The notes: generated from the letters alone by a model not told the origin. Numbered from the stretch's first letter, positions 1 through 64,000 are shown. The stretch is DNA of 64,000 bases from an uncultured Acidimicrobiaceae bacterium (GCA_963730395.1 CAVSSK010000004.1:194110-258109), one strand, 5' to 3'. Made by a program: numbers and translations.

Positions 1-105
1 CCGCCTCGAGGTCGGCGCCGGGGGTCGAAGGCCGCGTATGGGCGAGCCGGGCCCGGTGGGCCGCTTCCCACCGGGCAGCCACCGAGGGCCGTCCGGGCCG
101 CATCA

Positions 106-132
106 GGCGTGCCGGGCGTGCCGGGCGTGCCG
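106..132. repeat. Three perfect tandem copies of the 9-mer ggcgtgccg, directly downstream of the stop of the minus-strand gene 135..1223
   Basis: Read directly from the sequence: ggcgtgccg ggcgtgccg ggcgtgccg. Confidence 0.8.
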
Positions 133-134
133 GC

Positions 135-1223
135 TCAGGACGGGATCGCCTTCGCTGCCGCCGGTGCTCTCGGACGCCCGAGGCGCAGCGACAGGTAGGC
201 CGCCCCGCCGAAGGGGATCGGCAGCCAGAAGTTCACCAGGCGCCAGCTGAGGACGCCCGCTGCGGCGACGCCCCCGGGGACGCCAAAGCCCTTCAACACC
301 GCAACGATCGTCAGCTCGATCACACCGAGCCCGCTGGGCGTCAACGGGATGACGGCGAGGATGTTGGCGAGCCCGTAGGCCACGAGCACGTCGACCGGTG
401 AGATGTGTGCCCCGAAGGCGAGGAGGAACACCCACAGCGAGGCGGCATCGAGCAACCAGTTGGCCGCCGCCCAGATGCCGGCCCGGGTGAGCAGCTCAGA
501 GCTGGTGAGCAGGATCTTCATGCGGTCCGCCACCTTCTGGACCAACGAGGTGACGGTCTCCGCCTTCACGAAGGGCAGGCGGTTGGCCACCTTCTGTATG
601 AAGACGGCGGCCTGCTTCTCTCCCCGCGTGAGGAGGAAGACGACCGTGCCGAAGATGGCGATCAGCAGCACGCCGAGGATGGCGGCGAAGCCGTAGAGCG
701 GGTTGTAGCCCTGCAGCGGGATGGAGATCAGCAGCGACAACCAGAAGATCAGGTTCAGCACGACCGCCGAGCCGATGCCCTGGGTGGCCAACCCGAAGGC
801 GGCGGTGCTGCCCGAGACCCCGGAGTCGGTCAGCAGCCGGTAGCTGGCGGCGGTGCCCGGCACGGTGCCGCCGGGGAGGACGTGGCTGACGGCCAGCGCC
901 CACATGTTGATGCGGAAGATGCGGAAGCGGTCGGGCGCACCCGGCGACAGCACGGTGTGGGTCAGCTCCGCATAGGCGGCGAGCGCGCCCACCTCGAGCA
1001 GCGCACCGAGGATGAGCCAGAGGAAGTTGAGGTGGCTCAGCTGGTGGAACTCGCGGCGGGCGCTGGCGAGCTCGGGCAGGAGGATGTACTCGCCCACGAA
1101 GAACAGGAAGAGGACCATCAGCGTGATCTTCACGTTGCGGGGCAGCCACCGCCGCCGGACCCTCGGCGGCGCCGGGGGTTGCGGCTCGGGCTCCCCCTGC
1201 TCGACCTGGTCCATCGGACTCAT
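135..1223 (-). CDS. Polytopic membrane protein, UPF0104 / lysylphosphatidylglycerol-synthase TM-region (flippase-like) family
   Basis: 362-aa ORF with many hydrophobic helices. The C-terminal ...YGLANILAVIPLTPSGLGVIE... segment is typical of this family. No synthase domain is present. Confidence 0.6.
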   Translation of the reverse strand: MSPMDQVEQGEPEPQPPAPPRVRRRWLPRNVKITLMVLFLFFVGEYILLPELASARREFHQLSHLNFLWLILGALLEVGALAAYAELTHTVLSPGAPDRFRIFRINMWALAVSHVLPGGTVPGTAASYRLLTDSGVSGSTAAFGLATQGIGSAVVLNLIFWLSLLISIPLQGYNPLYGFAAILGVLLIAIFGTVVFLLTRGEKQAAVFIQKVANRLPFVKAETVTSLVQKVADRMKILLTSSELLTRAGIWAAANWLLDAASLWVFLLAFGAHISPVDVLVAYGLANILAVIPLTPSGLGVIELTIVAVLKGFGVPGGVAAAGVLSWRLVNFWLPIPFGGAAYLSLRLGRPRAPAAAKAIPS

Positions 1224-1285
1224 GCTTGCACGTGGGTGGCCCGACCAACCGCCTTTTCGGAGGTCAAAGCTGCCAAGCTGGACCC

Positions 1286-2461
1286 ATGGCCGCGGAGCCT
1301 CCCGACACCTGGCGGTCGAAGCTCTCCGGCAGCGCGGGCCGCCGTGGGATCCCCCTCGGCACCATCGTGGTCTCGGTGGCGGTCGCCATCGGGCTGCTCG
1401 ACCTCAACGTCGCCCTCATCGTCGGCCTCTGGACGTTGCGCACCATCGTCGTCTATGCCGTGATCGCTTTCTTCATCACGCTCCTGTTGACCCCGGCGAC
1501 GCGCTTTCTCCGCCAGAGGGGGATGACCAACGGCGGGGCGACGCTCGTCGTCTTCCTCGTCGGCGTCATCGCGCTGATCGGCCTCGTCTACCTGTTCACG
1601 GAACCGCTCGTGACCGCCGCGGTGCACTTCGGCCAACAGGTCCCCACGCTGGTGCGCGAGGCCAAGAAGGGCCACGGGCCACTGGGCCGTCTGGTCTTCC
1701 GCCTCCACCTGCAGAAGTACCTCTCCGAGGGTTCGACGAAGCTCACCTCGCAGATCACCAAGGTGCTCAAGCCCGCCACCGCGTTCTCCGTCGGTGCGGC
1801 GGCGGTGTCGACGCTCGTCTCCATCGTCACCATCGCCATCCTCACCTTCTTCACCATGCTCGAGGCCCCGCGCATGTGGTCCGGCTTCCTCGGCCTGTTC
1901 CGGCCCACCACCGCGGACCGCCTGCGCCGGGTGGTCGACCAGTCGATCCGCTCCGTGACCGGCTACATGCTGGGCAACTTCTTGACCTCGGTGATCGCCG
2001 GGGTGATCGTGGCGATCACGCTGACCATCCTCGGCGTGCCCTTCGCCCTGCTGCTGGGCGTCTTCGTCGCCCTGGTCGACCTGTTGCCCCTGGTGGGCGG
2101 TCTGCTGGCCGGGGTGCCCGTGGTCGTCATCGCCGCCATCCACTCCGTCCCGGCGGGGATCGTCATGCTGGTCGTGTTCCTCGTGTACCAGCAGATCGAG
2201 AACCACGTGCTCAACCCGATCATCATGAGCAAGACGGTCCAGCTCAATCCGTTCTGGGTGCTCGTGGCGGTGCTCGTGGGCGCCACGCTCGGGGGCCGGG
2301 TCGCCGGCGGGCTCGGGACCTTCGTCGGGGCGTTGGTGGGGATCCCCTTCGGCGGCGCCGTGCAGGTGATCGTGCGGGAGCTGCGCAAGGGCCCCGACGC
2401 GGTGGTGGGCGAGTCCGAGCTGCACGGGCCGCTCACGGCGACGGACCCGGCGGACATCTGA
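1286..2461 (+). CDS. AI-2E family transporter (PerM/UPF0118)
   Basis: Multi-TM ORF with the family motif ...VFLVYQQIENHVLNPIIMSKTVQLNPFWVLVAVL... I prefer the ATG at 1286 over the track start 1226, which abuts the divergent gene. Confidence 0.8.
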   Translation: MAAEPPDTWRSKLSGSAGRRGIPLGTIVVSVAVAIGLLDLNVALIVGLWTLRTIVVYAVIAFFITLLLTPATRFLRQRGMTNGGATLVVFLVGVIALIGLVYLFTEPLVTAAVHFGQQVPTLVREAKKGHGPLGRLVFRLHLQKYLSEGSTKLTSQITKVLKPATAFSVGAAAVSTLVSIVTIAILTFFTMLEAPRMWSGFLGLFRPTTADRLRRVVDQSIRSVTGYMLGNFLTSVIAGVIVAITLTILGVPFALLLGVFVALVDLLPLVGGLLAGVPVVVIAAIHSVPAGIVMLVVFLVYQQIENHVLNPIIMSKTVQLNPFWVLVAVLVGATLGGRVAGGLGTFVGALVGIPFGGAVQVIVRELRKGPDAVVGESELHGPLTATDPADI

Positions 2462-2617
2462 CCGGCCCGGCCGCGGGCCGGGAGGGACACCGCCTTTGCG
2501 CTCCGGGCGCTGACCCGTCCCCGTCGGACGAAGGCCCTGGCCACGGGCGGAAGCAGGGCCGGCCGCCGCACCGACCGGCGCCGGGGCCGGGGCGGCGCCA
2601 CCCCCTAGAATGCCCCC

Positions 2618-3469
2618 ATGCGACCGCTGGTGGTCATCCCGACCTATAACGAGTCGGAGAACATCGAGCGGATGCTGGGAAGGATCCGCCAGTGCCTGCC
2701 GGAGGCCGGCGTGCTCGTCGTCGACGACGGCAGCCCCGACGGGACGGCCGAGCTGGTGCGCAAGGTCGGCGCCGAGCTGCCCGACGTGCACCTGCTGGCC
2801 CGCTCCGCCAAGTCGGGCCTCGGGAGCGCGTACCGGGCGGGCTTCGCCTGGGGACTCGAGCGGGGCTACGACGCCTTCGTCGAGATCGACGCCGACTTCT
2901 CGCACGACCCCGCGGCCCTGCCGTCGCTGGTGGCACCGCTCGAAGAGGGCTTCGACGTCTCCATCGGCTCGCGCTACGTCGCCGGCGGCTCCATCCCCAA
3001 TTGGGCCTGGCATCGCCATCTGCTCTCGCGCGGCGGCAACATCTACGCATCGGCGGTCCTCGGGCTCGGCGTGGCCGACTCGACGGCGGGGTACCGGGCC
3101 TACTCGGCCGGTATCCTGCGCCGGCTCGACCTCGAGCGGATCCGGGCCGAGGGCTACGGCTTCCAGATCGAGATGACCTACCGGGCCAAGCAGCACGGCG
3201 CCGCCGTCACCGAGGTGCCGATCAGCTTCGTCGACCGGGAGGCCGGCGAGTCCAAGATGTCGTCGATCATCGTCGTCGAGGCCCTGGCGCTCGTGACCTG
3301 GTGGGGCCTGGGCCGGCTGCTGCGGGGCGCGCTCCGGGGGATCCGTCGCACGCAGACGGCGCCCGACGCGGGACCGCCGGCCGCGCACCCGGGGCGCGAC
3401 GGCCATGGGGCTGCCGAGGCGGAGGCCCACACCTACGCGGCCGCCGAGGATCCCGTCCGCTTCCCATGA
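2618..3469 (+). CDS. Polyprenol-phosphate mannosyltransferase (GT2, Ppm1/DPM1-like)
   Basis: N-terminus MRPLVVIPTYNESENIERML...VLVVDDGSPDGT and ...DADFSHDP... are GT2/DPM1 signatures. Confidence 0.8.
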   Translation: MRPLVVIPTYNESENIERMLGRIRQCLPEAGVLVVDDGSPDGTAELVRKVGAELPDVHLLARSAKSGLGSAYRAGFAWGLERGYDAFVEIDADFSHDPAALPSLVAPLEEGFDVSIGSRYVAGGSIPNWAWHRHLLSRGGNIYASAVLGLGVADSTAGYRAYSAGILRRLDLERIRAEGYGFQIEMTYRAKQHGAAVTEVPISFVDREAGESKMSSIIVVEALALVTWWGLGRLLRGALRGIRRTQTAPDAGPPAAHPGRDGHGAAEAEAHTYAAAEDPVRFP

Positions 3470-3496
3470 CCCCGCACGCCCGGACGGTGCGCTGAC

Positions 3497-4201
3497 GTGA
3501 CGATCGAGGCGCCGGCGCCGCGCATCCTCGTCGTCGACGACGAGCCGAACATCGCCGAGCTGCTCTCGGCCGCGCTGTCCTTCGAGGGCTACCAGGTCGG
3601 CGTGGCATCCACCGGGGCGGAGGCGCTCGAACAGGTGCGCACGTTCCGCCCCCACCTGGTGATGCTCGACGTGATGCTGCCCGACTTCGACGGCAACGAG
3701 GTCTGCCGGCGCATGCGCAACCAGGGGGAGCAGATGCCGGTCGTGTTCCTCACGGCGCGTGACACGACCCAGGACAAGGTCGAGGGCCTCAGCATGGGCG
3801 ACGACTACGTGACGAAGCCCTTCAGCATCGAGGAGCTCATGGCGCGCGTCGGGGCCATCCTGCGCCGGGCCGGCGAGGTGGTGGCCGCCGACGTGGCCGT
3901 CATGCAGTTCGCCGACCTCGTGATGAACGTCGACACCCACGAGGTGTGGCGTGACGAGCAGGCGATCGACCTGACGGCCACCGAGTTCAACCTCCTGCGC
4001 TACCTGCTGGAGAACGCCCGGCGCGTGATCTCCAAGTCCGAGCTGCTCGACAACGTCTGGGGGTTCGAGTTCCGCGGCGACCCCAACATCGTCGAGACGT
4101 ACATCAGCTACCTGCGCAAGAAGATCGACGTGACCGAGCCGGCGCTGATCCACACGATACGGCGCGTCGGCTACACGCTCCGCCTGCCCCGAGAAGGATG
4201 A
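3497..4201 (+). CDS. OmpR-family response regulator (REC plus winged-helix)
   Basis: ILVVDDEPNIAELL...MLDVMLPDFDG receiver motifs and a C-terminal ...LTATEFNLLRYLLEN...IRRVGYTL wHTH. The stop overlaps the start of the kinase gene. Confidence 0.9.
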   Translation: MTIEAPAPRILVVDDEPNIAELLSAALSFEGYQVGVASTGAEALEQVRTFRPHLVMLDVMLPDFDGNEVCRRMRNQGEQMPVVFLTARDTTQDKVEGLSMGDDYVTKPFSIEELMARVGAILRRAGEVVAADVAVMQFADLVMNVDTHEVWRDEQAIDLTATEFNLLRYLLENARRVISKSELLDNVWGFEFRGDPNIVETYISYLRKKIDVTEPALIHTIRRVGYTLRLPREG

Positions 4202-5700
4202 GCCTCCAGAAGCGGCTGGTGGCTGTCGTGGCCCTGCTGCTGGTGCTCGGGCTGGTGGTGGCGGACGTGGTGACGTACGCCTCGGTCCGCTCCTTCCTCT
4301 ACGGCCAGGCCGACAACACGCTGGCCCAGAACGAGGCGCTCGGCTTCAACTTCCTCACCTACGCCGCCGCCCGGAGCGTGCCGGTCACCGAGTCCGAGCT
4401 CTCGCGGCGGGTCTCCTCCGACGTCTACCTCGTGCTCCTCGACCGCAGCGACCTGGTGCTCCTGCGCCGCCCGTCGGGGTCGACGACCCGGCCCGACCCC
4501 GCGCCCATCCTGACCCAGAGCATCCCGGTGCAGCAGGTCCCCGACATCTACAAGCGCGTCCGCGTCGGGCGCTACGCCGGCACGTTCCGCCCCGACGCCG
4601 ACGCGGTGGTCCTCCGCAGCGCGGGCGACCCCGACGGGGAGTACCGCGCCCTCGCCGTCACCGTCCCCCAGGGGACGCTCGTCACCGCCATCTCGCTCAA
4701 CCCGACGAACGACACGCTGAACTCACTGCGCCGGGTGGAGGTGCTCGCCAGCCTGGCCGTGCTCCTGGCCATGGGCGTGTTGGTCATGGTCGTGGTGCGC
4801 CGCGGCCTGCGGCCCCTGCGCCAGATGGCGGGCACCGCCGACGCCATCGCCTCGGGCGACCTGGCCCGCCGTGTGCCAGAGCAGCGACCCGAGACCGAGG
4901 TGGGGCGCCTCGGGGTGGCCCTCAACGAGATGCTGGCCCAGATCGAGGGCGCCTTCGCGGAGAAGTCGGCGTCCGAGGAACGCCTGCGCCAGTTCGTCGC
5001 CGACGCGTCGCACGAGCTGCGCACGCCGCTGACCTCCATCCGGGGCTACGCCGAGCTGCTGGGGCGCGGCGGGTTCGCCGACGAGGCCGGGCGTCGCAAG
5101 GCGCTCAAGCGGATAGAGGAGGAGGCGACCCGGATGGGCGGCCTGGTCGAGGACCTCCTCCTGCTGGCCGAGCTCGACCGGGGCCGGCCGCTCCGGGCGG
5201 AACCGGTGGACCTGCAGCGCATCTGCGCCGACGCCGTGGGCGACTCCAACGCGGTGGCCCACGGCCATCATCTGGTCCTCGAGCCCGGAGCGCCCGTGGT
5301 CGTGCTCGGTGACGGCGAGCGCCTGGCCCAGGTGGCGCACAACCTGGTGCGCAACGCCCTGGCCCACACGCCACCGGGCACCGAGGTCAGCGTGTCGACG
5401 GGGGTGGCGGCCACCATGGGGTACATCCAGGTCTCCGACAACGGGCCGGGCATCCCACGCGCCGAGGTCGCCCGCGTCTTCGACCGCTTCTACCAGAGCG
5501 ACCCGTCGCGCTCGGCCACGGGAACCGGGCTCGGCCTGGCCATCGTCCGGGCCATCGCGGAGGCACTCCACGGGACGGCCGAGGTGCTGCCCACCGAGGG
5601 CACCGGGGCGACCCTGGTGGTCAAGATCCCGCTGGCGTCCACCCATGTCGCGGCGGCGGTCGCCGGGCCCAGGCCGGTCCGCTCACCGCAGCTGCACTGA
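4198..5700 (+). CDS. Sensor histidine kinase (2 TM, HAMP, HisKA, HATPase)
   Basis: H-box FVADASHELRTPLTSIRGY, N-box VRNALAHTP, G-boxes DNGPGI and GTGLGLAIV. ATGA overlap with the regulator gene. Confidence 0.9.
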   Translation: MSLQKRLVAVVALLLVLGLVVADVVTYASVRSFLYGQADNTLAQNEALGFNFLTYAAARSVPVTESELSRRVSSDVYLVLLDRSDLVLLRRPSGSTTRPDPAPILTQSIPVQQVPDIYKRVRVGRYAGTFRPDADAVVLRSAGDPDGEYRALAVTVPQGTLVTAISLNPTNDTLNSLRRVEVLASLAVLLAMGVLVMVVVRRGLRPLRQMAGTADAIASGDLARRVPEQRPETEVGRLGVALNEMLAQIEGAFAEKSASEERLRQFVADASHELRTPLTSIRGYAELLGRGGFADEAGRRKALKRIEEEATRMGGLVEDLLLLAELDRGRPLRAEPVDLQRICADAVGDSNAVAHGHHLVLEPGAPVVVLGDGERLAQVAHNLVRNALAHTPPGTEVSVSTGVAATMGYIQVSDNGPGIPRAEVARVFDRFYQSDPSRSATGTGLGLAIVRAIAEALHGTAEVLPTEGTGATLVVKIPLASTHVAAAVAGPRPVRSPQLH

Positions 5701-6963
5701 GGCGCCCGGGACGACGGCGTCGAGGACCGTCGCCAGCTTCACGTTCGTCTCGGCGCTCTCGGCATCGGGGTCCGAGCCGGCCACGATGCCCGAGCCGGCG
5801 CGCAACGTGACCTCGGCCCCGTCGCCGTGGAGCCGTGCGCTGCGGATGCCGATCATCCACTCGCCCTCGCCGCCGGCGTCGACCCATCCCACCGGCCCGG
5901 CCCAGTAGCCCCGGGCGCCGGCCTCGCCGCGGGCGATGAAGGCGAGCGCGTCGGCCCGGGGGGTGCCCCCGACGGCGGGGGTGGGATGCAGGCGCTCGAG
6001 GAGGTCGAGGACCCCGACCGGCCGGGCCAACCGGCCCTCGATCCGCGTGCCGAGGTGGGCCACGGAGCGGAAGGCGACCATGGACGGCTCGTCGGGCACC
6101 GCGAGGTCGTCGCAGTAGGGGGCGAGGGTGGCCGCGATCTCGTCGACCACGTAGCGGTGCTCCTCGCGGCTCTTGTCCGACCGGGCCAGGTCGCGCTGGG
6201 CGTCGGCGTCGGCCCGCGCCGTGTCGCCGCGGCGCACGGTGCCGGCCAGGGGATGGCACGACACGCGCCCGCCGTGGCGGGCCACCAGCAATTCGGGGCT
6301 GGCGCCGAAGAAGGCCCCGTCGGGCACCGGCATGCAGAACACGGTGCAGTTGGGCTCCCCCGTCCGGAGCCGGCGCAACACGGCCGAGAGCGGGAGCGCC
6401 CCGTCGAGCTCCACGCTGATCGGCCGCGACAGGACCACCTTGCGCAGCGAGGCTCCGGGCGCGCGCAGCACCGCCACGGCCTCGGCGACGAGGTGGCCGT
6501 AGGCGCCCGAGCTCATGGGGGTGGTCAGGCGGGCCACGGCGGGATCGGTGCTGACCTCCGGGGTGGTGCCGTACTGCCAGATCACGGCGTCGAAGAGCTC
6601 CGCGGTCCCGGGGAGCGTCATGTCCGTCGGCCCGACCGCAGTCGCCCAGCGCCGGGTGACGCCGTCGGCGTCGCGCTCGATCCCCATGGAGAAGCGAGGG
6701 ATGACGAGCTGCCCGGCCATGGCGTCGTCGAAGGGGAGCGCGCCCAGCGCCACGACGCCCGAGCCGGGGCGGCCGACGGGGTCGTCACAGGGGATCGCGG
6801 CCAGTGCGGTGGCGGCCTCGGACGCATCGACCAGCTGGGCCGTGCCCCAGCCGACCAGGGTGAGCCCGGGGCGGTCGAAGAGCACCGTCGGGCTGCCGTC
6901 GAACTGCAGCGCGTCGGGCCCGTACTCGAGGGGGACGGTCCGCGCGTGCAGCGCAGCAGTCAC
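5683..6963 (-). CDS. menF: Isochorismate synthase (chorismate-binding enzyme)
   Basis: C-terminal ...[11 protein letters not shown]...[23 protein letters not shown]... chorismate-binding motifs. I place the start at the GTG at 6963, which overlaps the menG stop (GTGA). The 524-aa track ORF over-extends into menG. Confidence 0.75.
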
Positions 6964-7688
6964 GGTGCGCCGGCGCGCGTGGCCAGCACGAGCTGGCTCA
7001 GGCCGCCCGCCAGGGCCCGGATGCCGACGGCGGAGAACCCGGCGGCGAGCAGCATCCGGCGCAGGTCGGCGGCCGGCGGGAGATAGGCCACGGACCGGGG
7101 CAGGTAGCGGTAGGCCTCGCGGTCCGAGAGGGCGCCGCCCAGCGCGGGCACCGCCTTGTTGAACCAGACGTCGTAGCCGGCGCGCCACAGGCGGGCCGTG
7201 GGGGCGTCGACCTCGAGCACCGCCAGCCGCCCGCCGGCGCGGAGCACCCGGGCGCACTCGGCCAAGGTGGTGGCCAGATCGGTGAAGTTGCGCAGCGCGT
7301 AGCCGCAGACGAGACCGTCGAAGGCGCCCGCGGCGAAAGGGAGTCGGCTGCCGTCGGCCTCGACCAGCGGGGTCGAGGCGACGTTGGCCGACAGCATGCC
7401 CGCGCTGAGGTCGGCGCCGACCACCCGGTAGCCCCGGCGGAGCCCGAGACGGGAAAGGTCGCCGGTCCCGCAGGCCAGGTCGAGGACGAGGGAGCCCTCG
7501 GGGAGCGCCAGCGAGGCCACGGCACCGCGGCGCCAGGCCTGGTCGAGCCCGAAGGTCATGAGGCGGTTCATGAGGTCGTAGCGCGGCGCGATGGTGTCGA
7601 ACATGGCGCGCACGTGCGCCGTCTTCTCGTCACCGGTGGGCAGCGGCGCCGACCCGGGACCGGCTGCGCCGTTCCGGCGTCGTCGCAC
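6960..7688 (-). CDS. menG: Demethylmenaquinone / ubiquinone methyltransferase (UbiE/MenG)
   Basis: ...[26 protein letters not shown]...[11 protein letters not shown]...YALRNFTD... Start is tentatively the GTG at 7688. The track ORF 6960..8162 fuses it artefactually to the upstream gene. Confidence 0.75.
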
Positions 7689-7705
7689 GATGGTGCCGGT
7701 GGGTG

Positions 7706-8162
7706 TCAGCGGTAGTAGCGGTAGACCACTTGGGCGACGCAGGCCGGCTTGGGCGCGTCCTTGACCTCCATGACGAGGTCGTAGGTCACCTGCACGCCAC
7801 CCTCGACCTCGTCGACACCGGCCACCGTGACACCCATGCGCAGGTCGGCACCGACGGGCACCGGCGAGGGGAAGCGGACCTTGTTGCAGCCGTAGTTGAC
7901 GCCGAACTTCGTGTTCTCGACGCGTGATCACTCTGTTCAGCAGGACCGGGGCCAGCGAGAGAGTGAGGTAGCCGTGGGCGATGGCGACGCCGAACGGTCC
8001 CTCCTTGGCGCGCTCGGGGTCGACGTGGATCCACTGGTGGTCGTCGGTGGCATCGGCGAAGAGGTTCACCCGCTCCTGGGTGATCGTCTGCCACTCGGAG
8101 TGGCCGAGGTCCTTGCCGACGAGCTCGTGGAAGGCGTCGACGCCGTCGACGGTGGTGGTCAT
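7706..8162 (-). pseudogene. MaoC-like (R)-specific enoyl-CoA hydratase (hot-dog fold), reading frame broken near 7922
   Basis: The N-terminal part MTTTVDGV...[35 protein letters not shown] is in one frame. I translated the C-terminal part [71 protein letters not shown] in the +1 frame, with its stop at 7706-7708. Confidence 0.7.
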
Positions 8163-8241
8163 GCGTGTGCTCCTCGCTGGTCAGGGTTTGTTCCGCAGAG
8201 GGACGCTACCCGCCCGTGGGCACCTCACTACGCTGACGCCG

Positions 8242-8964
8242 GTGAGCCACGCGCACGAGCACGACGCCGAGCCGGTGCACCAACACCGCGACCTCCGAGG
8301 TGGGGGTGCCAGGGCGGCCGTCTTCGGCATCAGCGACGGGCTCGTGACCAACGTCTCCCTGGTCCTGGGCGTGGCCGGTGCGAACCCCGGCGGGTCCTTC
8401 GTGCGCCTGGCCGGGGTGGCCGGGCTGATCGCCGGCTCCTTCTCCATGGCGGCCGGCGAGTACGTCTCCATGTCCGCACAGCGCGAACTGATGGAGCGGG
8501 AGCTCGAGGTGGAGCGGCGGTCGCTCCGTCGCAGCCCCGAGGGCGAGGCCGCCGAGCTCCGGAGCATGTACGTGCAGCGCGGCATCGACCCGGCGGTGGC
8601 CAGCGACATGGTGAACGAGGTGATGCAGGACCCCGAGCTCGCCCTCGAGACCCACGCCCGCGAGGAGCTCGGGATCACCACGCAGAATCTCGGCAACCCG
8701 TGGCAGGCCGCCCTCGCCTCCTTCGTCACCTTCGCACTGGGCGCGTTCATCCCGCTGGCGCCCTGGCTGTTCACCTCGGGGACCCTGGCCATCGTGCTGT
8801 CGGTGGTGCTGGGGGCGCTGGCCTCGCTCGCCGTCGGGGCGGTGCTGGCCCGCTTCACCGAGCGACCGCTGGTGCCCTCCGCGCTGCGCCAGCTCGCCGT
8901 GACCGCGGTGGCCGCCTCGTTCACCTACGCGGTGGGCCGCGCCATCGGCACCGGGGTCAGCTGA
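8242..8964 (+). CDS. VIT1/CCC1-family iron/manganese transporter
   Basis: ...AAVFGISDGLVTNVSLVLGVAG...FSMAAGEYVSMSAQRE... plus C-terminal TM helices. The start is uncertain (GTG 8242 or upstream). Confidence 0.75.
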   Translation: MSHAHEHDAEPVHQHRDLRGGGARAAVFGISDGLVTNVSLVLGVAGANPGGSFVRLAGVAGLIAGSFSMAAGEYVSMSAQRELMERELEVERRSLRRSPEGEAAELRSMYVQRGIDPAVASDMVNEVMQDPELALETHAREELGITTQNLGNPWQAALASFVTFALGAFIPLAPWLFTSGTLAIVLSVVLGALASLAVGAVLARFTERPLVPSALRQLAVTAVAASFTYAVGRAIGTGVS

Positions 8965-9931
8965 TCGGGGCCGTCGCCCCGGCGTCAGGACCGTGCGGCC
9001 GGGCCGGGCCGCGCCGGTAGGACCGGTCGACGTGGTCGACGGTGAACCCGAGCGACCGGTAGAGCGAGATGGCCGCCTCGTTGGTGGCGTCGGTGTAGAG
9101 CATCCCCACCGCGATGCCGCGCCGCCACAGTGACTCGAGCCCGGCCACGGTGAGGGATCGCCCCCAGCCCTGGCCGTGGTGGCGCGGGTCCACGGCGATC
9201 ACGTAGATCTCCCCGAGCACGGGGGTGTGGTCACGGTGGACCTTGGTCCAGCACGACCCGATGAGCCCCGGCCCGTCCGGGTCGTCGGCGACGAGAAACC
9301 CCTCGAGGTCGACCCAGTCGGCGGCCATGCGCTCGCGCAGGTCCTCGTCCGTCCAGCCGCCCTGCTCGGGGTGCCCGTGGAAGGCCCGGTTGTTGGCATC
9401 GAGCCAGGCGGCCTCGTCGCGGCCGGGCACGAAGGGCCGGGTGACCAGGGGCCGGGTGGCCTGCTCGACGTCGGCCGCCAGGGGGAGGGGGACGCGCATC
9501 TGCAGGACGTCGCGCTCGGGAGCGAATCCGTGCGCACGGGCGCGGTCGTCGTCGTCGGGCCCGGCCTGCATGGCCCAGAGGTGGACCGGGGCGCTCGGGG
9601 GGGCCTCGGCCACGGCGCGCCCGATGAGGGCGGACACGAGGTCGTCGGAGCCGTGGCCGCGGACGTCGGGATCGACGACCACGTGCAAGACGGTGGAGCC
9701 GTCCTTGGCCGGCGAGAGCACGGCGCACCCGGCGACCCCGTGGCCGGCCCGCGCCAGGACGATGCGCTCCGTGGCCCGTACGGCGTCGAGCCGCGTCAGG
9801 TCACGCAGCTGCGGCTCGGGGAGTGCGGGATGGCCGTCGGCCGCGTCGGCCCGGGCGAGGAGCGCGGCGAGAGCGGCCCTGTCCCCGTCGCTCTGGTCGC
9901 CGAGGTCGACAACGGACAGCTGCACGTCCAC
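8957..9931 (-). CDS. mshD: Mycothiol synthase (two tandem GNAT domains)
   Basis: The last ~324 aa of track ORF 8957..10870 form two GNAT halves: ...VVVDPDVRGHGSDDL... and ...IYVIAVDPRHHGQGWGRSLTVAGL...YTDATNEAAISLYRSLGF. Start is the GTG at 9931. Confidence 0.75.
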   Translation of the reverse strand: MDVQLSVVDLGDQSDGDRAALAALLARADAADGHPALPEPQLRDLTRLDAVRATERIVLARAGHGVAGCAVLSPAKDGSTVLHVVVDPDVRGHGSDDLVSALIGRAVAEAPPSAPVHLWAMQAGPDDDDRARAHGFAPERDVLQMRVPLPLAADVEQATRPLVTRPFVPGRDEAAWLDANNRAFHGHPEQGGWTDEDLRERMAADWVDLEGFLVADDPDGPGLIGSCWTKVHRDHTPVLGEIYVIAVDPRHHGQGWGRSLTVAGLESLWRRGIAVGMLYTDATNEAAISLYRSLGFTVDHVDRSYRRGPARPHGPDAGATAPIS

Positions 9932-9961
9932 GCGGCCAACGTAACCCGATAGCGTGAACCG

Positions 9962-10639
9962 GTGGCGAAGCCCAGGACACCGAAGGGGCGGGCGCGCCTC
10001 GCCACCGAGCGCCTGGCAGAGCAGTACCCGGGCACCGCGACCGAGCTGTGCGCACTGGACCACAAGGATCCGTTCCAGCTGCTGGCCGCCACCATCCTGT
10101 CCGCGCAGTGCACGGATGCCCGGGTCAACATGGTGACCCCCGAGCTCTTCGCGCGTTACGGGGACCCCGCGGCGCTGGCAGCGGCCAACCCCGAGGAAGT
10201 CGAGGAGATCATCCGCTCCACCGGGTTCTTCCGATCCAAGACCAAGAGCCTGATCGGCATGGCCAGCGCGGTGGCCGAGCGCTTCGGCGGCGAGGTGCCG
10301 TCGGCGCTCGAGGACCTCGTGACCCTCCCCGGCGTCGGCCGCAAGACAGGCAACGTCGTACGCAGCGTGGCCTTCGGCTTGCCCGGCCTCCCGGTCGACA
10401 CCCACGTCCTGCGCGTGACACAGCGGCTTGGCCTGCTCGACGCGCTGTCGCCGGCCGAGCGACGCGACGCGGTCAAGGTGGAACACGAGCTCAACGCGAT
10501 GATCCCGCCCGCCGAGCGGGGCGCGTTCAGCCTGCGCGTCATCCTCCACGGGCGCGAGACGTGCGTGGCCAGAAAGCCTCGTTGTGCCGCGTGCGCATTG
10601 GCAGATTTCTGCCCGTCGGTAGCGGTAATCGGCGCGTGA
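9962..10639 (+). CDS. nth: Endonuclease III
   Basis: HhH-GPD motif ...LPGVGRKTGNVV... and the C-terminal 4Fe-4S cluster CVARKPRCAACALADFC. Confidence 0.9.
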   Translation: MAKPRTPKGRARLATERLAEQYPGTATELCALDHKDPFQLLAATILSAQCTDARVNMVTPELFARYGDPAALAAANPEEVEEIIRSTGFFRSKTKSLIGMASAVAERFGGEVPSALEDLVTLPGVGRKTGNVVRSVAFGLPGLPVDTHVLRVTQRLGLLDALSPAERRDAVKVEHELNAMIPPAERGAFSLRVILHGRETCVARKPRCAACALADFCPSVAVIGA

Positions 10640-10640
10640 T

Positions 10641-10660
10641 GGGACTTTCGGCCCCTTTTT
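10641..10660 (+). terminator. Weak intrinsic-terminator candidate after nth
   Basis: gggac-tttc-ggccc imperfect stem followed by c-ttttt, starting 2 nt after the nth stop. Confidence 0.35.
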
Positions 10661-10784
10661 AGGCAATTCGGGTTTCCCCCGGTGAAATCCCAAAACCCAA
10701 GCGCTACCATTGGCCCCGGAACCGGTTCCCGCCACCTGGTTCCAAAAGAGTCGTGACTGGGATCCGCCTCCTGGCCGACTCGCC

Positions 10785-10810
10785 CAATGCCGGCCTTCGG
10801 GCCGGCATTG
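10785..10810. other. Perfect 11-bp stem with a TTCG tetraloop in the nth-vapB intergenic region
   Basis: caatgccggcc ttcg ggccggcattg, followed by gtgtttcc. Confidence 0.6.
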
Positions 10811-10876
10811 GTGTTTCCGGCCCTGGTCAGGGTCGCCATGGCACGTTGGTATTACTTGGGGTGCTACCATCGGGGC

Positions 10877-11143
10877 ATGGTCACCAAGCGCTCGGTGTCG
10901 CTCGACGACGAGGTGGCGTCGTCGGTCGAAGAGGCCGCGAAGCAGGACGGCGTGTCGTTCAGCGCGTGGTTGTCCTCGGCGGCGGAAAAGCAGCTTCGGG
11001 TCCGCCAGGGCCTGCGCGGTGTGGCGGCCTGGGAAGGCGAGACGGGCTCGTTGAGTGCGGAGGAATTGGCGGCCGGTGAGGCCCTGCTCGCCCGACTGCG
11101 CTCGGGTGTGTCCGGTGTCGCGTCCCGCGTCCGGCGGCGGTGA
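10877..11143 (+). CDS. Ribbon-helix-helix (CopG/VapB-like) antitoxin candidate
   Basis: MVTKRSVSLDDEVASSVEEAAKQDGVSFSAWLSSAAEKQL is a typical RHH N-terminus. The stop overlaps the next gene's start (ATGA). Confidence 0.55.
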   Translation: MVTKRSVSLDDEVASSVEEAAKQDGVSFSAWLSSAAEKQLRVRQGLRGVAAWEGETGSLSAEELAAGEALLARLRSGVSGVASRVRRR

Positions 11144-11538
11144 GCGCGAACCGCCGCGAGGGTCTCGTCTACGGCCTCGGTGCCTTGCACACGGCGGCGC
11201 GCGGTGACCGCATGATGTGGGCGTTGCACCGCGCCGCGCTCTCCAACGGCATCGTGCCGGTGATCCCGGCCGTCGCGGTGGCCGAGGGGTACCGGACCGA
11301 GGCGCGCAGCGACCGGATCGGCGAGCTGCTGGCGGGGACCGAGATCGAGCCCTTCAGCGGGGAGGCGGCCCGCCGCTCCGGTGAGATCGCGGCCCGTTGC
11401 GACACGTCGGACCTCTTCGTCGTGGCGGTCGTCGAGCTGGCCGAGCGCCGAAACTGCGCCGTCGTCACGCAGCGCCAGGCCGTGTTGCGCACGGCGGCAG
11501 CCCTGTTGGGCCACGAGCTCGTCCTCTACGCGGTGTGA
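11140..11538 (+). CDS. PIN-like (VapC-like) toxin candidate, acidic residues partly substituted
   Basis: 132 aa, coupled to the RHH gene. ...[23 protein letters not shown]... resembles the PIN C-terminal half. By eye, the first and last catalytic Asp positions are not conserved. Confidence 0.45.
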
Positions 11539-11548
11539 GCGTCCTTTC

Positions 11549-11830
11549 GTGGGGCACCCGCTGAGGAAGTCCTTCGACGCGACGCTGGAGAAGAGCCCGT
11601 CGAAGGGGGGCTGGACCTACGTCGTGATGCCCGGCTCGGCCGCCTTCTTCGGGACGCGGGGCCTCGTCAAGGTGCGGGGCACGGTCGACGGGGTCCCCTT
11701 CGAGAGCTCGTTCATGGCCCTCGGGGACGGCCGGCACAAGCTGCCGGTCCGGGCGGACCTGCGTCGCGCCATCGGCAAGGAGGCCGGGGCGACGGTCAGG
11801 GTCCGACTGACCGAGCGACTCGAGGGCTGA
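11549..11830 (+). CDS. DUF1905-family small protein
   Basis: ...[49 protein letters not shown]... Start is tentatively the GTG at 11549. Confidence 0.6.
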
Positions 11831-11837
11831 GGGCCGC

Positions 11838-12029
11838 TCAGCGCCCCGAGCCCTTGGAGAAGCGCCGGAGGCGGCGCAACGCCCCCCCGAGCGAGCGCTC
11901 GACGGCGATGAGCTCCTGCGCCATGTCCTCGTCGCCGCTCGCCAGTGCGCCCTCCGCCAAGGCGGTGACGCGCTGGTGGAGCTCGGCCAGGGTGGAGGAG
12001 AGGGACGAGATCTCGGCGTCGGATGACAT
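11838..12029 (-). CDS. Small (63 aa) helical hypothetical protein divergent from hisD
   Basis: MSSDAEISSLSSTLAELHQRVTALAEGALASGDEDMAQELIAVERSLGGALRRLRRFSKGSGR. Coding-like composition only. Confidence 0.35.
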   Translation of the reverse strand: MSSDAEISSLSSTLAELHQRVTALAEGALASGDEDMAQELIAVERSLGGALRRLRRFSKGSGR

Positions 12030-12156
12030 CTCGCGATGATGGCCGATGGCGGACCACTCGTCGTCCGGGCGACGAGACACCGGGCGGTGGCGGGGTCCTC
12101 GCGCGGGCCTGGCATGGAAAGGACCCCGCGGGGCCCGCCGGTAGCCTTGAGTCCCC

Positions 12157-13473
12157 ATGCCCCTCCGTGTCCTGGACCTGCGCGGCACCCGGCCGCCGTT
12201 CGACGCCGTCCTGCCGCGCCCGACGGCCCCGGGTGCCGACGTCCACGAGATCGTGGCGGGGATCCTCGGGCAGGTGCGGGCCGAGGGCGACCGCGCGGTG
12301 ATCCGGTGCACGGCGGAGCTGGACAAGGCCGACGTGTCCGGGGGCCTGCGCGTGCCCCGACGCGCCATCGAACAGGCCCGCGCCACGGTCGCCCCGGAAC
12401 TGGCGGCGGCCCTCGAGGTGGCCTTCGCCCGCATCCTGGCCTACCACGCGCACGAGGGTGCGCCACCGGCCGACCGGAGCGACGGCGGCATCACCGTCGG
12501 GCACCAGACGCGGGCGGTCGAGCGCGCCGGGATCTACGCGCCCGGTGGCCGGGCCCGCTACCCGTCGACCGTGCTCATGTGCGCCGCCCCGGCGCGGGTG
12601 GCCGGCGTCGGGAGCGTCGCCCTGTGCGTGCCGCCCGCCTCCGACGGCAACATCGACCCGGCGACGTTGTGCGCCGCCTCCATCGCGGGCGTCGACGAGG
12701 TCTACCGGATCGGCGGTGCGCAGGCGATCGCGGCGATGGCGTACGGGACCGAGAGCGTGCCGGCGGTGGACGTCATCGCCGGGCCGGGAAACGCCTACGT
12801 GGCCGAGGCCAAGCGGCAGGTGTCCGGTGTCGTGGGCGTGGCGTCGGCCTTCGCCGGGCCGTCGGAGATCGTGGTGGTCGCCGGGCCCGACGCGCCGCCT
12901 GCCTTCGCCGCCGTCGACCTCGTCGTGCAGGCCGAGCACGGGCCCGACGGCCTGGCCTGGCTGGTCTGCTGGGACGCGGCCCTCGCCCGGGCGGTCTCCG
13001 AGGAGGTGGACCGGATCGTGGCCGGATCGAGCCGGCGGGCCGACCTCGAGGCGACGCTCACCGCCTCGGGGATCACGTGCCTGGTGGACGGGCCGGAGGA
13101 CGCGCTGGCGGTGGCGAACACGATCGCCCCCGAGCACCTGGAGCTGATGGTGCCCGAGGAGGAGGGCCTGGCCATGGTGGCGCGGGTGCAGAACGCCGGT
13201 GCGGTGTTCATCGGCGACTGGTCGCCGGCCAGCATGGGTGACTACATCGCGGGGCCCAACCACGTCCTGCCCACCAACCGGACGGCGCGCTTCGCCTCTG
13301 CGCTGCGGGCGGACGACTTCCGCAAGCACCTGCACACCGTCCGGGTGACGCCCGAGGCGTTGCGCACGCTGGGCCCCCACGTGATCACGCTGGCCGAGAC
13401 GGAGGGGTTGCCGGCCCATGCGGACTCGGTGCGCCGCCGGCTGGCCGCGCTCGAAGAGCGAGCGGTGCCGTGA
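12157..13473 (+). CDS. hisD: Histidinol dehydrogenase
   Basis: 438 aa. Contains ...GPGNAYVAEAKR..., ...QAEHGPD..., ...IAPEHLEL..., ...GDYIAGPNHVLPT... Confidence 0.95.
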   Translation: MPLRVLDLRGTRPPFDAVLPRPTAPGADVHEIVAGILGQVRAEGDRAVIRCTAELDKADVSGGLRVPRRAIEQARATVAPELAAALEVAFARILAYHAHEGAPPADRSDGGITVGHQTRAVERAGIYAPGGRARYPSTVLMCAAPARVAGVGSVALCVPPASDGNIDPATLCAASIAGVDEVYRIGGAQAIAAMAYGTESVPAVDVIAGPGNAYVAEAKRQVSGVVGVASAFAGPSEIVVVAGPDAPPAFAAVDLVVQAEHGPDGLAWLVCWDAALARAVSEEVDRIVAGSSRRADLEATLTASGITCLVDGPEDALAVANTIAPEHLELMVPEEEGLAMVARVQNAGAVFIGDWSPASMGDYIAGPNHVLPTNRTARFASALRADDFRKHLHTVRVTPEALRTLGPHVITLAETEGLPAHADSVRRRLAALEERAVP

Positions 13474-14534
13474 GCGCCGTGCCGCCGGTGCGCCCGGACC
13501 TCGACCTGGCCGAGGGCTACCACTCGCCCCAGGTGAAGGCCGAGGTGCGCCTCAACACCAACGAGTCACCCTTTGCGCCTCCCGACGCGTGGCGCGAGGA
13601 GCTGCTCGCCGCGTTGGAGGAGGTCTCCTTCAACCGCTACCCCGACCGCCCGGCCACCGAGCTCCGGGCCGCCGTCGCCACGCTGCACAGCGTGTCGCCC
13701 GACGAGGTCTTCTGCGCCAACGGGTCCAACGAGGTCCTCCAGTGCCTCATGCTCGCCTTCGGCGGGCCCGGCCGTCGCGCCCTGGTGTTCGAGCCCACCT
13801 ACGCGCTGCACTCGCACATCTCGCGCATCACCGGCACGGAGGTGGTCGAGGGGACGCGCGACGACGACTTCCGGATCGATCCCCACCACGCCGAGGCCAT
13901 GCTGGCCTCGCACCGGCCCGACATCACGTTCCTCTGCTCGCCGAACAACCCGACCGGGCGCGCCGAGCCCCCCGAGACGGTCGCCTCCGTGTGCGCAGCG
14001 GCACCGGGGCTCGTGATCGTCGACGAGGCCTACGGGCAGTTCGCCCCGTCGTCCGCGCTCGAATTGCGCGGCCCGGCGCACCCCGGGCTCGTCGTGACCC
14101 GCACGTTCTCCAAGACCTGGGCCATGGCCGGCGCGCGCCTCGGCTACCTGGTGGCCGATCCGGCCGTGGTGACCGCATGCGAGGCGGTGGTGCTCCCGTA
14201 CCACCTCTCCGCGCAGACCCAGCTGGCCGGGCTGTTGGCCCTGCGCCACGTGCCCGAGATGGAGTCACGGGTGGCACGCATCGCCGAAGAGCGGGGCCGG
14301 GTCGCCGCGGCCCTGCGTGACCTGCCGGTGGACAGCTGGCCCTCCGACGCCAACTTCATCCTGTTCCGCCCCCACGACCGGGACGCCGACGAGGTCTGGC
14401 GCGCGCTGCTGGCCCAGTCCGTCCTGATCCGCAACTGCGCCAGCTGGGACGGCCTGCGGGGCTGCCTGCGCGTCACGATCGGGACCGCCGAGGAGAACGA
14501 CCGCTTCCTCCACGCACTCAAGGAGAGCCTGTGA
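13470..14534 (+). CDS. hisC: Histidinol-phosphate aminotransferase
   Basis: 354 aa class-II aminotransferase with ...RTFSKTWAMAGARLGY... (PLP lysine). GTGA overlap with hisD. Confidence 0.95.
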   Translation: MSAVPPVRPDLDLAEGYHSPQVKAEVRLNTNESPFAPPDAWREELLAALEEVSFNRYPDRPATELRAAVATLHSVSPDEVFCANGSNEVLQCLMLAFGGPGRRALVFEPTYALHSHISRITGTEVVEGTRDDDFRIDPHHAEAMLASHRPDITFLCSPNNPTGRAEPPETVASVCAAAPGLVIVDEAYGQFAPSSALELRGPAHPGLVVTRTFSKTWAMAGARLGYLVADPAVVTACEAVVLPYHLSAQTQLAGLLALRHVPEMESRVARIAEERGRVAAALRDLPVDSWPSDANFILFRPHDRDADEVWRALLAQSVLIRNCASWDGLRGCLRVTIGTAEENDRFLHALKESL

Positions 14535-15133
14535 CCACCGCCCCCCGCCACGCCAGCAAGGAGCGCGCCACCAAGGAGACCCGCGTCGACGCCTCGCTCG
14601 TCGTCGACGGCTCCGGCCGCACCGGCGTCACCACCGGTCTCCCGTTCTTCGACCACATGGTCGAGCAGCTGGGGCGCCACGCCTCCTTCGACCTCGAGGT
14701 CCACGCCACCGGTGACCTGCACGTCGACGCGCACCACACGGTGGAGGACGTCGGCATCGTCCTCGGGGCGTGCCTGGCCGAGGCGCTCGGTGACAAGGCG
14801 GGCATCCGTCGCTTCGCCTCCATGCTGCTGCCGCTCGACGAGGCGCTCATCGAGGTGGCGCTGGACCTGTCGGGGCGGCCGTACCTGGCCTACGGGCTCG
14901 AGTTCGCCCCCGACACCGCTGGTCTGGGCATGCCACCCTTCGACCCGCAGCTGGCCGAGGAGTTCTGGCGCGCCTTCGCCACCGCCGCCGGCCTGACGCT
15001 GCACATCAGGCGCCTCGAGGGGAAGAACACGCACCACATGTTGGAGGCCAGCTTCAAGGGAGTGGCCCGTTGCCTGCGCGATGCGGTGCGCGTCGAGGGG
15101 GGTGGCGTCCCCTCGACGAAGGGCAGCCTGTGA
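14531..15133 (+). CDS. hisB: Imidazoleglycerol-phosphate dehydratase
   Basis: 200 aa. Contains ...FFDHMVEQLGRHA..., ...DAHHTVEDVGI..., ...GKNTHHMLEASFKG... Confidence 0.95.
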   Translation: MTTAPRHASKERATKETRVDASLVVDGSGRTGVTTGLPFFDHMVEQLGRHASFDLEVHATGDLHVDAHHTVEDVGIVLGACLAEALGDKAGIRRFASMLLPLDEALIEVALDLSGRPYLAYGLEFAPDTAGLGMPPFDPQLAEEFWRAFATAAGLTLHIRRLEGKNTHHMLEASFKGVARCLRDAVRVEGGGVPSTKGSL

Positions 15134-15753
15134 CGGCAGGGCCCCGCATCGCCGTCCTCGACTACGGGATCGGCAATCTCCGCTCGGCTGAGAAGGCACT
15201 GCAGCACGTGGGCGCGGCGGCCCGCCTCGTGACCGACGCCGCGTCGGTCGAGGCGGCGGATGCCGTCGTGCTGCCCGGCGTCGGTGCCTTCGGTGCCTGT
15301 GCGCGGGCACTGCGCGACAGCGGGCTCGAGGATCCGGCCCGGGCGGCCCTCGCCGCGGGCGTGCCGTTCTTCGGGGTGTGCGTCGGCTTCCAACTCCTCT
15401 ACGAGGACTCGGTGGAGAGCCCGGGCGCGCGCGGCCTCGGCGTCTTCCCCGGCACCGTCGGGCCGCTGCCGGCGGGCGTGAAGCACCCGCAGATGCAGTG
15501 GAACACCCTGGACGTCTGCGGGGACGGCGAGCCGGCGCCCCTACGCGGGCTCGGGCCCCGCCCCTGGGTGTACTTCGTGCACTCGTTCGCCCCGCCCGTG
15601 GGCGACGAGACGGTTGCCGTGTGCGACTACGGCGGGCCCGTGGCGGCGCTGGTCACCCGGGGCGCCCTGTGGGGGGCGCAGTTCCACCCCGAGAAGTCCG
15701 GCGCCACCGGTCTGGCACTGCTGTCCAATTTCGTGACGGCGGCAGCGGCGTGA
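15130..15753 (+). CDS. hisH: Imidazole glycerol phosphate synthase, glutamine amidotransferase subunit
   Basis: ...IAVLDYGIGNLRSAEKAL...LPGVGAFG...GVCVGFQLL...QFHPEKS. The GTG at 15130 overlaps the hisB stop. Confidence 0.9.
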   Translation: MTAGPRIAVLDYGIGNLRSAEKALQHVGAAARLVTDAASVEAADAVVLPGVGAFGACARALRDSGLEDPARAALAAGVPFFGVCVGFQLLYEDSVESPGARGLGVFPGTVGPLPAGVKHPQMQWNTLDVCGDGEPAPLRGLGPRPWVYFVHSFAPPVGDETVAVCDYGGPVAALVTRGALWGAQFHPEKSGATGLALLSNFVTAAAA

Positions 15754-16514
15754 TGGAGCTGCTGCCCGCCGTCGACCTGCGCCAGGGTGAGGCCGTCCGG
15801 TTGACGCAGGGCGACTTCGACCGCCAGCAGCGCTACGGCGACCCCGCGGCGCTGGCGATGCGCTACATCGAGGGCGGCGCCCGCTGGATCCACGTGGTCG
15901 ACCTCGACGCGGCGCGGACGGGGGTGGCGCACGAGAGCACGGCACTCCGAGAGATCGTCGGTCTGGCGACGGCGTGGTCAGTCTCCGTGCAGGCGGGCGG
16001 GGGCATCCGCACGGAGGACGCGGCGGAGGAGCTCCTCGAGGGCGCCGGCGTCGCCCGCGTCGTGCTGGGCACGGGCGCCCTGGAGGATCCCGCGCTGGCG
16101 GCGCGCTGTGCCCGGCGCTGGCCCGGGCGCGTCGCCGTCGGGCTCGACTACCGGGTGGGGCGCGACGGGGTGGCCGAGGCGCTGGCCCAGGGCTGGCTGG
16201 CCGGATCGGGCCGCTCGGTGACGGACCTCCTCGACCTGTGGGCCGGGGCGCAGTTCGGGGCCGTCGTGGTGACCGAGGTGGCCCGGGACGGCACCCTGGA
16301 GGGCCCCGCAGTCGAGAGCCTGGCCGCCTTGCTCCTGCGCACCGAGCTGCCGCTCGTGGCGTCAGGGGGAGTCGGCGCCACCGAGGACCTGTACCGGCTG
16401 GCCCACCTGCAGGCGGGTGGGCGCCGGCTGGCCGGCGCCATCGTCGGGAAGGCGCTGGCGGAGCGCCGCTTCAGCGTGGAGGAGGCGTTGGCCGCGTGCG
16501 CAGCATCCGACTGA
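15753..16514 (+). CDS. hisA: ProFAR isomerase (HisA; a PriA-type dual function is not excluded)
   Basis: [22 protein letters not shown]...GGGIR...ASGGV. The ATG overlaps the hisH stop (TGATG). Confidence 0.9.
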
Positions 16515-17260
16515 TCCCCTGCCTCGACGTCACCGAGGGCCGCGTGGTCAAGGGCGTGCGCTTCGTCGACCTCACCGACGAGGGCGACCCGGTCGAGCTC
16601 GCCGCGCGCTACGACGGCGAAGGTGCCGACGAGGTCACGTTCCTCGACATCACGGCGTCGTCCGACGGGCGCGACACCATGGTCTCGGTGGTGGCGCGCA
16701 CGGCCGAGCAGGTCTTCATCCCCCTGACGGTGGGGGGTGGCGTCCGGGTGGCGGAGGACGCACGCCGCCTCCTCCGGGCCGGCGCGGACAAGGTCGCGGT
16801 GAACACCGCCGCGGTGGAGCGGCCCGATCTCGTACGGGACATCGCGGACGAGTTCGGTGGCCAGTGCGCCGTGGTCGCCATCGACGCCCGCGCCCGTGCA
16901 GATGGGGACGGCTGGGAGGTCTACACGCACGGTGGCCGCACACCGACCGGCCGCGACGTCGTGGCATGGGCGGCCGAGTGCGCGGCCAGCGGGGCGGGCG
17001 AGATCCTGCTCACCTCCATGGACCGCGACGGGACGAGGGACGGTTTCGACCTGGCGCTGACCCGGTCCGTGGTCGACGCCGTGGAGATCCCGGTCGTGGC
17101 GTCGGGCGGCGTGGGCCGGCTGCAGGACCTGGTTGACGGCGCCCTCGATGGCGGCGCGGACGCGGTGCTGGCCGCGTCCATCTTCCACCGCCGTGAGTTC
17201 ACCATCGGCGAGGCGAAGGCCTACATGGCGGCGCGAGGGGTCGTCGTCCGCCCCGTCTGA
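16496..17260 (+). CDS. hisF: Imidazole glycerol phosphate synthase, cyclase subunit
   Basis: [23 protein letters not shown]...PLTVGGGVR...VVASGGVG. The GTG at 16496 is in the track frame. Confidence 0.9.
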
Positions 17261-17286
17261 CGCCCCTGACCTGGAAGGGCGCATTC

Positions 17287-17673
17287 GTGCGGTACCGTGC
17301 GAGGGTGGCCACGTCGACGACGAAGAACGGGACAGGGAAGGCCAAGGCCGACTCGGCCGAGGACAAGCAGCCGATCTCGGTCCTCTTCGACCGCGTGATG
17401 GTCCAGATCTCGCCGTCCGACGGGGAGCGGCGCTCCCGCGCCGGCATCCTGATCCCGGCCACCGCCCAGATCACCCGCCGCCTGACCTGGGCCGAGACGG
17501 TGGCGGTCGGGCCGCACGTGCGGTCGGTGAAGGTCGGCGACACCGTGCTGTTCAACCCCGAGGACCGTTTCGAGGTCGAGGTGCACGGCGAGGAGTACGT
17601 GATCCTGCGGGAGCGCGACATTCACGCGATCGCCTCCACCCGCAACGACGGCGGCACGGGGCTCTACCTTTGA
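17287..17673 (+). CDS. GroES/Cpn10-family protein with an N-terminal basic extension
   Basis: ...[29 protein letters not shown]...[43 protein letters not shown] matches the GroES beta-barrel pattern. Confidence 0.7.
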
Positions 17674-18092
17674 GCGACGCCGGGGCCGGGGCCACCGCGG
17701 CCTCCGCCGTTCCCGCGGGCGTGGCGCTGACCGTCGACGAGGACGTGCTGCGCATGGTGGACTTCGCCAAGGATGCCGACGGTCTCGTGCCGGCGATCGT
17801 GCAGGACGCCGCCGACGGCACCGTGCTGACCCTGGCCTACATGGACGCCGAGGCCCTGCGGCGCACGCTGACCTCGGGGCGCTCGTGGTTCTACAGCCGC
17901 AGCCGCCGGGAGTACTGGCAGAAGGGCGAGACGTCCGGGGACCGCCAGTACGTGCGCGAGGTGCGCGTGGACTGCGACGGTGACGCGCTCGTCGTGCTGG
18001 TGGACCAGCACGGCCGTGGCGCGTGCCACACCGGGGAGCGGTCCTGCTTCTACCGCACCGTCGGCACGGGGCCGGGGGTGCCCGCGCCGTGA
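17670..18092 (+). CDS. hisI: Phosphoribosyl-AMP cyclohydrolase
   Basis: ...[27 protein letters not shown]...[20 protein letters not shown]...[28 protein letters not shown]. The start is uncertain: TTG 17670 (overlapping the previous stop) or the internal ATG at 17755. Confidence 0.85.
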
Positions 18093-19678
18093 CGCCCGAG
18101 GGCGGCCCGAGCCCCGGCTCGGGCCCGGGCGCGGGCGCGCTGGTCTTCCGGCCCGACGCCGCCGAGTTCGCCGCGCTGGCCAAGGAGCACGCCATCGTGC
18201 CGGTCTGGTGCGAGGTGGTGGCCGACACCCTCACGCCCGTGGCCTGTTTCGCCAACGTGGTGGGGGAGGGCGAGGGGTTCCTCTTCGAGTCGGTCGAGGG
18301 TGGCGAGCGCTGGGGCCGCTACTCCTTCGTCGGGCGCCGGCCGCTGGCCACGCTGACGGCCCGGGGGCGGAGGGTGGCGGCGACCGGGCGGCTGGCCCTC
18401 GAGCAGTCCGACGACGGGATCCTGGCCGCGGTCGAGAGCCTGGTGGCGCGTTTCCAATCGCCGGTCCTCGCCGGCCTGCCGCCCCTGCACGGCGGCCTGG
18501 TGGGGTATCTCGGCTACGACGTGGTGCGCGAGGTGGAGCGGCTGCCCGACCCGCCGCACGACGACCTGGGCCATCCCGATGCCGCGCTGGTGGTCATCGG
18601 GCAGTTCTGCGCCTTCGACCACTGGCGCCAGCGCATCGTGCTCGTCGACAACGTCGTGGTGCCCGACGCACCGGACGGTGTGGTCGACACCGATGCGGTG
18701 GCCGAGGCCTACGACGCCGCCTGCGCCCGCCTGCGGGAGCTGGCCGCGGACTGCGGACGGGCCGGGCCGGTGTCGGGCGAGCTGGTGGCCGCGCCCCCGC
18801 CCGGCCTGGAGCGTGCGGGGGCGACGCGGACGATGACCTCGGAGGAGTACACGTCGGCCATTCAGGTGGCGAAGGAGTACATCCGCGCCGGCGACATCTT
18901 CCAGGTCGTCCTGGCGCAGCGCTACGACCTGGCGCTCGAGGCCGACCCGTTCGACGTGTACCGCGCCCTGCGGCTGCTCAACCCGAGTCCCTACCTCTAC
19001 TTCCTGCGCTTCCCCGAGGTGACCGTCGTCGGCGCCTCGCCCGAGCCGATGGTGCGTCTGCGCGACGGCACCGTGACCTCGCGCCCCATCGCGGGGTCGC
19101 GGCCGCGGGGGGAGAACGAGCAGCACGACCGACTGCTCGAGGGGGAGCTGGCGGAGGACCCCAAGGAGCTGGCGGAGCACATCATGCTGGTGGACCTGGC
19201 CCGCAACGACGTGGGGCGGGTGGTGCGCTTCGGCACCGAGAAGGTCGACGAGCTCATGACGATCGAGCGCTACAGCCACATCATGCACATCACGTCGCAG
19301 GTGTCGGGGGAGCTGGCCGAGGGCAAGGGGCCGATCGACGTGCTGCGGGCGACGCTGCCCGCCGGCACCCTGTCGGGTGCGCCCAAGGTGCGGGCGATGG
19401 AGATCATCGACGAGCTCGAGCCCACCAAGCGTGGCGTGTACGGGGGCGTCGTGGGTTACATCGACTTCTCGGGCAACGTCGACACCGCCATCGCCATCCG
19501 GACCATGGTGGTGACGCCCGACGGCCGCGCCAGCGTGCAGGCGGGTGCGGGGATCGTGGCGGACAGCGACCCGCAGAGCGAGGACGAGGAGTGCGCGCAC
19601 AAGGCGGGGGCGCTGCTCGTCGCCGTGACCGCGGCGCGGCGCATGGGCGCGGCACGGCGACCGTCGGCCGGCACGTGA
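18089..19678 (+). CDS. trpE: Anthranilate synthase component I
   Basis: ...[16 protein letters not shown]..., ...[11 protein letters not shown]..., ...NPSPYLYFL..., ...[15 protein letters not shown]... The GTG at 18089 overlaps the hisI stop. Confidence 0.95.
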
Positions 19679-20700
19679 ACGGGCTCGAGGCAGAGACGGC
19701 CGCGCTGCGCCGGGGGGCCGGTGCGTTCCGCCCGGCCCGCGACGTGCTGGCGGTGCGCGGGCCCGAGGCCGAGCCGTACCTCCAGGGCCAGCTGAGCCAG
19801 GACGTGAGCGCCCTGGCGGTGGGCGCGTCGTCGGACTCGCTCCTGCTCGAGCCCGACGGGAAGCTGTCCGCCCTCCTGCGGGTCACCCGGACCGACGCCC
19901 AGGGCTACGTGCTCGACGTCGACGGGGGCTACGGCGAGGCGGTGCTGGCCCGGCTCCGCCGGTTCGTGCTGCGCTCCAAGGTGCAGATGGAGCCGCTGGC
20001 GTGGCGCTGCCTCTCCCTGCGCGGTGCGGCGGTGGGGGAGGCTGCGGCGGGGCTGCTGGCCGCGCTGGCCGAACGAGGGGTGCTGGCCCTGCCCTTCGAG
20101 TGGAACGGTTGGCCGGGGACGGACCTGCTGGGCCCCGAGGACGTGGTGCTCGGGCCGGAGGAGGCGGGCCTCCCCGCCGGCGTCGTGACCTGTGGGCCCG
20201 AGGCGGTCGAGGCCTGCCGCATCGTCTCGGGCGTCCCCGCCATGGGCACCGAGCTGACGGGCAAGACCATCGCGGCCGAAGCCGGGCTCGTCGAACGGAC
20301 CGTGAGCTTCACCAAGGGCTGCTACACCGGGCAGGAGCTCGTGGCGCGGATCGACTCCAGAGGCTCCAACGTGGCGAGGCGCCTGGTCGGCATCGTGGCG
20401 GCCGGCGACCCGCCGGCCGAGGACGGTGGTGGCGGTGGGACGGCGTTGCTCGCCCGGGGCATGACGCTGCACGGCGGCGAGACGCCGCCGGGCGACGGCG
20501 CGGCGGACGACAAGGTGGTCGGCACCGTCACCTCGGCGGCTTGGAGCGTCGAGCTCGGCGCCTGGGTGGCGCTCGGGTACCTGCACCGCACCGTGGAGGC
20601 CCCCGGCCCGGTCCGCGTGCGCTCGGGCGACGGTCTGGGCGGGTCGTGGCCGGCCCGGGCCGAGCAGCTGCCGCTGGGCGGGGTGGCCGGGGACCGCTGA
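19675..20700 (+). CDS. YgfZ/GcvT-like folate-binding protein
   Basis: ...VSFTKGCYTGQELVARIDSRGSNVARRLVG... is the YgfZ signature. The GTG at 19675 overlaps the trpE stop. Confidence 0.6.
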   Translation: MNGLEAETAALRRGAGAFRPARDVLAVRGPEAEPYLQGQLSQDVSALAVGASSDSLLLEPDGKLSALLRVTRTDAQGYVLDVDGGYGEAVLARLRRFVLRSKVQMEPLAWRCLSLRGAAVGEAAAGLLAALAERGVLALPFEWNGWPGTDLLGPEDVVLGPEEAGLPAGVVTCGPEAVEACRIVSGVPAMGTELTGKTIAAEAGLVERTVSFTKGCYTGQELVARIDSRGSNVARRLVGIVAAGDPPAEDGGGGGTALLARGMTLHGGETPPGDGAADDKVVGTVTSAAWSVELGAWVALGYLHRTVEAPGPVRVRSGDGLGGSWPARAEQLPLGGVAGDR

Positions 20701-20715
20701 GGGGTCGTCCCGACC

Positions 20716-21177
20716 GTGGCCGAGACAGAGCGTCCAGGCCGCTGGCGCGCCGGCGTGCTGCCGGGCTCCGGCGCGGCCCTTGCGCTGGCGGCGGCGGCCA
20801 CCCGTCCGTTCACCTGGCCGGCGGACCTGCTGACCGCCCTCCCGATCGCCCTGCTGGCCGTGCTCGTCGTCGCCCGCTGGCCGCTGCGGCCGCGTCCGCG
20901 CCCGGCGGCGTCGCCGGCGCCGGGCCGCCATCCCTACCGGGCGTGGGTGGTGCTGCTCGGCGCGGCGGTGGCCTGGGAGCTCACCGAGTACCTCGCCCGG
21001 GGCAGCCGCGGCGAGCACCCGACCCTCAGCTCGATCTCCGACGCGCTCGATCGCCACTATCTGGCGAAGGCGCTCGTGTTCTTCGGCTGGCTCTGCCTGG
21101 GACTGGGCATCGTCCTCTGGGGGAGTCACGGCAGGGGTCGCCGCCTGCCCTCGAGCGAACGCGCCGAGCCGCTATGA
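20716..21177 (+). CDS. Membrane protein of the trp region (4 predicted TM helices)
   Basis: 153 aa with hydrophobic helices. Its position between trpE and trpC matches the conserved actinobacterial trp-region membrane protein. That family assignment is not verified. Confidence 0.5.
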   Translation: MAETERPGRWRAGVLPGSGAALALAAAATRPFTWPADLLTALPIALLAVLVVARWPLRPRPRPAASPAPGRHPYRAWVVLLGAAVAWELTEYLARGSRGEHPTLSSISDALDRHYLAKALVFFGWLCLGLGIVLWGSHGRGRRLPSSERAEPL

Positions 21178-21368
21178 GCTCCCTGTCCTACGCGGTGTGG
21201 GCCCTCCTCGGTGCCGCGGCACTCGGCCTGTGGGCCGGGTCCCATTCGTCGCGCGCCACGCCCGCCCGCCCCGCCGTGGTCCTCGAACGGCTGGCGACCG
21301 GGCCGTTGCTGCGGGTGGCCCTGGTGCTGGTGTGGATGTGGGCCGGGTGGCACCTGTTCGCCCGCTGA
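21174..21368 (+). CDS. Small (64 aa) two-TM membrane protein
   Basis: MSSLSYAVWALLGAAALGLW...LLRVALVLVWMWAGWHLFAR. ATGA overlap with the preceding gene. Confidence 0.45.
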   Translation: MSSLSYAVWALLGAAALGLWAGSHSSRATPARPAVVLERLATGPLLRVALVLVWMWAGWHLFAR

Positions 21369-21510
21369 ACCAGGGGAGCGATCACTGGCACTCGGGTTTG
21401 GAGGCGGCTGAACAGGGGAAATACGTGAATGACCCGCTGGGGGCAAGGCGCACCGCAACTGCAACCGGACGTCACCGAATCTGAGACAACGGAGGAGCAA
21501 ATTCACCCTC

Positions 21511-21675
21511 ATGAGGAACAGCGAGGTCTCGAGGCAGACGGAGGGGGCACGGAGCGTCGAGGCGCTGCCCGACCTCAATCCGTGGCGCGAGGTCGGCTGG
21601 ATCTTCAGGGACGGTGGGTGCATTGCCATCGAACGCCTTGGCGACGAGATCCGGTCACGGGTCTCGGCGGACTGA
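21511..21675 (+). CDS. Unlisted 54-aa ORF (below the track cutoff)
   Basis: My translation: MRNSEVSRQTEGARSVEALPDLNPWREVGWIFRDGGCIAIERLGDEIRSRVSAD*. GGAGGAG lies 13 nt upstream. Third codon positions are strongly G/C-biased. The stop overlaps the next ATG. Confidence 0.35.
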   Translation: MRNSEVSRQTEGARSVEALPDLNPWREVGWIFRDGGCIAIERLGDEIRSRVSAD

Positions 21676-21884
21676 TGGTCAAGGTCATCCAGGTCGCGGC
21701 GGACGGCACCGAGACGGCCGCCGTCGAGGTGGACGACTTCACGATCGAGGTCATCTACTCGGGCATCGCCGACATGCTGCGCAAGGCCGCCGCATCGAGC
21801 GAGGCTGCGGCGGCGCCCGGCAGCGAGCTGCCGCGTGCGGCGCGCCAGCGCCGCGAGAAGATCCTGAGCCGGATCCGCGACTGA
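21675..21884 (+). CDS. 69-aa hypothetical protein coupled to the 54-aa ORF
   Basis: MVKVIQVAADGTETAAVEVDDFTIEVIYSGIADMLRKAAASSEAAAAPGSELPRAARQRREKILSRIRD. The ATG at 21675 overlaps the upstream TGA. Confidence 0.35.
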   Translation: MVKVIQVAADGTETAAVEVDDFTIEVIYSGIADMLRKAAASSEAAAAPGSELPRAARQRREKILSRIRD

Positions 21885-21988
21885 CCCACCGGGCGGACCG
21901 GTCGGACGTGCCGATCGACCCGATGCCCATGCCCCTGACCAGGGCCATGGACCGTCGCCGAAAGAGCGCGCCGCTACGCTGAGGCGTC

Positions 21989-22777
21989 ATGCCCACCTAT
22001 CTGGCGGACATCCTCGCCTCCCACCGGGCCCGCGCTGCTGGTGACCACCGCCAGCTGGCCGATCTGGTCGAACGGGCTGCCGCCACGCCTCCGCCACGCG
22101 CGTTTGCCGGGGCACTGAAGGGCAACGGGCTCACGTGCATCGCCGAGATCAAGCGCCGCTCGCCGTCCAAGGGCGACCTCGACCCCGGGCTGCAGCCCGA
22201 CCTGGTGGCCAAGGAGTACGTCGCCGGGGGCGCCGCCTGCTTGTCGGTGCTGACCGACGCCGACTTCTTCGGGGGCGCGGCGGGCGACCTGGCGTCGGCC
22301 CGCCAGGCCTCGGGCCTGCCCGTGCTCCGCAAGGACTTCACCGTGCAAGAGGCCGACGTCGCCGACGCGCGCCTCATGGGCGCCGACGCCGTGCTCCTGA
22401 TCGTCGCCGCCCTCGACGACGAGGAGCTGCGACGGAGCGCCGCACTGGCGGAGGAGCTGGGTCTGGCGGCGCTCGTCGAGGTGCACGACCACGGCGAGCT
22501 CGAGCGCGCACTGGCTGCCGGAGCGCGGCTCGTCGGGGTCAACCAGCGGGACCTGCGCACCTTCGAGGTCGATCACGAGCGCGCCTGCGCGCTGGCGGCG
22601 CGCATCCCGCCCGAGGTGACGGCGGTCGCGGAGTCGGGCATCCGCGATGCCACCGACGCCCGCCGACTGGCCGACGCCGGTTACGACGCCATCCTGGTCG
22701 GCGAGACGCTGGTCCGGGCCGGTGACAGGGCGGCGCAGCTCCGCGAGCTGGTTGGTCATCCCGTCGGGACACGATGA
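21989..22777 (+). CDS. trpC: Indole-3-glycerol phosphate synthase
   Basis: ...CIAEIKRRSPSKG..., ...SVLTDADFFGG..., ...VLRKDF..., ...VNQRDLRTFEV... Confidence 0.95.
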   Translation: MPTYLADILASHRARAAGDHRQLADLVERAAATPPPRAFAGALKGNGLTCIAEIKRRSPSKGDLDPGLQPDLVAKEYVAGGAACLSVLTDADFFGGAAGDLASARQASGLPVLRKDFTVQEADVADARLMGADAVLLIVAALDDEELRRSAALAEELGLAALVEVHDHGELERALAAGARLVGVNQRDLRTFEVDHERACALAARIPPEVTAVAESGIRDATDARRLADAGYDAILVGETLVRAGDRAAQLRELVGHPVGTR

Positions 22778-23457
22778 CCGAAGAGCTCTTCGTCAAGATC
22801 TGCGGCATCACGTCGGAAGCCGACGCGCTCCTCGCCGTCAGCCTCGGGGCCTCTGCGGTGGGCTTCATCTTCGCTCCTTCCCCGCGGCAGGTCTCGGTGC
22901 ATCTCGCCGGCGACATCGCCAAGCGATTGCCCGAACACGTGCTGACGGTGGGCGTCTTCCGTGACGAGGCACCGCAGCGCATCGTGGAGGCGGTACGGGT
23001 GGCCGGGCTCGGGGCGGCGCAGCTCCACGGGCACGAGACCGCCGAGGAGACGCGGTGGGTGCGCGGCCGCGTACGCACGGTGATCAAGGCCTTCCGCGCC
23101 GGCGAGCGCGCCATCGGCCGCTTCGAGGAGTTCGGTGCGGACTACCTGCTCGTCGACGGCGAAAACCCGGGGTCGGGCGAGGTCTTCGACTGGCGGCTGG
23201 CGGAGGGGGTGGCGGACCACCACCGCCTCATCGTCTCGGGCGGGCTGCGGCCCGACAACGTCGCCCAGGCCGTGGCGAACCTGCGGCCCCACGGAGTGGA
23301 CGTGTCCACCGGAGTCGAGTCCGCGCCCGGGCGCAAGGATCCTCTGCTCGTGCGCGACTTCATCGTCAACGCGCGGCAGGCCGACGCCCAGGCGGTCGCC
23401 CGGCACGTCGTGGTCGACGCTGCGGCCGAGGAGCCCTACGACTGGAGGGACGAGTGA
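22774..23457 (+). CDS. trpF: Phosphoribosylanthranilate isomerase
   Basis: [38 protein letters not shown]...QLHG...[12 protein letters not shown] overlap with trpC. Confidence 0.85.
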
Positions 23458-24647
23458 GCGCCGACGGCCTGATGGGGCGGCCGGGCCCCGACGGCCGCTT
23501 CGGCGAGTTCGGGGGCCGCTTCGTCCCCGAGTCCCTGATGCCGGCGTGCCTGGAGCTCGAGAAGTGGTTCGACGACGCCTGGGCGGACCCGGCCTTCCGC
23601 TCCGAGCTCGACGAGTTGCTGCGCCACTACGGCGGCCGCCCGACGCCCGTGACCGAATGTGCGCGTCTGTCGGGACAGCTCGGAGTGCGCGTGCTGCTCA
23701 AGCGTGAGGACCTCGCTCACACGGGCTCGCACAAGCTGAACAACGTCGTGGGCCAGGCCCTCCTCACCCAGCGGATGGGCAAGTCGCGCGTGATCGCCGA
23801 GACGGGCGCGGGCCAGCACGGGGTGGCCACGGCCACTGCCGCCGCCCTCTTCGGACTCGAGTGCACGGTGTTCATGGGCGAGGTCGACACCAAGCGCCAG
23901 GAGCTCAACGTCTTCCGCATGGAATTGCTGGGGGCAGAGGTCCGTGCCGTCACCTCGGGCAGCCGCACGCTGAAGGACGCCGTCAACGAGGCCATGCGGG
24001 AGTGGGTGTCGACCGTGGAGACGACGCACTACTGCCTCGGGTCCGTGATGGGCCCACACCCGTTCCCCTACATGGTGCGCCAGTTGCAGCGCGTCGTCGG
24101 GGACGAGGCGCGTGAGCAGTGCCGCCGCGTGCTCGAGGGCGCCGATCCCGACGTGGTGGTCGCCTGCATCGGGGGCGGGTCCAACGCGGCGGGGACCTTC
24201 GCCGGCTTCGTCGACACGCAGGCCCGGCTCGTCGGCGTGGAGGCGGCCGGCGGTGCCGCCATCACCAATGGCATCCCGGGGGTGCTCCACGGCATGCACT
24301 CCCGCCTGCTCCAGGACGAGGTGGGCCAGATCCAGGAGGCGGAGTCCATCTCGGCCGGGCTGGACTACCCCGGGCTGGGCCCCGAGCACGCGCACCTGGC
24401 GGCTGTCGGGCGCGCCGAGTACTCGACGGCCGGGGACGCCGAGGTGCTCGAGGCGTTCCGGCTGCTGAGCCACACCGAGGGCATCATCCCCGCGCTCGAG
24501 TCGGCGCACGCCGTGGCCTGGGTGGTGCGCAGCGCCGGCACCGACGCGCTGCCGGCTGGTTCGACGGTCCTGATCACCCTGTCGGGGCGGGGCGACAAGG
24601 ACGTGGCGCAGGTGCGCGAGATCTTCGGCCGCGAGCACCGTGCCTGA
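23454..24647 (+). CDS. trpB: Tryptophan synthase beta chain
   Basis: ...[18 protein letters not shown]..., ...[16 protein letters not shown]..., ...GGGSNAAG... The GTG at 23454 overlaps the trpF stop. Confidence 0.95.
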
Positions 24648-25410
24648 CCTGGAGAAGGAGCTCCGCGCCAAGCGGGAGCGTGGCCGCAAGCTGCTGATCC
24701 CGTACCTCATGGGCGGGATGACCGAGGACTGGGCCCAGTCCCTGGCGGCCGTCGTGGCGGCAGGGGCCGACGCGGTCGAGGTCGGCATCCCGTTCTCGGA
24801 CCCGATGATGGACGGCCCCGTGATCCAGGAGGCGGCGCTGCGCGCCCTCACCAGGGGCACCGTGCCCCAGGAGGTGCTCGACGGCATCGCCCGTGCGGAG
24901 GCCCCGGTCCCGGTGGCGGTGATGACGTACTACAACATCGTGTACCGGGCCGGGCACAAGCGCATGGCCCGCTCCCTGGCCGCCGCCGGCGTGAGCGGGG
25001 CCATCATCCCCGACCTCCCCATTGAGGAGATCGCACCCTGGGCCGCCGAGGCGGACGCGGCGGGCATCGACACCGTGCTGTTGGTGGCCCCCTCCAGCCC
25101 GCCCGACCGGGTGGAGCGGATCTGCGCCCGGGCGCGCGGCTTCGTCTACGCGGTGGCGCGCATGAGCGTGACCGGCGAGCGGGGCGACGTGGGCACCGAT
25201 GTGGCGAACGTCGTGGCGCGCATCCGGAGCTGCACGGACATGCCGGTGTGCGTCGGAGTCGGCGTGTCGACGCCCGCGCAGGCCGCCGAGCTGTGCCAGG
25301 TGGCCGACGGGGTGATCGTCGGATCGGCGCTGGTGCGTCGGCTGCTCGAGGGCGAGGGCCCCGACGGCGCCGCTGCGTTCGTCGGGTCGCTCCGGGAGGC
25401 GATCGACTAG
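24640..25410 (+). CDS. trpA: Tryptophan synthase alpha chain
   Basis: ...LIPYLMGG..., ...[18 protein letters not shown]..., ...[13 protein letters not shown]... 8-nt overlap with trpB. Confidence 0.95.
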
Positions 25411-26621
25411 GGCGAGGTCCGGCTGCGCAGCTGCTGCGCCGCGACGGCAGCGATGGCGCGCTGCCCGGCGGCGGTCGGGTGCGCGGCGCGCCACACGTAG
25501 TCCTGCAGGCTCTTCTCGGCCCGAGCGGCCCTCGCCACGAGCGACGCGCAGGCAGACGACGTATGGAGCGCATCGGTGCCGGTGCAGGCCTTGGCCGCGA
25601 GGACGTCGGCGGCGTCCTCCGCCAGGGTGGCGTCGGGCACCGGCTCGCCCGAGAAGATCCACGGGTCAGAGGTGCAGACCCCGTGCCCGTCCACCGCGGC
25701 CGTGATGTCGACCAGGGTGACGTTGGTGACGTGGTGGGCGCGCGCGTCGGCCACGGCGCCGGCGATCGCCTTGTTCAGCGCGCCCAGCACGACCTGCGCC
25801 GCGGCATAGGTGGTGGCCGCGTTGGCCTTGAGCCCGGTACAGACGAGGTTCGTGTGCAGGTTCGACGCGAACGTGTCGTCGGCGATCTGGGAGGGTCGCG
25901 GAATGGGTTGGTAGTAGTCCAGCACGGCGATGGTGCCGGCGTGGGGCGCCATCGTCTCGATGGCCTGGGCCAGGCTCGTGCGGACGTGAGCGAGCACCGA
26001 CGTCAGGGTGGGGGTGACCGCCCCGTCGGCCACGCAGCGCGTCCCGATGCCGAGGTTCGTCCCGAGCGCCTGGGCCAGCTCGTACTCGAGGCAGCGGGCG
26101 AAGTCGATGTCGTCGGCCCCGTCCTGGAGCAGGACGAGCCGGGCCGGATGCCGGGCCAGGTCCGCCGCCGCCACCTCGTCGCTCAAGTTGCGGGCCTGCT
26201 GGGGCGGGACGGGGCACTGGCCGTCGCGCGCGGTGTTGTCCGCCCCGTCGGCGACGGCCCCGCTGATGGAGAGCTGATCACCGGTGAGCCGGCAGTTGGT
26301 GGGGCGCACGGTCATGGTCAGACCGAGGTCCCCTGCGACCAGCGTGGGGTAGGCCGACGTGGAGGGGCCCTGTGACACGGCGTCGGCCGGCAGGCCCACC
26401 TGCGGCGTCAGGTAGGGATTGTGGAGCCCGTGACCGTAGGGCACGGAGTCGCCGAGGGAGACGGCGCGCGTCGACGTGGCCGGCGACGGGGCGGGGGGCG
26501 GGGTGCTGCGGGTGGCCAGCACGACGCCCCCGGCGACCAGGGCCAGGACCACCACGGTGGACACAGCCCAGAACACGGGCGAGCGCCGCGCCGCGGCGCC
26601 CCACGTCTGCAGCCTTCCCAT
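25407..26621 (-). CDS. Membrane-anchored/secreted SGNH (GDSL-like) hydrolase
   Basis: N-terminal TM anchor, then block I ...AVSLGDSVPYGHG... The stop overlaps the trpA stop in the palindrome CTAG. Confidence 0.6.
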   Translation of the reverse strand: MGRLQTWGAAARRSPVFWAVSTVVVLALVAGGVVLATRSTPPPAPSPATSTRAVSLGDSVPYGHGLHNPYLTPQVGLPADAVSQGPSTSAYPTLVAGDLGLTMTVRPTNCRLTGDQLSISGAVADGADNTARDGQCPVPPQQARNLSDEVAAADLARHPARLVLLQDGADDIDFARCLEYELAQALGTNLGIGTRCVADGAVTPTLTSVLAHVRTSLAQAIETMAPHAGTIAVLDYYQPIPRPSQIADDTFASNLHTNLVCTGLKANAATTYAAAQVVLGALNKAIAGAVADARAHHVTNVTLVDITAAVDGHGVCTSDPWIFSGEPVPDATLAEDAADVLAAKACTGTDALHTSSACASLVARAARAEKSLQDYVWRAAHPTAAGQRAIAAVAAQQLRSRTSP

Positions 26622-26680
26622 GGACGGACCTCACGAGTCGCTGCCGGGCGGCAGCGGAGGTGCGACCTTACCGGCTGGGG

Positions 26681-27877
26681 TCAGCCAGGAGGCAGCAGGA
26701 CCAGGCAGCCGTTGTGCCCGCCGAAGCCGAAGGAATTGGAGAGGACGGCGGTCGGCTCCCAGCGCGTGGGCTCTCCGTGCACGACGCGGATCGTGATCTC
26801 GGGGTCGGGCACCTCGTAGCCGGCGGTCGGCGGGATCGTCGCGTGATGGATGGTGAGCACGCTCGCCACGGCCTCGATTGCGCCCGCCGCCGCCAGCCCG
26901 TGACCGGTGACCCCCTTGGTCGACGTGACCAGTGGCCCCGGCTCACCGAAGACCTTGGTGATCGCCCGGGCCTCGGCCAGGTCGTTCAGGGGAGTCGAGG
27001 TGCCGTGGGCGTTGATGTGCCCGACGTCGGAGGGCGCGATGTCGGCATCGGCCAGTGCGAGCTCCATGCAGGCCACCGCACCCGAGCCGTCGGGCGAGGG
27101 GGCGGTGATGTGGTGTGCGTCGGCGGTGCTCGCCGCCCCCGCCACCTCCGCGTAGATGGTGGCTCCCCGCGCCACGGCGCGGTCCCAGTCCTCGAGGACG
27201 AGTGCCGCCGCGCCCTCCGTCATGACGAACCCGTCGCGCCGGGCGTCGAAGGGGCGCGAGTGGCCCGACGTGGACAGCGCCGTCATGTTGGCGAAGGCAG
27301 ACAGTGCGACGGGGACCATGCTGGCCTCGGACCCACCGCCGATGGCCGCGTCGCAACGGCCGGTCGCGACGAGGCGGGCCGCGGCAGCGATGGCGTGCGT
27401 GCCCGCCGCGCAGGCCGTGCAGATCACCTCCGACGGGCCGCGCCAGCCGAGCCGCATGGAGATCCCGGCTGCGCCGGCGTTGGCCATCATCATCGGCACC
27501 AGCCGCGGGGAGACGCGGTCGCCACCCTTCGCGTTGAAGACGCCGACCTGATCGGCCAGCGTCTCGAGACCGCCGACACCGGTGGCGAACACGACGCCCG
27601 CCTTGGCCGGGTCGACGGCGAGGTCACCGGCGCCCTGGACGGCCATGTCGGCCGAGACCATGGAGAGCTGGGCGAAGCGGTCGAGCTGGCGCACCTCCTT
27701 CGGGCCGAAGAAGTCCTGGGGCTCGTAGCCCTGCACCACTCCGCCGGTGACCGAGGGGCGCAGGAGGCCCTCCCAGAGGGCGTCCACGCCGACCCCGCAG
27801 CACGTGATCGCCCCGAGGCCGGTGACGGCGACCCGCCGCCCCCGGATCGGGCCTTGGGCGCCGATCCCGACCTGCAT
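26681..27877 (-). CDS. fabF: 3-oxoacyl-ACP synthase II
   Basis: ...VAVTGLGAITCCG..., active-site ...TACAAGTHAI..., ...INAHGTSTPLND..., ...NSFGFGGHN... The ATG at 27877 overlaps the acpP stop. Confidence 0.9.
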   Translation of the reverse strand: MQVGIGAQGPIRGRRVAVTGLGAITCCGVGVDALWEGLLRPSVTGGVVQGYEPQDFFGPKEVRQLDRFAQLSMVSADMAVQGAGDLAVDPAKAGVVFATGVGGLETLADQVGVFNAKGGDRVSPRLVPMMMANAGAAGISMRLGWRGPSEVICTACAAGTHAIAAAARLVATGRCDAAIGGGSEASMVPVALSAFANMTALSTSGHSRPFDARRDGFVMTEGAAALVLEDWDRAVARGATIYAEVAGAASTADAHHITAPSPDGSGAVACMELALADADIAPSDVGHINAHGTSTPLNDLAEARAITKVFGEPGPLVTSTKGVTGHGLAAAGAIEAVASVLTIHHATIPPTAGYEVPDPEITIRVVHGEPTRWEPTAVLSNSFGFGGHNGCLVLLPPG

Positions 27878-28116
27878 CAGAGCTTGGACGAGATCAGGTC
27901 GAAGGCCTGTCCGACCGTGGTGATGTCCTCGAGCTCGGTCTCCTCGACGGTGACGTCGAAGGCCTCCTCGAGCGCCATGACCAGCTCGACGAGGTCCAAG
28001 CTGTCGGCGTCGAGGTCGTCGGCGAACTTGGCTTCCTTGGTGATCTTCTCGGCCGGCACCTGCAATACCTCCACGGCGCACTCGCGAAACTTCTCGAACG
28101 CTGCGTCGCTGTCCAC
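27877..28116 (-). CDS. acpP: Acyl carrier protein
   Basis: 79 aa with the phosphopantetheine site ...LDADSLDLVELVMALEE... Confidence 0.9.
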   Translation of the reverse strand: MDSDAAFEKFRECAVEVLQVPAEKITKEAKFADDLDADSLDLVELVMALEEAFDVTVEETELEDITTVGQAFDLISSKL

Positions 28117-28149
28117 AGTCAGCTCCTTGTCTGTCGGTTCCCCAGCACG

Positions 28150-28875
28150 CTACAGGCCCATGCCCAGCCCACCGTCGACCGGCACCACGGCCCCGGTCAC
28201 GTAGGCGGCGGAGTCGGAGGCCAGGAAGCCGACCACGGCCGCCACGTCCCCGGGACGACCGGCTCGTCCCAGCGGCACCTGCCCGGTCATCACGGCGACC
28301 CGTTCGGCGCCCAGGGCGGTGGTCATATCGGTGTCGATGAGGCCCGGGGCGACCACGTTCACGGTGATCTGGCGGCTGCCCACCTCCCGGGCGATGGCCC
28401 GGGCCATGCCGACGAGGCCGGCCTTCGAGGCGGCGTAGTTGGCCTGCCCCGGGAGCCCCACGAAGGCGCCCACCGAGGACACGAAGATGATGCGCCCGGC
28501 GTGGAGCCGCAGCATCTTGGCCACGGCGCGCTTGGCGACCCGGAACGAGCCGGTCAAGTTGGCGTCGATGACGTCGAGGAAGGCCTGGTCGCTCATGCGC
28601 AGCATCAGCGAGTCCATGGTGATGCCGGCGTTGGCGACGAGCACCTCGACCGGGCCCCACCGCTCCTCGATCGCCGCGAAGGCAGCACCCACCTCGTCGG
28701 AGCTCCGCACGTCGCAGCGCACGGCCATGAAGCGCTCGGGGTCAGAGCCCTCGGGCGGGGGAGGGGCATCGTCCGAGCGGAACGTGGTGGCGACCCGGTC
28801 GCCGTTGGCCAGGAACCACGCGACGCAGGCGGCGCCGATGCCACGCGTGCCCCCGGTGACGAGAACGACGGCCAT
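28150..28875 (-). CDS. fabG: 3-oxoacyl-ACP reductase (SDR)
   Basis: ...VLVTGGTRGIG..., ...NAGI..., ...YAASKAG... The ATG overlaps the fabD stop (ATGA). Confidence 0.85.
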   Translation of the reverse strand: MAVVLVTGGTRGIGAACVAWFLANGDRVATTFRSDDAPPPPEGSDPERFMAVRCDVRSSDEVGAAFAAIEERWGPVEVLVANAGITMDSLMLRMSDQAFLDVIDANLTGSFRVAKRAVAKMLRLHAGRIIFVSSVGAFVGLPGQANYAASKAGLVGMARAIAREVGSRQITVNVVAPGLIDTDMTTALGAERVAVMTGQVPLGRAGRPGDVAAVVGFLASDSAAYVTGAVVPVDGGLGMGL

Positions 28876-30119
28876 CAGCGGGAGTCGGGCACCCGGAGCC
28901 AGGCGAGGGGCTGTCCCTCTTGCACCCGCTCTCCGTCAGCGGCCAGCCAGCGAATGACCTGGCCCGCGAACGGCGTGCGCACCTCGGAGACCCCGACCCG
29001 ACCCACGAGGTCGCCGACGGCGACGTCGGAGGGCGGCTCGCCGGCGCCGGCGTCGCCGCCCGTCCCGGGCAGCAGCCCCGTCCCCGGAGCCCGCAGGGAC
29101 GACTCCGGGCTGAAGATGCCGCTGGAGGGGCTGACCACGACCCGTTCGGACATGTAGAGGTGCTCGCCCTGGTGGAGCGCGGGCTCGGCGCGCCAGGTGC
29201 CGGCCGCGCCGATCTGGTCCATCAGCGTGTCGAGGTCCTCGGGCTTGGAGACGGCCAGTGACTGGATCTCGGGCAGGCTGCGCTTGGCCAACCCGCTGAG
29301 CACGCCGCCGGGGCCGAGCTCGACGAGGGACGTGAGCCCGAGGCCGGCGAAGGTCTCGAGCGTCTGGCGCCAGCGGACGGGGCTGCAGAGCTGGGCGGAG
29401 AGCAACCCCGGCCATTCGGCGGGGTCGTCGTGCACGTGTGCGTCCACGTTGGCCACCACGCGGACCTCGGGGGACATGAAGGTCACCTCGGCCAGTGCCT
29501 TGCGCAGGTCGGCGCGGGCGCCCTGCATCAGGGGCGTGTGGAACGCGCCCGATACCTGAATGGGCATGACGCGCTTCGCGCCGAGCCCCTTCGCCAGCTC
29601 GCCGGCCAGGGTCACGGCTTCGGCGGTGCCCGCGATGACGACCTGGCCGGGCGCGTTGTAATTCGCCACCCAGACGTCGCCCTCCGCACGCATGCAGGCC
29701 GCCTCGGCGTCGTCGTCCGCGATGCCGAGGAGCGCGGCCATCGTCCCCGGAGCCTCCTCGCCGGCGCGCGCCATGGACTCGCCGCGAGCGACCACCAAGC
29801 GGATCCCGTCCTCGAAGCCGAGGGCGCCGCTGGCCACCAGCGCCGTGTACTCGCCGAGACTGTGGCCGGCGCAGGCGGCCGGCGTGAGCCCGATCCGCTC
29901 CACCGCGTCGAGCACCACGAGGCTGAGCACGGTGGTGGCCAGCTGCGCGTTCTCGGTCTGGGTCAGCTCCTCGATCGGGGCGTGCAGCAGAAGGTTCGAC
30001 AGGTCACGCTCCGCAGCTGCCGAGGCTTCCTCGACCACCTCCCACGACGGGTGGTCGACCCATGGCTCACCCATACCGGCACGTTGCGATCCCTGTCCGG
30101 GGAAGGTGAAAACCAACAC
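28875..30119 (-). CDS. fabD: Malonyl-CoA:ACP transacylase fused to a C-terminal BCCP/lipoyl-like barrel domain
   Basis: ...VFTFPGQGSQRAGMG..., nucleophile ...GHSLGEYTAL..., ...VSGAFHT... Then a ~100-aa extension ...VVVSPSSGIF...VAVGDLVGRVGVSEVRTPFAGQVIRWLAADGERVQEGQPLAWL. Start is the GTG at 30119 or the ATG at 30170. Confidence 0.8.
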   Translation of the reverse strand: MLVFTFPGQGSQRAGMGEPWVDHPSWEVVEEASAAAERDLSNLLLHAPIEELTQTENAQLATTVLSLVVLDAVERIGLTPAACAGHSLGEYTALVASGALGFEDGIRLVVARGESMARAGEEAPGTMAALLGIADDDAEAACMRAEGDVWVANYNAPGQVVIAGTAEAVTLAGELAKGLGAKRVMPIQVSGAFHTPLMQGARADLRKALAEVTFMSPEVRVVANVDAHVHDDPAEWPGLLSAQLCSPVRWRQTLETFAGLGLTSLVELGPGGVLSGLAKRSLPEIQSLAVSKPEDLDTLMDQIGAAGTWRAEPALHQGEHLYMSERVVVSPSSGIFSPESSLRAPGTGLLPGTGGDAGAGEPPSDVAVGDLVGRVGVSEVRTPFAGQVIRWLAADGERVQEGQPLAWLRVPDSR

Positions 30120-30558
30120 GTGTCCGACGGCTCCGATCGACGGTGGGTGGAGGAGCCCACAGTGTGGCATGCCGACATGGCCCCGGCTCAAGTCCGCCTC
30201 GCGGCGTGCCGCCGGAGTCGCACCTCGGGTGCGAACCGCGACGGTATCGGGCGGCACGTCGCTGGTTACCGCTCGGAAACCGAGTGCGACGCGCGGTACG
30301 ACCGGTGGCGCATGGAGCCGGCGCCGCCGGGTCGGCTGGCGCGGTCCGCCTGCGGCGCAGGACGGTCTGCCCAGGCGCGTCCGAACCTCGCGCCACCCGC
30401 GGCGACGCCGTGCGCGCCTGCCGCCCGCCCTTGGCGTCGGGACCAACCAGCTCGTCCCCGGGCGCCGCGCCGCCGTTGTGACCCCGTTGTGGCGGGACCG
30501 GTCCCCTGGCCTCTGACCGGAGCGGGGCTGGGCGCGGGCGTTTCCAGTGGCCCCGTTT

Positions 30559-30580
30559 GGGAGGATTATCCTGTCCTCCC
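30559..30580. promoter_or_regulatory. Nested palindrome just upstream of the giant-gene start
   Basis: gggagga-ttatcctg-tcctccc (7-bp arms) enclosing aggat-t-atcct. The left arm is Shine-Dalgarno-like. Confidence 0.4.
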
Positions 30581-30591
30581 AGGGGGGGTCT

Positions 30592-33500
30592 GTGGGCGAC
30601 GGGCAGAGAGAGGTCCAACGAGCGGGCGGACGCTGGGCGCACCGCATGGCATCCGTGCTCCTCGGCGCGTCGCTCGCCATGGCGTCCACCGTGGCTCTCA
30701 GCGCGGCCGGCACGACGAGCGCGCCCGCCGCCGCACCCGGTCGCCAGTCGTTGCCCGGGAATGAGGGCCTTGTCCCTCCCGGGGCCACGTTGGTCGGCCC
30801 GGCGCCGTCGGGCACGACCCTGCCGCTCGTGGTCGCACTCCATCCGCGCGATCGAGCCGCGCTGGCGACGGAGGTGCAGGCGGTCTCCGATCCCCGCTCA
30901 CCCGAGTACCGCCACTTCCTGACGCCGGCACAGTTCGCACAGCGGTTCGGAGCGACCCAGCGCACCATCGCCCAGGTGACGTCCCTGCTCCGCAGCGAGG
31001 GCCTCACGGTCGGGACGCCCTCGTCGACCGGACTCTCGCTGCCCGTCTCGGGCACCGTGGCCCAGATCCAGTCCGCCTTCTCGACGCCGATCGCACGCTA
31101 CCGGCTGGCGTCGGGAAAGACGGGGTACGACAACAAGTCGGCCCCGGAGGTGCCGGTCACGGTGGCGCCGCAGATCGAAGGAATCCTCGGACTGAACACG
31201 CTCAGCCCGCCCCAGCCGTCGACGACCCTGCCGCAGGCGAGCCTCGTCAACCCGCACAGCCCTTCCTCCACTGCGGCGCCGGCGCTCGCTCCCGGACAGC
31301 CCTCGCCGCAGTCCGGGTCTTGCACGACGTCCATCAGTTCGGTCCAGACCTCGTACGGCGCCCTCGATGCCGTCCAGTTGGCGCAGGCGTACTCGTTCGA
31401 CCCGCTCTACACCGCCAACCACTACGGCGCGGGGACCACGGTCGCCCTCCTGGAGATGGCCGATGCCGACTACAGCTCGACCGACATCAGCAATTTCGCC
31501 AACTGCTACGGCATCACGCTCGGTGGGTCGCAGATCACGAGGAAACCCGTGGACGGAGGCACGACCACGGGCGGCGCCACCGTGGAATCGGAGCTCGACA
31601 TAGAGAACGTGCTCTCCCTGGCGCCGAAGGCGAACATCGAGGTCTACGAGGGCGCGGCGTCGGACAGCATCTACAACGTCTTCAGCCGGATCGTCAGCGA
31701 CGACACGGCGAGGATCGTGAGCGCGAGCTGGACCAACGGCTGCGAGGCGTACGTGCCAGCGTCCTACCAGGCTTCGGAGAACACGCTCTTCCAGGCGGCG
31801 GCCACCGAGGGGCAGTCGATCTTCGTGGCCTCGGGGGACCAGGGGTCGCAGGGCTGCAACATCAACGGCGCCATCAAGGCGACGACCGGCTCGGATCCCG
31901 TCGCCCAGGCCGTGGACCCCTCCACGGGCACCCTCTACATCGCCAACAAGTCCGACGGCACGGTCAGCGTGGACAGCGAAGGAGGCGCCAACGCATACAA
32001 CGCCGTACAGGCGAGCACGGTGTCCACCGGGTCCGGTCCCGATGCGGTCGCACTCGATCCTTCGGTCGGCAACGTCTACGTGGCCAACGCCGGAAGCAGC
32101 AGCCTCACCGTGTTCTCGAAGAGCGCATGCAACCAGACGAACACGGGTGGCTGCAGCTCGACGACGACGATCCTTTCGGGCGGCCACCTCAGCTCGCCGG
32201 CGGCGCTCGCCGCCTACGGGTCGACGCTCTACGTGGGGAACGGCAACGGCACGGTCGCGGTGTACAGCGTCTCGGCTTCGGCGGCCACCTGGGTGGCGAC
32301 GGTCAACCTCCTCTCGGCCTCCGCGCCCAGCGCCCTCGCGGTCGACGCGGTGAACGGTTTGGTGTACGTCGCCGACAAGAACAACGGCAGGGTCGAATAC
32401 TTCAACGCGACGACCTGCAACGCGGGCACGACCACGACGTGCGCCTCGGCACCGAGCTCCGTCTCCGTCGGCAATACTCCCGTCGCGCTGGTCGTGGCCA
32501 GCGGTGCGGGCGACCTCTACGTGGCCAACGCGGGCACCGGAGGGGGGATCTCAGTTGTGAGCTTGGCCACCCACCTGGTGGTCAAGACCATTCCCACCAG
32601 CCAACCCGGCAACGGGACGGGCCTGGTCCAGTCCATCGGCCTGTCTCCCGACGCCAACGAAGTGCTCGCCGTGCTGGTCGGCTTGGGCTTCCCCGGGGAC
32701 GTGATGGCGACGATCAACACCTCGACCCAATCGATCAGTTCGACGGTCGGACTGGAGAACGGCTCGGACAACATGGGCCAGTTGGTGAGCGACGGCACCC
32801 TGGGCTACGCCTGGGTCACCGACACCAATGGAGGCGACATCGTCCAGAACCTGAATCTGGGCGTCTCGGACCCGGCGAGCCAGCCCTACGTCACGGCCGT
32901 CGGCGGCACCTCGGTCACCGCCCTGGGCCCCGCCCCGACCGAGAAGGTGTGGAACGACCAGCTGAACTACTCGGAGGGTGCCGGCGGGGGCGGCATCTCG
33001 CGGACCTTCTCCATGCCGGGGTACCAGCAGCCGATCGGCACGGTCAGCGGCAGCAGCGGCACCCCGTGCGCCAACTCGAGCGGTGACTGCCGCGAGGTCC
33101 CCGACGTGTCGGCCGACGCCGACCCGAGCACCGGTTACGTCATCTATGACTCCGTGAACGGGCTCGGCTGGAATGCGCTGGGCGGGACCAGCGGTGCCGC
33201 ACCCCTGTGGGCCGCCGTCCTCGCCGTCGTCGCTTCGGCGGACGGCAACACCGCCGGCTACGGCGCGCTGAACCCGACGCTGTACGAGCTGGCGCAGAAG
33301 TCGCCCGGCATCCTACCTCAACGACGTCACCTCGGGCAACAACGACTACAACGCGACCAACGGCGGCCAATTCCCCGCCATGGCCGGGTACGACATGGCA
33401 ACCGGCCTCGGGACGCCCGTGGCGTCCCAGCTGGCCTCCGGGCTCACGGGCCTCGCCCTCAACGTGGTGGTCTCGGGCTCCCAGACCTACGGAGGGTCCC

Positions 33501-36500
33501 CGGCCTTCACCGCAGCGGCCAACTACGCCGGCTCCGGGGGACTGCCCTTCGGCGTCACTCTCATCACCAGTGGGCTCACCTGCACCACGGTGGGCACCTC
33601 GACCCCCATCGGCCCGGCCCTGGCGGTGGGGAGCTACACGCTGGCGTCCACGTCGTGCAGCGGGGCGACCCTCTCGGGCCCCAACGGAGCCGACTACTCC
33701 ATCGTCTACACGAGCGCCGCCAACGACTTCACGGTCAGCCCGATCCTCGTCGACGTCGCCGTGTCGGGCACACAGACCTACGGCGGAACGGCGAGCTTCG
33801 CGGGCGCCGCCAGCCCCCCCTCGGGCATCACGGTGAACACGTCGGGCCTCAGCTGCACCCAGGAAGGTGCCTCCACGAGCATCGGCCCGACGCTGAGCGT
33901 GGCGAGCTACACCCTCGTCACCACGTCGTGCAGCGGGGCGACCCTCGGGGGCACCAACCCCGCCGACTACGCCGTCGCCTACACGAGTGCGCCGAACGAC
34001 TTCACCGTGACACCCGCTCCGCTCACGGTCACCGCCTCGAGCCCGAGCATGACCTACGGCGGCTCCGTCCCCGCCATCACGGCCGGCTACTCGGGCTTCG
34101 TGAACGGCGACACGGCGGCGTCGCTCACCACCCGGCCGACCTGCTCGACCACGGCGACCAGCTCGAGCCCGGTCTCGCCTCCGACGTACCCGTCGTCGTG
34201 CGGGGGCGCGGTGGACCCCAACTACTCGTTCAGCTACGTCGGGGGCTCGGTCACGGTGCACGCGGCCACCCTGACGATCACCGCCTCCAGCCCGAGCATG
34301 ACCTACGGGGGCTCCGTCCCCGCCATCACGGCCGGCTACTCGGGCTTCGTCAACGGCGACACGGCGGCGTCGCTCACCTCCCGGCCCACCTGCTCGACCA
34401 CGGCCACCAGCTCGAGCCCGGTCTCGCCTCCGACCTACCCGTCCTCCTGTGGCGGGGCGGTGGACCCCAACTACACCATCGGCTACGTCTCGGGCGCGGT
34501 GACGGTGACCAAGGCACCGCTGACGATCACCGCCTCGAACGGCTCCATGACCTATGGCGGGTCGGTGCCGACCATCACGCCGGCCTACACGGGATTCGTC
34601 AACGGCGACGGCGCCACCTCGCTGTCCACCCCACCCGTCTGCACGACCACGGCCACCAGCTCGAGCCCGGTCGCCGGCTACGCCTCGTCGTGCACCGGAG
34701 CCGCCGACCCCGATTACTCCATCAGCTACGTGGCGGGCACCGTGACGGTGACCAAGGCCCCGCTGACGATCACCGCCTCGAACGTCACCATGACCTACGG
34801 GGGCCCGGTGCCGAACGTGGTGGCGGGGTACACCGGGTTCGTCAACGGCGACACGCCCGCGTCCCTCACGACCAGGCCGACCTGCACGACGACGGCCACC
34901 AGCTCGAGCCCGGTGTCCGGGTCTCCCTACGTCTCCTCGTGCAGCGGCGCCGCGGACCCCAACTACGCCATCGGCTACGTCGCGGGCTCGGTGACGGTCA
35001 ACCAGGCTCCGCTGACGATCACCGCCTCGAGCCCGAGCATGACCTACGGCGGCTCCGTCCCCGCCATCACCGCCGGCTACTCGGGCTTCGTGAACGGCGA
35101 CACGGCGGCGTCGCTCACCACCCGGCCCACCTGCTCGACGACGGCCACCAGCTCGAGCCCGGTCTCCGGGTCGCCCTACGCGTCCTCGTGCGGTGGTGCC
35201 GTCGACTCCAATTACGCCATCAGCTATGTCGGTGGTGCGTCACGGTCGCCACGGCCGCGTTGACCATCACGGCGTCGGGCGGCTCCATGACGTACGGCGG
35301 CGCACCGCCGACCATCACGCCGCTCTACTTCGGCTTCAAGAACGGCGACAACGCCTCGTCCCTGACGCTGCAGCCCACCTGCTCGACCACGGCCACCAGC
35401 TCGAGCCCCGCCTCGGGCTCGCCGTACCCGTCGTCGTGCAGCGGGGCCACCGCATCGAACTACTCCATCTCCTACGTGACGGGCGGAGTGATGGTGAACA
35501 GGGCCCCGCTGACGATCACCGCCTCGAGCGGCTCCATGACGTACGGCGGCGCACCGCCGACCATCACGGCGGGCTACTCGGGATTCGTCAACAGTGACTC
35601 GCCCTCCTCCCTCACGACACCGCCCTCGTGCACTCCCACGGCCACCAGCTCGAGCCCGGTCTCGGGCTCGCCCTACGTGTCAGCGTGCAGTGGCGCCGTG
35701 GACCCCAACTACGCCATCAGCTACGTCGCCGGCTCGGTCACGGTCAATGCGGCGACACTGACGATCACCGCCTCGAGCCCGACGATCACGTACGGCTCCG
35801 TCCCCGCCATCACGGCCGGCTACTCGGGCTTCGTCAACGGGGACACGGCGGCGTCGCTCACCACCCGGCCGACCTGCTCGACCACGGCCACCAGCTCGAG
35901 CCCGGTCTCGCCTCCGACGTACCCGTCCTCCTGTAGCGGGGCAGTGGACCCGAACTACACCATCGGCTACGGGGGCGGGTCGGTGACGATCGACCAGGCG
36001 CCGCTGACCATCACGGCCTCGAGCCAGACAACGACGTACGGGTCCACCCCGACCGCCGTCACGGCCTTGTACTCGGGCTTCGAGAACGGCGAAAGCGCCG
36101 CGTCCCTGAGCGCGCCGCCTTCCTGCGCGACGACGGCCACCAGCTCGAGCGCACCCGGGACCTACCCGTCCTCGTGCACGGGCGCCCTGGACTCCGACTA
36201 CACCATCACCTACGTCAGCGGCACCACGACGGTCAACCCGGCCCCGGTCACCGTCACCGTCAGCGGCAGCCAGGCCAACGGGGGATCGCCGAGCTTCGCC
36301 GCCGCGGTCAGCCCGCCGGCGGGCGTCGCGGTCGACACCAGCGGATTGACCTGCAGCGAGGTGACGCCGGCCACGCCCATCAGCGGCACGTTGCCCAACG
36401 GCACCTACACGCTGGTGGCGGGATCGTGCCAGGGGGCGGCGCTCTCGGGCGCCAACGCCGCCGACTACACCGTCGTCACCGCCAGCTCGTCGGGTGACTT

Positions 36501-37348
36501 CACCGTGACGGGCGCGCCGACCCCGCCCCCGCCTCCGCCTCCACCACCGCCGGCGCCCCAGCACGGTTACTGGCTGGTCGGTTCGGACGGAGGCATCTTC
36601 ACCTTCGGTTCCGCCCTCTTCTACGGCTCGACCGGCAGTCTCAGGCTCCAGCGCCCCGTGGTCGGCATCACGCCGACGAAGGACCGAGGAGGCTACTGGT
36701 TGGTCGCGTCGGACGGCGGGACCTTCGCCTTCGGGGACGCCGGCTTCTACGGCTCCATCCCCGGGCTCGGGCTGCACCCGGCCGGATCGGGTCTGCCCAA
36801 CAGCCTCAACGCGCCCATCGTCGGGATGGTCCCCGCCGCCGACGGCCAGGGCTACTTCGTGGTGGCGTCGGACGGAGGAGTCTTCGCGTTCGGACCGGGT
36901 GCGAGCTTCGCCGGGTCCTGCCCCGGCATCGGGGGCTGCTCGGGACCGGCCGTGTCGGTGATCCCCGACTCGACCGGGAACGGGTACTGGCTCTTCACCA
37001 GCACCGGGAACGTCTACAGCTTCGGTGATGCTCCGACCCTCGGCAGGCCCCGGCGCCGTGGGCTCGCCCGTCACCTCGGCCGTGCGCACGCCGGACGGAA
37101 AGGGCTACTGGGTCCTCGTCGCCAACGGCACGCTGTACGCCTACGGCGACGCCGTCAACGAAGGCAGTCCCGGGGGCCAGTTCGGCGGTCTCGATCCGGC
37201 GTCCGCGGTCTTCACCACTTCCGACGGTGCCGGCTATTGGATCGTCAGCGCCGCCGGTGCGGTCGATCCCTACGGCGACGCCCCCAACGACGGGGGGATG
37301 GCCGGTACACGGCTCAACGGCGCCATCATCGCGGCCAGCGGCTTCTGA
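30592..37348 (+). CDS. Giant secreted multidomain protein. Domain order: signal peptide, S53 pro-domain, sedolisin (S53) peptidase with an inserted beta-propeller, MBG-type repeat array, poly-Pro linker, GYW repeat module. The true frame switches 3 times (possible pseudogene or assembly error).
   Basis: Pro-kumamolisin-like N-terminus (...SDPRSPEYRHFLTPAQFAQRFG...). Catalytic motifs ...ESELDIEN..., ...ASGDQGS..., ...GGTSGAAPLWAA... The C-terminal S53 motif ...LNDVTSGNNDY...MAGYDMATGLGTP is only in the frame of ORF 33380..35263. The track ORF 30547..37443 stays open only because of the high GC. Start is the GTG at 30592 or the ATG at 30646. The true stop is at 37346-37348 in the frame of ORF 37025..37348. 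Confidence 0.75.
31861..32862 (+). other. ~334-aa YVTN-type beta-propeller-like insertion inside the S53 catalytic domain
   Basis: Six blade-like units: GTLYIANKSDGTVSVD, GNVYVANAGSSSLTVFS, STLYVGNGNGTVAVYS, GLVYVADKNNGRVEYFN, GDLYVANAGTGGGISVVS, EVLAVLVG..GDVMATIN. They lie between ASGDQGS (oxyanion Asp) and DPASQPYVTAVGGTS. Confidence 0.65.
33460..36515 (+). repeat. Coding tandem array: 3 long variants (SGSQ.YGG...TSGLTC...ADY.V.Y) and 9 copies of an ~81-aa MBG-type repeat
   Basis: Recurring APLTITASSPSMTYGGSVPAITAGYSGFVNGDTAASLTTRPTCSTTATSSSPVS..Y.SSC.GAVDPNY.I.YV.GSVTV with a period of ~243 nt. Several copies are nearly identical at DNA level (for example 34021.. versus 35002..). Confidence 0.85.
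36559..37345 (+). repeat. C-terminal module of 6-7 repeats 'GYWLV(A/G)SDGG(I/V/T)F(A/T)FG(D/S)A.F.GS'
   Basis: [89 protein letters not shown]..., KGYWVLVANGTLYAYGDAV..., AGYWIVSAAGAVDPYGDAP... It is preceded by the linker APTPPPPPPPPPPAP. Confidence 0.8.
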
Positions 37349-37426
37349 ACCCTCTCCCAGCGATCGCCCCCGGGGCAGATCGGGCACTGACTCTCGGTCG
37401 GCGCCGCCCGGGTCACCGCGGCGGGG

Positions 37427-38890
37427 TCAGGAAGCGCCCGTAGGAGCGAGTGACGCCACACAACCCTGCAGCGCCGCCACACCCGCAGGGTTGGCATTCT
37501 GTGGGCTCGCCGTCGATGACCCCGCCGGGACGGTGGTCGAGGTGGTCGTCGTCGACGGGACCGTCGTCGTGGTGGTGCTCGGGGGAAGCGTGGTCGACGG
37601 CACCGTGGTCGTCGGCACCACGATCAACGGGATCGTGGTGCCCGTGGTCCCGGGGACCGTCGTCGTGGTGGTCGTCGACGGGACGGTCGTGGGGGCCGTC
37701 GGGGCCGTGGGCGGAGTCGTGCTGATGCCGGCGGGGACGGTGGTCGTGGTCGACGGCACCGTGGTGGTCGTGGTCGTCGACCCGGTCGGCGCCGCCCCGG
37801 TGGGCGTGGGCGCCGTGATGGCCACCGTGGTGCAGGCCCCGGCCGTCTGCAGTGTCGCCACGTCAGCCACCATCTTGGTCAGTGAACGGCGCTCGGCGTC
37901 ATTGTCGGATGCCAACGTGAACGCGGCCTGGGACACCGCCCGGGCGGCGTCGTCACGGCGCGCGAGCGAAGTCTTGACGGCCGCAGTGGCGTCCTTCTCG
38001 CTCGCGAGCAAGTCGGCCGCCGTGATGCTCAGGTACTGCTGAGCGACGACGCCGTCCGCATCCTGCGGGCTGTGCGGGTTCACCCCGTCGCCGAGATTCG
38101 AGAGAGAGGCGCTCGAGTACAGGCCGCTGCTCACGTACTCGTCGACTGCAAACCGTCGGAGGGCGCGGGACGCGGCGTCCGATCGGGTCTGCGCCGCCGA
38201 CACCTGGGATTCCACCGCCGCCAATTGCTGGGTCCGCGACGTCATCACACCCTGGTCGGCGACCACGGCGGCGACGGCGCGCTGGTAGTCGTGCAGGTCC
38301 GCCGTCACGTTCCCGTAGACGTCGAGCGCCGACGAATGGGACAGCACGCCGGGGAGGCCGCCGGCGACACCGAGCACCGCGTTCGCGTAGCACGGCACTC
38401 CGTCCGCGGACGGCGCGCACCACGCGCTCTGGTCGACCACGGCCAGGAACGCTCCCGGCGGTGCGACGGTCCCGGCCCGCAGCGCGGACGTGATGGGCCA
38501 CATGTTCGGCTGGAACAAGGTGGTCACGGTCGCCGTGCAACCGGCCTGCCAGGTGGCAAAGGCGGGGAACCCGTTCGCCGACACCACTCCGGGGATCGGA
38601 GCCCCACTGGCGTCGGTCATCCGCCGCGTGTTGAAGGGGTTGTACGCCGCCGTGTTGTTGGTCGATCCGCCCTCGGCGGCCTGCCATTCATCGAGATCGG
38701 TGACGTTCTGAGCCGTCGCCGGTGCGGTGACGCCCTGGAGCACGCAGAGCTCCCAGCCTGGCGGCAGGGGAGTGTCGCCGACCGTCTGGGCTGCTGCGTC
38801 CCCGCCGGCTGTCCACGAGAGCGCGCACCCGGACAGGGCCGCCGTCGCCAGGGCCAGGGTGAGTCCAACGATTCGGGCGGTGCGTGTCAT
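37427..38890 (-). CDS. Lipoprotein with a conserved N-domain, a coiled-coil region and a Thr/Pro-rich C-terminal tail
   Basis: Signal and lipobox MTRTARIVGLTLALATAALSGC. Long helical segment ...QQLAAVESQVSAAQTRSDAASRALRRF... The tail is TTTTTVPSTTTT-type low complexity. Confidence 0.6.
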   Translation of the reverse strand: MTRTARIVGLTLALATAALSGCALSWTAGGDAAAQTVGDTPLPPGWELCVLQGVTAPATAQNVTDLDEWQAAEGGSTNNTAAYNPFNTRRMTDASGAPIPGVVSANGFPAFATWQAGCTATVTTLFQPNMWPITSALRAGTVAPPGAFLAVVDQSAWCAPSADGVPCYANAVLGVAGGLPGVLSHSSALDVYGNVTADLHDYQRAVAAVVADQGVMTSRTQQLAAVESQVSAAQTRSDAASRALRRFAVDEYVSSGLYSSASLSNLGDGVNPHSPQDADGVVAQQYLSITAADLLASEKDATAAVKTSLARRDDAARAVSQAAFTLASDNDAERRSLTKMVADVATLQTAGACTTVAITAPTPTGAAPTGSTTTTTTVPSTTTTVPAGISTTPPTAPTAPTTVPSTTTTTTVPGTTGTTIPLIVVPTTTVPSTTLPPSTTTTTVPSTTTTSTTVPAGSSTASPQNANPAGVAALQGCVASLAPTGAS

Positions 38891-39202
38891 CAGGGTTCGG
38901 GTAGGGATCGGTGTCTCCGGCAGGCAACAGTCGTCGAGTTCGGGATTGCCGGGAGAGACGGCACCGCCCTGGCCCCACATAAGACTGGCACGTTCCGAAA
39001 CCTCGCTCTGACGGACGTATCGGCGCATCGGGCCGGCCGGGTGAGCCTGTTGTGCGAAATGTGAGAGTTCGAGGTGGGCGAGGGCTTTTCAGGCTTGCGC
39101 CGCCCGGGAGGCGTCCCGGGGTGACGGAGCGGGCTGGTGCCGGACGGACCGCCCTGCGCCGCGGTCCGGCTGGGTGACGGCCGCCCGGGAGGCTCTCGCC
39201 GA

Positions 39203-40297
39203 CTATCCGTTGTGAGCCAGGAAGACGGACTGGAGCGACGGGCTGGCGGCGAGCGGCTGGTCACCGTTCTGCGTGCCCCAGGAATAGGCATAGTCAAAGA
39301 CGGGGGTTGGAACCAGCGACTCCCACGTCGCCAGGATTGCGGACTCTTGGGCGGCGGTCGGGAGTTGGTAGGAGCCCCCTCCGTCGTCGACCCAGGCGCC
39401 GCCGCCGAACGCCTGGTACACGGGCACGATGTCGGCCAGCGGGATGCCGGCCGCCTCCGCCGCGGTCACCGCGAGGCCCAACCAGGAGTACGCGCAGGGA
39501 GCGGAGGCAGGGTTCTCCGAGCGGCACGGATACGGATCGAGCCCGTACAGGTCGATGTCGCTGTTGGCCGGGTTGTAACCGCCCTGATAAGTCGGGTGGT
39601 TGGAGCTCGACAAGTCCAATTCGATGATGAAGGTGTAGGTCCCGGGATCGTTCGCATGAATCCAATCCGACTCCGCCTTCAGGTTCGCCGCGCTGCAGGA
39701 GGATGGGTTGGGTTCGTCCATGAGGTAGAAGCCGAAGACCTTGGGATCGCCGACGAAGCTCTGGACGGTCGACTGGAACGACGGGGTCGCACCATCGCAC
39801 GATCCGATCCACACGAGCCCTTTGACGCCCGCAGGGAGCGCCGCCACGAGATCGTTCGAGGACACGTCGGCAACGTTGAACCCGTCGGCGCCGGGCACAT
39901 AGGTCGACCCTGAGAGGTTCCCGTTCGCGGTGAAGTGCTCGGACGTGTGCGGACCACTCGGCGCCGGCGCAGGTGCGGGAGGAGCGGGAGGCGCGGTCGT
40001 CGCCGTCCTCGGGGCCAGCGTGCTCTTGGTGGGGGGCAGCGTGGTCGTCGTGGGGGCAACGGTGGTCGTCGTGGGGGCCAGGGTCGTTGTGGTCGGGGGA
40101 CGAGAGGTCGTGGTGGAGGCTCTCGGGGCGGCGGTCACCGCTCGCTTGGGGGCCACGGAGTTCCCGTCATGGAACGCCAAGGCGTAGGCACCGAGCAGCA
40201 CGATGGCGGCAAGCAGTGCGCCGCCGACCCATTTCACGGACGCGGGGACGCCAGCCATGACACCGCTTCCTCCCTGGTCGTCCATCTCTGGATCCAT
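39203..40297 (-). CDS. Membrane-anchored extracellular protein, possible glycoside-hydrolase-like TIM-barrel domain
   Basis: N-terminal TM helix (WVGGALLAAIVLLGAYAL), a Thr/Pro-rich linker, then ...GLVWIGSCDG...VFGFYLMDEPN... The function is a guess. Confidence 0.45.
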   Translation of the reverse strand: MDPEMDDQGGSGVMAGVPASVKWVGGALLAAIVLLGAYALAFHDGNSVAPKRAVTAAPRASTTTSRPPTTTTLAPTTTTVAPTTTTLPPTKSTLAPRTATTAPPAPPAPAPAPSGPHTSEHFTANGNLSGSTYVPGADGFNVADVSSNDLVAALPAGVKGLVWIGSCDGATPSFQSTVQSFVGDPKVFGFYLMDEPNPSSCSAANLKAESDWIHANDPGTYTFIIELDLSSSNHPTYQGGYNPANSDIDLYGLDPYPCRSENPASAPCAYSWLGLAVTAAEAAGIPLADIVPVYQAFGGGAWVDDGGGSYQLPTAAQESAILATWESLVPTPVFDYAYSWGTQNGDQPLAASPSLQSVFLAHNG

Positions 40298-40529
40298 CCG
40301 TGATTCCCCCCGGGCTCCGCCGATGTCCTAGCAACTTTCTCATCTGGCAACCAGCGTCTGGTTGATGGCAGGCGGTGGCGTGGTCGCCGCCGTGCAGGCC
40401 GATCTCGCCGTCGTTCGAGCGACGCGGCCCCGTTAATTGCGTCGAAGCGAGCCGTGACCAGCGGTGATGACCCGGTCGGTTTGGTAGACCCTCGTGGTCG
40501 CCTGATCTGCGAGGGCACGCGCCGACACG

Positions 40530-40551
40530 GTGCCCGGAGCGGGACTCGAAC
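40530..40551. repeat. Distal 22-bp direct repeat identical to the 3' end of tRNA-Leu(CAA) (att-like island boundary)
   Basis: gtgcccggagcgggactcgaac at 40530-40551 equals 51906-51927, in the same orientation. Confidence 0.75.
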
Positions 40552-40851
40552 TCCCGTCGTAGTAGTGACGGCGAGTGATGAGGAATCCGGCTCAGTCCGC
40601 CTGACCAGCATGTCCGCATTCCGGGGGAGGGGAGTCGGGTTGTCCTGTCCGGGTCGGTTATGGGGCGTTTGTGACCACTCTTGTGACCAACTAGCCGGTA
40701 GCGGGTCAGTTTGAGCCGGGGGGTAATCCGGCGGGGCGGAAATCTGATGGCGCGTCACTCAGGTGCCGGGCCGCGGCTTTGCGCCTAAAGCCCTGGCTGC
40801 ACCGCAAGTCTGACTCCTGCATCAAAAACCCTGCATTCGTAGGCTCTGAAA

Positions 40852-41685
40852 ATGCAGAACGCCGTCACCTTGGTCGTCGGCATTGTCGCGGGTCTCGCCC
40901 TGATCGCGTTGGGTGTGCGCTGGGCGGAAGATCGGCAATCCAAAAAGGCGCCCCGCCCAACGCCAGCCGAGCCGAAAAACTGGTTTCGTCACCTTCAATC
41001 GAAAACCCCAGCGCTGGTTGGTGAAGTGGGTACTTACCTCATTGCCGGTGGGATTGGTGCACTCTTGGCCTGGTATGGGGCGGTCAGTGCCAGCTTTCAG
41101 CCCCACAAACTTCACTACGTCGCCGCCGCATCAGTAATAGCGGTAGGGGCGGTCGTAGTCGGTGTCATTCTGCGGGTCGTCGGGGGTAAGGACAACGCCC
41201 TCATCCGGGAACTTCGGGCAGAAATCGAACGCCTTTGGGCGGCCCTTGCACCCAAGGGTGCCGCGTCGTGGTCCACGGTTCCCGGCGTCGCCGCATCGGT
41301 CGGCGCTACCGGCGCTACTGGACCCATTCCGCTACCGGGGCCGCAGAGTTCCACTGGACCACAGGGACCCGCCGTAAGCAGTGAGAACCGCTACATAAGT
41401 GGTGGCATCGTCGGTGGCATTATTCGTCCGCTCGGTTCCGCAGGACCCACTGGGCCACAAGGGGGAGTTAGTCATCCGACCGGCCCCCCGCGTTCCATCG
41501 AGACAACAGGGCCGTCCTCGGATCAGCCGATCGACGCTCAGGAAGTCAAAGCTCGTGAATGCTCGCGATCCGCACGCACAAGTTGTAGGCGATCACTTTG
41601 CACAGAACCTCGGGAGGTCGAGCGGGATCGGGGGACCGGGGAAAACGATGGGAGAAATAGTCAAGACCTGTGGATGAGAATCTGA
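40852..41685 (+). CDS. Membrane protein with short collagen-like G-X-Y runs; the last codons are replaced by the IS insertion
   Basis: Three or four TM helices, then GATGATGPIPLPGPQSSTGPQGP and GSAGPTGPQGGVSHPTGPP. The reading frame runs into the IS256 element at 41652. Without the IS it would end ...GENDGSA*. Confidence 0.5.
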   Translation: MQNAVTLVVGIVAGLALIALGVRWAEDRQSKKAPRPTPAEPKNWFRHLQSKTPALVGEVGTYLIAGGIGALLAWYGAVSASFQPHKLHYVAAASVIAVGAVVVGVILRVVGGKDNALIRELRAEIERLWAALAPKGAASWSTVPGVAASVGATGATGPIPLPGPQSSTGPQGPAVSSENRYISGGIVGGIIRPLGSAGPTGPQGGVSHPTGPPRSIETTGPSSDQPIDAQEVKARECSRSARTSCRRSLCTEPREVERDRGTGENDGRNSQDLWMRI

Positions 41686-43070
41686 CGGACTACGCGGCGA
41701 CCTCTTCGTTCAGCTCTTCTGATCGCTCGACCATCACCCCCTTCTCGAACGTCGCGCCGGCACGAACCAGCGCAACGAGGTGCGGTGCGTTGAGGGCTCG
41801 CCAGCGGGACTGGGCCGACTCGATCAGCTTGTAGGCCATGGCCAGTCCGGCCGCCCGTGAGCCCGGTCCCTTGGTCACCTTGGTGCGAAGGCGCACCGTG
41901 GCGAAGGTGGACTCGATCGGGTTGGTGGTTTTCAGATGCACCCAGTGCTCGGCGGGGAAGGCGTAGAAGGCCAGCAACTCCTCGCGGTCCTTTTCGACCT
42001 TCTCGGTGGCCTTGGGCCACTTGGCCTCGTAGTCCTTCACGAACGCGTCGAGCGCCTTCTCGGCGTGGTCCCGGTCCTCGGCGTCACGGACATCGCAGAG
42101 CGCGGCCCGGGCGGCCGGCTGGGCCGATTTGGGCAGGGCGTTCATGACGTTGGCCATCTTGTGCACCCAGCAGCGCTGGTGCGCCGTCTCGGGGAAGACC
42201 TCGGTGAGCGCACCCCAGAAGCCGAGGGCCCCGTCGCCGACGGCGAGGACCGGGGCGCGCATGCCCCGGCGTTTGAGCCCACGCAGCACGTCGGCCCACG
42301 ACTCGGTCGACTCGCGGTGCCCGTCGGTGATCGAGACCAGCTCTTTGGTCCCGTCGGCGCGCACACCCACGATGACCAGGGCACACAGGCGGGCCTCCTC
42401 GAGGCGGACGTTGAAGTGGATGCCGTCAACGAAGAGGTAGACGTAGTCGACGTCTTTGAGGGACCGGTGCGCGAACTGGTCGCGCTCGCGCTGCCAGTCG
42501 GTCGTCAGCCGGGTGATCACCGAGGCCGAGAGCCCGGCGGCGGAGCCGAAGAACTCCTCGAGGGCGGGGACGAAGTCGCCCGAGCTCATCCCGTGGAGAT
42601 ACATGAGCGGGAGCACCTCGGCCACCTTGGGGGACTTGCGGGCCCACGGCGGCAGGATCGAGGAGCGGAAGCGGCATGCGTTCCCCGGTCTCGTCGTCGA
42701 CCCGGCGGTCGTCGACCCGCGGGGCCCGGACCTCGATCGGTCCTGCCCCGGTGACCAGCGAGCGGGGCTCGGCGTGCCCGTTGCGCACGACCAGGCGATG
42801 CCCGTGTTCGTCGACCTCGTGGGTCAGGCTCGAGATGTAGCCGTCGACCTCGGCCTCGAGGGCGGCGGCCAGCATCCGCCTCGCACCCTCGGCCACGAGC
42901 TCGTCCAGCCCGCTCGACAGCTCCGCGCTCGCGGCCTCCTCAACATGTACTCTCAACATCGGCGTTCCTTCCTGCCAGCGTCTCACCGCCGGCGAACTTG
43001 TTTTGGTCAAACAGGAAGGTACGCCGCGCCTCCGTTCAGGTGGTGCATCCACAGGTTTCGGTTATAACTC
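41652..43070 (-). mobile_element. IS256-family insertion sequence (~1.42 kb) with imperfect terminal IRs and a 9-bp target duplication
   Basis: Ends GAGAAATAGTCAAGACCTGTGGATG (left) and GAGTTATAACCGAAACCTGTGGATG (right, reverse complement). Flanked by aaacgatgg at 41643-41651 and 43071-43079. Confidence 0.75.
41690..42959 (-). pseudogene. IS256-family transposase, frame broken near 42673
   Basis: The N-terminal part MLRVHVEE...LVAEGARRMLAAALEAEVDGYI...RLVVRNGHAEPR...DDETGERM is in one frame. The rest, RFRSSILPPWARKSPKVAEVLPLMYLHGMSSGDFVPALEEF...(311-aa ORF), is in another. The junction reads ATG-C-CGC-TTC. Confidence 0.8.
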
Positions 43071-43838
43071 AAACGATGGGTCGGCGTGAGTCAGGGCGCC
43101 ACTGGGCGCCGCGCCCGCCATCCTCAGAGCGGCTCACGAGTTGCTGCCAGCGGTGAACCGTTGCTGTTAAAGGCCCTACGGTGTGAAACCGACAGCGACA
43201 AGGGACTGCTCGCCTTTAGCAGCGGGCTGTGCACGTGTGAGCGGCTGTGAACTACGAGCAACATTGGCGTGGAGCGCTGCCATCTGTAGCTTTTAACGCC
43301 GCGAAGAAAGAGCGAATGGCGTGGTCGCAGAGGAGACTCGTCTTGATCGCGATGGAAGCGATCGAACGTCAGACCTCCGCTCTCGAAGAAGTTGCTGATG
43401 ACGATTCTGACGTAGAGGGAACGCAGGGATGAGGCCGCGGATCGCCCGTGAGTGGCCCCTGATTTGCCGTAGAGCCGTCGAAGAACACGGCGTGGCGGCA
43501 GCGTCCCAGCATCACAACGTGCATCCCTGACCAATGACACTGACGACTGGATCGTGCCAGTGCCGTGGGATTCCACACGGTGGGCCAGTGGCGTCGGGAC
43601 GGTTGATGTCCGGCAAGAGTGCGCCAGGGCCGGAAATGACTTCCGACCCTGTGCTGCAGGGGTTGCGTGCATCACGATGCAAGCAGGGCTTCGGTCAAGA
43701 TGACCGTCGTTTCGCTCACGCCCATTCAACAAAGAGCCAGGTGTCGTGTGGGGACATTCAAAGGCGGCTCAAAGGAAACGAACTCGCATGACAACTGTGG
43801 AGCCAACTCCGACCACTTCGGGTCGTCATGTGTCCAGC

Positions 43839-43880
43839 GGGGCGGCTGTGTCAGCCGGGGCGGCTGTGTCAGCCGGGGCG
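43839..43880. repeat. Tandem 18-mer ggggcggctgtgtcagcc, 2.3 copies
   Basis: Read directly: two perfect copies at 43839-43856 and 43857-43874, plus a partial third. Confidence 0.8.
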
Positions 43881-44092
43881 ACAACATACAACCAGCTTCA
43901 TTCCGTTCGCTATAAGACCCAGGCTGGCCTGGACTCTTCGCAGGGGAGAATCAGACCAAGGCCATACAACGAGCATTAGTGGAACTGAACGGAAGCGGAT
44001 TGAAGGTCGTGGCTGCAGTCACGGACCGGTGGTCGTTCTGGAAGAGATTGGGGTGCGTGTTGCTGGTCGTTGTCAAGACCAACCCCAAAAGC

Positions 44093-44269
<177 letters not shown>

Positions 44270-44270
<1 letters not shown>

Positions 44271-44511
44271 GCTCACCAATTACGCCAAGAACATCCACGT
44301 TGTAATTCGGATCGAGAAGTTGATGTATCGCAGGAGTCGCAAGGACCGTGATCGAATCCCCGTCAAACACCACGCTGGGCTTCCTCGCTCCCGGGCCGGC
44401 AGCAGAAAGGAAGATCGCAAGTGCGAGCAACCATCTCACAGAGTGCGCAGCGCTATCCGGAGTGACCCCATGCCGACCCCGCCCCCGTACGATGCTCCTA
44501 TGGGTTGTCAA
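44270..44511 (-). pseudogene. N-terminal fragment of an SGNH/GDSL hydrolase running into the homopolymer
   Basis: ...RWLLALAIFLSAAGPGARKPSVVFDGDSITVLATPAIHQLLDPNYNVDVLGVIGER (signal peptide plus GDS block I), then only poly-Gly from the poly-C tract. Confidence 0.5.
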
Positions 44512-45557
44512 GCCCTAATTTCTCGTGAGGTAGGAGGCTGAACACCTCTCGGGCGACATAGCGCTTCAGACATCGCACCGCCTCTTTCTTGGTGAGCCCT
44601 TCTTTCGTCCGTCGATCGATGTACTCGGTGGTGCGCGGGTCATAGACCATGCGGGTTATCACGATGTGCCACAGAGCCGAGTTGGCCTGGCGATCACCGC
44701 TGCGGTTGAGCCGGTGTCGCTCCTGCTTGCCGCTGCTGGCTTCGATCGGTGAGGCACCGCAGAGATGAGCGAAGGCCGCTTCGTCGCGCAGGCGCTCGGG
44801 ATTGTCGCCGGCGGTGACGAACAGTGCCGAGGCGGCGTCGGTGCCCGACGCCGAGAGCGCCGACGAGTCGCGGGGCGGTCTCTATGACCAAGGGCTTGAG
44901 GATGGCGTCGATCTCGGAGATCTCCTCTTCGAGGGTGATGGCCCGCCGGGCCAACATCCGAAGACTGAACTTGGTGAGCGAGACGATGTCGCGCTTGGCC
45001 CCGGGTCGATAGGCCGAGGCCCGCTCGAGGAGATGGAAGACGTTGAGGCCCCGGAGCTCGGTGCGGATGGACTCGGGCGCGGTCGAGATCAGGCTGCGCA
45101 TCTGGTTGAGTGCCTGGGTCCGGCCCTTGCGCGCCGAGAACCTCGCGACGCGCAAAACCCGCATGGATTCGACGTTTCCGTCCCTCGTCTTGGCTTCACC
45201 GCAGGCGTCGCCCGAGAGGGCGGCACGGGCGGCCGAGATGGCGTCTTGGGGGTCGGACTTGCCCTTGCGCCGGCGGCGCTGGCGGTTGGGACGATCGACT
45301 TCGACGACGCGGACCCGCTCGGCCTGGAGGTGGCGGGTCAGCCCGGCCCCATAGGAACCGGTCCCTTCGACCCCGACCAGCTCGACGGGGCCGAAGTCGC
45401 TCAGCCACCCCAGCAACTTCTTGTAGCCGCTCTCGGTGGTGGCGAAGCTCTCGACACCGAGGAGGGCTCCTCGTTCGTCCAAAGCCGCAGCTACATGGAC
45501 GTCGAGGTGCGTATCGACCCCGCCGGTGATGCTCCGTGCCAAATTGGTCACTGTCAT
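44498..45557 (-). mobile_element. IS110-family transposase gene (element ends not determined), frame broken near 44843
   Basis: N-terminal DEDD domain ...GGVDTHLDVHVAAALDERG...VGVEGTGSYGAGL... The C-terminal part I translated in another frame: TDAASALFVTAGDNPERLRDEAAFAHLCGASPIEASSGKQERHRLNRSGDRQANSALWHIVITRMVYDPRTTEYIDRRTKEGLTKKEAVRCLKRYVAREVF...*, with its stop at 44498-44500. Confidence 0.8.
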
Positions 45558-45923
45558 CCCTTCGTTGGATTGGGTTGGGGTGACACCGCACCTGCGGGAC
45601 GACGGACAAGACAGCGACGGGCCTGTTTCAGGCAGGCTCCTATTAGGTCACTCCGTCCGACCGGTGGGTGTCGAGTGGGTGACCGGGCCAGGCCGACGGA
45701 TCGTACGAAGGACAGTCCGAAAGGACGTCAGCCGGTTAGTTGGAGTCAGACCTGGCCTGGGCACCCACCCACACGCTGACCAATCCATTCACCGAAGTGG
45801 TGGATCATCCAGCGGCCACTTCAATCCTCGCTGCCGGTCCGGGGTGCGCCTCTGCGGTAGGACGGAGACTACTCTCGGAAGCGGAGACCTCGACTGATCA
45901 GACGACACATTGAGGAGCATCAG

Positions 45924-46199
45924 ATGGCAAGGGTATTGATGGTTGTGCAGCATCCCGTGAAGGACTTTGACGCTTGGCGGATCGAATATGACAAGGCGCA
46001 ACCGATACGTGACAAGCACGGGGTCACCGACGCCACCGTCTTTCGGAATGCCGATGATCCGAACGAGATTACGGGGCTGCACTGGTTCTCTTCGGTCGAT
46101 GAAGCTCACGCCTTCGCCGACGATCCCGATCTGAAAGACGCCATGGCTAGAGCGGGCGTGAGCGGACCACCCCGCATCGAAATCAGCGTCGAGGTGTAA
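45924..46199 (+). CDS. Small ferredoxin-fold (ABM/Dabb-like) protein
   Basis: 91 aa, MARVLMVVQHPVKDFDAWRIEYDKAQPIRDKHGVTDATVFRNADDPNEITGLHWFSSVDEAHAFADDPDLKDAMARAGV. Family assigned from memory of similar sequences. Confidence 0.5.
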   Translation: MARVLMVVQHPVKDFDAWRIEYDKAQPIRDKHGVTDATVFRNADDPNEITGLHWFSSVDEAHAFADDPDLKDAMARAGVSGPPRIEISVEV

Positions 46200-46245
46200 T
46201 ACCGACCGGCGCTTGATCGAACTGTCGAAGGAGATCTGTCGAAAT

Positions 46246-46296
46246 CAGCCGTTTGAGGCAGAGGTTCACCCGTAGGCCCCTGCCCACAAACGGCTG
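46246..46296. terminator. Long hairpin between convergent genes (bidirectional terminator candidate)
   Basis: cagccgtttg ...31 nt... caaacggctg (10-bp perfect arms) with inner ggcag/ctgcc pairing. Confidence 0.4.
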
Positions 46297-46390
46297 TGTC
46301 CTCAAGCACCATAGGGGCAGTGGGTCGTCGAACGAGGACCGATTGGGTCGGCAGAGCCGCTTCTCCCGTGACGGGAGGGAGTGCGGCAGC

Positions 46391-46735
46391 TCATTTCGAT
46401 TTGTTCAGGCGGTGACGGAGCTGCCAGATGCGTAGTGACGCCACGATCCCAGCCAGCAGTACGCCACCGACCACTGCAAGGAGGAGAGCAACGCCGAGCG
46501 GCATGTGCACACTCCCGGTGAAGAAGGTCACCTTCACCGACTGGCTGTTCTGGATGATGAAGACCAGCAGGAACACCAGCACCACGACGCCGACGATCAC
46601 GCCTACCCAGACTCCGGAGATTCGGGTGCGTCCTGTTGGACTTCCCGGAGCAGGTGTCGTAAGATCGGGCTCATTCGGCACTTCGGCAGGCTGGGGGGTG
46701 GATGCACCGTCCGACGCTGGAGACTCCTCACTCAT
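46391..46735 (-). CDS. LapA-domain (DUF1049) membrane protein
   Basis: ...GVWVGVIVGVVVLVFLLVFIIQNSQSVKVTFFTGSVHMPLGVALLLAVVGGVLLAGI... Confidence 0.65.
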   Translation of the reverse strand: MSEESPASDGASTPQPAEVPNEPDLTTPAPGSPTGRTRISGVWVGVIVGVVVLVFLLVFIIQNSQSVKVTFFTGSVHMPLGVALLLAVVGGVLLAGIVASLRIWQLRHRLNKSK

Positions 46736-46762
46736 GACGTCACTATCTCGTTCGGGACTGAA

Positions 46763-46957
46763 TCAAGAGTCTCGATGCGCAGCGTCCTTGGCGCTGTCGA
46801 TCGCTTCTCCGACCTTGTGCTCCACCTTCTCGACTGCCTCTTCGAGCTTGTCCTTAGTGTGGCCAACCTTCTCCTTGGCCTCGCCAGCTTGGCGATCTGT
46901 CTTGCCTTCGGCTTCAAGGTCCTTGTTGTCCAGTCATGGTGGTTCACCCTTCTTCAT
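46763..46957 (-). pseudogene. CsbD-like general-stress protein with an in-frame TGA at codon 8 (or a shorter ORF with a non-ATG start)
   Basis: My translation: MKKGEPP*LDNKDLEAEGKTDRQAGEAKEKVGHTKDKLEEAVEKVEHKVGEAIDSAKDAAHRDS*. The track lists a different, Arg-rich frame here (46732..46947). Confidence 0.45.
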
Positions 46958-47068
46958 TGGAGGTGTCGCATCGCCAACGTCCGCTGACGACTCCCACGTC
47001 CCACTGTGCCGTCGTAGCACTGACCTCGCTAGAGGAGTTGGTCCCTGCCAGCCTCTCGTTCAGCCATC

Positions 47069-47644
47069 TCAGGGGGATACCCTCCGGTCGAGATAATGGG
47101 CGCCCCCTCGGAATCGCAGGTAAGAAGTGCTGTGGGGGCGATACTCCGGGATCGGATGGCGGCCGTGGGAGACGCTCGTGACGGGCCCTGCCCCCGAACA
47201 CGGGACAGGATCAGTTGCTTGCTCCCGCACATCGGCGGGCATAAAGATGTCTGGAAGCGTGTCCAGCGACCCCGGACGCCGTATCCGATAACCCGACTCG
47301 ACGACCTGAGCGATCTCGTAACCACCTGCCCACTGCCCCTGCTCATATCTAGTGCGGACTTCGACACTCGACGCCACCTTGTGTTGTGGCGATGTTGGTG
47401 CGACTACATCCGTGACAGCAAATCCTCCCCGTCCATCCGAGGTGCACGTGGATTCGATAGCGGGCGCGAACCGCACGAAGATGTCGCGGCTCCCATCGTC
47501 TGGTGTGAGCAGACCGAACTCTCTTGTGGGACTCGTCCACTGCATTGTGCCTTGGACGATGACACGGCCTCCTTCGATAGGTACTGAGAAGAAGGCGTCG
47601 AGCCTGCACGGGACGACAGCAGATGGGTCGCCCAACTTGAACAA
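47069..47644 (-). CDS. Hypothetical protein with a degenerate cold-shock-like segment
   Basis: ...VIVQGTMQWTSPTREFGLLTPDDGSRDIFVRF... resembles the CspA N-terminal half. The rest is unassignable and the extent is uncertain. Confidence 0.3.
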   Translation of the reverse strand: MFKLGDPSAVVPCRLDAFFSVPIEGGRVIVQGTMQWTSPTREFGLLTPDDGSRDIFVRFAPAIESTCTSDGRGGFAVTDVVAPTSPQHKVASSVEVRTRYEQGQWAGGYEIAQVVESGYRIRRPGSLDTLPDIFMPADVREQATDPVPCSGAGPVTSVSHGRHPIPEYRPHSTSYLRFRGGAHYLDRRVSP

Positions 47645-47871
47645 GGCGTCACTCCCAAGGGGGGACAGTGCTCACATTACTACCAAGCGGGCCGTCTGTG
47701 ATCCCCACGCAATCGGGCCGAACATGGCGGGTGCTCTGAAGCTGTCGGGCCCCGATCGGAGTGCCCCATAACGCCGGGATGTGGGCACTGATCGCCACCG
47801 CTTCTGGGATCCGTCAACCGATAGTTTGCATCGACGTACGGATGGATTGACCGAATAGCCCCTACATCTTG

Positions 47872-48606
47872 CTAGGTGTATTTGTTGGACTTCTTCGGGT
47901 GGAATCGCGAGATGTAAAGACCGAAGGTGATCAACCAAATCGTCACCGGGTACGCAGCGATCCGCTCCATCATTCCGCGACCGATGCCGAAGAACTTGTG
48001 CGAAGCGAAACACAACAGTGCGGTCAGCGCCAGGCTGCTAAAGATCAGCATGGAGCGCCGCATGGACTCCGGCAGGGTGAGTACACCCCCAAGCACGAGG
48101 ATCGCGACGTTGCCGATCGCGATGGCGAGAAAAGCTCCAATGATGTGCATCGTCCGATTCTCGTTCTCGGGAAAGAATCCGACGAGGATCGAACCGAGGC
48201 CTGCCAATGCCATCAACCCGAATCCGAACATCGCGGCGCGCCGCTCGCGAGGGTTTCTCTGGGTGAACTCGTGGTAGAGCAGAGCCGAGCCGATCACCAT
48301 GATCAAGCCGAGCAAGAGGAAGCCGGCGTAGTCCATCAGCCACCAACGAGGTGAGCACATCCCCGGAGAGCCATAGCCGCCGCAGCTGGTTTCGCCCAGA
48401 TCGCTGATCGAGTTCGAGACCAAGCTGTGACTGGGGATGAACACCCAAGCCACGATGATCTGAACCACGAAGTAGAGCGCCGCGGCCGTGAAGATCACAG
48501 GCCCAAAGGACGGATGGGCGTCGTGTCTTCCTTCGATCCATCTGACGATTCGATAGTTACTTTGGTATGGAATGTTCACAGGACTGACTGGGTCTTGGTT
48601 CTCCAC
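47872..48606 (-). CDS. DUF998-family membrane protein
   Basis: 244 aa with six or seven TM helices and ...NSISDLGETSCG... Confidence 0.6.
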   Translation of the reverse strand: MENQDPVSPVNIPYQSNYRIVRWIEGRHDAHPSFGPVIFTAAALYFVVQIIVAWVFIPSHSLVSNSISDLGETSCGGYGSPGMCSPRWWLMDYAGFLLLGLIMVIGSALLYHEFTQRNPRERRAAMFGFGLMALAGLGSILVGFFPENENRTMHIIGAFLAIAIGNVAILVLGGVLTLPESMRRSMLIFSSLALTALLCFASHKFFGIGRGMMERIAAYPVTIWLITFGLYISRFHPKKSNKYT

Positions 48607-48828
48607 CCACCCTCCTCGCCACTGGTCTCAGGTGGGACTCTCTTTAGCGCACTCGTCGGGACAACATCAGCCCAGGACATCGCAGTGCCAAAGAGGGCGG
48701 GATACCTCGCGGTCCGTGCCCTTGAGGCCTTGCCCTATCTCCAGACCAGGCTGACCCCGTGCAGCTCGCCGGGTAGGTGGGACGCCCAGATTCCTCCTCG
48801 CCGGTGCGTGAGCCGCCAAACTGGTGGG

Positions 48829-49512
48829 ATGCTCGGAGTGCTGCTTGACGTTGGCGGGGTGTTCCTCGTGCCAAGTCGAGAGCGATTGGTCGAAGCACTA
48901 GGTGAACTGATCGGCGGTGTGTCGGACGCCCAGTACGATCGGGCGCATTTCGAGGGTATTCATGCCCTCGATGTGGCCAACGTGCCAGGCAATGAGGATC
49001 GGCGCATCTACCTCAGCGCCTATCTCTCATCGATGGAGATTCCCGAGGATCAACTTGAAGGCGCAGTTGACACCCTGATCCCTGTGTGGAGCGGTCCGTC
49101 ACTCGACTTGTGGCGGCGTGTCCTGAGCAGGTCGATCGCTGGATTGTGGACCCTCCACCGAGCGAATCTCAGATTGGGAATAGTGAGTAACTCTGACGGT
49201 CACGTCGAAGAGGAGATGGTTCGAAACGAGATCTGCCAGGTAGGGCCGGGACCAGGCGTACCTGTCCAAGCGATCATTGATTCTGGCGTCGTTGGTATCG
49301 CAAAACCGGATCCAACCATTTTCGATTTTGCGCTTCCTTCCCTTGAACTGGACCCTTCCGAAGTGATCTACGTGGGTGACAGTGTGAAGTACGACGTTCG
49401 CTCAGCCGAAGCCGCCGGAATGACACCCTTGCACAATGATCCCTTCGGGCTTTGTGAGGATACGGATGATGGCCATGTCGCACACCTTGGTGAGGTGCTC
49501 AACAAGGTGTGA
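48829..49512 (+). CDS. HAD-superfamily hydrolase
   Basis: MLGVLLDVGGVF (motif I, DxG variant), ...IVSNSDG..., ...KPDPTIF..., ...YVGDSVKYDV... The ATG at 48829 lies inside the longer track ORF. Confidence 0.65.
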   Translation: MLGVLLDVGGVFLVPSRERLVEALGELIGGVSDAQYDRAHFEGIHALDVANVPGNEDRRIYLSAYLSSMEIPEDQLEGAVDTLIPVWSGPSLDLWRRVLSRSIAGLWTLHRANLRLGIVSNSDGHVEEEMVRNEICQVGPGPGVPVQAIIDSGVVGIAKPDPTIFDFALPSLELDPSEVIYVGDSVKYDVRSAEAAGMTPLHNDPFGLCEDTDDGHVAHLGEVLNKV

Positions 49513-49601
49513 GTTGTCTCAGGAACGCGACCGAACCGTCGTATGAAACTGTCCCCTACCGCCGGGACGGTGGGGCAGTTTCGGCACGGTGGATCGCTGA
49601 G

Positions 49602-50285
49602 TCATTGGGGTTTGAGCGCCCTCACAGCCAGCACGCTAGGAATCGGCTCCCCGCCTTCGGTGAAGCTGTCGAGCACAAATCGAGCCTCAACGAACGAGCG
49701 GAGCAGATTGGGCAAGGGCATGTGCGTTGCTCCAACCTTGTCCCTTAGGCCCCGGTCCGTCCATGATGCCGTCGTCCAGTGACTATCGAGATAGCCGGGA
49801 CGGACGATGATGGCTTCCGGATCTGTGCGATCGGCGAAACCACCGCAGAAACATGGGTGAACCCCGATGTGGACAAAGCAGCCGCCAGGTGCGAGGACTC
49901 GCCAGGCCTCTCGGATGACGGCCGCATAGTCGGACACATCAGTGTGAATCATGACGGCCACCACGCACACGAACGCGGCGTCCCCGAACGGGAGACACTC
50001 GCCATCGGCCTGCGCGATTGGAAGCCGGGTGCCAGCGTGTCGCAGCATCCCGGCCGAGAGGTCGATGCCGAGGGGCGACCAGCCCAGCCGACGAATCCGT
50101 GCAGCGTGTGTCCCAGTGCCACAGCCGATTTCAAGACAGACGCCGACGCCTTGTCCGAGCATTTCGCATAGACATCCATCGACACCGATGGGATCGCTCA
50201 TTGGTAGGCCGTCATCGGACCGGTCGCTCAGAAACTCGTTCTCGTACCAGTCCGCGATCGCGTCATATGACGCAGGCATATCCAT
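49602..50285 (-). CDS. Class I SAM-dependent methyltransferase
   Basis: ...VCLEIGCGTGTHA..., ...GIDLSAGML..., ...LAPGGCFV... Confidence 0.75.
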   Translation of the reverse strand: MDMPASYDAIADWYENEFLSDRSDDGLPMSDPIGVDGCLCEMLGQGVGVCLEIGCGTGTHAARIRRLGWSPLGIDLSAGMLRHAGTRLPIAQADGECLPFGDAAFVCVVAVMIHTDVSDYAAVIREAWRVLAPGGCFVHIGVHPCFCGGFADRTDPEAIIVRPGYLDSHWTTASWTDRGLRDKVGATHMPLPNLLRSFVEARFVLDSFTEGGEPIPSVLAVRALKPQ

Positions 50286-50508
50286 TCCTCTAGCTGCTTC
50301 AGTCTTGGGGGACCTCGAACCGAGGCTAATCGCGTCACCAGTCGGCTGCCCCGATGCGCAGGAGGTGGTATCCCCGTTCGACGGGACAGGGTGCCACTGT
50401 GCGGCTGCACCATGGGGACACCCTTCGCCGGGTATGAGTGCTGCTTACCAAGTACAATCTGGGAGCTGAAGCGATCCTCTGCTTCGGAAGAAGGAGGTTG
50501 CGAAAGTA

Positions 50509-50757
50509 GTGGGACCGGACCTGCTAATCGCATTGCTCGTTCTTTTCCTAGGTATTGGTGTGCCTCTGTGGGCGGTCATTGACGCAGCCAATCGACCCGC
50601 GGTTGCGTTTTACGCGGCAGGTTCTAATAAAACAGCCTGGATTGCGGTGATCGTGGTCGCCTTTCTATTGGGCGTCGGTCTTTTCCTCGGCGGCTTCTAT
50701 TTGCTCTTCACCCGGCCAAAGGTTCGCCGACAGGTGGGCTCACTCAGCTATAGGTAG
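50509..50757 (+). CDS. DUF2516-like small membrane protein
   Basis: 82 aa with two TM helices, ...PLWAVIDAANRPAVAFYAAGSNKTAWIAVIV... GAAGGAGG lies ~13 nt upstream of the GTG. Confidence 0.55.
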   Translation: MGPDLLIALLVLFLGIGVPLWAVIDAANRPAVAFYAAGSNKTAWIAVIVVAFLLGVGLFLGGFYLLFTRPKVRRQVGSLSYR

Positions 50758-50798
50758 CCTTCCTGCCCCGTCCGCCGGGTTGGGGTCTTGCCACGCAG

Positions 50799-51017
50799 TC
50801 ACACGGGACGGACCCACTTTGCCCGCCACTGGCATCCGTCTTGCTCGAAGTCGTCCAACCACTCGAACTCAACCGAGCTACCCGGTACCAAATCTCGATA
50901 GCCATCGATGCCTGTGATGTTCGAGAAGTGAACGAAACCGACACCCGGTCGGTCGGGAGCCGTGATTGCGCCCCACCCCTCCTCGTCGTGCCAGAAAGCG
51001 ACGGTCGCAAGCGCCAT
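50799..51017 (-). CDS. Cold-shock-domain-like small protein
   Basis: MALATVAFWHDEEGWGAITAPDRPGVGFVHFSNITGIDGYRDLVPGSSVEFEW... Confidence 0.55.
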   Translation of the reverse strand: MALATVAFWHDEEGWGAITAPDRPGVGFVHFSNITGIDGYRDLVPGSSVEFEWLDDFEQDGCQWRAKWVRPV

Positions 51018-51122
51018 GAGAAGGATCGTATTGCTCACCTGCCAGGTGCCCCACTTCACCGCCGGGACCGGGTGCCACCCAGACACATGTGGCTTGAGCA
51101 TTGGGTGCGCCAAGATATAAAT

Positions 51123-51689
51123 ATGCCTTCGACCGAAACTCGGCCGCTTCTTGTCTTGGTATCGGGTGCGCCCGGCTCAGGGAAGACCACCTTGGCCAAT
51201 CAACTCGCAAGAGAATTGAATTTGCCTCACTTGAATCGTGATGAAATCTGGGAGGGATTGCGATTCACTGTCAAGCGTGGCGCACCGGAGCCTATCGGGC
51301 GTCGAGGTGTCTTAGCAGAGTACGGAGCGCTAGAGCATTTGCTCGCTGTCGGAGTCAGCCTGGTGGCAGACGGAACGCTGTATCGAGGGGAATTTGAGAG
51401 CGACGTTCGTCGTCTTCGTGATCTCGCCGAGGTGATCAATGTCCATTGCCGAGCGGCTAATGCTTCAGAGCGCTACCGGGACAGACAGCTAGCGGAGGAA
51501 CTCCCTCAGCAGCTGTTCGATCAACAGATGAAACGGCTTGCCCAGATTCAAGACTTAGTGTGTGAACCGCTCGATCTTGGGTGCGAATTCGTAGAGGTGA
51601 ATACCGAAGATGGTCTCAAACCTTCACTTGCTGAGATCATCGACACTCTTACTCGATCGGCCCACCCCAGGAGTGGTGCCATGAGGTGA
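51123..51689 (+). CDS. P-loop NTPase / kinase (AAA_33 / zeta-toxin-like fold)
   Basis: Walker A ...LVLVSGAPGSGKTTLANQLA... 188 aa. Confidence 0.65.
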   Translation: MPSTETRPLLVLVSGAPGSGKTTLANQLARELNLPHLNRDEIWEGLRFTVKRGAPEPIGRRGVLAEYGALEHLLAVGVSLVADGTLYRGEFESDVRRLRDLAEVINVHCRAANASERYRDRQLAEELPQQLFDQQMKRLAQIQDLVCEPLDLGCEFVEVNTEDGLKPSLAEIIDTLTRSAHPRSGAMR

Positions 51690-51905
51690 CCGAGTGTGCC
51701 CTATCGCCGACTGAGGGGCACGGTTCCATCAGCGTTTACTCTCGGTCCGTGCTGAGGCTTCGAGGGGACGGGGTCCTGCTTCGAGACTTCCTCCCGATGG
51801 TGGACGGGTCGGCATGAGCACGCGGATTTAGACCTCCTTGTGACCAATCTGTGACCATTGACCGATTCTCGGCAGCGCTCACTTGCCGTTACCTGCGAAA
51901 ACGCA

Positions 51906-51927
51906 GTGCCCGGAGCGGGACTCGAAC
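51906..51927. repeat. Proximal copy of the 22-bp direct repeat (within the tRNA-Leu 3' end)
   Basis: Identical to 40530-40551. Confidence 0.75.
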
Positions 51928-51989
51928 CCGCACGCCCTTTCGGACAGCGGCTTTTGAGGCCGCCGCGTCTGCCGTTCCGCCATCCGGGC
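51907..51989 (-). tRNA. tRNA-Leu (anticodon CAA), class II with a long variable arm, no encoded CCA
   Basis: Hand fold of the reverse complement: GCCCGGA-TG-GCGG..CGC-G-GCGGC-CTCAAAA-GCCGC-TGTCCGAAAGGGCGT-GCGGG-TTCGAGT-CCCGC-TCCGGGC-A. Confidence 0.85.
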
Positions 51990-52047
51990 GGGAACGCTCG
52001 ATCGTACAAGCTGCGATCTACGGTGAAGGGGTGGGAGCCCCCGCACC

Positions 52048-53205
52048 ATGAAGCTCGCCGGCGTCGAGCTGGTCCGGGTCGAGATCCCCTTCCGCACCGA
52101 GATCGGCACCGCCGGCGGCGTGCACCGCATGCGCCCGCTGCTCTTCGTGCACGTGGTGGGCGACGAGGGCGAGGGGTGGGGCGAGTGCGCCGCGCTGGCC
52201 CGGGGCACCTCCGTCGATCCCCCGCTCGACGAGGTGGAGCAGGCGGCCGCGGTGCGCGGGGTGGCCCGCCTGTGCGGCGCCTCCCGGGCCCGGGGCGGGC
52301 ACCTGCCCACCGGGGCCGAGGTGCCCCAGCTCTTCGCCGGCTCCCCGGTGGACCGCATGCTCGCCGCCACCTTCGAGATGGCGGTGTGGGACGCCGAGCT
52401 GCGCGCCGAGGGCCGCTCCATGGCCGAGGCGCTCGGCACCGGGCCCGGCTTCGACGCCATGCCGGTGGGCGCCGTCGTCGGCATCCCGGCGGACCGCGAG
52501 CTCGACACGCTGCGCCAGGAGGTCGCCGCCACGGTGGCCGCCGGCACGGCCCGCGTCCGCCTCAAGATCGAGCCGGGGTGGGAGCTGGCGCCGGTGCGCG
52601 CCGTGCGGGAGGACCATCCCGGCCTCGTGCTCCAGGTCGACGCCAACGGGTCCTTCCGCGGCACCGACGAGGACGTCGAGGTCCTGCGCCACCTGGCCGA
52701 CTTCGACGTGCTCTGCATCGAGCAACCGCTCCCCCCGGCCGACCTCGTGGCCCATGCCGAGCTGGCGCGCCTCCTGCCGGTCCCCATCTGCCTCGACGAG
52801 TCGCTGTCCACGCCGCGCCGTGTCCTCGACGCCGTGCGCAACGGGGCGTGCGCCATGGCCTGCCTGAAGCCCGCCCGCCTCGGCGGCGCGCGCGCCACCT
52901 GGGCTGCGCACGCGGCGTGCGCGGCGGCCGGCGTCCCGGTCTTCGTGGGCGGCTTCTTCGAGGCGGGGCTCGGCCGCGCCTCCAACCTGGCCCTGGCCGC
53001 CCGCCTCAGCGAGGACGCGACCGGCCTGGTCAGCGACCTGGGCGACCCGGCCGACTACCTCGCCGTGGACCCCTGTGGCTACCCCCCGGTCGTGCGCGGG
53101 TGGGTGCGGGTCCCCGGCCTGCCGGGCGTGGGGAACTGGCCCGACGAGACGGCCCTGGGCAGGCTCGATGCGCAGCGTCGCTGGTTCCCCGCCACGTACA
53201 CTTGA
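52048..53205 (+). CDS. menC: o-Succinylbenzoate synthase / enolase-superfamily (MR/MLE) enzyme
   Basis: MKLAGVELVRVEIPFRTEIGTAGG...GEGWGECAA..., ...LKIEPGW..., ...VDANGSF..., ...IEQPL..., ...CLDES... Other men genes are present in the window. Confidence 0.65.
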   Translation: MKLAGVELVRVEIPFRTEIGTAGGVHRMRPLLFVHVVGDEGEGWGECAALARGTSVDPPLDEVEQAAAVRGVARLCGASRARGGHLPTGAEVPQLFAGSPVDRMLAATFEMAVWDAELRAEGRSMAEALGTGPGFDAMPVGAVVGIPADRELDTLRQEVAATVAAGTARVRLKIEPGWELAPVRAVREDHPGLVLQVDANGSFRGTDEDVEVLRHLADFDVLCIEQPLPPADLVAHAELARLLPVPICLDESLSTPRRVLDAVRNGACAMACLKPARLGGARATWAAHAACAAAGVPVFVGGFFEAGLGRASNLALAARLSEDATGLVSDLGDPADYLAVDPCGYPPVVRGWVRVPGLPGVGNWPDETALGRLDAQRRWFPATYT

Positions 53206-53211
53206 CGCTCC

Positions 53212-53505
53212 ATGCATCGAGTCCTGCTGGAACGGCGGATCAGGGACGTCCACGCCCGGCTCGTGCGGGCGCGGGAGGAGCTCGCCGTGCTCGACGAGCA
53301 GCTGGCGGTCGTCCAGGAGGAGGCCGACGAGGCCCGCGTGCGCGCCCTGGTCTCGGAGACCCCGCTGGCCACCCACGAGCACAACGAGGCCGTGCGCCAC
53401 GCCGACGCCATGGGGAACGCGCGCGAGGCGTTGGTGAAGACGGTGGTCGACCTCGAGCGCAGACAGGACGAGCTCCTGGCCCACGTGGCCTCGGGCAAGC
53501 AGTGA
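53212..53505 (+). CDS. 97-aa coiled-coil hypothetical protein
   Basis: Heptad-like ...RLVRAREELAVLDEQLAVVQEEADEARV... No family recognised. Confidence 0.4.
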   Translation: MHRVLLERRIRDVHARLVRAREELAVLDEQLAVVQEEADEARVRALVSETPLATHEHNEAVRHADAMGNAREALVKTVVDLERRQDELLAHVASGKQ

Positions 53506-53527
53506 CGACGCGGCGAGGGACCCCGCG

Positions 53528-54136
53528 GTGACGGACACCGGAGAGGGCGGGACGAGCCCCGCCCGCGTGGTGATCGCCGAGGACGAGGCCATCGTGCGCC
53601 TCGACCTCAAGGAGATCCTCGTCTCGGCCGGCTACGACGTGGTCGGGGAGACGGGCCGTGGGGACGAGGCGGTGCAGCTGGTCGCGGAGCACCAGCCCGA
53701 CCTGGCCATCCTCGACGTGAAGATGCCGGGGATGGACGGCCTGCGCGCCGCCCGTGAGATCACCTCGCGCCATCAGGCCGTGGTGCTCCTCCTGACGGCC
53801 TTCAGCCAGCGCGACCTCATCGAGGAGGCCCGGGACTCGGGGGTGTCGGCCTACCTCGTCAAGCCGTTCCAGCCCCGCGAGCTCCTGCCGGCCATCGCCG
53901 ACGTCCTGGCCAAGGCCCGCCAGGACCGGGCCATCGAGGCCGAGCATCCCGGAGACGGCGCCGAGGACAAGATCGCCACCCGCCGGCTGGTCGACGAGGC
54001 GAAGCAGATCCTGATGGACCGGGACGACCTGCCCGAGACGGAGGCGTTCAGCTTCATCCAGCGCACGGCCATGCAGACCCGGGCGCGCATGCGCGACGTC
54101 GCCCAACAGGTCGTGGACGGCACACTCACCCCGTAG
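53528..54136 (+). CDS. pdtaR: ANTAR-domain response regulator (PdtaR-like)
   Basis: REC domain (VVIAEDEAIVRLDLKE...LDVKMPGMDG...LVKPF) plus C-terminal ANTAR (...LVDEAKQILMDRDDLPETEAFSFIQRTAMQTRARMRDVA). Confidence 0.85.
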   Translation: MTDTGEGGTSPARVVIAEDEAIVRLDLKEILVSAGYDVVGETGRGDEAVQLVAEHQPDLAILDVKMPGMDGLRAAREITSRHQAVVLLLTAFSQRDLIEEARDSGVSAYLVKPFQPRELLPAIADVLAKARQDRAIEAEHPGDGAEDKIATRRLVDEAKQILMDRDDLPETEAFSFIQRTAMQTRARMRDVAQQVVDGTLTP

Positions 54137-54145
54137 AGTCGGCCC

Positions 54146-56905
54146 ATGGCGACACGCCAGGAGCGTCCCGGCCCCCTGCTGCTGCTCGATGGCATGTCGC
54201 TCGCCTTCCGCGCCTACTTCGCGCTGCCCGACACCCTGGCGACGTCGACCGGCCTCGTCACCAACGCGGTGCACGGCTTCACGTCCATGCTCGTCTACCT
54301 GATCCGTGAGCAGAAGCCGTCCGCCCTGGCGGTGGCCTTCGACCACCCGGGCGAGACCTTCCGCGACGAGATGAACGCGGACTACAAGGCGGGCCGGGCC
54401 GAGACCCCGCACCTGCTGCCGCCGCAGTTCGACATGATCCGTGACGTCATGGGCGCCCTGGCCATCCCCGTCGTCGAGGCCGAGGGCTTCGAGGCGGACG
54501 ACGTCATCGCGACCCTGGCCACCGAGGCCGCCGAACGGGGCTGCGAGGTCGTGATCGTGACCGGCGACCGCGACAGCTTCCAGCTCGTCCGCGACCCCTA
54601 CGTCCGGGTGCTCTACAACAAGCGGGGCGTGAGCGACTACGCGCTCTACGACGAGGCGGGCATCGTCGCCCGCACGGGCGTGCCCCCGACGCAGTACGTG
54701 CTGCTCGCCGCGTTGCGCGGGGACCCCTCGGACAACCTGCCCGGCGTGCCCGGGGTGGGGGAGAAGACCGCCGCCAAGCTCCTCACGACCTACGGCGACC
54801 TCGACGGCATCTTCTCGCACCTGGGCGACATGACGCCGAAGCTGCGCGAGAACCTGACCGCCCACGAGGAGCTGGCCCGGGCCAACGCGCGCATCATCCC
54901 GCTGGTGCGGGACGTGCCGCTCGAGGTGGACGTGGCGCACATCGACCTGGGTGGCTGGGACCGCGCCACCGCCGAGGCCACCTTCGAGCGCTACGAGATG
55001 AAGACGGTCTGGCAGCGCATGGAGGAGCTCCTCGATGCCGGCGCCTTGGGGGACCCTGTGCCGGGCAGCGCCGGCCCGTCGGCGAAGGGGGGCACAACGG
55101 GTGTGGCCGCCGCCCCGGCCGGTGCCGGGACCGTGCCGGCGGGACCCGCCGAGCCCGCCCTCGAGCTGCGTGACGTGGCGCTGCCCACGACGGCGGCGGA
55201 GGTCACCAAGTCCCTCGACGAGCTGGGCGACGGCGAGCTGGCCCTGGCCGCCCGCTGGAACGGGATGCCCGGGCGCAGCGAGCTGGTGGAGCTGGTCCTG
55301 GTGGCCACCGAGGGCGAGGAGGCCGGCCTCGGGGTCATGGTGCCGGGCGACCTCCTCGGTGCGCCGCCGGTGGTCGAGAAGCTCTCCACGGTGCTGGCCC
55401 GCCCCGTCCTCGGCCACGACGTCAAGGAGGCCATGCGGTCGCTGCTCCCGCTCGGCATCGACCTCACGGGGCTCCGGATGGACACGGCGGTGGCGGCGTA
55501 CCTGCTCGACGCCTCGACGGGCGAGTACGAACTGGCGCAGCTGCGCGAGCAGACGGGCCAGCTCACGCTCGACATCGTGGAGCCCGGCACCGACGCCGGC
55601 GACATCGCCCGGGAGGCGGCCGGCGAGGCGGCCGACGTGGTCGCCATGGCCAAGGGCTTCCGCCGGCGCCTCGCCTCCGAGGACATGGCCATGCTGCACG
55701 ACGACATCGAGACGCCGCTGGTGCGGGTGCTGGCGAAGATGGAGGTGGCCGGGATCGGCATCGACCGGGCCGAGCTGCAGGCGATCGCCGACTCTCTCAA
55801 GGCGTCGGCGGCCACGCTCCAGGCCGAGGTGGTGGAGTGCGCCGGCCACGAGTTCAACGTGAACTCCACCCCGCAGTTGCGCTCGGTGCTCTACGACGAG
55901 CTGGGGCTCACGCCGGGCAAGAAGACGAAGACCGGGTTCTCCACCGACGCCCAGACGCTCGAGAGCCTGCGCGGCGCCCACCCGATCATCGAGGCGCTGC
56001 TCTCCTACCGCGAGGTCGAGAAGCTGCGCTCGACCTACGGCGAGAGCCTCCTCGCCGAGGTGCAGGCCGACGGCCGCATCCACGCGTCGTTCGGCCAGAC
56101 GGTGGCCCGCACCGGGCGCATCTCCTCGGACCGCCCCAACCTGCACAACATCCCGGTGCGGACCGAGCTGGGCAAGCAGTTCCGGCGGGCCTTCGTGCCG
56201 GCCGAGGGCAGCACCTTCCTGGTGGCCGACTACGACCAGGTCGAGCTGCGCTGCATCGCGCACCTCTCCGGGGACCCGGGGCTGATCGATGCGCTCACGA
56301 GCGGCTCGGACGTGCACCGGACCGTGGCCGCCGCCGTCTACGGGATCAGCCCCGAGGAGGTGACGCACACCCAGCGCGAGTTCTCCAAGATGGTCTCCTA
56401 CGGCCTCGCCTACGGCATGGAGGCCTACGGCCTGAGCCAGCGCCTGGGCGTCCCCGTGGAGGAGGCGGCCGCCATCATGGAGAGCTACTTCGGGGCCTTC
56501 CCACTGGTCAAGCAGTACATGGACCACGCCGTCGCCGACGCCAAGATCCGCGGCGCCACCCGCACCCAGTTCGGCCGGGTGCGGCCCCTGCCCGACCTGC
56601 ACTCGTCGAACTACCGGCTGCGTCAGGCGGCCGAGCGCCAGGCGATGAACGCCGGGATCCAGGGATTGGCGGCCGACATCTTCAAGCTGGCCCTGGTCCG
56701 GCTCGACCGCGACCTCGAGGCGCAGGGGCTGTCGAGCCGCCTCGTGCTCCAGGTGCACGACGAGGTCATCGTCGAGGTGTCGCCGGGGGAGGAGGACGAG
56801 GTGCGCCGCCTCACCGAGTCCGCCCTCACCGGGGCGGCGGACCTCCAGGTCCCCCTCACCATCTCGGCGGCGACGGGACCGAGCTGGGCCGCCGCCAAGG
56901 GCTGA
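54146..56905 (+). CDS. polA: DNA polymerase I
   Basis: 919 aa with a 5'-nuclease domain (...LLLLDGMSLAFRAYFAL...) and polymerase motifs ...ADYDQVELRCIAHLSGD..., ...RREFSKMVSYGLAYG..., ...LQVHDEVIVE... Confidence 0.95.
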   Translation: MATRQERPGPLLLLDGMSLAFRAYFALPDTLATSTGLVTNAVHGFTSMLVYLIREQKPSALAVAFDHPGETFRDEMNADYKAGRAETPHLLPPQFDMIRDVMGALAIPVVEAEGFEADDVIATLATEAAERGCEVVIVTGDRDSFQLVRDPYVRVLYNKRGVSDYALYDEAGIVARTGVPPTQYVLLAALRGDPSDNLPGVPGVGEKTAAKLLTTYGDLDGIFSHLGDMTPKLRENLTAHEELARANARIIPLVRDVPLEVDVAHIDLGGWDRATAEATFERYEMKTVWQRMEELLDAGALGDPVPGSAGPSAKGGTTGVAAAPAGAGTVPAGPAEPALELRDVALPTTAAEVTKSLDELGDGELALAARWNGMPGRSELVELVLVATEGEEAGLGVMVPGDLLGAPPVVEKLSTVLARPVLGHDVKEAMRSLLPLGIDLTGLRMDTAVAAYLLDASTGEYELAQLREQTGQLTLDIVEPGTDAGDIAREAAGEAADVVAMAKGFRRRLASEDMAMLHDDIETPLVRVLAKMEVAGIGIDRAELQAIADSLKASAATLQAEVVECAGHEFNVNSTPQLRSVLYDELGLTPGKKTKTGFSTDAQTLESLRGAHPIIEALLSYREVEKLRSTYGESLLAEVQADGRIHASFGQTVARTGRISSDRPNLHNIPVRTELGKQFRRAFVPAEGSTFLVADYDQVELRCIAHLSGDPGLIDALTSGSDVHRTVAAAVYGISPEEVTHTQREFSKMVSYGLAYGMEAYGLSQRLGVPVEEAAAIMESYFGAFPLVKQYMDHAVADAKIRGATRTQFGRVRPLPDLHSSNYRLRQAAERQAMNAGIQGLAADIFKLALVRLDRDLEAQGLSSRLVLQVHDEVIVEVSPGEEDEVRRLTESALTGAADLQVPLTISAATGPSWAAAKG

Positions 56906-57072
56906 GGGCGCGGGGCGGGGAGCCAGCGGGCGGGGGAGACCCCCGGTGAGCAGCTGGTACGCTCTAGCCCCTTGCCCGCCGGCACCGGCGGCGGCGCAAC
57001 CCGTATCCATCGAGAACCGACCCCGGCGCGGTCCTGCGGGCGCAAGTCGCACCCGCCGCAAGGAGCTTCACC

Positions 57073-58542
57073 ATGGCTGACGCACCCTCCACCCCCCTCC
57101 TCTCCCCCGAGGCGATGGGCAGCTTCGACGCCGAGGGCAACTACACCCCCCGCACCATCGTCGACGACGACCTGGCGGACGCCGATCTCGAGAAGGCGAT
57201 GGGCGACTCCATCATCGAGTTCGACGACGGCGACGTGATCGAGGGGACCGTGGTCAAGATCGACCGCGACGAGGTCCTGCTCGACATCGGCTTCAAGTCC
57301 GAGGGCGTCATCCCCGCCCGCGAGCTCTCCATCCGCAACGACGCGAATCCCGAGGAGATCGTGTCGCTCGGCGAGCACGTCGAGGCCCTCGTCCTGCAGA
57401 AGGAGGACAAGGAGGGGCGGCTGGTCCTCTCCAAGAAGCGGGCCCAGTACGAGCGGGCCTGGACGACGATCGAGGAGAAGAAGAACAACGGCGAGATGGT
57501 CTCGGGCCCCGTCATCGAGGTCGTCAAGGGTGGCCTCATCGTCGACATCGGGCTGCGCGGCTTCCTGCCCGCCTCGCTGGTGGAGCTGCGCCGCGTGCGC
57601 GAGCTGCAGCCGTACGTGGGCAAGGTGATCGAGGCGAAGATCATCGAGCTCGACCGCAACCGCAACAACGTCGTCCTCTCGCGGCGGGCCTGGCTGGAGG
57701 AGGCCCAGAAGGAGCAGCGGGGCGACTTCCTGCAGAACCTCAAGCCGGGGGAGCGCCGCAAGGGCGTGGTCTCCTCGGTCGTCAACTTCGGCGCCTTCGT
57801 CGACCTGGGCGGCATGGACGGCCTGGTCCACGTGTCCGAGCTCAGCTGGAAGCACGTCGACCACCCGTCGTCCGTCGTGTCGGTGGGCGACGAGATCGAG
57901 GTCGAGGTGCTCGACGTGGACCTCGACAAGGAGCGCATCAGCCTCTCGCTCAAGGCCACGCAGTCGGACCCCTGGCAGGAGTTCGCCGACTCGCACGCCG
58001 TCGGCCAGCTCGTCTACGGCCGCATCACCAAGCTCGTCCCCTTCGGCGCCTTCGTGCAGGTGGGCGACGGCATCGAGGGACTGGTCCACATCTCGGAGAT
58101 GGCCGTGCACCACGTCGACCTGCCCGAGCAGGTCGTGACGCCCGGTGAGGAGCTGTGGGTCAAGATCATCGACATCGACCTGCAGCGGCGGCGCATCTCG
58201 CTGTCGATCAAGCAGGCGGCCGAGGGTGGCGAGGTCTCCGAGGAGTATCGAGAGGCCTTCGGCGAGCACGCCTACGACGAAGAGGGCAACTACATCGGCT
58301 TCGACTACGCCGAGGGCGAGTTCACCCCCGAGACCGAGGCGCAGGCGGCCTGGGCGGACTTCGCCGAGGAGATCGGGACCCAGGTGCACCAGCCCGAGGC
58401 CGAGGAGGGCCAGGCCGCGGAGACCGCCGAGCCGGTCACTGCCGGGCCCGCTCCGGTGGAGGCGGCCGCGGCCGCCCCGGCGGAGGCGGAGTCGGAGGCG
58501 ACTCCGGCCGCTGCGGCCGACGAGACACCACCCGCAGGCTGA
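57073..58542 (+). CDS. rpsA: 30S ribosomal protein S1
   Basis: Four S1 domains (...GTVVKIDRDEVLLDIGFKSEGVIP..., ...GVVSSVVNFGAFVDLGGMDGLVHVSELS...) and an acidic C-terminal tail. AAGGAG lies upstream. Confidence 0.95.
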   Translation: MADAPSTPLLSPEAMGSFDAEGNYTPRTIVDDDLADADLEKAMGDSIIEFDDGDVIEGTVVKIDRDEVLLDIGFKSEGVIPARELSIRNDANPEEIVSLGEHVEALVLQKEDKEGRLVLSKKRAQYERAWTTIEEKKNNGEMVSGPVIEVVKGGLIVDIGLRGFLPASLVELRRVRELQPYVGKVIEAKIIELDRNRNNVVLSRRAWLEEAQKEQRGDFLQNLKPGERRKGVVSSVVNFGAFVDLGGMDGLVHVSELSWKHVDHPSSVVSVGDEIEVEVLDVDLDKERISLSLKATQSDPWQEFADSHAVGQLVYGRITKLVPFGAFVQVGDGIEGLVHISEMAVHHVDLPEQVVTPGEELWVKIIDIDLQRRRISLSIKQAAEGGEVSEEYREAFGEHAYDEEGNYIGFDYAEGEFTPETEAQAAWADFAEEIGTQVHQPEAEEGQAAETAEPVTAGPAPVEAAAAAPAEAESEATPAAAADETPPAG

Positions 58543-58592
58543 CGAGCCCGATTCCTCACGCTCGGGGGGACGCCGCGCGCTCGCCCGCCTCC

Positions 58593-59117
58593 TTGCGCCT
58601 CGTGTCCGGCGCGGTCGCGCTGGGCGCCACGCTGCTGCTGGCGGCCTGCAGCTCCGGCCCCGGGACGGCCTCGACGGCCTCCACGAGCACGAGCGCCGCC
58701 TCCACGACGACGTCAAGCGCACCGTCGCCCACCACGACCAGCTCGCCCACCTCGACGACGGTCCCGGGGGTCCCCACTCCGTTCGTGGCGATGCAGACGC
58801 CGACCGGCGGCGAGTTCCTTTCGCCCTCGGGGAACATCAGTTGCGAGGTCAATTTCAGCCCGACGAACGAGGGCGCCCTCTGCCTCACCCTCCAGCCGCC
58901 GCGTTCGGTGAACATGACGCTCGACGGGAGCTTGACCCTGTGCACGGGCATGCAGTGCCTGAGCAATGCGGGCCTGAACACCCCCACCCTGGCCTACGGG
59001 ACGGAGACGGGCGTCGGTCCCTTCCGCTGCGTGTCCGCCACGACGGGCGTCACCTGCACGGTGACGAGCGGCAAGGGCTTCGTGATCAACACGGCGGGGA
59101 TCACCCCGGTCGGCTGA
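58593..59117 (+). CDS. Lipoprotein, Ser/Thr-rich linker plus a Cys-containing globular domain
   Basis: ...VSGAVALGATLLLAACSSG lipobox. Start is the TTG at 58593 or the GTG at 58602, inside a longer track ORF. Confidence 0.5.
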   Translation: MRLVSGAVALGATLLLAACSSGPGTASTASTSTSAASTTTSSAPSPTTTSSPTSTTVPGVPTPFVAMQTPTGGEFLSPSGNISCEVNFSPTNEGALCLTLQPPRSVNMTLDGSLTLCTGMQCLSNAGLNTPTLAYGTETGVGPFRCVSATTGVTCTVTSGKGFVINTAGITPVG

Positions 59118-60021
59118 TCCTCTCGCGCAGGACCCGGGCGAAGGCATCCGCCGCGTCGGGGGCCTCGACGAAGAAGAGCATGGGGTCGAGCAGCTCGAGC
59201 TCGAGCAGCGCCGGCGCGCCGTCCGACCGCTCCACGACGTCGACCCGCGCGTAGGTCGTCGGGCCGAGGCGGTCCTCGGCGGCCGCCAGGGCCCGGCGTC
59301 CCACCGCGAGCTGGGCCGTGGTGGCGGTGGTGCCGGTGACCACTTGGTTCTCGATGAGGCTGTCCACGGCCCCGGTGCCCCGGCGGATCATCGGGCCCTT
59401 GTGGATGGCGTGACTGAAGCGGCCGCCGAGGAAGACGAGTCCGGCCTCACCGGCGACGTCGACGGCCGGCTGGTAGGGCTGGATCATGGCCGTCCGGCCC
59501 GAGCCCACCAGCTCGGCCACGTGCGCTCGGGCCGCATCGTGCTCGCCGGGCTCGTAGCGAGCCGTCCGGTAGCCGCCACCCGACACCGAGGGCTTGACCA
59601 CGATCTCGCCGGCGGGCAGGGCCAGCGCCGAGGGTTCGAGCGGGCCCCCGGCGGGCTCGGCCCACTGCGTCGGCACCGTCGGGACGCCCGCCGCCTCCAG
59701 GTCGCGCAGGTAGCGCTTGTCGAGGTTCCAGTGCAGGGTGGCGGGGGAGTTGACCACCCGCACCCCACCGGCGGCCACGCCGTCCACCCAGTCCAGGAAG
59801 GCCGCGGCATGGTGGATGTTGTCCCACGCCCCGTTGGCCACGACCAGGTCGAAGGCGGACCAGTCCACCGCCGGGTCGCTCCAGACCGCGGTGAGGGCGT
59901 CGACCCCCACCCGCGCCAGCGCGCCCCGGATGAGCGGCCCTTCCTCCAACAGGTCGGGATACTGCGGCGAGGCGGCGAGGGCGACCCGGGGCCGGGCGCC
60001 CGGGGCCCGGGACCCGGTCAC
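59101..60021 (-). CDS. ATP-grasp-domain protein (RimK / glutathione-synthetase-like ligase)
   Basis: 306 aa, ...LDKRYLRDLEAAGVPTVPT..., ...IVVKPSVSGGGYRT..., ...MIQPY... The GTG start directly abuts the upstream stop. Confidence 0.6.
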   Translation of the reverse strand: MTGSRAPGARPRVALAASPQYPDLLEEGPLIRGALARVGVDALTAVWSDPAVDWSAFDLVVANGAWDNIHHAAAFLDWVDGVAAGGVRVVNSPATLHWNLDKRYLRDLEAAGVPTVPTQWAEPAGGPLEPSALALPAGEIVVKPSVSGGGYRTARYEPGEHDAARAHVAELVGSGRTAMIQPYQPAVDVAGEAGLVFLGGRFSHAIHKGPMIRRGTGAVDSLIENQVVTGTTATTAQLAVGRRALAAAEDRLGPTTYARVDVVERSDGAPALLELELLDPMLFFVEAPDAADAFARVLRERISRPG

Positions 60022-61644
60022 TCAGCCCGGGCCGAGCGCGTCGAAGACGAGGTTCGCCAGCGTGTTGATCGTCTCCACGCCGTACCCCTCGCTCGGGTTG
60101 CCGTCGGTGAGGAAGGCGAACACGTAGTTCCGCCCGGCGCCCGCGACGTAGCCGATGCTGTTGACCTGTGCGTCGCCCGGGCCCGGCGTGATGAAGCCGG
60201 TCTTGATGGCGACGCTCCCCGGGGGCGACCCGGCGGGGACACCCCAGACCTGCGTGGGCTCGACGTTGTGCATGAGCGAGAGCCCGTAGGCGCGGGAGGG
60301 GTCGGACAGGATCGGGTTGGGGAAGGCGAAGGTGCGGACGACCTTGACCATGTCGTCGGCGCTCGTGGTCGTGTACGCCCAGCCGAGGTCGGTGGGCGTG
60401 ATCGGGCCCGAGTAGGGCGTGGTCGACTGCAGCCCGAGGTCGCCGTCGAAGGCCGTCAGGCCGGGGGCGCCGCCGATGATGCCCCACATGGAGGTGGCGG
60501 CGTTGTTGTCGCTCACCTCGATCATCGGTGGCATTAGCGCCGCCTGCTGCGCCGGTATGCCGCCCGAGCGCTGGTCGGCGGCCAGCGCGTCCGCCATGAC
60601 GTCGACCTTCACGATGCTGGCGGTCACCTGGGCCTGGCCTGCGTTCAGGTCCCAGGTGACGCCGGTGTTGGCGTCGTAGACGGCCGCCGAGACTGTGTCG
60701 GCCCGCTGGGCCAGGTAGCCACTCACCGCCGGGCCGAAGGGCCACGGCAGGCTGCCGTAGGCCACCCGGTAGCCCGCGCCCGGGGCGGTCCCGGCGGCGG
60801 CGATCCCGACCGCCGGCGCCTGCGCGCCGCTGAGCGCCGAGCCGTCGAAGGGCGCGTCGCCGAAGCCGAAGATCCCACCGTCGGACGCCACGAGCCAGTA
60901 GCCGCCCCCGTCTCCCGTGGCCGCCATGCCGACGATCGGCTGGTTGAGGGGCTGGCCACCCTCCGAGCCGCGGAAGGCGGCGTCGCCGAAGCTGAAGATC
61001 CCACCGTCGCGTGCGACCAGCCAGTAGCCGCCCCCGTCGGGGGTCGCCGCCATGCCGACGATCGGCTGGTTCAGGGGCTCGCCACCCTCCGAGCCGCGGA
61101 AGGCGGCGTCGCCGAAGCTGAAGATCCCACCGTCGCGTGCGACCAGCCAGTAGCCGCCCCCGTCGGGGGTCGCCGCCATGCCGACGATCGGCTGGTTCAG
61201 GGGCTGGCCACCCTCGGAGCCGTCGAAGGGCGCGTCGAAGGCGAAGACCCCGCCGTCGGACGCCACCAGCCAGTACCCACCGGTGGCCGGGTCCTCGGCC
61301 ATCCCGACGACGGGCCGGGCCAGCGTCAGGCCACCGGTGGACCCGTGGAAGGCGGCATCCCCGTAGGAGAACACCCCGCCGTCGGAGGCGACCAGCCAGT
61401 ACCCCCCGCCGTCGGCGGTGCCGGCCAGGGCGACCGGAGGCCGGTTGGGCGCTGCGGCCGAGAGGTCGCCCAGCGAGCCCGCACCGAAGGCCCGGACCGA
61501 GTCGGGGAGGACCGGGGTGTCGGCGCCGCTGGGGGCGGCGGGCACGGTGAAGACCAGGGCGCCCGCCGCGCCGAAGAGGGCGGCCAGCGTCACGGCCAGG
61601 CGCAGTCCGGATCGGGCGGCGCCTCGTTGCGGGCGGATGCTCAA
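60022..61644 (-). CDS. Secreted protein: signal peptide, GYW repeat module, class-A beta-lactamase-like serine hydrolase domain
   Basis: Repeats [24 protein letters not shown] and others. The hydrolase motifs appear in order: S-x-x-K (ASIVK), SDN (EVSDNNAA), KTG (AIKTGF). The TTG start at 61644 overlaps the dppF stop. Confidence 0.7.
60955..61206 (-). repeat. Two tandem 126-bp units, 125/126 identical, encoding [42 protein letters not shown] twice
   Basis: Aligned by eye: 60955-61080 versus 61081-61206 differ only at the last base. Confidence 0.85.
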
Positions 61645-62630
61645 CTCCCGATGGGGAAGTGGCAGGCGACCTGGTGGCCGGGCGCGAGGTCCCGCATCTC
61701 GGGGACCTCCTCCGCACAGCGGGCCTCTGCCCGTGGGCAGCGCGTCCGGAAGCGGCACCCCGACGGCGGGTTGATCGGGCTGGGTGGCTCGCCCACCAGG
61801 GGCACCGACGCCCGGGGGGCCTCGGGGTCCGGCTCCACCGCCGAGGCCAGCAACGCCGCCGTGTAGTGGTGGGCCGGCGTCTCGTAGAGGATGTCCGACG
61901 GTGCGATCTCGCACAGGCGGCCGAGGTACATCACGGCGACGCGGTCACTGACGTTCTTGACCACGGCCAGGTCGTGCGCGATGAACAGGACGGTCAGGTT
62001 GTACTCCTGCTTCAGGTCCTCCAGCAGGTTGAGGATCTGGGCCTGCACCGACACGTCCAGGGCGGACACGATCTCGTCGCAGACGAGGAGCTTCGGCTTG
62101 AGCACCAGCGCACGGGCGATGCTGATGCGCTGGCACTGCCCACCCGAGAACTCGCGGGGCCGCCGGCCCCCGTTGAGGTAGGGATCGATGCCGACCGTCT
62201 CGAGCATCTCGTTGGCGGTCTGCCGGCGCTCCTCCTTGGTCCCGATCTTCCAGATGGTCAGGGGCTCCGCCACGATGTCGCAGACCCGACGCCGCGGGTT
62301 CAGCGACGAGATGGGGTCCTGGAAGATCATCTGCACCTGGGTGCGCAGCGTGCGCAGGTCCCCGCGGTTGAGTGCGGTCAGCTCGGTCTCGCCGAAGCGG
62401 ATCTTGCCCGAGGTGGCCCGCTCCACCTGCACCACGGCCCGCCCGGTGGTGGACTTCCCGCACCCGGACTCCCCCACGAGGCCGAGCGTCTCGCCCTGCC
62501 GCATGGAGAAGGTGATGCCCGCCACCGCCTGCACCGTGGTGCTGCCCTTGTGGAAGGAGACGTGGAGGTCCTCGACGGAGAGGAGAGGGTCGGTGGCGAC
62601 CGCGGCGGCCTCGGTGGCGGTGTCCGTCAT
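61641..62630 (-). CDS. dppF: Oligopeptide/dipeptide ABC transporter ATP-binding protein (DppF/OppF type)
   Basis: Walker [10 protein letters not shown], signature [15 protein letters not shown], Walker B LLVCDE, and the C-terminal oligopeptide-transporter extension ...[12 protein letters not shown]... Confidence 0.85.
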
Positions 62631-63634
62631 ACCGTCACCGTCGCGGGCGCCGCCGACGTCGCCGACGTCAGGGGGAACCAGCAGGCATAGCTGTGCCCGG
62701 GGGCCGCCTCGACGAGCGGTGGCTTCTCCCGGTGGCACTTGTCCTGGGCGTACGGGCAGCGGGGCGAGAACGAGCAGCCGGCAGGGGGGTGGAGGAGGTC
62801 GGGCGGCCTGCCCTCGATTGCGGTCAGGCGCGTATGGCTCGGGTTGGCGATGCGCGGCGTCGACTTGAGGAGCGCCTCGGTGTAGGGCATGGCCATGCTC
62901 TTGAACAGGACGTCGGTCGGGGCGCGCTCCACGACGTTGCCCGCGTACATGACGATGATGTCGTCGGTGCGGGTGGCGACGACGCCGAGGTCGTGCGTCA
63001 CCAGGACCATCGCCATCTCGCGGTCGTGCTGGAGCTGGCCCAGGAGGTCCAGGATCTGCGCCTGCACCGTGACGTCGAGCCCGGTCGTGGGCTCGTCCGC
63101 CATCAGGAGGCGGGGGGCACAGGCGAGCGCGATGGCGATCATGACCCGCTGGCGCATGCCGCCGGAGAGCTGGGCCGGGTAGGACTCGTAGCGCTCCACC
63201 GGCGACGGGATGCCCACCTGCATCAGGAGGGAGAGCGCCGTCTCCTTGGCCTCGCTCTTGGACAGCTTGAGATGGATCTTGAGCGGCTCGGTGATCTGGT
63301 TGCCGATGCGCTGGACCGGGTTGAGCGAGGTCATCGGGTCCTGGAAGACCATCGCGATGTGCGTGCTCCAGAGCTTGCGCAGATCGTCGTTGGGCGCGTT
63401 GAGGATCTCGGTGCCGTTGTAGCGGACCGACCCGGTCTGCGTGGTCGATGACTGCGGCAGCAGCCCCATGATGGCCCGCGACAGCACGGTCTTCCCCGAG
63501 CCGGACTCGCCCACGATCCCGAGCGTCTTGCCCTGGGCCAGGGTGAGCGACACCCCCTGGACGGCCTGCACCGAGCCCCGGCTGGTGGCGAACGAGACGT
63601 GCAGGTCCTCGACCTCGAGGAGGGTGGCGCTCAC
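62627..63634 (-). CDS. dppD: Oligopeptide/dipeptide ABC transporter ATP-binding protein (DppD/OppD type)
   Basis: [36 protein letters not shown], ...[12 protein letters not shown]... ATGA overlap with dppF and GTGA overlap with the permease gene. Confidence 0.85.
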
Positions 63635-64000
63635 AGCTTGATCTCGGAGACGTCGAAGTAGGCGCGCAGCTGGTCGGCGACAACGTTGAGGCTGATCAGC
63701 AGCAAGAACATGGCACTGGCCGGGAAGATGACGAGCCACGGGTTCGTCTGCCCCTTGGCGCCGGTCAGCAGGCTCGAGCCCTCGTTGAGCATGTTGCCCC
63801 AGCTCGGCGTGGGGGGCGGCACCGACAGGCCCAAGAAGGCCAGCGAGCCCTCGAGGACGATGATGGTGGCGACGGCGATCAGGCCGAACGACACGATGGT
63901 CGGCATGATGTTGGGCAGGATCTCGCGGGTCAGGATGCGTGTGTCGCTGGCACCGAGCGCCTTGGCGGCCAGGACGAAGTCGCGCGTGGCGTACGACAGG
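63631..64000 (-). CDS. dppC: ABC transporter permease (DppC/OppC type), 3' part only; continues beyond the window
   Basis: ...ILPNIMPTIVSFGLIAVATIIVLEGSLAFLGLSVPPPTPSWGNML... Confidence 0.8.
   Translation of the reverse strand, partial: LSYATRDFVLAAKALGASDTRILTREILPNIMPTIVSFGLIAVATIIVLEGSLAFLGLSVPPPTPSWGNMLNEGSSLLTGAKGQTNPWLVIFPASAMFLLLISLNVVADQLRAYFDVSEIKL

Follow-up and report, generated by a model that had tools for sequence, protein, structure and literature searches.

An S53 peptidase with an inserted beta-propeller, MBG_2 repeats and a C-terminal GYW module in an uncultured Acidimicrobiaceae bacterium

The S53 locus and its split catalytic domain

The gene described here lies on the plus strand of a 64,000-nt stretch of DNA from an uncultured Acidimicrobiaceae bacterium (GCA_963730395.1, CAVSSK010000004.1:194110-258109), the whole of which is referred to as the window. 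It begins with a GTG at 30592, in agreement with the starts called for homologues P0002 and P0026, and is divergent to fabD upstream and convergent with a lipoprotein gene downstream. Counted from the first letter of the window, its features are:

30592..37348, plus strand: whole gene, monocistronic, encoding 2251 aa after three 1-nt corrections
30592..30711, plus strand: predicted Sec-type signal peptide read from the sequence, about aa 1-40, with a basic n-region and hydrophobic MASVLLGASLAMASTVALSAAG
30781..31200, plus strand: pro-kumamolisin activation domain, aa 64-203 (Pfam PF09286, TPP1 prodomain alignment, Foldseek 1t1e)
31312..31866, plus strand: N-terminal half of the S53 domain, aa ~241-425, with E332 and D336 (ESELD) and oxyanion D416 (SGDQG) (alignments, Foldseek)
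31867..32856, plus strand: 7-bladed YVTN/NHL-type beta-propeller, aa 426-755, within the catalytic domain (Pfam, PDB, AF2, Foldseek)
32857..33445, plus strand: C-terminal half of the S53 domain, aa ~756-950, with nucleophile S867 (GGTSGAAP) and the Ca-site GYD934MATGLGTP; contains indel 1
33311..33311, plus strand: indel 1, an extra T (GGC A[T]CC TAC) where seven orthologues read GGCACCTAC or GGGACGTAC (Gly-Thr-Tyr)
33464..34015, plus strand: two divergent ~90-aa "type A" repeats (VSGSQTYGG...DFTV)
34022..36252, plus strand: nine MBG_2 (YGX-type) repeats of 81-83 aa each, aa 1144-1887 (Pfam, TRF)
35239..35240, plus strand: indel 2, loss of one G where two repeats meet (GCGTC in place of GCG GTC)
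36253..36528, plus strand: third type A repeat
36520..36561, plus strand: Pro-rich hinge with ten consecutive Pro (TPPPPPPPPPPAPQ)
36562..37345, plus strand: 261-aa "GYW" module, a predicted six-bladed beta-propeller (alignment, AF2); contains indel 3
37046..37047, plus strand: indel 3, an extra G (AGGC in place of AGC)

The order of parts is a signal peptide (residues 1-48 have AF2 pLDDT below 50), the pro-kumamolisin domain, an S53 domain split by a propeller, 3 + 9 repeats, Pro10 and the GYW propeller. An earlier note, made from the sequence of the window alone, had described a giant secreted S53 peptidase encoded by one gene, and all the elements it named were found where it had placed them, with ESELD, SGDQG, GGTSGAAP, GYDMATGLGTP, the run of ten Pro and six GYW repeats legible in the translations. 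Its remark that the neighbours are also secreted or anchored applies to the downstream genes only, those upstream being fabD/fabG/acpP/fabF.

At least 22 intact syntenic orthologues were found in Acidimicrobiaceae MAGs, each a single ORF running from the N-terminus to ...GF* within the conserved locus order SGNH-fabF-acp-fabG-fabD, S53, lipoprotein. The order of parts is kept in all of them, with 0-13 MBG_2 repeats; the segments are not separate genes in related genomes, and intact counterparts of the locus do exist. An assembly chimera, in which head, repeats and GYW module from different genes or paralogues were mis-joined across the repeats, could be imagined since the repeats are up to 90% alike in DNA and these genomes carry GYW modules in multiple copies. 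However, in 22 independent assemblies, from Illumina as well as Nanopore data, a single unbroken ORF at the syntenic position has its parts in this order, and on this sequence comparison the chimera appears extremely improbable and already effectively refuted. The identification as an S53 peptidase and the single-protein architecture are, in our judgement, almost certain.

Several lines of evidence agree on the S53 assignment: i) the pro-domain matches Pro-kuma_activ (PF09286) at 101.4 bits against a cutoff of 23.5 (6.6e-29, Pfam); ii) human TPP1 aligns in three collinear pieces (6.7e-15, phmmer against PDB), leaving an insert of ~333 aa between them; iii) with the insert spliced out, Peptidase_S8 matches at 40.8 bits against a cutoff of 21.8 (2.2e-10, Pfam), whereas the uninterrupted Pfam S8 model fails to detect the protein while the insert is present; iv) the best Foldseek match of the predicted model is pro-kumamolisin 1t1e (1.6e-23), with kumamolisin 1gt9 at TMt 0.78; and v) E332, D336, D416, S867 and D934 are invariant in 36 aligned sequences, insert-less S53 relatives among them. 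The Ca-site motif is retained as well, D934, G938 and G940 being invariant. The sequence and fold features of the family are matched, namely the Ser-Glu-Asp triad with oxyanion Asp, the pro-domain, the subtilisin-like fold and the Ca-site motif, although AF2 modelled the catalytic C-terminal half with only moderate confidence. Judged from its sequence, the head is a zymogen of the pro-kumamolisin type in which the Glu-Asp-Asp-Ser catalytic set is complete.

The propeller insert (~330 aa) begins 10 residues after the oxyanion Asp and is missing from the closest insert-less S53 relatives, P0095-P0108. It matches NHL (39.6 bits against a cutoff of 20) and Lactonase (32.5 bits against 21.7) in Pfam and the YVTN propeller 1l0q in the PDB (3.6e-7), and its model has ~28 strands between residues 428 and 753 at AF2 pLDDT 85-95, with YncE as a structural match (TMt 0.76, Foldseek). 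The structure predictions thus gave the kumamolisin fold with a 7-bladed insert and a six-bladed propeller for the GYW region, and the Pfam search of the frame-corrected protein matched both Pro-kuma_activ and MBG_2. Since the junctions between propeller and catalytic domain have pLDDT below 50 and the pTM of the model is 0.52, the model does not fix where the propeller sits relative to the cleft.

Frame changes in the window copy

A frame-corrected reading was implicit in the earlier note, and the true frame does change three times, each time by a single-base indel. A mechanical ORF (30547-37443) crosses these frame changes and stays open because out-of-frame high-GC DNA lacks stop codons; with the three indels corrected, the ORF measures 6756 nt and its only stop is the terminal one, and its product aligns gap-free to the orthologues. 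At indel 3 the orthologues are all one base shorter than the window, the close ones, L001 and L002, reading GAAGCCCC/GGCAGCCCC (Gly-Ser-Pro) and others having Ala (e.g. GGCGCCCCC).

The indels could be errors in a long-read consensus or real lesions. In the second case the gene would be a genuine, very recent pseudogene, with its product truncated at ~920 aa and lacking the end of the catalytic domain. The uneven distribution of the indels speaks for a pseudogene, since 3 lie within 6.8 kb while the ~45 kb of housekeeping genes around them showed none; so does the position of 2 of the 3 outside long homopolymers. The IS256-like and IS110-like transposase ORFs of a low-GC island in the window also look out of frame by eye, which fits decay of dispensable genes, and L044, L053, L054 and L059 have 4-6 frame changes in the S53 gene beside intact fab neighbours. 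On the other hand, each segment downstream of an indel is open in its own frame, stop-free for 0.3-1.9 kb and gap-free against the orthologues, and dN/dS relative to the closest relative is 0.05-0.3 across the segments, the downstream ones included, well below 1. The indels, if real, are very recent. All JGI/Illumina homologues inspected were intact, whereas many ENA "MFD" homologues are frame-broken, and the related MFD MAGs are Nanopore-only with one Medaka round, a platform that refers to these related MAGs and not to the window. In the Nanopore MAGs, frame changes occur at 0.36/kb in the S53 gene and at 0.26/kb in the fab, SGNH and lipoprotein genes that flank it. As essential fab genes of these sister MAGs break at a similar overall rate, breaks in such data are typically artefacts, and consensus errors are likelier than decay. 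We therefore regard the three indels as probably consensus errors, although this is unproven, and a real pseudogene as rather unlikely.

It is also conceivable that the frame changes are biological, with programmed frameshifting or phase variation toggling the stalk and anchor, since many database homologues leave the frame within their repeats, and P0007 and P0014 share the "YT|ERGG" point at which this happens. However, the three sites of the window are common to no orthologue and have no slippery or homopolymeric tract, a shift at the one site within the catalytic domain would destroy the enzyme, the flanking essential genes of the same MAGs change frame at the same rate, and the Illumina-derived homologues are all in frame. 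Such a mechanism is very improbable. A practical lesson is that long-read MAG databases hold frame-shifted chimeras of this S53 family: about half of the closest database "proteins" are chimeras of this kind from long-read MAGs, with Arg-rich out-of-frame tails.

Repeats, hinge and the C-terminal GYW module

MBG_2 was detected in 9 stretches (2.4e-123, Pfam), and TRF found a 249-nt unit in 8.9 copies at 34019-36221, the units sharing 69-90% pairwise DNA identity. The ~12 MBG repeats announced in the earlier note are therefore nine bona fide MBG_2 units plus the three divergent type A repeats of ~90 aa, which had no significant family match and are probably Ig-like, resembling MBG/YDG. Across the 22 intact syntenic orthologues the MBG_2 count varies from 0 to 13 and the protein length from 1281 to 2618 aa, a range that compares species-level MAGs and not strains of one species. 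The linker of ten consecutive Pro was read as previously described, and orthologues have Pro-rich linkers of varying length at the hinge position. While the layout of repeats and hinge proposed for a stalked or surface-displayed protease was found, the display itself is conjectural; the MBG array may form a variable-length "Periscope" stalk, and we slightly favor a stalk or surface display of this kind.

The GYW module has a conserved Cys pair (GSCPGIGGCSG) and a terminal strand (IIAA) that closes onto blade 1 in the AF2 model (pLDDT 78.6, pTM 0.79). No sequence match to it was found in Pfam, NCBIfam or the PDB, and Foldseek returned only generic propellers (TMq at most 0.62, ~10% identity). 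RCC1-like repeats were considered and rejected, as RCC1_2 scored 19.2 bits, under the cutoff of 22, and profile searches of NCBIfam and the PDB gave nothing significant. With a mean column identity of 86% in the orthologue alignment and dN/dS of 0.05 upstream and 0.20 downstream of indel 3, compared with 0.30 for the head and 0.09 for FabD, the module is, by these sequence measures, the most constrained part of the protein. It is present in 19,723 clusters at 50% identity, in many of which the whole module is at the exact C-terminus, and follows unrelated heads and stalks (Peptidase_A4 with Big_3_5/TIG, a PQQ propeller with fn3, and TIG arrays); the GYW propeller is thus common to thousands of other exoproteins of the same lineage. 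The window itself encodes a second GYW-repeat protein; its repeats are N-proximal and adjoin a membrane/signal segment, and a class-A beta-lactamase-like (Beta-lactamase2) domain comes after them.

The protein ends in ...IIAASGF, and no LPXTG, transmembrane or hydrophobic tail or known wall-binding domain was found, so that the case for anchoring comes from the distribution and conservation of the module. The GYW propeller may non-covalently tether the protein to a conserved component of the cell envelope, although a lectin that binds a ligand or substrate, or a secretion signal, would explain a C-terminal module common to many secreted enzymes just as well; envelope anchoring is, in our view, a tentative proposal with nearly even prospects. 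In the other case the protein would be released, with the GYW module docking, in the manner of a targeting or lectin-like module, on an external substrate (plant or fungal polymers, or other cells) and the repeats serving as a spacer or as extra binding sites. The lack of a known wall-anchoring motif agrees with release, and the sharing of GYW among many different secreted enzymes recalls carbohydrate-binding modules; propellers are also common lectin folds, and there was a weak sub-threshold match to a fungal agglutinin (E 0.09). However, the passengers of GYW are peptidases, Ig-like arrays and PQQ propellers, not glycoside hydrolases, and across species the module is conserved much more strongly than the heads are, as would suit a self-ligand. 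A rigid stalk of variable length with a Pro hinge is, moreover, a hallmark of Periscope proteins and cell-envelope proteinases, and the arrangement of the second GYW protein of the window also argues against release; if the substrate of its Beta-lactamase2 domain is peptidoglycan-related, like those of many proteins of that fold, it would fit a link to the cell wall. Release of the protein seems unlikely.

Its presence in ~20,000 clusters, the very strong constraint on it and the lack of a counterpart in Pfam, NCBIfam or the PDB make the GYW propeller a concrete candidate for a novel module for wall anchoring, and this by-product of the analysis may matter more than the protease itself.

Proposed function and comparison with known systems

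We propose that the gene encodes a Sec-exported pro-sedolisin (MEROPS S53, serine-carboxyl peptidase) of soil Acidimicrobiaceae that is displayed away from the cell. As kumamolisin and TPP1 do, the enzyme would remove its own pro-domain autocatalytically at acidic pH, and the head may then degrade extracellular proteins to feed the cell, hinting at a harvest of protein nitrogen by these bacteria in acidic soils. Peptidase_A4 heads occur on the same chassis. The inserted propeller, which would lie beside the S1 side of the cleft, may be a substrate-docking or access-restricting module. Taken as a whole, a displayed pro-sedolisin with a stalk, a GYW envelope tether and indels that are artefacts is a reasonably likely account.

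Known sedolisins are compact acid peptidases, those characterized being single-head enzymes with precursors of about 550-590 aa. With kumamolisin/pro-kumamolisin (1t1e, 1gt9), sedolisin and human TPP1 (3ee6, 3edy), the window protein shares the PF09286 pro-domain, the subtilisin-like fold, the Ser-Glu-Asp triad with oxyanion Asp and the Ca-site motif, but its catalytic domain is interrupted by a propeller of 330 aa, and stalk and C-terminal propeller together add ~1300 aa. In this conserved clade of abundant uncultured soil and peat Acidimicrobiaceae, the S53 fold took in a whole propeller, apparently on the cleft side. The insert has its best matches, by sequence and by structure, in the Methanosarcina mazei S-layer protein (1l0q) and E. 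coli YncE (3vgz), which are stand-alone propellers or N-terminal ones in surface proteins, not parts within an enzyme as here.

The combination of a 7-bladed propeller with a serine peptidase domain recalls prolyl oligopeptidase/DPP-IV (S9), as a functional analogy only. S9 peptidases have an alpha/beta-hydrolase fold and a separate N-terminal or middle propeller that covers the triad, whereas the window protein has an unrelated catalytic fold and a propeller that is inserted and whose placement at the cleft the model does not fix. By this analogy, S9 gating might be a model for the restriction or selection of substrates by the inserted propeller.

A closer parallel is found in the S8 (clan SB) cell-envelope proteinases. 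In ScpA, the PA domain is inserted downstream of the oxyanion residue and ahead of the catalytic Ser and so matches the propeller in topological position; the propeller may play a role like that of PA in S8 subtilases. Lactococcal PrtP/lactocepin, streptococcal ScpA and SpyCEP, like the window protein, have a foreign domain within a subtilisin-fold catalytic domain (PMC7783315). They also share with it a signal peptide, a pro-peptide and an Ig/Fn-like rod, which in these proteinases, with their wall-proximal C-terminus, holds the protease "on top of a high structure" (PMC7783315). The window protein differs in being S53, with Glu/Asp instead of His/Asp, in having a 7-bladed propeller instead of PA (no PA domain was matched in Pfam), in lacking an LPXTG sortase signal and in its hosts, which are environmental Acidimicrobiia and not Firmicutes. 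Membership among the S8 cell-envelope proteinases was thus rejected on its S53-type catalytic set and the lack of LPXTG or a hydrophobic tail; by analogy it would work like them without being one of them. If this is true, the domain-insertion hot spot of the subtilisin fold extends to family S53. It is more speculative, and on balance doubtful, that GYW is an unrecognized lineage-wide envelope-anchoring or export-sorting domain, part of an Acidimicrobiia display system replacing sortase/LPXTG in thousands of exoproteins, and that the protein is at the same time the first sedolisin with propeller-controlled access to the active site, convergent with PA-domain subtilases and S9.

The stalk has its parallel in the Periscope proteins SasG, Rib, Sgo_0707 and CdrA (with MBG_2 repeats), from whose stalks the MBG_2 family was defined (Whelan et al. 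2021, PMC8201768). As in the window protein, tandem near-identical folded repeats lie between an N-terminal head and a C-terminal module, and the repeat number varies, the relatives of the window protein having 0-13. The Periscope heads, however, are host-ligand-binding domains and not enzymes, and in the window family the variation is between species instead of strains and a C-terminal wall attachment is only presumed; if the parallel is true, an enzyme-headed environmental example joins the Periscope class.

The earlier note had called this layout one it had not seen described, and no paper describing a sedolisin with a propeller insert was found in the literature library searched, but hundreds of uncharacterized database proteins carry it, so that the layout is undescribed rather than unseen. 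The best reading of the sequence is that the protein may be an S53 counterpart of the cell-envelope proteinases, built like a "Periscope" protein, and the design principle is one already known from these two systems.

Reading frame of the S53 gene and its orthologues

At the S53 locus, the ORF listing gave one mechanical ORF, 30547-37443 (+), in whose translation sensible stretches alternate with Arg-rich text of the kind that high-GC DNA gives when read out of frame, the missing parts being found in the neighbouring frame. It was dropped as the actual protein, since about 45% of it is such Arg-rich text. Alignment with orthologous DNA indicated that the true frame of the gene switches three times, each switch being a single base:

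33311 (+), indel 1: extra T, GGC A[T]CC TAC, where the orthologues encode Gly-Thr-Tyr
after 35239 (+), indel 2: missing G, GCG GTC being read as GCGTC
37046/47 (+), indel 3: extra G, AGC being read as AGGC; the closest orthologues have Gly-Ser-Pro, and all orthologues are one base shorter there

With these three edits, an ORF of 6756 nt (2251 codons, sole stop at the end) is obtained, starting with the GTG at 30592, from which residues are numbered here and which is also the start called in homologues. In the window, each stretch downstream of an indel is free of stops and aligns without gaps to the orthologues.

A protein search with the head (pro-domain and catalytic domain) gave more than 40 full-coverage homologues (63-88% identity), and at least 20 of the homologue sequences read have the complete layout, with the C-terminus ...LNG(S/A)IIAA(T/S)GF. 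By frame-aware tblastn, 22 loci were found with a single ORF running from the head through the terminus of the GYW module (the C-terminal propeller), and the segments were nowhere found as separate genes. The proposal of the earlier note that the S53 domain, the repeats and the GYW module form one protein is thus confirmed, and the full architecture is conserved. About 45 MAGs share the gene order, in which SGNH-like, fabF, acp, fabG and fabD (-) are followed by the S53 gene and a lipoprotein gene convergent with it. When species-representative genomes were scanned, the family proved to be almost wholly confined to uncultured Acidimicrobiaceae MAGs. When HMMs built from the repeats of the window were run on the 22 intact orthologues, 0-13 MBG_2 units and 1-7 units of the divergent ~90-aa repeat (type A) were counted, in proteins of 1281-2618 aa; the window protein (2251 aa) is therefore no outlier in length.

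The frame breaks are clustered in the window, and a GC3-phase scan of its high-GC housekeeping part detected no further same-strand frame switch lacking a stop. In the low-GC island, an IS256-like and an IS110-like transposase also seem, by eye, to have broken frames. Two readings were weighed: an artefact, which we consider the likelier and probably correct explanation of the indels, and decay of the window copy into a very recent pseudogene, which seems rather unlikely. Several observations bear on them. 1) Out-of-frame homologues are many, all coming from ENA/NCBI 'MFD' MAGs, and every JGI/Illumina-derived homologue read is intact; the MFD MAGs were assembled from Nanopore reads alone and polished once with Medaka (PMC12313526). 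2) In a census of 41 syntenic loci, the unique S53 parts had 52 frame changes in 145 kb (0.36/kb), as compared with 55 in 210 kb (0.26/kb) for the flanking fab, SGNH and lipoprotein genes; since the essential fab genes are broken at a similar rate, the breaks across these loci appear to be mostly assembly noise. 3) Local clustering of breaks is also seen in the syntenic loci L044, L053, L054 and L059. 4) Relative to L001, the closest relative, the head has a dN/dS of 0.30 and FabD one of 0.09; in the GYW module the value is 0.05 upstream of indel 3 and 0.20 downstream.

A programmed frameshift or hot spot, an idea that arose from the many frame-broken homologues and from the 'YT|ERGG' break common to the homologues P0007 and P0014, was rejected because the sites of the window are unique to it and not slippery, and because the flanking fab genes have similar frame-change rates in the census. 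The shared break may be a systematic long-read basecalling error. Roughly one in two of the closest database 'proteins' is a chimera, correct in its N-terminal part and then continuing for hundreds of Arg-rich out-of-frame residues, since high-GC DNA stays open past an indel; the chimeras include P0001, P0002, P0005, P0007 and P0014, and the loci L044, L048 and L052-L057.

The S53 head and its inserted propeller

Residues 1-40 were predicted by eye to be a Sec-type signal, residues 1-48 being disordered in the AF2 model, and residues 64-203 match the Pro-kumamolisin activation domain (Pfam, 6.6e-29). The catalytic domain lies in two halves, residues ~241-425 and ~756-950. Human TPP1 is collinear with the head over its prodomain, 225-370 and 378-509, leaving query residues 427-759 unmatched. 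A Pfam search with the insert left in did not detect the catalytic domain; once the insert was spliced out, Peptidase_S8 scored 40.8 bits and so cleared its cutoff of 21.8. The following residues are invariant in an alignment of 36 sequences, including insert-less relatives:

E332, D336: ESELD motif
D416: SGDQG motif, oxyanion
S867: GGTSGAAP motif
D934: Ca-site motif

With the AF2 model of the head (pLDDT 72.5 overall), the best Foldseek match was pro-kumamolisin (1.6e-23), and kumamolisin gave a target-normalised score (TMt) of 0.78, the match spanning the insert. On every testable criterion of sequence and fold, the head belongs to S53.

The same 36-sequence alignment places the insert at residues 426-755. 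Among Pfam models it matches NHL and the 7-bladed Lactonase, and it also matches an archaeal S-layer protein in its YVTN propeller; matches to the NCBIfam YncE and PQQ-propeller models fall below the cutoffs. In the AF2 model, pLDDT in the propeller is 85-95, and Foldseek pairs the insert with propellers of the YncE and RACK1 types. Since the junctions with the catalytic domain have pLDDT below 50 and the pTM of the model is 0.52, the inter-domain junctions are unreliable, and the model supports no particular placement of the propeller relative to the cleft, capping of the active site included. In the subtilisin fold, the S1 pocket is flanked by the loop that follows the oxyanion residue, and S8 subtilases carry their PA domains inserted at this loop; by analogy, the propeller would be inserted near the S1 pocket, at the PA-domain insertion point. 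The insert also carries two Cys-bracketed loops, TCN(Q/A)(T/S)xxxGC (window ~32100-32500, aa ~515-530 and ~605-620), which are conserved and recur among orthologues and are possibly disulfide-stapled surface loops.

Distant relatives (38-57% identity) retain the insert and differ in their C-terminal parts (Kelch, TIG, fn3, InlB B-repeat or Ig/He_PIG). The nearest insert-less S53s, from Solirubrobacterales and others, are of ~820 aa and consist of Pro-kuma, S53 and He_PIG.

Repeats of the proposed stalk and the GYW module

The head is followed by two ~90-aa repeats (residues 958-1141) without significant family match, nine MBG_2 units (residues 1144-1887; Pfam 2.4e-123), a third ~90-aa repeat, a hinge with ten consecutive prolines, and six GYW repeats (residues 1991-2251). 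At the DNA level, the MBG_2 array has a 249-nt period in 8.9 copies (TRF), with pairwise identity between units of 69-90%.

The GYW module has a mean column identity of 86% in an alignment of 23 sequences, which is above that of the head, and a conserved Cys pair. AF2 (pLDDT 78.6, pTM 0.79) predicts six blades, the ring being closed by the C-terminal strand. Searches of Pfam, NCBIfam and PDB profiles gave no significant match, 'hypothetical protein' was the sole annotation in the cluster look-up, and assignment to an RCC1-type or other named family was rejected, since RCC1_2 scored 19.2 bits against a cutoff of 22 and Foldseek returned generic propellers only (~10% identity). The GYW profile matched 7999 of 8000 pre-filtered candidates from a set of 5.8 billion sequences. 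In a library of 1.84 billion representatives it matched 19,723 clusters at E <= 1e-3, of which 9,271 reached E <= 1e-30; in many, the complete 260-aa module stands exactly at the C-terminus. Ten proteins with a C-terminal GYW module carry unrelated passengers: Peptidase_A4 with Big_3_5 x6 or TIG, TIG x4, a PQQ propeller with fn3, MBG_2, or Flg_new. Two representatives, P0301 and P0318, have Peptidase_A4 (eqolisin-type acid peptidase) heads, Big_3_5 or TIG stalks and the C-terminal GYW propeller, so that these bacteria mount a second acid-active protease family on this presumed display chassis.

The module is highly constrained, is C-terminal behind a Pro hinge and is common to many exoproteins with Ig-like stalks; on these grounds we tentatively prefer to regard it as a cell-envelope tether, a reading perhaps correct. 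The main alternative is a lectin-type targeting module. The window encodes a second GYW protein, 60022-61620 (-), with, in this order, an N-terminal signal/transmembrane segment, 5-6 repeats (identity of 40-54% with the module in the S53 protein) and a serine hydrolase domain resembling class-A beta-lactamases (Pfam Beta-lactamase2, 4.4e-9). Many proteins of the beta-lactamase fold act on peptidoglycan-related substrates; if this domain does so too, this would tie the GYW repeat to the cell wall.

Genomic surroundings and known designs

Other features of the window are as follows:

28875-30110 (-): FabD (malonyl-CoA:ACP transacylase) gene, with a C-terminal extension, unusual for FabD, that weakly resembles a biotinyl/lipoyl domain (Biotin_lipoyl 0.0046, below cutoff)
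37427-38890 (-): lipoprotein-like gene convergent with the S53 gene and syntenic with it in about 40 MAGs; signal ending ...LSGC, long Thr/Pro-rich C-terminal tail, no Pfam match
39203-40297 (-): adjoining gene for a transmembrane and Thr/Pro-linker protein, 90% identity in L001
~40000-52000: low-GC island (59-66% vs 70-74% elsewhere), probably mobile DNA that is integrated or degraded
41690-43052 (-): IS256-like transposase in the island, apparently split across two frames (family by eye only)
~44120-44270: (CCN)n/(GGN)n microsatellite in the island, ~45 consecutive Pro on + and poly-Gly on -
44694-45557 (-): IS110-like transposase in the island, apparently running out of frame (family by eye only)
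51907-51989 (-): tRNA adjoining the island

An rRNA operon in the low-GC 46-52 kb was ruled out, as Rfam finds the tRNA alone.

Full-text literature searches retrieved no account of a propeller inserted in a sedolisin or kumamolisin, nor of S53 enzymes in Acidimicrobiia. The observation of the earlier note is real as a whole and its interpretation holds. The S8 cell-envelope proteinases, in which a catalytic domain with a PA insert is carried on a rod of Fn-like domains and attached to the wall (PMC7783315), are alike in overall design, but the S53 protein is not one of them, having S53 chemistry, a propeller in place of the PA domain and no LPXTG. Similar in overall design are the Periscope proteins, for which MBG_2 was defined as stalk repeat (PMC8201768), and the S53 protein agrees with them in its repeats. 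The protein is not categorically new: a known design of surface protease appears here in an S53 version, and hundreds of MAG proteins already have this layout without being annotated for it. Genuinely new are the insertion of a whole propeller into the catalytic domain of an S53 enzyme and the C-terminal GYW propeller, which is abundant and unclassified.
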